A stretch of DNA of 19,479 bases from an uncultured Deferribacteres bacterium (GCA_964014485.1 CAXHAT010000152.1:1-19479), one strand, 5' to 3'; positions 1 through 19,479 are shown, numbered from the stretch's first letter. The notes: a model not told the origin generated them from the letters alone. A program made the numbers and translations.

Positions 1-71
1 CCACGACGGAGATTTACACCCACGTGGTGCAAGGACGGTTGGAAAGCGCCGTCAAACGCGCCTTTGGATAA
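1..71 (+). CDS. 3' end of a tyrosine recombinase/integrase (XerC/XerD/phage-integrase family), partial
   Basis: Not in the ORF track. The frame starting at nt 3 reads TTEIYTHVVQGRLESAVKRAFG* (TAA 69-71). TTxIYTHV is the C-terminal motif carrying the catalytic Tyr in tyrosine recombinases. Confidence 0.85.
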   Translation, partial: TTEIYTHVVQGRLESAVKRAFG

Positions 72-197
72 TCGGCTGACCAGCGGTGAAAAAATCTGCT
101 ATGTAGAATTGTCGCCGTTTTGTCGGCCTTGAAGCAAATTTTGGGGGATGTTGAAAATTCAATAAAATCTGTAAGGTTACGCGAAAAGGAGTGGAGC

Positions 198-494
198 ATG
201 CAAGAAAAACGGCAAAAGAAAAAAGCATCCGGCGATGTGAAATTCGCTTTTGACGAAGAATTCAAAAAAACCTGCAGCTTCATGCTGGCGTTGATGCAGA
301 AACTGATCCTTTTTCATGAGCAAAAAAGCCGTCGGAAAAATCAAAATTGGGGGCACGTCGGCGACCTGAAACAGGTTCAGGCCATCCTGACCGAAGCGTT
401 TGAAGCCGCGCCGGAAGTTGAAGGATCGCTGCAGCAAGCCGTGCAAGAATTCATGCAAAAACGGAGCGCACAGGATGAAACAAGGCAAGGTTGA
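198..494 (+). CDS. Small hypothetical protein (98 aa), mobile-element associated
   Basis: Part of ORF 120..494. ATG at 198 is preceded by AAGGAGTGGAG. The protein is helical and contains NWGHVGDL, a motif I recall from prophage hypothetical proteins (unverified). It lies directly downstream of the recombinase. Confidence 0.65.
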   Translation: MQEKRQKKKASGDVKFAFDEEFKKTCSFMLALMQKLILFHEQKSRRKNQNWGHVGDLKQVQAILTEAFEAAPEVEGSLQQAVQEFMQKRSAQDETRQG

Positions 495-696
495 CAACAG
501 ACGCGATCACAGGCGCTATTATTGGCCCGCCGACAAGATCACCGCCGAAGACATGATCGTCCTTTACAAAATCAGACTCAAAACAGGAACGCCCATCAAC
601 CAGCTTTTGAAAAACGCCGTTCGGCTGCTCGAAAACGCCGAAGCGGGTAAAGCTCAAAAGGGCGTAAGCGTCAATGAGGCGCAAGGTTCGGCGTGA
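475..696 (+). CDS. Putative ribbon-helix-helix DNA-binding protein (73 aa)
   Basis: Part of ORF 400..696. ATG at 475 follows GGAG and overlaps the end of the previous gene. YYWPADKI-TAEDMIVLYKIRLK-TGTP-INQLLKNAVRLL fits a strand-helix-turn-helix RHH pattern. Confidence 0.55.
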   Translation: MKQGKVDNRRDHRRYYWPADKITAEDMIVLYKIRLKTGTPINQLLKNAVRLLENAEAGKAQKGVSVNEAQGSA

Positions 697-744
697 TCAG
701 CGCATCGTGGTAAAAAGTATACGCCCCGCCAGCTAAAAAAATGA

Positions 745-796
745 CGATCCCGTCCAAAGCAAACATCGTCCGCGCTTTCCCAACCGGACGGGATCG
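745..796. repeat. Perfect 11-bp inverted repeat with 30-nt spacer
   Basis: CGATCCCGTCC (745-755) and GGACGGGATCG (786-796), between convergent genes. Confidence 0.8.
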
Positions 797-879
797 AAAC
801 TTTTCTCCTGAAAAATTTCCCGAATAACGCTGAGCCTGCAACGGCGAAAACCGTCGGGCTTGGCAAAGCGCGCCCGAAA

Positions 880-1074
880 TCAGCTTTTCACGCTCTGATC
901 GTCGATGACCGCCTCGGTCGTGTTCTTGCGAATAGACTCGATGGCGTTCATCACCGATTGCTTGCGCGTGTAGCCCTGCCCCGAAAACATCGTCTCGCCG
1001 TTTGGCGCCACGAAACGAAACCGAAATTTGTCCTGATTGTCGCGATAAATTTCGAATTTATATTGGCCTGCCAT
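880..1074 (-). CDS. YegP family / DUF1508 (UPF0339) single-domain protein
   Basis: KFEIYRD..DKFRFRF.APNGE.MF.GQGYTRK.S..NAIESIRKN...A.I.D is the DUF1508 signature. Strong RBS (AAAGGAGAG) before the ATG. Confidence 0.93.
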   Translation of the reverse strand: MAGQYKFEIYRDNQDKFRFRFVAPNGETMFSGQGYTRKQSVMNAIESIRKNTTEAVIDDQSVKS

Positions 1075-1964
1075 TTCTCTCCTTTGCTGTGATAGGTAAT
1101 GCGAATATCCTGATTTGAAAAACCGTCAAGATATGACGTTCATCGACAGGATCAATCACAAAAACACGGAAAGGAACAAGAACGAACGCTCCCAAATCCT
1201 TTCTCGTCAACGCATTCGCCTTTGGAACAAGTTTGTTAACAAATCAGGGGGCGATGCAAGGCTTCAGATAAATAATCGGCTAAATCCGCTGTTTTGAAGC
1301 AAGACGGATTCGATCATATCCAAAGCGCCGGGCCGTCTGTCCGCGCGAATAGCGAACAGCCAACTCAAAGCAACTTGACGGTGAAGACCGTCGGTTACGG
1401 AAGACAACAGTCACGCACGTAAGGGGTTGGTTTCATTGGGTCAAAAAATAGGTTGGCGTTATCTTAGCGTTTTTAGTTGAGCTTTTAGTATGATGCCACG
1501 GACTGTTATCGCTGGATATGTTATTTGACGACGGTTTCATGAATTTTGCCCAAATGCTTTGTCATACATGTAAAGCGCCAAATCACCCTGTGCTGTCAGG
1601 ACGAAAGAGTTGCGGAAACTACATTTTAGTCAGTGACGCTGGATGCTACTTCAATTTGAGCGGTAACGGCGTCCTAATCTTCATCCCAAAATGCAATTTT
1701 TCATCGACCGTCCGGAAAAGTCACGCTAGATTCCTAATTTCACAATATCGCTTACACACCTGCAATTTCCCACTTCTAATAAATTGAGTGTTCCTTTGGC
1801 CTTTTTTGAAAAGGCCGTCAAAATAAACTTCACGAACCGTCTATTTAAGCAACCCAACCTCGATTTTTCTTCCTAATTAATCGCACCTTGCGGGACAAAT
1901 CGTGCATGCCTGAACAAAGTTTCTGCTCCGTCTGTTCATAAAAATCGAACATCGGAAATTCCGC

Positions 1965-1993
1965 TTGCCAAAACTAACCAAGCCCTTTAGCTT
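1965..1993 (+). promoter_or_regulatory. Putative sigma70 promoter for the DUF3857 operon
   Basis: TTGCCA (1965-1970), 17 nt, TAGCTT (1988-1993), about 100 nt upstream of the likely start at 2096. Confidence 0.4.
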
Positions 1994-2095
1994 ATACTCG
2001 AACATACGGGGCATTTTTCTCAGAAATCTTGTATGAAAACCGCTTTCGTTACATCTATAAAGAGAGATGAGTCGCCAGAAACTAGGAGAAATGTC

Positions 2096-4081
2096 ATGAA
2101 GCTTTGTTTTATCTTATTGCTTTTGTTCATCCAACCACAGCCTGTTCGCCCCCACCAGCAAGCTGAGGCTTACAACCAGGAAGCCGAGCAGGCAAAATAT
2201 CCGCAATCCGAGGCGGTGTATTTGCTCAACCAGGGCGAAATCGAGCTGAAATCGAACGGCAGGGCCGTGGGTAAATTTCATGTGAGACTGCGCATTTTAA
2301 ATGAGCGCGGCCTGGATCGCAAACGCTTGACGCTCACCACCGGGCCGACCAGGAAAGTCGCGAATTTCAAAGGCAGAACCATCAAACCGGACGGCGGCAA
2401 GCGTGCAGTGAAAGATGATGAGATTTTTGAAACCTCGTACGTTTCAAAAAACCGGGTTTATCGCGATCTCAAAATCAAATCCGTTCATTTTCGCGAAGTC
2501 TACGTCGGCTGCATTCTGGACTATGAATATACCATCGAGTACAAAAGCGCCATCGATCTGCCGGGCTGGGCGTTCAACAACCTGCTGCCGGTCGAGCACT
2601 CCCGTTTTTCGATCCGCTACCCGGCGGATATGCCCTTTCTGTTCGCCAGTCGGGGCGATTCCTCCGACATTCATTTTGAAAAAACGAGTGCAGGCAGCGA
2701 TACGCTTTTGAGCTGGGCCGCCGACAGTCTGCCGCCCATTGTCGTCGAACCGAACATGCCGAATTTCCGCTCGTTACAGCAGCGACTCCTGTACTGGACG
2801 CCGGACGTCCGCTTCGAAAACAAGACCGTCTCGTTCAACGCCTGGCGCGACATCGCCGAGTGGTACGATAGTTTGTTCGAAGGCAAACTCAATCTCGACA
2901 GCGCCGTTGTGCAGCGCAAGCTGCCCGCGCTTCAGGTGGCGCAGTCCGACAGGGAAAAGGCGCGGATCATTTTCGAATTTGTGCGCGACCAATTCCGCTA
3001 CATCGACATTGGTCTCAACGAAGGATTTTATGAGCCGAACGACGCTGAGACCGTGCTGCGGCGGCGCTACGGCGACGGCAAGGATTTCGTTACCGTACTC
3101 ACCGCTCTGCTGCGAGTTAACGGTCTGGAAGCCTACCCGGCGCTGCTGCGTTCACGCGATTTCGGCGCCGTCATCGATTCATTGTTCACGCTGAAGCAAT
3201 TTGACCATCTTATCACGGCGGCGGTGGTGGAGGGCGACACGCTTTACATAGATCCGACTTATCTCGTCTGTCCGTTTGGCATGCTGCCGCCCTACGCGCA
3301 GAACGCGCAGGTTTTGATTTTGAAAGAAGGCAACGACGTGATCACCCAAACGCCCGCTTCGGCGGCGGCGCTTTCGGAATTCCGCCAAGTCTACAAAGCC
3401 GCATTCAACGCGGTCGGAACGCTCAAAGCCGAGGGTTCGATCTTCGCCGACGGCCTGACCGCCGACGCGCTGGCGGAAATTGCAAAAGTGGGTACCAAAA
3501 AAGAAAAGGACAGAATCTTCGAATCCTATGTCAACGCCTGGGTTCCCGGCGTTAAACTGACGAAATCCCCCTTCGACGCCCTCGAACGCCGCGCCGAAAG
3601 ACGCGATACAAGCCGAACTTATGTTGACGGCAGATTCGCCTTCGAACGTGCGCGCTTTCTCGGCGCCGGGAAAGAATTCATTTTCCTGAACCCCAATTTT
3701 CTCAATCAAGATAACGTGCCCGCGTTCGCGGTTCACCCCAAAGAAGAGCGTGTGCATCCGGTGGTGTTCGACAATCTCTACATTGAGCGCGATACGATTG
3801 AAATCGCCGTTCCGTCCGACTATAAGCTCCTCTCCACGCCCAAGAGCGTGCGCCTGGACGAACCCTTTGCCGCCTTCCGCGCCGAGTACAAACTGAACGG
3901 CCAAACCCTCACCTGCGCCAGATTTTTTGTGCTCAAAACCCTGCGCATCGAGAAATCCGATTACAATCACATGCGTGAGTTTTACATCAAAATCGCGAAA
4001 GTGGATGATGATGAGATCATTCTGAAAAAAGCGGCGGCCGGCGCGGTGACCGAAAATACGAGCAATGGAGACAAACGATGA
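2096..4081 (+). CDS. Secreted DUF3857 + transglutaminase-like + DUF3858 protein (catalytic Cys replaced by Gly)
   Basis: ORF 2033..4081. The better start is ATG 2096 (AGGAG RBS, signal peptide MKLCFILLLLFIQ). Motifs: RILNERG, GRTIKPDG, VGCILDYEY, IFEFVRDQFRY, YGDGKDF (family GDCKD), FDHLI, YIDPT, and C-terminal R.HPV.F...DTIEIAVP.DY. Confidence 0.9.
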   Translation: MKLCFILLLLFIQPQPVRPHQQAEAYNQEAEQAKYPQSEAVYLLNQGEIELKSNGRAVGKFHVRLRILNERGLDRKRLTLTTGPTRKVANFKGRTIKPDGGKRAVKDDEIFETSYVSKNRVYRDLKIKSVHFREVYVGCILDYEYTIEYKSAIDLPGWAFNNLLPVEHSRFSIRYPADMPFLFASRGDSSDIHFEKTSAGSDTLLSWAADSLPPIVVEPNMPNFRSLQQRLLYWTPDVRFENKTVSFNAWRDIAEWYDSLFEGKLNLDSAVVQRKLPALQVAQSDREKARIIFEFVRDQFRYIDIGLNEGFYEPNDAETVLRRRYGDGKDFVTVLTALLRVNGLEAYPALLRSRDFGAVIDSLFTLKQFDHLITAAVVEGDTLYIDPTYLVCPFGMLPPYAQNAQVLILKEGNDVITQTPASAAALSEFRQVYKAAFNAVGTLKAEGSIFADGLTADALAEIAKVGTKKEKDRIFESYVNAWVPGVKLTKSPFDALERRAERRDTSRTYVDGRFAFERARFLGAGKEFIFLNPNFLNQDNVPAFAVHPKEERVHPVVFDNLYIERDTIEIAVPSDYKLLSTPKSVRLDEPFAAFRAEYKLNGQTLTCARFFVLKTLRIEKSDYNHMREFYIKIAKVDDDEIILKKAAAGAVTENTSNGDKR

Positions 4082-6189
4082 GTCTGTTCAAGCGTTTCCT
4101 CATTATCGGCGGTTTTATCATCCTTTGCGGCGTCAATGCACGGCTGAACGGGCAGACCGAAAATCCTTCAAAATTCTTGTACCCGCTGCCAAACCAAACA
4201 ACAACCGCCCAATTCAGCGATTCGTCAAGTCTGGATATTATTCTTGACAAAACCTCGATTATGTTTGCGGATTTTTCATCTATAGATAGGTCGGGATATG
4301 ATTTTAATAAGTCTACGAACTATATTTTATATGATGGGGTGTTTTTGCGTGTTCAGCAAAGAATACCTATTCGGGACCCTTTGAGTCCCATAGGCGACTG
4401 GCTTGATTCTTCTGATCCTAAAGATTTCTTTGTATTTACAAGAATCTTCATTGCAAAAATTTTAAATCCACAGGGCGTAAACGTCGCTGATATTAGAACG
4501 CCGTCTTATGATCGAAAGAATTTCTTTGGTTATCCCATCGAAATACGAGGGCGGACGCGTACGCCCGACGGCGGGATCATCGAATTGAATCAGAGTGAAA
4601 TAAGCAGGATCAAAATGGCCGAAGATCAATACCAATCCGTTTTTTCGCTGCCAGGGGTAGAAAAGGGCTCCATTATCCAGTTCGAATACGTCATCGTTTA
4701 TGACCATCACATCCAGCTTTCGCATGTCTTCGAATCGAATCATTCATTTCCAAGCAAGCAGATCATATTCGAGGTCGTCCCGCCGCAAAGCAAAAGTCTC
4801 GATCTGCTCCTTGAATCGTTCCCGGAGAATTCTCTTCCTGCGCCGATCGACATATCGTTAAATCCTGTGCTCGACCTGCCCAAAATCGTCTGGAGGATGG
4901 AAAATAATCCTGAAATCCAGATCGAAGATTTTATGCCTTCCGAAAGCGCTCTGACGCCAAAAGCGTATTTCAGCGTTTTAAGCTCGAAAAGACTTGCGCA
5001 GCGATTGTATCGCTCTAAATGGAGCGGCTACGGCAAGGAAACGCTGTGGAAAAAAAGGATCGAGCCCAAACTCAAGCGCGATTCAGGCGTGAAAAATGCG
5101 GTTCAAAAGCAGGTCAAAAATCTGAAAAACCGGCAAGAGAAAGTCGAAAAGCTGTTATCGTTTTTCCAAAACAACTTTCACAGTTTGTACATCGATGTTT
5201 TACCGGATCAACATCTCGAACGGACTTTCAAGGAAAAAGCAGGCGGCCGCGGCGACTTGGCGGCGCTTTTTTATCAAATGCTGAAGCACGCGGGCGTGAA
5301 GCCGCATTTTGCTTTAACCCGCAGCCGTTCAAAAGGCGGTTATCCGAAGAAGGCGCCGATGATCGACTGGTTCGACCGCATGCTGATCATGGTTGCGTAT
5401 CAGGGCGACACCGTTTGGGTCGATCCGTCGTCGCGCACCTCGAAATTCGGCGTGCTGCCGATGGAAGCGCAGGGCGTGGATGCGTTTGTGTTCAACCACA
5501 AAGACGCGTTTTTCACCAAAACGCCGGCTACCGATTTGGAACAGAATTACGAAATCAAAACCTTCAACGCGCGCCTCCGCGACGACGGCAGGCTGGCGGT
5601 TTCGACCTTGTTCAATCGCGCGGGGGAGTACGATCGCTTGCAGCGGCTGGATTACAAGGACGCTTATCAGCGGGAAATCCGCCGCGGCCTGCGCCGCCAA
5701 ATCGTCTCGCATTTTCCCGAAGCGGTTTTGAAGGAGAACTTCCGCATCAGCGATGTGAAAGATTACGCCACCAATTTCACCGTCAGTTTTGATTTCGAGA
5801 CGCCGCATTTTCTGACCGAGTCTGACAGCGGCGGGTTTTCGTATTTCGAGCCGTTTTTGTTGAGCGATTCGGAATGGCTGCCGGAACTGGCCGTGCGTCC
5901 GCGCAAGCACCGGATCCAGCTTCCGTTTGCGCATCGCAAAACCACAAGAGTGACCTGGGAGATTCCGCCGTCATTCGAGATCGCCGCCTTGCCGGAGTCG
6001 AGAAACGATTCGACCTCTTTCGCGCATTACGTCTCGCGGTTTGAAGTCGCGGGCAATAAAATCACGGCGGAGCGCATACTGCGCCTGCGCCGCGAAATGC
6101 TGGACCAAACGGAAGCCGGAGCGCTGCGTGAGTTCGCCGGGAAGATTCGGGTGAATGGAAAAGAGAAGATCGTTGTTCGAAAAAAATAA
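4078..6189 (+). CDS. Second secreted DUF3857 + degenerate transglutaminase-like protein
   Basis: ATGA overlap with the upstream paralog and an N-terminal signal peptide. Motifs KILNPQG, GRTRTPDG, PGVEKGSIIQFEY, WVDPS. The Cys site reads GGRGDL and the His site reads FDRML, so it is probably inactive. Confidence 0.9.
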   Translation: MSLFKRFLIIGGFIILCGVNARLNGQTENPSKFLYPLPNQTTTAQFSDSSSLDIILDKTSIMFADFSSIDRSGYDFNKSTNYILYDGVFLRVQQRIPIRDPLSPIGDWLDSSDPKDFFVFTRIFIAKILNPQGVNVADIRTPSYDRKNFFGYPIEIRGRTRTPDGGIIELNQSEISRIKMAEDQYQSVFSLPGVEKGSIIQFEYVIVYDHHIQLSHVFESNHSFPSKQIIFEVVPPQSKSLDLLLESFPENSLPAPIDISLNPVLDLPKIVWRMENNPEIQIEDFMPSESALTPKAYFSVLSSKRLAQRLYRSKWSGYGKETLWKKRIEPKLKRDSGVKNAVQKQVKNLKNRQEKVEKLLSFFQNNFHSLYIDVLPDQHLERTFKEKAGGRGDLAALFYQMLKHAGVKPHFALTRSRSKGGYPKKAPMIDWFDRMLIMVAYQGDTVWVDPSSRTSKFGVLPMEAQGVDAFVFNHKDAFFTKTPATDLEQNYEIKTFNARLRDDGRLAVSTLFNRAGEYDRLQRLDYKDAYQREIRRGLRRQIVSHFPEAVLKENFRISDVKDYATNFTVSFDFETPHFLTESDSGGFSYFEPFLLSDSEWLPELAVRPRKHRIQLPFAHRKTTRVTWEIPPSFEIAALPESRNDSTSFAHYVSRFEVAGNKITAERILRLRREMLDQTEAGALREFAGKIRVNGKEKIVVRKK

Positions 6190-6192
6190 GAG

Positions 6193-6331
6193 GGAGTTCA
6201 CTCCGAAGCGTCGGAGTGCTTGACAGCGCCCAAAAACACGCTGAAGCGTGGACTACAAACGACAGAGCTTCTCTTTACGCTCGGAGGAAAAAACGCACTG
6301 TCGTTTGCAGTCCATGCTTTAGCATGTTTTT
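6193..6331. repeat. Cluster of three REP-like palindromes in alternating orientation (BIME/REPIN-like)
   Basis: (+) GGAG-tt-CACTCCGA-agcg-TCGGAGTG at 6193-6218; (-) GTAG-tc-CACGCT-tc-AGCGTG at 6256-6237; (+) GCAG-tc-CATGCT-tt-AGCATG at 6307-6326. 6232-6265 and 6298-6331 form a 34-nt inverted repeat with 4 mismatches. Confidence 0.8.
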
Positions 6332-6378
6332 ACTCGTTCCCCAATTTAACGAGCATTTTCTTAGGATTACGCAGGAAC

Positions 6379-8484
6379 ATGAACTTTGTAAAAGATTGGC
6401 TCAAAAAAATGAAGACGTCGACATCTCTTGTGACAATCAGAATACTGTTGTCTGCGATGCTGCTCTGGCTGAATCCGAACGGCGTTTATGCGCAAAATGA
6501 TAAAGCGGAAACGTTCTTCTCGGATGCGCAAACGGCGTTTAACCGGACGCAGTGGGAAACGTGCGTCGTGCTCTGCGATTCGGCGTCGGCGCTTCAGCCC
6601 GGCTTTACTAAAAGTGCGCAATTGCGAAAAACCGCGCTGGATAAATGGATTCAAAAGGCGGATCAGTTTTTCAATTTATCCGAACATCGCGATGCGTTGA
6701 TTGAATATGAGAAGATTCTCAGGCATGAAAAAAGCCTCGTCCGCTTGTTTGAAAACGCTGCGAAATGCGCGCATCAAATCGGCGAATTCGAGCGCGGGTT
6801 CAAACTGCGGCGGGAATGGGCTGTGCTTTTCCCGGATGATTTCGAGGCGCAGTATCAGCTCGCCGTTTTTTTCGTCGGTCAATGCCGCTGGCCGGAGGCG
6901 GTCACGGTCTTGCGGCGGGCGCTCGAGTTGAAGCCGTTTCACAATGAAGCGAAGAATCATCTCAAAAAAAGCCTGCTTTACAGCACGCGCGCACAAGTCT
7001 GGGAAAACCTCGCGGACAGTCTGCGCGCAGCCGGCGACTGGCGGGAAGCCAATGTTTACCTCGATTCTCTAATCGCTATGCCGTGCGCGGATTTTGATTT
7101 CAAGAAACAACAAGACACGACGAACTACCGAATTTTGAAAGATGATCTGGATGGGGCGCTGGCGGAAAGTGATGTTCTCCGCGCCATGCCGCTTTTCAGC
7201 AAGTTCAGCGATCATTCTCTGCGAAATCAGGATGAGATGATCGATTATCAAAATCGGGTGCTGGATTTGTTTCGCAATCCGCCGCCGTCTCCGGTCAGGA
7301 TTGCGGAGATTCAAGCGCGTGACATTTTTGCGTCGCAGGCGGGTTTTCATCGGCGCAATCCGTGGCTGGAGGTCGAGTTGAGGCACGAGGGCGAAGACGT
7401 CGTTTTTGTTACACTGACCGCCGAGGTCAATCGTTACGATCTCAAAACCCGGGAATTGTTTGTATTCCATCCGGATTCCGGCAAAACGAAAACGGTCACG
7501 CTTCGTCTCGAGTCTTCCGACAAATTTCTCAAACAGCGGAAAGAAATTCGCCGCGAGGTCAGAGCGTCGGTGCGTTTGGAATCATACAGCGGGAAAGTGC
7601 ATAAAACAGTTGAGGCGTTCAGTCCGGAATTCATGGTTTACGGCAGGGGCAGCGTCGATTGGCAAAACGGCGTCGGTCCAGCAGCGGCGTTTGTGCTTTC
7701 GGAAGACAGGCTCGTGACGCAAATCGCGGACGCGGCGCAAATGATGTATCATGCGATGGCGGATTCAGTAGTTATCAACGAGAAAATCTCATTGGCGGCG
7801 CTGGTTTTCGAGATTTTGTCGCGTTACGGCGTCCGCTACAAATCCGACGGCGGCTTCGCGCAGAGAAGTGTTGACATAATTCAATATCCGTTCGAGCTTT
7901 TGCAATCCAGGCTCGGCGACTGCGACGACATGACCGTTTTATACGCTTCTATTTTGGAAAACCTGGGCATAGAAACGGCGATGCTCGATGTTCCCGGGCA
8001 TATTTTGCTGATGTTTGACACGGGGATTCACGACGCGCGGCGCCAGCGGATGATTCTGCCGAACGAGCAGTATGTGCGTTACAGAGACCGTATCTGGCTG
8101 CCGGTGGAAACAACGTTTTTGGGCAAGCCTTTCACCGAAGCGCTGGCCGAGGGGATGCGGCAATATCGACACGTTCGGGGCAGGGAAAAATCCGCCGTCA
8201 CCGAAACGCAAAAAGCATGGGAGACCTGGCCGCCGACGCCGCAAGTTCACAACGTCTCCGCATTGTCCCTGCCGGGTGCGGCGCTGATGCAGCCGTCGTT
8301 TCGTTTTTTCCGCGAACAAACCGCTGGGCGTCAAGAATCGTTTTTGCAAAGCTTCGAAGAAAGGCTGCGCCGAACGCCGTGCGACCCCGCCGTTTTTTCA
8401 GAATATTTGAAAGTTTTGATTCTCGGGGGAAAAAACGAATCCGCCAAATCGCTGCAAAAACGTTGGAGTCGCTGCAAGAATTAG
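6379..8484 (+). CDS. Secreted TPR-repeat protein with C-terminal transglutaminase-like (cysteine protease fold) domain
   Basis: ORF 6220..8484, but the TTG start lies in the REP cluster. The likely start is ATG 6379 (or 6409), giving a signal peptide ending VYA|Q. TPRs include FPDDFEAQYQLA..AVTVLRRALELKP. Catalytic-type motifs are GDCDD (Cys 7921-7923), PGH and WLPVETT. Confidence 0.88.
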   Translation: MNFVKDWLKKMKTSTSLVTIRILLSAMLLWLNPNGVYAQNDKAETFFSDAQTAFNRTQWETCVVLCDSASALQPGFTKSAQLRKTALDKWIQKADQFFNLSEHRDALIEYEKILRHEKSLVRLFENAAKCAHQIGEFERGFKLRREWAVLFPDDFEAQYQLAVFFVGQCRWPEAVTVLRRALELKPFHNEAKNHLKKSLLYSTRAQVWENLADSLRAAGDWREANVYLDSLIAMPCADFDFKKQQDTTNYRILKDDLDGALAESDVLRAMPLFSKFSDHSLRNQDEMIDYQNRVLDLFRNPPPSPVRIAEIQARDIFASQAGFHRRNPWLEVELRHEGEDVVFVTLTAEVNRYDLKTRELFVFHPDSGKTKTVTLRLESSDKFLKQRKEIRREVRASVRLESYSGKVHKTVEAFSPEFMVYGRGSVDWQNGVGPAAAFVLSEDRLVTQIADAAQMMYHAMADSVVINEKISLAALVFEILSRYGVRYKSDGGFAQRSVDIIQYPFELLQSRLGDCDDMTVLYASILENLGIETAMLDVPGHILLMFDTGIHDARRQRMILPNEQYVRYRDRIWLPVETTFLGKPFTEALAEGMRQYRHVRGREKSAVTETQKAWETWPPTPQVHNVSALSLPGAALMQPSFRFFREQTAGRQESFLQSFEERLRRTPCDPAVFSEYLKVLILGGKNESAKSLQKRWSRCKN

Positions 8485-8501
8485 CAACGCTTGCCTGTAA
8501 G

Positions 8502-11000
8502 CTAAAAAGTAATCGTCGGATCGCCGAAAAGGTAGTAAAAATAGCGTGTGATGTCATACTCGGGATCGTAGCCGCGAACCTTGTCGCGTTTGCCGAGATC
8601 GTTGATCGTGCGTCGCAGAGCTTCACCCGCGGGCAAGCCTTCATCAACAAAATGCTCGTAAAACACACCCGCGAACCACCCCGCGGTTTTCTCAAAGACA
8701 TCAAAACTCGTTACGATGCACGCCCCCGCGCCACAGGCCAGAAACTCCGTACACAAATGATCCATCCTGTCCCATTCTTCCGGCAATTTGCCTGAACTGC
8801 ACGCATTCAGAAAAACCAGAGGGCGCGAGACGAACCGAATCCCGGCGGTTTCCGAAATCGTTCCCGACTTCAAAAAATCCCGTTCGCCTACGTCCAAAAA
8901 TCCGTTCATTGCATGCCCGGCGTAGTGGATGAGCCGCAGGTTGTCTTTGTCCTCACATGCACGGCTGAGATTATGCAAAAAATCCTGCGTGCTGTCCTTG
9001 ATCGCCAAAGTCGTGCATTTCCGCCGAACAAACTGCCGCTGTAAATCCCCGACATGATCATTGACCGTCAACAACTCCTTGCCCGCGTGTCCGTTCCAGT
9101 CGCCGTAAAACAAAATCGCCATGCGATGATTCGGATTGTCCGGCGCTTGAAGAATTTCCTTTTCCTGCTCAAATCGCTTTTCGCTCGTGAAAGAAACGCC
9201 GATGCTGAATTTTTCACACAAGAAGACGCCGGAATCCGCATGATACGCCAACGGCCACGGCGCTTTCAGGTTTGGCGTAACGATTTGCAGAGGCAGCGAA
9301 GCGTCAAATTCGCTGAAAAGCCCGTCAAATCCCGCCCTGACGCCGAAGTGATCCTTGATCCGCGACCCGATTTTTTGCAGCATGGAAAGCGGCGACGGAT
9401 CGGGGTTTTCTTTGTGTAAAAGATGGTGAAAATATGCCTTCCAGACGGCTTCCAAATCATGGTTCAATTTGCGGGCGACGTTCATGGAAACTTGCAGCGG
9501 CGGGCGAATCTTAACCATGAACGGCTGCGCCGGGCCGGACCTGCGCAAATCGATCCAATGCGAATACCAGCAAGAGTCCCGTTCTTCGATGGCGAAGATA
9601 ACCAGAACGTAATATGATTGATTGGCCAATGTCCGTCCAAGCGTTCTGATTTCTTCGGGAATGCTGGCTTCCTGCCCGGCCACGAGTTCTTTCAATCGAT
9701 CTTGCTCACGCGCGGAAAAAATCCACTCCTTGCAGCCGTGAAGCAACGCCGCCAAAAGCACGAAAACCCCGACCGGCGTAACTGGCAGAACAGAACGCTC
9801 AAATTTGAAGAAAACAAATGCGGTCACGAGATAAAGCGCCGTCAATAAGACAACGCCGGAAATTTGCGCAAGCGGCCCCGGACGAGAAAAAATCCACAGC
9901 AGTCCGCAGCCAATGAAAATGAATAAGAAGATTTGAACCCGTGTCGAGGCAAAGGTAACAAATTGCCTGCGCAAAATATTATCAACGGCGTTGGCGTGCA
10001 GATAAACCCCCGGCAGCCCGAATTCCGGCGCGAACGGCGTGTAATGCGAATCGTTTTCATCAACAACGCTGCCGATGATCACGATTTTATCCCGAACTTC
10101 CCGCACAAGCTTTTTTTGCGCCGCGCTGTCGTCTGGTGAATTGACGAGCGTTTGAAATTCAGACCAGCCCATGCTCCGCGCCTGAAAAAGACGTGCCGGT
10201 CCAAGATGATTGATGAAAAACTCCCCCGTGTTCAGCATTGGAACATGGACATGATCTTCCCCCGCCGGCTTCAGAACGATGTGTTGATTTTCAATGCTGA
10301 TCTCATGATTTGAAACGCCGTAAAATTTTTTAACAACTTCAAGGGCAAACGCCGAAGAGAGTTCTTTCACACCATTCACCTCAATTTCGAGAAATCCTGG
10401 AATGCTCGTGGAATGATTATTTACCGGATCGAGCATGATATTGAGATGAGCGATGTCAGCGCCGGCTTCGCGCAGCATCGGTAAAACGAGCAAAGTATCC
10501 GGCGTGCTCATAAAAAAAGGATAATGGCTGACGGCGCATTTTTCACAAGGTGTGATGCCGGTTGAATCAAGAGCGGCATAATCTTTTTCCGAGGTTTCTG
10601 GAAAATAACTGCCGCTGATGAAGTGATCGGATGTTTCCGCTTCATCGATCAGGAGTGAATCTTCCGAGGCGATGTTTGGCTCTTCGAAGCGAAAATCGAT
10701 TGCGACCACTTTCGCGCCAAGACGGTGCAATTGGTTATGGAAAGCCGCCAGAAGTCCTCGTTGCGAAGGCAATTCCCCGAATTCAGCAACAGCCGCCGAA
10801 TCTTCGACAAGCAGCACAATCTCCGAAGAAAGTTTTGCCGAATCGTTTATGCGAAAGCGCAGGTCGATTGTGGATTGTTCCCAGGAACGGCCGAGAAATG
10901 TTTTAGAAGACAAGACCGCCGCTCCTGCCGCAACCGTAATCAGCAAGCTCGATATAACGAGCCTTGAATAACCTTCTTTCAAAAAATTGTGAAAATTCAT
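8502..11000 (-). CDS. Membrane CHASE2 sensor domain fused to a C-terminal CHAT (caspase-like) protease
   Basis: N-terminal TM helix, then CHASE2 motifs (EQSTIDLRF, GAKVVAIDFRF.EP, VRDKIVIIGS, D.HYTPF, PGVYLHANAVDNIL) and three TM helices. CHAT motifs follow: PWPL, FLCEKFSIG, IHYAGHA (His 8913-8915), VFLNACSSG (Cys 8799-8801), FLACGA, FYEHF..G..GEAL, YYLFGDP. Confidence 0.92.
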   Translation of the reverse strand: MNFHNFLKEGYSRLVISSLLITVAAGAAVLSSKTFLGRSWEQSTIDLRFRINDSAKLSSEIVLLVEDSAAVAEFGELPSQRGLLAAFHNQLHRLGAKVVAIDFRFEEPNIASEDSLLIDEAETSDHFISGSYFPETSEKDYAALDSTGITPCEKCAVSHYPFFMSTPDTLLVLPMLREAGADIAHLNIMLDPVNNHSTSIPGFLEIEVNGVKELSSAFALEVVKKFYGVSNHEISIENQHIVLKPAGEDHVHVPMLNTGEFFINHLGPARLFQARSMGWSEFQTLVNSPDDSAAQKKLVREVRDKIVIIGSVVDENDSHYTPFAPEFGLPGVYLHANAVDNILRRQFVTFASTRVQIFLFIFIGCGLLWIFSRPGPLAQISGVVLLTALYLVTAFVFFKFERSVLPVTPVGVFVLLAALLHGCKEWIFSAREQDRLKELVAGQEASIPEEIRTLGRTLANQSYYVLVIFAIEERDSCWYSHWIDLRRSGPAQPFMVKIRPPLQVSMNVARKLNHDLEAVWKAYFHHLLHKENPDPSPLSMLQKIGSRIKDHFGVRAGFDGLFSEFDASLPLQIVTPNLKAPWPLAYHADSGVFLCEKFSIGVSFTSEKRFEQEKEILQAPDNPNHRMAILFYGDWNGHAGKELLTVNDHVGDLQRQFVRRKCTTLAIKDSTQDFLHNLSRACEDKDNLRLIHYAGHAMNGFLDVGERDFLKSGTISETAGIRFVSRPLVFLNACSSGKLPEEWDRMDHLCTEFLACGAGACIVTSFDVFEKTAGWFAGVFYEHFVDEGLPAGEALRRTINDLGKRDKVRGYDPEYDITRYFYYLFGDPTITF

Positions 11001-11004
11001 GCAA

Positions 11005-11598
11005 TTAATTTCCCGGCTCGAACCAAAAAAGGATGGGCTTCAATTCTTCAGGAAGGAATCTTTTCTTTTTGCCGCCGGATTTTGCTCCTCTCCTTTTCTT
11101 ACCTCCTTTTTTCACGTCCTTCGATCCGCCGCTCTTACTCGCTCGCTTTTTGCCGGAAGTGATCATCGCCGCCATCACCTCCGCCTCGGTCACGTTGCGC
11201 GCCCCCGCTCTCGAGGTCGCTTCATCGCCTTCGTAATGCAATCCAAGCTTGGCAAAGAGCGTTTTGAAGCTGCCGCCGGAAAGTTCATAAGCGTCTCCAA
11301 ACATTTCATCAGCGCTCAGCGTGTCATCTATCATCAAATAAATAATGCCAAGATTCAGCAAAACGCCTTCTTCTTCCGGCGCCAGACGTCTCGCCTTCAT
11401 GTAAAAATCAATCGCGCGATCAATCGCCGTCGAATCTTCGACCGCTTGCATGACCTCGAAATTCCCCTGCCCCGTCCAATACGCCGCCGAATCCAGGTTC
11501 GCCTTCCGCTGCGTCTCTCCCGTCTCTTGCGCCGCAACACCCGAAAACGCCGCCGTCAACCCCAAAACCATCAAAAAACATTTCAAAAATCGCAACAT
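11005..11598 (-). CDS. Secreted TPR protein with Lys/Gly-rich low-complexity C-terminal segment
   Basis: GAGG RBS and signal peptide ending VAA|Q. TPR motif AIDFYMKARRLAPEEEGVLLNLGIIY. The stop is 4 nt from the CHASE2-CHAT start. Confidence 0.85.
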   Translation of the reverse strand: MLRFLKCFLMVLGLTAAFSGVAAQETGETQRKANLDSAAYWTGQGNFEVMQAVEDSTAIDRAIDFYMKARRLAPEEEGVLLNLGIIYLMIDDTLSADEMFGDAYELSGGSFKTLFAKLGLHYEGDEATSRAGARNVTEAEVMAAMITSGKKRASKSGGSKDVKKGGKKRRGAKSGGKKKRFLPEELKPILFWFEPGN

Positions 11599-11699
11599 AA
11601 TACCCTCGACTAAAAAATCATTCTGACTCTAATCATTTTGTCCGCCCCAACCCGGACAAGCCGGAACCAATCAGGAGCGGTCATTCAATCTCGTGACTT

Positions 11700-11845
11700 A
11701 ACGCAGAGACGCAGAGCTTCGCAGAGTTTTTTAAAGCAAAAATTTAGAGATACGTTTTTTCAGTATCATACTTTGGATTTCTGCGGGATTGAACTCAAAA
11801 TTAAAACTTCTCTGCGCAACTCTGCGTCCTTTCCGTCTCTGCGTT
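11700..11845. repeat. Intergenic inverted-repeat element built of tandem CGCAGAG units
   Basis: Left arm AACGCAGAGACGCAGAGCTTCGCAGAG (11700-11726); right arm CTCTGCGCAACTCTGCGTCCTTTCCGTCTCTGCGTT (11810-11845). The outer 12 bp are perfectly complementary and the interior is AT-rich. Confidence 0.8.
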
Positions 11846-11904
11846 TTGGAAAGTTTTGCCAAAAATTGGCAGAAAATGTCTTAACAGACACTAAAACAAT
11901 CAAA

Positions 11905-14040
11905 TCACTCCCGCGGATAACCATTGTCCAAAATCAGCCGCCCCTTCCTGGTGTCTCCAATCAATTCCAAAAGTCGTGCATAACGATACCGCGCTCGAAA
12001 ATCACCCGGATTTTCCTGAAACGGTCGCTCATAGTTTTCCTCAACGAACGCGGCTCTCTGTAAATGATAAGGCTGTAAATCGCCCCGCACCAACGCGCCT
12101 GCAATAACCTGTTCGACGGGAAAACTCGGATTAAAATCGTCAGAGAACGCCAGCGGCGTGTAACGATGCGTCTCCCTCGCCAGGGCGACTTCGGCGAACT
12201 CGAACGCATCGTGATTTTTGAACTCGTGGTACTGCGCCGCGCCCTTTTTCCAGGCATCGAGAAACGAGCGCAGGTTCGGCTTGCCGTACCAGGTTGTCTC
12301 CACCGGCAGCCACACCCTGCCGTCGCGCACGACATACTGCTCCTTGGGAACACAGAGCTTGAATCGTCTCGTCGCATGAATCCCCGTATCGAACGCCAGC
12401 AGCAAATGTCCCGGCAGCCCGATCAACGCGGTGTTCACGCCCAGACTCTCCAAAACCGAGGCCAGCAAAATCGTCATATCGTCGCAATCACCCTCCCCGC
12501 TTTGCAGCAGTTCGCGCGGATATTGAATGACGTCCAGATCGGGATAATTCGGGTCTTGCTTGTAAAGAATGTCCATCTTTCGCAGAAAATTATACGCCGC
12601 CGCAACCGTCGTCATCGTTTTGTTCACCAGCGAATCCTTTTGCGAATACACGAGTTTTTGCACCCGCGCCGCGATTTCAGCCACCAGCGCGTCTTCCGGC
12701 ATCACGAACGCCGCCGCCTGCGCCACGCCGTGCTCATCCAGCCAATAAATATTATTTCGCCCGTTCAGCCGGAATGTGACAAAATCCCGCCGATCCGGCC
12801 GGCTTGCCAATCGTGTTTTCGAGTCGATGATCACGCTGGCCTGCAACGGCTCGCGTACATCCTGGCCCAGCGCCAGAATTCTGTCCGGCAAAATCACCGG
12901 CACGTCGATGATCCGGCTCTCCGGCAAATTCGGATCGATCTTGAAGTTTTTCTCCGCCTTGATGCCAAATTTTTTCTCGATGATTTCAATCTTCCCGGAA
13001 ATCGTTTTTTTGCCCCTGTACGAGACAAAAACCCGCGCCCACGGTTCACTCGAATGATACATCTTCTGCGAGGCGAAAAGATCGTGTAAAACCACCGAAT
13101 CGATTTTCACCGGCGAAGTTGGCGGGTCGAGCAGCAATTGCACATTGTAGCGGTTCATGTCTTCCAGAAACGGCGTGTCGGTAAAGGCAAAATCCGTCTG
13201 AATGAAATCCACCCGCAGGCTCAGTCCGGCTGAAAAAGTCCAGTCCTGCTCGCCAATGTTCCGAATAGACTTCTGAACGCCCGCGCGCAAACCCAGGATA
13301 TTCTTGAACCACCCTTCCAAACCTACATGGTAACGGTCGTCAACATCGACGGCGATCATTGGCTCATGAAAAAACAACAACTTATCCAGCTTATACGCGG
13401 CGCCCACGCGAACATTGCGCGGAAAAAGCGTCTCCGCCGCGTCCGCCCCGTTGCGATGCAGTTTTGTATCGAAAGCGTCCTGCACCATCAGGCCAAACCG
13501 GAGATTCTTCACCGGCATAAACAACGCGCCGAAATCCGCGCCCCAGCCGGAAGCCCTGCCCTCGTCCTGCAGGTCGAGAAAAGCGCCGTAATCCAGATAT
13601 TTCACATTCGCGCCGAACGACAAGCGCCCGGACGCACGATAGCTTAGCGAAAGCGCCAGCTTGTTTTGCGAATAACGCAACTCGTTGTCATCCAGGCCAA
13701 GATGGTGTAAGGAAAGACCAAAGGCGATATTATCCGGATCATTGATGAAGGGAATGTTCGGCAGCAGCAAGGCGAGATAATTATTGCCGATGTCCGTGCC
13801 GTAAAGATTGGCGTGCATGAACTGAAACTCGTAGCGATCCCCAAACGCCATGCCGGCGGGATTCCAGTAGAGCGCGTCCGCTCCTTCCGCCACCGCCGCG
13901 AACGCATCTCCCATCCCCGGCCCGCGCGCCCCCACAAACTGTGGATTCCTGATTCGCGAAGGCTCTGAGTCATCGTTCGTCTGCCCAAAAGCCCGCCCCG
14001 CGAAAACAAAAATGAAAATACAAACAATCCACACTCTCAC
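11905..14040 (-). CDS. PorV/PorQ-like (FadL-type) outer-membrane beta-barrel fused to a transglutaminase-like domain
   Basis: ORF 11905..14106. The better start is GTG 14040 (GGAGG RBS, signal peptide MRVWIVCIFIFVFAGRAFG|Q). The barrel N-terminal motif GARGPGMGDAFAAVAEGADALYWNPAGM is followed by amphipathic strands (FGANVKY, GADFGALF, LRFGLMVQD, VRVGAAY, LRAG). The C-terminal half has GDCDD (Cys 12484-12486), PGH and WLPVETT. Confidence 0.9.
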   Translation of the reverse strand: MRVWIVCIFIFVFAGRAFGQTNDDSEPSRIRNPQFVGARGPGMGDAFAAVAEGADALYWNPAGMAFGDRYEFQFMHANLYGTDIGNNYLALLLPNIPFINDPDNIAFGLSLHHLGLDDNELRYSQNKLALSLSYRASGRLSFGANVKYLDYGAFLDLQDEGRASGWGADFGALFMPVKNLRFGLMVQDAFDTKLHRNGADAAETLFPRNVRVGAAYKLDKLLFFHEPMIAVDVDDRYHVGLEGWFKNILGLRAGVQKSIRNIGEQDWTFSAGLSLRVDFIQTDFAFTDTPFLEDMNRYNVQLLLDPPTSPVKIDSVVLHDLFASQKMYHSSEPWARVFVSYRGKKTISGKIEIIEKKFGIKAEKNFKIDPNLPESRIIDVPVILPDRILALGQDVREPLQASVIIDSKTRLASRPDRRDFVTFRLNGRNNIYWLDEHGVAQAAAFVMPEDALVAEIAARVQKLVYSQKDSLVNKTMTTVAAAYNFLRKMDILYKQDPNYPDLDVIQYPRELLQSGEGDCDDMTILLASVLESLGVNTALIGLPGHLLLAFDTGIHATRRFKLCVPKEQYVVRDGRVWLPVETTWYGKPNLRSFLDAWKKGAAQYHEFKNHDAFEFAEVALARETHRYTPLAFSDDFNPSFPVEQVIAGALVRGDLQPYHLQRAAFVEENYERPFQENPGDFRARYRYARLLELIGDTRKGRLILDNGYPRE

Positions 14041-14091
14041 AACTACCTCCCAATCCCGGCGCGCCGCCGGAGGTATAAGAAATTTAGTTCT

Positions 14092-14158
14092 AACCACTGA
14101 GTTCACGGAGGAACATAGAGAAAACTTTTCCGTGCAGCATCCTCATCTTTCCGTGGTT
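14092..14158. repeat. Degenerate inverted-repeat element (AACCAC...GTGGTT, CACGGAG-type units)
   Basis: AACCAC (14092-14097) pairs with GTGGTT (14153-14158); CACGGA (14104-14109) pairs with TCCGTG (14129-14134). Same mirrored-unit architecture as 11700-11845. Confidence 0.5.
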
Positions 14159-14170
14159 CAATTTATTTGT

Positions 14171-14200
14171 TTGACAAATGCGGCTTGTTTTTATTACCAT
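14171..14200 (+). promoter_or_regulatory. Putative sigma70 promoter for the TA islet
   Basis: Perfect TTGACA (14171-14176), 18 nt, TACCAT (14195-14200). Confidence 0.45.
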
Positions 14201-14254
14201 TCTTGAAAAGCTGCATTTGAAGCTGGCTGACTCCCAAAAGGATGATCTAACATT

Positions 14255-14488
14255 ATGACACTCACTCTCAAACACTCAATTGAGCGGGAAATCGCCTATT
14301 TGTCAATCGGACAGCGTAAAACTCTGCAGCGTATCCAGGCGTTTCAGAATAAGTACGGCGTACAACTTTCCGCTGAAACGCAAGACATTCCCGCGCTGGA
14401 CAAAGTCGAATGGGAAGGCGGGGAAATAACGCTGCGAAAACTGCAAGAGAAAATCCAAAGCTTAAACATGCACCAAACCTTTCCATGA
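14255..14488 (+). CDS. Small helical hypothetical protein, antitoxin-like, possibly N-terminally truncated
   Basis: IEREI..L.....KT.QRIQAFQNKYG...D.VEWEG...LRKLQEKIQSL resembles small coiled-coil putative antitoxins (recalled, unverified). AAGGA lies upstream. Confidence 0.5.
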   Translation: MTLTLKHSIEREIAYLSIGQRKTLQRIQAFQNKYGVQLSAETQDIPALDKVEWEGGEITLRKLQEKIQSLNMHQTFP

Positions 14489-14569
14489 AAAATAACTCGA
14501 AACTGTTGATTTTCGAACAGCATAAACGTTATCTTTACAGAAGCATTCATAACAAAACAGGCGGCTCGT

Positions 14570-15124
14570 ATGCAAAAAAGCTTCGACGAACAAAGACTCA
14601 AAGAGATGATTTTATACATCTCCAAATGCTGTGCAGACCAATCCAATTTCAGCGAAACCCGGCTTCGAAAAATTCTGTTTCACGCCGATTTTCTGTGGTT
14701 TGGCCGCACCGGCAAATCCATGAGCGGCGAAACCTACTTTTTAGCAAAACCCGCCCCGCTGCCGCAGCATTTTGACGCCGTCCGTGATAAACTGGCAATC
14801 AAAGGCGTTCCAAATTTTCATAAAAACTCGTTTGCCAATGGCGAACGCGCAGCGGAGATTCAGGACGCGCCCGCGAAGTTCAGACGACTCTCAACGCAGC
14901 AAATGGCGTTCATCGATGAGATCATCGTCTCGTTGAAAAACGACTCAGCGCCGAACTGGGAAAACAGCCTCGAAAAAACCTTACAGCCTGGCGGCGAAAT
15001 TCCTTATCAAACAGTGTTTTTCAGCCAAAAACAGCCGCTTTCCAAAGAAGAAATCGAGCAAGCCCAGGCGTTCGTCGACGCCTATGAAAAGCGCATGAAA
15101 GAACGCCGGCATGCTGCTGTATAA
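14570..15124 (+). CDS. Panacea (DUF4065/SocA-like) domain antitoxin
   Basis: RLKEMILYI...TRLRKILFHADF.WF.RTGKSMSGETY....PAPLP corresponds to the Panacea KL.KLLY.ADF...G.SITG..Y....GPVP motif. C-terminal GEIPYQTVF. It overlaps the next gene by 14 nt. Confidence 0.85.
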   Translation: MQKSFDEQRLKEMILYISKCCADQSNFSETRLRKILFHADFLWFGRTGKSMSGETYFLAKPAPLPQHFDAVRDKLAIKGVPNFHKNSFANGERAAEIQDAPAKFRRLSTQQMAFIDEIIVSLKNDSAPNWENSLEKTLQPGGEIPYQTVFFSQKQPLSKEEIEQAQAFVDAYEKRMKERRHAAV

Positions 15125-15413
15125 CATTGTCGAAGAACCTGAATTTTCCGATGCGTTCGACAAGTTAGAGCTTGAGTATCCTATTCTAACCGAAATCAAA
15201 CGCGGCCTCGACTTCTTCCTCAGCCGCCAGCCCTTCGATCTGGGCGAGCCGATTCCTCGAATGCCCGTTTCAGCATACGGCGCGTTTTTCGTCTGCAAAT
15301 CCACTACCTTCGACATTTTCAGCTATCCCGTTTTCAAATTTTACTACAGAATCGTCGATGACGCCGTCTACTTGATCGGCGTCTATAAATCCACCAACGG
15401 CGAAATCCGCTGA
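15111..15413 (+). CDS. Putative RelE/ParE-fold toxin
   Basis: 100 aa, coupled to the Panacea gene. The pattern YNIVEEPEFSDAFDKL...L.RQP..GEPI...FKFYYRI....VYLIGV matches RelE/ParE topology. Confidence 0.6.
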   Translation: MLLYNIVEEPEFSDAFDKLELEYPILTEIKRGLDFFLSRQPFDLGEPIPRMPVSAYGAFFVCKSTTFDIFSYPVFKFYYRIVDDAVYLIGVYKSTNGEIR

Positions 15414-15479
15414 ACTTGTTCAACGGTTAGAAGACCAAACCTTCAAAAACCAAATCTGTCGGAAAACCAAACCGCTGGA

Positions 15480-16811
15480 CTAATTCACAATCATCACCGT
15501 CCCCGTCATCGCTTTGTTTTCAGTAAGAAGGCGCACGATGTAAAGACCCGTCGGGCAGAAACGGTTGGCGTCGTCGCGGCCGTACCAGGAGATGATTTTG
15601 CTGCCGGCGCTCAGGATGTTTTCGCCGTTTTCGAGCTTGCGCACCAACCTGCCGGAGGTGTTGAAAATCCATAGCCTGACCGTGCCGGACTTCTCCAAGA
15701 AAAAAGAAATGTCGGCGCGCTCGTTCAAACCGCCGCCGCGCGGACGGATAATTCGGGGCGTTATGACGATGCCCGGCTCGTCCCCGCCCGGCGCTTCAAT
15801 GTCGTCCGGCGGAGTGCCGTCGCTCAGCGCAGCGGCGTAGAGACCGATGCGGTCGACGCCGACGGCGAAAGTGGAATCTTCGCGGTTCACGCTGCCGCCG
15901 AGCAAGTTCCACTGCCAGTCGTTTTCATGCCAATCACCGCGATAGAACCGCAGTTTCTCCGCCCGCGCGAAATCCTGCGGGCGCAGTTTCATCGTCAGCG
16001 TGCTCTTTTTCGTGAACGCGCTGTTGAGGTCGCCAATGCTGGAATGGATCTGCACGATCCCGGACGGCAATGGCGTGATCTTGCCGAACGAGCCATCAAA
16101 ATCCGTAGAATCGCGTAATTCGAGGCAGAGCAGCGCTGCCTGGTAGCCGTTTGCCGGAATGGTGAGCGTGAACGGCCCCTCGCTCTGCTGCAAACCGCTG
16201 CGCACGTCGAACTGAAGATTTTCCACCACGAATTCCACTGAAGCCGTATCCGCACCGCCTGCCTTGTCTACGGCGCGCAAGTACATTGTGTAATTCCCGA
16301 CCTCGTTCGGCGTTTTGAAGGGCCCGGCTCCGGAACCTTCTTGCAAGAGCGTGTCGATCACCGTGACCGTGGTATCGCCCATTTTTTGATAGAACAACGA
16401 GGCGATCTCGAGATTTTTTTCGTCGACGTGAAAGCGGTAGGCGGCGAAACAACCGAGGGTGTCGCCGGGTTCCGGCTCACTAATGGCCACAGCCGGCGGC
16501 GTGTTGTCGATGGTGAGCAGGATGGCGTCGTTTTTCTTTTCGGGATTATCCTTCTGAAAAACGTCGAGGGAAAGCGTGTACGCGCCGTCGGGATATTCGC
16601 CGTTGTCGGTATCGAATTCATCGAATAACGATTCCTCCGCTGACTCGCCTTTTGGATCTCGGCTCTCGATGAGCTTCGGATTTCTGAGCCGCTGACTTTT
16701 CGAACTCAAGGAAAGCGTGTAATGATCGAAGTCATCCCCCAGCGCATAACCGAGAATGTCCACTGAATCGCGCACGAAAGCCTGGTTGCGCGGCTCGAAA
16801 ATAATCGCCGC
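15480..16811 (-). CDS. C-terminal part of a large surface protein: Ig-like domains plus a terminal FlgD-like Ig/T9SS-type C-terminal domain (out of frame with its upstream part)
   Basis: ORF 15480..16961, credible from AAIIFEP onward. Ig-like motifs DGAYTLSL, IDNTPPAVAISEP, GNYTMYLRAVDKAG. The C-terminus reads VRLWIFNTSGRLVRKL...ISWYGRDD..RF.PTGLYIVRL. No signal peptide. Confidence 0.8.
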   Translation of the reverse strand, partial: AAIIFEPRNQAFVRDSVDILGYALGDDFDHYTLSLSSKSQRLRNPKLIESRDPKGESAEESLFDEFDTDNGEYPDGAYTLSLDVFQKDNPEKKNDAILLTIDNTPPAVAISEPEPGDTLGCFAAYRFHVDEKNLEIASLFYQKMGDTTVTVIDTLLQEGSGAGPFKTPNEVGNYTMYLRAVDKAGGADTASVEFVVENLQFDVRSGLQQSEGPFTLTIPANGYQAALLCLELRDSTDFDGSFGKITPLPSGIVQIHSSIGDLNSAFTKKSTLTMKLRPQDFARAEKLRFYRGDWHENDWQWNLLGGSVNREDSTFAVGVDRIGLYAAALSDGTPPDDIEAPGGDEPGIVITPRIIRPRGGGLNERADISFFLEKSGTVRLWIFNTSGRLVRKLENGENILSAGSKIISWYGRDDANRFCPTGLYIVRLLTENKAMTGTVMIVN

Positions 16812-19455
16812 TCGCATCTTTCGCGGGCCAAACCCAGGAAAACAACTTTTGGCCTTTCCAGAGCAATGTATCCGGTGTAATATCATCTCCGTATTGGCCG
16901 TTGATATCGTAATCCAGCCTCGCTTCCTTAATTTCATGATCGAAAACATTTGATTGCACATGCACAGGCTTGCCCAACGTGTCGCCCTCGGCTGGTGAAA
17001 ACAGTTTCAAGCCTATCAACTCTTCAGGATCAAAATAGCGTAGATTGACGACGGCGGGATTGAGATAGCCGCTGTTCCCCGCGCTGTCTTCCAACCAGAC
17101 GAACAAGCGCTGACCAAACTGCTTCTTTGCTTCCACTTTCAGGCGCGGCGTGAACTCCAGTTTAGCGGAATCAGAACCGACAAAATCGATCTCTTCGTTC
17201 GGACGTTCATCAAACCGGTAGAGGTAGCGCGCGACGCCGCTGAGATCGGACGGATTATCCCAAGTGATCACAAACGAATTGTCTCCTTGCTGCCACGGGC
17301 TTGGGTTGCCGCCAGTGGCCTGCAAATTCTTAGGCGCTTGCGGTCTGTCAATATCGACGATAAAGCTCCACGTCTCGGACATTTCGCTCAACTCGAAACC
17401 GTCCCAGGCGAAGACGCGCCAAAAATATTGACCGTCGGCGAGTGAATCCGTCGTAAAACTCACCTCACCGCCACCTTCCAAAATCGGTGGTTTTGGCCGA
17501 AATCCTGTTGTACTCATACTGTCACTTCGAAACGGACTGCCGTCAATTTGAAATTGAAATGCATTATCTTTCGCGATTTCTACCTGAAAGTGGAGCGAAT
17601 CCATATCCGGGTCCGAAGGAGCAAACCAGGAGAGCGTTGGCGTAAAATCATTGCCCTTGTAAAAGTTTGGCGGCGAGACCAGCTTGGGTTTTTCCGGATC
17701 ACGCCTGAAAGTCACAAATTGATAATCGTCTATCTCCATACGATTGCCGGCGTTGTCCTGCGCCTCGATAGAGACGAAGATTGTTTTGCCATAACCAAAA
17801 TTTTCCGGCGGATCATAAGTCACACTAAAATCTGTGTCTTCTCCCGTAACCGTCAGGGCCGATGGGTCGATGGCAATGCTGTTGACCTTCATTTCAATCG
17901 ATTCCGGCATCACGCCGCTCAAGCTGTCCATCAGATGAAAAGTAATATTCGCATCCACCGCCACGCCGGAATCGCCGTCCGCCGGCTGATGCATTGCGGT
18001 AAACGGCGGACGGGTGTCGATAGTGAAAGAATGGATGTCGGAAATCTCGCCCAGTTCGAAGCCGTCCCAGGCGGTCACGCGCCAGAAATACCTGCCGTCC
18101 GGCAAAGAATCCGGCGGTGTAAAACTCACATCTCCTCCACCTGCCGCGACTGGCAGCATTCTATTGAACCCTGTACTATCCACCCAGCTCTCAAACGGGC
18201 TGCCTGCAATTTGGCTGGAGAAATCGCTATCCTTCGCAATTTCGACTTTGAAATGGAGAGAATCATCATCCAAATCTACAGGCGCAGAAAAAGAAAACGT
18301 TTGCTCGGAACTTGAAGAAAAGATTCCATTCTCAGGCGTTTGCAAAGCGGGCGGTAATGATTTGTGGTTGAACAGATCAATACGCGCAAAAATATCTCCA
18401 CCTTGACCTTCATTACGCCCGTCTCCCCAAGTGTAGTAAATACGTCCGTCAACTAGTTTGACGCTTGGCCATGTTTTGGATGTCTGCTCAAAATTATTGT
18501 TTACACGATAGTTTTGTCCTTTGAAATTGCCAAGCCCTTGAAAGCGTTGTGCATTGATACCGAACTCGCCAATTATCTCAGGAAATGTGGATAGAGTATC
18601 CGACCATTCCCATGCGACGACAAAATTACAACGGCCTTCTGCCGCAACCGTTGGATGAGGCTCAGAGCGAAAATTTATATCAGAATCTATTTTGATATTC
18701 CCCCCTACCGCTGAACCAGTCGGATCATAAAATTGCCCGAAGATATCGCCGGTACTGTTTCGATCATCTTCCCATACAATTAAAGCGCATCCGTCATCAT
18801 CAAGAGCCATAACTGGAGAATCTTGATTTTTGGTTCCAGCATCATCATTGACTTTGAAGCTGCCTGTTGGAAATTCAACTGTATCGAAGTGAAAACGCTG
18901 CCCAAAAATATCGCTATCATTCCTTCCACCCCTTTTTTCTTCCCAAACAATCAAAACTGAATCCGCCGAGTCGATGACAATAGCAGGTGGATCGTGAACA
19001 AAAAATTCTCCAGTTGCAGTGCTGTCAATTTCTATATTACTTCCAATTGTATCGCCTTCCATATCGAAACGCTGCGCTAGGACATGAATCTTCTGGCTTT
19101 CACATTGGATTTTCCAAGTAATAATAAAACTACCGTCTTGGCGAGTCGCGATATTTGGCCTTGAACGAGTCTGCGCGCAAACTAAATCTTCAACGATTTT
19201 TTTGTTTTTTCCGATTGCGTTACCGTTTACATCAAACATTTGAAAATAATTCCCCCACCCTTCCCCATGTCCCTCCCAAGTTATTATAAAGCTCTTGTCT
19301 TCTCGAAACGCCATAGATACAGCGGCCCGATTAACACTATTCCCTTCGTCTGAAACGATAATCTTTTCCGCAATTCTAGCGCCGCTAGAATTAAAGAATT
19401 GGGCGTGTATCTTATCATTGGCGCTATTAACCTTTGGTGCTAGTGGATTTATAGG
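16732..19455 (-). CDS. Upstream part of the same large surface protein: ~55-aa beta-rich (propeller-like) repeats, two FN3-like duplicated domains and Ig-like domains; disrupted at both ends
   Basis: ORF 16732..19314, but the frame is open upstream to a TAG at 19458-19456 and continues the repeat pattern (KIHAQFFNSSGARI). Repeat unit P.VA.D..G..IVWED.R....DIFGQ.F...G..VG.N.KVNDD. Duplicated domain DSLHF.VEIAKD..F..QI.GSPF...DG.YFWRV.AWDGFEL.E.S...SF..D. Confidence 0.8.
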   Translation of the reverse strand, partial: PINPLAPKVNSANDKIHAQFFNSSGARIAEKIIVSDEGNSVNRAAVSMAFREDKSFIITWEGHGEGWGNYFQMFDVNGNAIGKNKKIVEDLVCAQTRSRPNIATRQDGSFIITWKIQCESQKIHVLAQRFDMEGDTIGSNIEIDSTATGEFFVHDPPAIVIDSADSVLIVWEEKRGGRNDSDIFGQRFHFDTVEFPTGSFKVNDDAGTKNQDSPVMALDDDGCALIVWEDDRNSTGDIFGQFYDPTGSAVGGNIKIDSDINFRSEPHPTVAAEGRCNFVVAWEWSDTLSTFPEIIGEFGINAQRFQGLGNFKGQNYRVNNNFEQTSKTWPSVKLVDGRIYYTWGDGRNEGQGGDIFARIDLFNHKSLPPALQTPENGIFSSSSEQTFSFSAPVDLDDDSLHFKVEIAKDSDFSSQIAGSPFESWVDSTGFNRMLPVAAGGGDVSFTPPDSLPDGRYFWRVTAWDGFELGEISDIHSFTIDTRPPFTAMHQPADGDSGVAVDANITFHLMDSLSGVMPESIEMKVNSIAIDPSALTVTGEDTDFSVTYDPPENFGYGKTIFVSIEAQDNAGNRMEIDDYQFVTFRRDPEKPKLVSPPNFYKGNDFTPTLSWFAPSDPDMDSLHFQVEIAKDNAFQFQIDGSPFRSDSMSTTGFRPKPPILEGGGEVSFTTDSLADGQYFWRVFAWDGFELSEMSETWSFIVDIDRPQAPKNLQATGGNPSPWQQGDNSFVITWDNPSDLSGVARYLYRFDERPNEEIDFVGSDSAKLEFTPRLKVEAKKQFGQRLFVWLEDSAGNSGYLNPAVVNLRYFDPEELIGLKLFSPAEGDTLGKPVHVQSNVFDHEIKEARLDYDINGQYGDDITPDTLLWKGQKLFSWVWPAKDASGDYFRAAQPGFRARFSGHSRLCAGG

Positions 19456-19479
19456 CTAAACTCGGCAATTGAGATCGGC

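Follow-up and report, generated by a model that had tools for sequence, protein, structure and literature searches.

Two described systems stand, by analogy, closest to the locus analysed here: the NsrA barrel of S. meliloti with its CHASE2 cyclases, and the PorQ-PorZ complex of Porphyromonas gingivalis. In the sections of the reports cited, NsrA is an outer-membrane beta-barrel with a large non-barrel part, genetically required upstream of the CHASE2 cyclases CyaK, CyaD1 and CyaD2, and the CHASE2 receptors answer an outside protein signal; the pathway as reported there has cyclase as its sole output and includes neither a T9SS cargo nor a transglutaminase-like module (PMC7529298, PMC13001267). 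The passages cited on PorZ describe two seven-bladed propellers and a retained C-terminal domain (CTD), with the protein anchored 1:1 by PorQ (PMC5562754, PMC5121618). A metacaspase-CHASE2 fusion of Trichodesmium erythraeum has 1 + 3 membrane helices and a protease predicted to be cytoplasmic but carries its Peptidase_C14 domain at the N-terminus, whereas the CHAT domain described here is C-terminal, and the cited part of that report describes no barrel or cargo partner (PMC3501461). Our search for literature combining CHASE2 and T9SS found no publication.

CHASE2 is classed as an extracytoplasmic sensor and, to our knowledge, little has been learned of the inputs of CHASE2 receptors since the domain was named. 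Two better-studied envelope pathways invite comparison. In LapD-LapG-LapA, a cysteine protease of transglutaminase fold acts in the periplasm, linking a receptor in the inner membrane to a surface protein that an outer-membrane channel holds; this system differs in running inside-out from c-di-GMP, through a HAMP-GGDEF-EAL receptor, with a free protease and type I secretion. In FecA-FecR-FecI and SusC-like/anti-sigma systems, an outer-membrane barrel passes a surface event via a periplasmic extension to an inner-membrane protein that governs a cytoplasmic output, but there the barrels are TonB-dependent transporters whose signalling domain is N-terminal, and the partners are anti-sigma factors, whereas in the module described here a FadL/PorV-type barrel has its enzyme-like arm at the C-terminus and is combined with a CHASE2 receptor of variable output.

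Organisation of the locus

The window, which is the whole 19,479-nucleotide stretch of DNA analysed, comes from an uncultured, marine-sediment-type bacterium and carries genes for a surface protein, a barrel-enzyme protein and a CHASE2-caspase sensor side by side. The initial annotation had read these as four co-oriented minus-strand genes; the strand stands and three of the genes are intact, but the surface 'cargo' gene is broken and the four are not contiguous. The features are:

6220..8484, plus strand: secreted TPR, beta-sandwich and transglutaminase-like protein, convergent neighbour (likely start 6409)
11000-8502, minus strand: CHASE2-CHAT inner-membrane receptor, 832 aa
10961-10905, minus strand: receptor membrane segment 1 (hydropathy)
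10922-9909, minus strand: CHASE2 domain (PF05226)
9962-9735, minus strand: three further receptor membrane segments (hydropathy)
9260-8580, minus strand: CHAT protease domain, predicted cytoplasmic (PF12770)
8915-8913 (His696) and 8801-8799 (Cys734), minus strand: codons of the CHAT dyad
11598-11005, minus strand: TPR protein with signal peptide, 197 aa (signal-like N-terminus)
14106-11905, minus strand: PorV/PorQ-like barrel and transglutaminase-like fusion, 733 aa from GTG
about 13935-13141, minus strand: PorV/PorQ-like outer-membrane barrel
13119-12742, minus strand: Ig-like beta-sandwich of the barrel-enzyme protein
12741-12142, minus strand: transglutaminase-like core, then a short helical tail
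12486-12484 (Cys), 12408-12406 (His) and 12300-12298 (Glu), minus strand: catalytic-type codons
14570-15124, plus strand: SocA_Panacea gene (PF13274, 31.7 bits)
15111-15413, plus strand: 100-aa ORF overlapping the SocA_Panacea gene (ORF call)
15480..19455, minus strand: surface 'cargo' gene, coding for Ig-like repeats and, at the C-terminus, a candidate T9SS-type domain

The TPR stop and the CHASE2-CHAT start lie 4 nt apart, as first noted, and 306 nt separate the barrel gene from the TPR gene. A Panacea toxin-antitoxin-like pair (14570..15413), whose 100-aa ORF matched no family, sits between the cargo and barrel genes; because the cargo abuts the barrel gene in relatives, gene order places this pair outside the conserved module. 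Rfam (at the gathering score) and tRNA searches of the window gave no matches, and a promoter and terminator scan of 8300-15600 returned counts within those of shuffles (9 vs 5.3 sd 2.2; 11 vs 12.5 sd 3.9), with the gap 11598-11905 empty.

The barrel-enzyme gene likely starts at GTG 14040, which gives the 711-aa form found in the database. Residues 58-322 match NF033709 (E 1.4e-22, 80.7 bits, below the curated cut-off of 90), PorV proper (NF033710) scores 26.6 against a cut-off of 250, and on these profiles the barrel is best classed as a divergent PorV/PorQ relative, not an orthologue. Foldseek searches with the AF2 model (pLDDT 85.4) placed 6h3i_F (E 1.2e-11, TM-target 0.68) and 8gl6_F first, followed by FadL and TodX; chain F of both entries is presumably PorV, in agreement with the chain lengths of 345 and 367. 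The predicted barrel fold is FadL-like and resembles solved PorV. The genome has a T9SS, with SprA_N above cut-off at 150 bits (contig C104), a PorU sortase at 825 bits against a cut-off of 420 (contig C135) and at least 49 further CTD-region matches, and by analogy the barrel may hold the CTD of a T9SS cargo. As far as the P. gingivalis systems are described in the passages cited above, the likeness to PorQ-PorZ and PorV-PorU consists of a PorV/PorQ-family 14-strand-type barrel with a CTD-keeping secreted protein, but the window barrel also bears, at its C-terminus, an arm of about 400-550 aa (sandwich, transglutaminase-like module, TPR) that is absent from PorV and PorQ.

Within this arm, Transglut_core (PF01841) matches aa 499-602 at 19.2 bits against a gathering score of 23 (E 0.0015), and Cys541, His567 and Glu603 (733-aa numbering) are invariant in 13/13 aligned relatives, which bears out the barrel with a Cys-His-Glu module that had been reported from the window. 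The triad is retained in 8/9 module copies, the CHAT-linked copy on contig C128 having Gly, Arg and Asn instead. A sequence profile of the module found no solved relative in the PDB. The domain model (pLDDT 86.9) was compared by VIA-align, in which 3kd4_B ranked best (Z 10.3, rmsd 2.9, 132 aligned), followed by LapG (4fgo_A, Z 9.2, rmsd 3.4, 138 aligned), PNGase (2f4o_A, Z 9.0), factor XIII and TglA (both Z 8.8), 3isr_A (Z 8.2) and the pseudomurein endoisopeptidases PeiP (Z 8.0) and PeiW (Z 7.8); Foldseek returned TG2/TG3 and TgpA (E 3e-5 to 2e-3). The module is thus predicted to have a papain/transglutaminase core fold, and it may cut a partner, cross-link a partner or just bind one.

The match to LapG, a periplasmic adhesin-releasing protease, and the fusion of a protease-like module to the very barrel expected to hold the surface protein would both suit inside-out control, in which an inner-membrane protein reads a cytoplasmic state and by its periplasmic domain restrains or liberates the protease, which would, as in LapD-LapG-LapA, sever the surface protein or the anchor of that protein and so release it from the barrel. 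We regard this as quite improbable: the cytoplasmic domains of the module are typical outputs and not ligand-binding inputs like the degenerate GGDEF-EAL of LapD, CHASE2 is classed as a sensor of the extracytoplasmic side, and LapG is one among many transglutaminase-fold matches of similar Z. LapD-type domains (HAMP, degenerate GGDEF-EAL) were found neither in the window nor in the 26 related loci described below, leaving the protease fold as the only feature common to both.

The small protein encoded next has the hydrophobic, signal-like N-terminal segment and the weak TPR-type match (MamA, E 7e-4) expected of the secreted TPR protein first proposed, and its lysine-rich tail terminates in ILFWFE. 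An hhalign comparison with columns 698-851 of alignment A1 gave a probability of 96.5 (E 9.2e-10), and a like tail occurs in L116, L119 and L010 and in fused forms. On these alignments the protein corresponds to the TPR and tail found at the C-terminus of the usual fusion (barrel-enzyme-TPR, about 850 aa), from which it has split off, a gene fission that the initial annotation had overlooked; the split barrel / TPR layout is also found in L116 and L119.

In the receptor, both domains exceed their cut-offs (CHASE2, 87.3 bits against 26.3; CHAT, 37.1 bits against 24), and hydropathy indicates 1 + 3 membrane segments, with one peak at aa 14-32 and another three between aa 347 and 422. His696 (YAGHA) and Cys734 (LNACSS) are invariant in 10/10 CHASE2-CHAT relatives. 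The CHASE2 receptor with a CHAT dyad is therefore upheld, and by score and dyad the CHAT domain is a candidate caspase-like protease. The periplasmic parts of CHASE2 are net acidic in 10/10, and the tails are mostly strongly basic. Complex prediction for the enzyme arm and the TPR protein with the CHASE2 periplasmic domain as partner, run without controls, returned 0.00 and 0.19 where the mark lay at 0.32, scores that count neither for nor against contact. No CHAT substrate is consistently encoded nearby.

The cargo gene is split over two overlapping frames, 19314-16732 and 16961-15480. Both frames align with its homologue in L119, the closest related locus (1242 aa; CBM9, Big_13, FlgD_ig), and the alignment changes frame somewhere from 16811 to 16900; since this single protein covers both, we read the cargo as one gene broken by a frameshift. 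It is also 5'-incomplete, a stop at about 19455 closing the frame and the contig ending at 19479, and no signal peptide was found on its reading frame. Public contigs from three runs of one study match the window exactly and cover 16733-16894 at a depth of ~4, though not 16895-16945; with coverage this thin, the frameshift may be real or may stem from an error of assembly. The FlgD/CTD-tailed repeat surface protein of the initial annotation survives in the kind of its C-terminus, FlgD_ig or Por_Secre_tail, but the gene is not intact and the tail matches all fall below cut-off in this broken gene (TIGR04183, 20.3 vs 23; FlgD_ig, 22.6 vs 27; CHU_C, 18.3 vs 27). The tail is 36-54% identical to many other CTD tails in the genome. 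The window's own cargo is not of the propeller type.

With its cargo gene frameshifted and displaced, neither of which had been noticed before, this copy of the module may be partly decayed and may not work as a whole. An extreme form of this reading, in which the window genes are neighbours by descent in a decaying remnant and have no functional link, could draw on the broken, 5'-incomplete cargo, the inserted toxin-antitoxin-like pair and a CHAT match of 37 bits where most relatives score 104-127; yet none of the barrel-enzyme, TPR and CHASE2-CHAT genes is broken, the triad and the dyad are both retained, L116 and L119 share the split layout, and the frameshift itself may be an assembly error, so that we hold it to be very unlikely indeed.

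Conserved linkage in related genomes

The initial annotation had proposed comparing gene order and CHASE2 outputs among homologous loci. Related barrel-enzyme loci numbered 26, of which 20 came from 15 genomes in seven families of the window's phylum and the other six from KSB1, Zixibacteria, Eisenbacteria and one unclassified MAG; the genomes are kin, and the counts that follow overstate independence. A scan with a 13-row alignment, its search pattern lying in the barrel, returned 80 loci, six of them bearing the enzyme arm.

In 19/24 assessable loci the next gene downstream on the same strand, or the next but one where a TPR gene intervenes, is a CHASE2 gene. Its output is CHAT in nine, a sigma-54 activator in four (plus one non-adjacent), SpoIIE/PP2C in three and a cyclase in one; one further partner lacks a recognised output and one is cut by the contig end. 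The five assessable loci without an adjacent CHASE2 gene comprise two with a secreted WD40 and caspase C14 protein in its place, one with a 1302-aa protein belonging to no family, one with nothing and one with a CHASE2 gene 6 kb away. Conservation of gene order and swapping of the output among CHAT, sigma-54 activator, PP2C phosphatase and cyclase were thus both found. The arrangement exceeds chance, as the same order was seen again in the 26 related loci, and conserved order together with swapped outputs supports a functional unit across the envelope with CHASE2 as its receiving end. Counting against it, CHASE2 genes in the phylum mostly lie away from such a barrel, with at least 362 CHASE2 matches in 145/167 genomes against 25 long barrel-enzyme hits, and in the window's own genome one of four CHASE2 genes adjoins one. 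Contig C22 of that genome carries a CHASE2-cyclase gene and a FecR-domain gene with an 850-aa secreted protein encoded alongside, which may represent a second route from a barrel to CHASE2.

Upstream, a protein with a FlgD_ig-type tail occurs within two genes in 22/26 loci, and in 18/26 the upstream protein combines Reg_prop propellers with a FlgD_ig tail in a PorZ-like architecture; neighbour genes were called by a longest-ORF rule, and many of these tail matches lie at or just under the Pfam cut-off. Cargo types in relatives include double propellers, FG-GAP and CBM9, with a GH9 neighbour. A PorQ-PorZ-like reading, which the initial annotation had not considered, suits the relatives.

This adjacency of a PorZ-like cargo to a PorV/PorQ-family barrel also raises the alternative of a T9SS attachment or anchoring device, in which the barrel would be a PorQ-like anchor for one cargo, the arm would tie the complex to peptidoglycan or process envelope polymers, and CHASE2 would only regulate or monitor the secretion branch. 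Cross-linking is what transglutaminase chemistry does, PeiP and PeiW have a similar fold, and a second barrel type (OMP_b-brl, contig C103 of the window's genome) is likewise fused to the enzyme module. We nevertheless think this alternative rather unlikely, given that the CHASE2 or caspase partners are nearly constant, that only 2 of the 31 PorV-family ORFs in the genome bear the arm, and that several paralogous copies with different outputs (three each in genomes G136 and G161, two in G133) suit sensors better than a core secretion part. A CHASE2 receptor following the barrel and several paralogous copies per genome also set the module apart from PorQ-PorZ.

Proposed relay

We consider it moderately probable that the locus is one copy of a conserved module with which T9SS-bearing bacteria sense across the envelope, relaying outside-in to CHASE2. 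Starting from the gene products, domains and conserved linkage, which are observed, we infer the following path. The surface protein would be exported by the T9SS, retain its C-terminal domain and be held on the cell surface by the dedicated PorV/PorQ-like barrel, as PorQ holds PorZ. The C-terminal extension of the barrel would hang in the periplasm. It comprises an Ig-like sandwich, the transglutaminase-like Cys-His-Glu module and a TPR, which in the window is a separate secreted protein and whose basic tail closes with an aromatic motif. This arm would touch the receptor in the inner membrane at its periplasmic CHASE2 domain, which is acidic. Whatever changed in the surface protein would then pass through the receptor to the cytoplasmic side, where the output is in this case a caspase-like CHAT protease that would cut a cytoplasmic target. 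Besides the linkage, the T9SS of the genome, the barrel fold, the invariant triad and dyad, the acidic CHASE2 parts and mostly basic tails, and the NsrA precedent speak for this path. The direction of signalling is deduced only from the kinds of cytoplasmic domains.

The initial annotation thus finds its observations partly confirmed, with the corrections given above, and its interpretation partly supported. Its periplasmic cleavage step may take place, the Cys-His-Glu triad being conserved, and the stimulus of the relay could, as it suggested, be cell contact, phage or a predator. The module might also serve immunity or cell death, although the ordinary signalling outputs of relatives (sigma-54 activators, PP2C, cyclases) count against such a role. 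The initial annotation had passed over NsrA, already known from genetics as a barrel upstream of CHASE2 cyclases; that likeness is one of layout only, between systems of different phylum and barrel type.

A bolder version, which we think unlikely, makes CHASE2 in general a receptor for outer-membrane-tethered arms, the arm here being a live protease in a two-protease cascade that decides cell fate. A surface event on the T9SS-anchored protein would lead the transglutaminase-like enzyme to cleave either its own TPR tail or the receptor with CHASE2, and the cut would release the cytoplasmic caspase-like protease, with death, dormancy or differentiation as the outcome.

Returning to the outside-in relay, recurrence of the same gene set in several little-known phyla probably points to an undescribed surface-to-cell signal route. 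The module sets a defined periplasmic arm beside CHASE2 receptors in several phyla (19/24 assessable loci), so that the question of CHASE2 inputs becomes a binding experiment between two named domains. Were the relay true, PorQ-PorZ-type T9SS surface complexes would extend from secretion to signalling, and caspase-like CHAT proteases would gain an upstream receptor. All carriers seen are uncultured (KSB1-type phylum, Zixibacteria, Eisenbacteria), and we know of almost no signalling pathway studied in these groups.

Neighbouring and paralogous genes

The same genome holds further copies of the enzyme module, and those on contigs C128 and C147 supply additional links in favour of the outside-in relay. 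On contig C128, a barrel-enzyme-TPR gene is followed by genes for a PD40 protein and for a CHAT protein that has a dead enzyme module as its periplasmic part, and this paralogous locus lies among CHAT-TIR-AAA_35 and AAA_35-WD40 genes. Such surroundings would favour an anti-phage or conflict system, with the surface protein as a decoy or sensor for phage or competitors and CHAT executing growth arrest or death. So would the dominance of caspase-fold partners in the phylum (nine CHASE2-CHAT and two secreted WD40-C14 among 20 loci), the toxin-antitoxin-like pair inserted at the locus, and a match of the enzyme module to an N-terminal stretch of NCBIfam's 'anti-phage protein ProA' (NF058533; E 2.8e-12), which however, at 44.9 bits, falls short of the 1500 cut-off and spans only profile positions 116-316 of 1903; a literature search on ProA found no usable publication. 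We judge this system distinctly unlikely, as PADLOC-DB 2.0 families gave 0 matches for the six window proteins scanned, the module elsewhere drives sigma-54 activators, PP2C and cyclases, and the cargo types resemble nutrient or surface sensing, the propellers being like those of glycan sensors.

The protein encoded by the convergent gene at 6220..8484 is paralogous to the barrel protein's enzyme arm, with which it shares 35-37% identity across about 340 aa, and it keeps GDCDD. No counterpart of this gene was found in L119, and its membership in the module is uncertain. Downstream of CHASE2-CHAT, L119 carries an ECF sigma and zf-HC2 anti-sigma pair, its anti-sigma being a candidate target of the CHAT protease; no ECF or anti-sigma-like genes follow CHASE2-CHAT in the window or among 18 downstream ORFs of L117, L120, L122-L127, L129, L130 and L133. 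On contig C147 of the window's genome, a CHASE2-like sigma-54 activator lies directly upstream of an enzyme-module protein, and paralogues with sigma-54 outputs offer a ready transcriptional read-out of the relay.

Layout of the locus

The window takes up the entire contig C152 (19,479 bases) of an 8.4 Mb genome in 465 contigs, whose proteins have their nearest named relatives in MAGs of KSB1, 'Zhuqueibacterota', Zixibacteria and Eisenbacteria. Four minus-strand genes encode a surface protein (the cargo), a PorV/PorQ-like barrel with a transglutaminase-like arm (the barrel-enzyme protein), a TPR protein and a CHASE2-CHAT receptor. The initial annotation, which had listed these four together, was right on their domains and on the 4-nt spacing of the last two, but the cargo gene is broken and set apart from the others.

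Features of the window (position, strand, description)
19314-16732, minus: surface-protein gene, frame 1; 860 aa; Big_13, Big_5, fn3
16961-15480, minus: surface-protein gene, frame 2, overlapping frame 1; 493 aa; FlgD_ig (22.6 bits) and Por_Secre_tail (20.3 bits), both below curated cut-offs
14570-15124, plus: SocA_Panacea gene, 184 aa, between surface-protein and barrel genes
to 15413, plus: 100-aa ORF without Pfam family in the same intergenic position, overlapping the SocA_Panacea gene
14106-11905, minus: barrel-enzyme protein; 733 aa; PorV/PorQ family and Transglut_core matches
11598-11005, minus: TPR protein; 197 aa; signal-like N-terminus
11000-8502, minus: receptor; 832 aa; CHASE2 at aa 27-364 (87.3 bits), CHAT at aa 581-807 (37.1 bits)
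6220-8484, plus: TPR protein; 754 aa; C-terminal half paralogous (35-37% identity) to the arm of the barrel-enzyme protein
4078-6189, plus: DUF3857 and Transglut_core gene, 703 aa, overlapping the next by 4 nt
2033-4081, plus: DUF3857 and Transglut_core gene, 682 aa, in tandem with the preceding

The SocA_Panacea gene and 100-aa ORF (14570-15413) resemble an inserted toxin-antitoxin pair of the Panacea type; in this place, between cargo and barrel genes, relatives have a GH9 gene or nothing. The window holds four transglutaminase-fold genes within 12 kb, barrel fusion included, and paralogous DUF3857 and Transglut_core pairs also lie on contigs C83 and C145 of the same genome.

Conserved gene order with exchanged CHASE2 outputs

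A GTDB scan at one genome per species returned 80 loci, only six of which (L004, L005, L006, L007, L010 and L029) carried the enzyme arm, because the scan pattern fell within the barrel. Within the window's phylum, a profile of the enzyme module (Ig-like sandwich plus transglutaminase-like core) matched 75 of 167 genomes (73 of 165 once the unpublished G158 and G162 are excluded), forming two classes: long ORFs of 745-951 aa and, more commonly, ORFs of about 530-580 aa. Outside the window's own genome there were 25 long-class matches, of which 20, from 15 genomes and seven families, were examined (L114-L133), leaving out three matches on unpublished genomes together with G153:C635 and G154:C10. 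HMMs built here confirmed barrel and enzyme in all 20; gene calling around the resulting 26 loci followed a longest-ORF rule, with Pfam scans of the products.

Gene downstream of the barrel-enzyme gene in 26 related loci
CHASE2-CHAT (n = 9): L115, L119, L120, L122, L123, L126, L127, L130, L133
CHASE2, gene cut by contig end (n = 1): L116
CHASE2-sigma-54 activator, adjacent (n = 4): L117, L125, L129, L132 (504-aa TPR protein between in L132)
CHASE2-sigma-54 activator, 6 kb off on the opposite strand (n = 1): L118
CHASE2 without recognised output (n = 1): L124
CHASE2-SpoIIE/PP2C (n = 3): L005, L006, L007
CHASE2-cyclase (n = 1): L029
Secreted WD40 and Peptidase_C14, no CHASE2 (n = 2): L114 (11129-14584), L121 (11100-14531)
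1302-aa protein without family (n = 1): L010
No gene downstream on the same strand (n = 1): L128
Contig end (n = 2): L004, L131

By this tally, CHASE2 lies directly downstream in 19 of the 24 assessable loci, and an additional contig, G135:C677, carries by match coordinates the end of an enzyme module (1-309) and then CHASE2 (1256-2242). Upstream, a protein with a FlgD_ig-type tail was found on the same strand within two genes in 22 of 26 loci; no tail match was detected there in L029, L116, L118 and L132. Reg_prop propellers occurred in the upstream protein, mostly of about 1000-1060 aa, of 18 of the 26 loci, and FG-GAP repeats in that of three, whilst the L119 protein has CBM9/Big_13 domains and a GH9 gene separates its cargo and barrel genes. 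Cargo and barrel genes overlap or abut in most loci. Gene order is therefore conserved among relatives and the output behind CHASE2 is swapped between CHAT, sigma-54 activator, SpoIIE/PP2C and cyclase, two possibilities that the initial annotation had raised. Of its reading of an envelope-spanning proteolytic relay, what is supported is a conserved envelope-spanning unit with swapped CHASE2 outputs; the proteolytic step, the stimulus and an immune role stay candidate parts of it.

In L114 and L121 the downstream product (about 1150 aa) has a signal peptide, a C-terminal caspase domain and no membrane segment; it would be a caspase-fold partner that meets the barrel arm within the periplasm.

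The barrel-enzyme protein and its split TPR segment

The barrel-enzyme protein matches the PorV/PorQ family over aa 58-322 (E 1.4e-22; 80.7 bits, below the cut-off of 90) and Transglut_core over aa 499-602 (19.2 bits, below the cut-off of 23). Its AlphaFold2 model (pLDDT 85.4) runs from an N-terminal barrel through a beta-sandwich and an alpha/beta domain to helices, with best PDB matches to chain F of the T9SS translocon structures 6h3i (E 1.2e-11) and 8gl6 (E 5.2e-10), which we take to be PorV, the chain lengths of 345 and 367 agreeing; FadL and TodX come next. Barrels of the FadL/PorV type have both termini in the periplasm, so the arm should be periplasmic.

A separate model of sandwich and enzyme (pLDDT 86.9) splits into two halves, an Ig-like sandwich (top match a GH2 accessory domain, Z 11.2) and a transglutaminase/papain-type core resembling the putative protease 3kd4_B (Z 10.3), LapG (Z 9.2), PNGase (Z 9.0), factor XIII and TglA (Z 8.8), 3isr (Z 8.2) and pseudomurein endoisopeptidases (Z about 8). 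Foldseek returned TgpA and animal transglutaminases, the latter also with a sandwich ahead of the core, and a sequence-profile search of the PDB gave no solved relative of the module. All 13 sequences of one alignment share the GDCDD motif (Cys541, 733-aa numbering), His567 and Glu603, which are at least 90% conserved in a 25-sequence alignment; this argues that the barrel-linked modules would be catalytically active.

A defence system is the rival reading to be weighed here. The module (12142-12741, minus; aa 464-656) matches the NCBIfam model 'anti-phage protein ProA' at model positions 116-316 of 1903, with E 2.8e-12 for the barrel protein and 4.8e-8 for the protein at 6220-8484; a literature search on that name found no paper.

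A collection of about 5.8 billion protein clusters yielded 31 relatives of the barrel-enzyme protein, some 24 covering most of it. Most are about 850 aa long, with C-terminal TPR repeats, then a basic segment and finally an aromatic terminus (ILWWA, LLYWK, VFYWAE); the window's 197-aa TPR protein ends in KKKRFLPEELKPILFWFEPGN. In profile comparison its residues 35-196 align with columns 698-851 of the fused family (probability 96.5%, E 9.2e-10), and on this sequence evidence the small protein is a piece split off from a barrel-enzyme-TPR fusion. The split layout recurs in L116 and L119, where a 738-aa barrel-enzyme protein without TPR is followed by a small TPR gene (193 and 248 aa, respectively) and then CHASE2.

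A putative surface sensor complex

Hydropathy places one membrane segment ahead of CHASE2 and three behind it, so that CHAT is cytoplasmic if the receptor's N-terminus is inside. We propose that a surface-exposed binding protein would be held by its own PorQ-like barrel, whose periplasmic arm would reach the CHASE2 domain of the inner-membrane receptor. As a weak supporting detail for this pairing, the periplasmic parts of CHASE2 are net acidic in 10 of 10 cases (-4 to -20) and the arm tails mostly strongly basic (about +10 to +15). Inside-out, Lap-like control of cargo release is a rival to which the module's fold match to LapG lends support. An outside-in direction is favoured by the way in which the outer part stays constant and the cytoplasmic domain varies (CHAT, sigma-54 activator, PP2C or cyclase), as in sensors with interchangeable outputs.

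The sensor reading follows from the usual cargo-barrel pair, a propeller with a FlgD_ig-type tail and a PorQ-like barrel, which shares the layout of PorQ-PorZ. PorZ is reported to be a surface-located double propeller that retains its CTD and is anchored 1:1 by PorQ; in structure it comes nearest to a hybrid two-component system's glycan-binding sensor (PMC5121618, PMC5562754). A T9SS anchoring or attachment device would be a rival reading of such a pair. In the window's genome SprA and PorU are both encoded, and CTD matches number at least 49 besides.

As proposed for the surface sensor complex, an outer-membrane barrel is known genetically to act upstream of CHASE2 receptors in S. meliloti, where NsrA is reported as required for the response of CyaK, CyaD1 and CyaD2 to a protein signal (PMC7529298, PMC13001267), and a metacaspase-CHASE2 fusion has been noted in Trichodesmium (PMC3501461). 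Signalling from outer-membrane barrel to inner-membrane receptor is already known, and what is new is a version assembled from T9SS parts, apparently undescribed in print: a literature search, with supplements and subscription journals outside its scope, found no paper joining CHASE2 with T9SS or with 'CHAT domain'.

No substrate gene consistently accompanied CHAT among the downstream genes of the loci checked, window included. In L119, the closest related locus, and in no other locus checked, CHASE2-CHAT is immediately followed by genes for an ECF sigma factor (Sigma70_r2) and a zf-HC2 anti-sigma-like protein (12228-13574), the latter of which could be a CHAT substrate.

The break in the cargo gene

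The 1242-aa L119 homologue (CBM9, Big_13, FlgD_ig) aligns through residues 285-754 to the frame at 18372-16900 and through residues 819-1239 to the other frame at 16811-15474; because it spans both, the two frames in the window belong to one cargo gene, whose reading frame changes somewhere between 16811 and 16900. Contigs of three public runs from one study were identical to the window wherever they covered it; with depth of about 4 and 16895-16945 uncovered, they fit a true frameshift and an assembly error alike, and the change may be either. Upstream, a stop at about 19455 shuts the reading frame, the contig ends at 19479, and no signal peptide is predicted from the first ATG (19314). The 5' part of the gene may be present in the sample. 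Across 19344-19479, summed contig depth in run X1 is 27.9 against about 5-7 elsewhere, and an X2 contig of 1347 bases extends beyond 19479; a repeat probably lies at the end of C152. A decaying remnant is the rival reading at this point; in the receptor, the CHAT dyad is intact, with His696 and Cys734 kept in 10 of 10 CHASE2-CHAT relatives.

Related loci in the same genome

HMMs built here detected 31 PorV-family ORFs, six enzyme modules and four CHASE2 proteins in the window's genome. On C128 (L001, G000:C128:3700-23621; 4620-19221), a second barrel-enzyme-TPR gene (815 aa) precedes genes for a secreted PD40 protein and a 602-aa protein with N-terminal CHAT, one membrane segment (225-243) and a C-terminal module copy in which Gly, Arg and Asn replace Cys, His and Glu. 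This fusion of a dead copy to a CHAT protein suggests that the module may also act only as a binding partner. Genes for CHAT-TIR-AAA_35, AAA_35-WD40, CHAT-Lcl_C, HlyD and phosphoesterase proteins surround it, a neighbourhood like those of conflict systems.

On C147 (L003, G000:C147:5000-20577; 6216-10505), the gene for a secreted 669-aa enzyme-module protein is preceded at 40 nt by that of a sigma-54 activator whose CHASE2 match is partial (31.8 bits), a link between CHASE2 and module without a PorV-type barrel match. C103 (L002, G000:C103:1-20000; 5414-12029) carries an OMP_b-brl barrel fused to the module, about 540 aa in all and of the phylum's commonest form (ORFs of about 530-580 aa), followed by CarboxypepD_reg TonB-dependent receptor, DUF4249 and DUF4097 genes. 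Across these three contigs, tethering of the module to an outer-membrane barrel is seen more than once, as is its pairing with a CHASE2 or caspase-fold protein.

CHASE2 occurs in 145 of 167 genomes of the phylum (143 of 165 without the two unpublished), with at least 362 matches. Since most are not beside a barrel-enzyme gene, the module accounts for a subset of CHASE2 receptors, not all. No evident partner adjoins the CHASE2 gene of C76. On C22 (L134, G000:C22:34000-51000; 2681-9489), genes for a FecR-domain protein and a secreted 850-aa protein without family precede a CHASE2-cyclase gene, and may represent a second, NsrA-like kind of envelope partner. C1 (L136, G000:C1:33500-49500; 91-9090) holds another neighbourhood of CHASE2, CTD protein and caspase, in which genes for a 1223-aa T9SS-tailed (CTD) protein and a Peptidase_C14 caspase diverge from the CHASE2-cyclase-TPR and DUF4384 genes.
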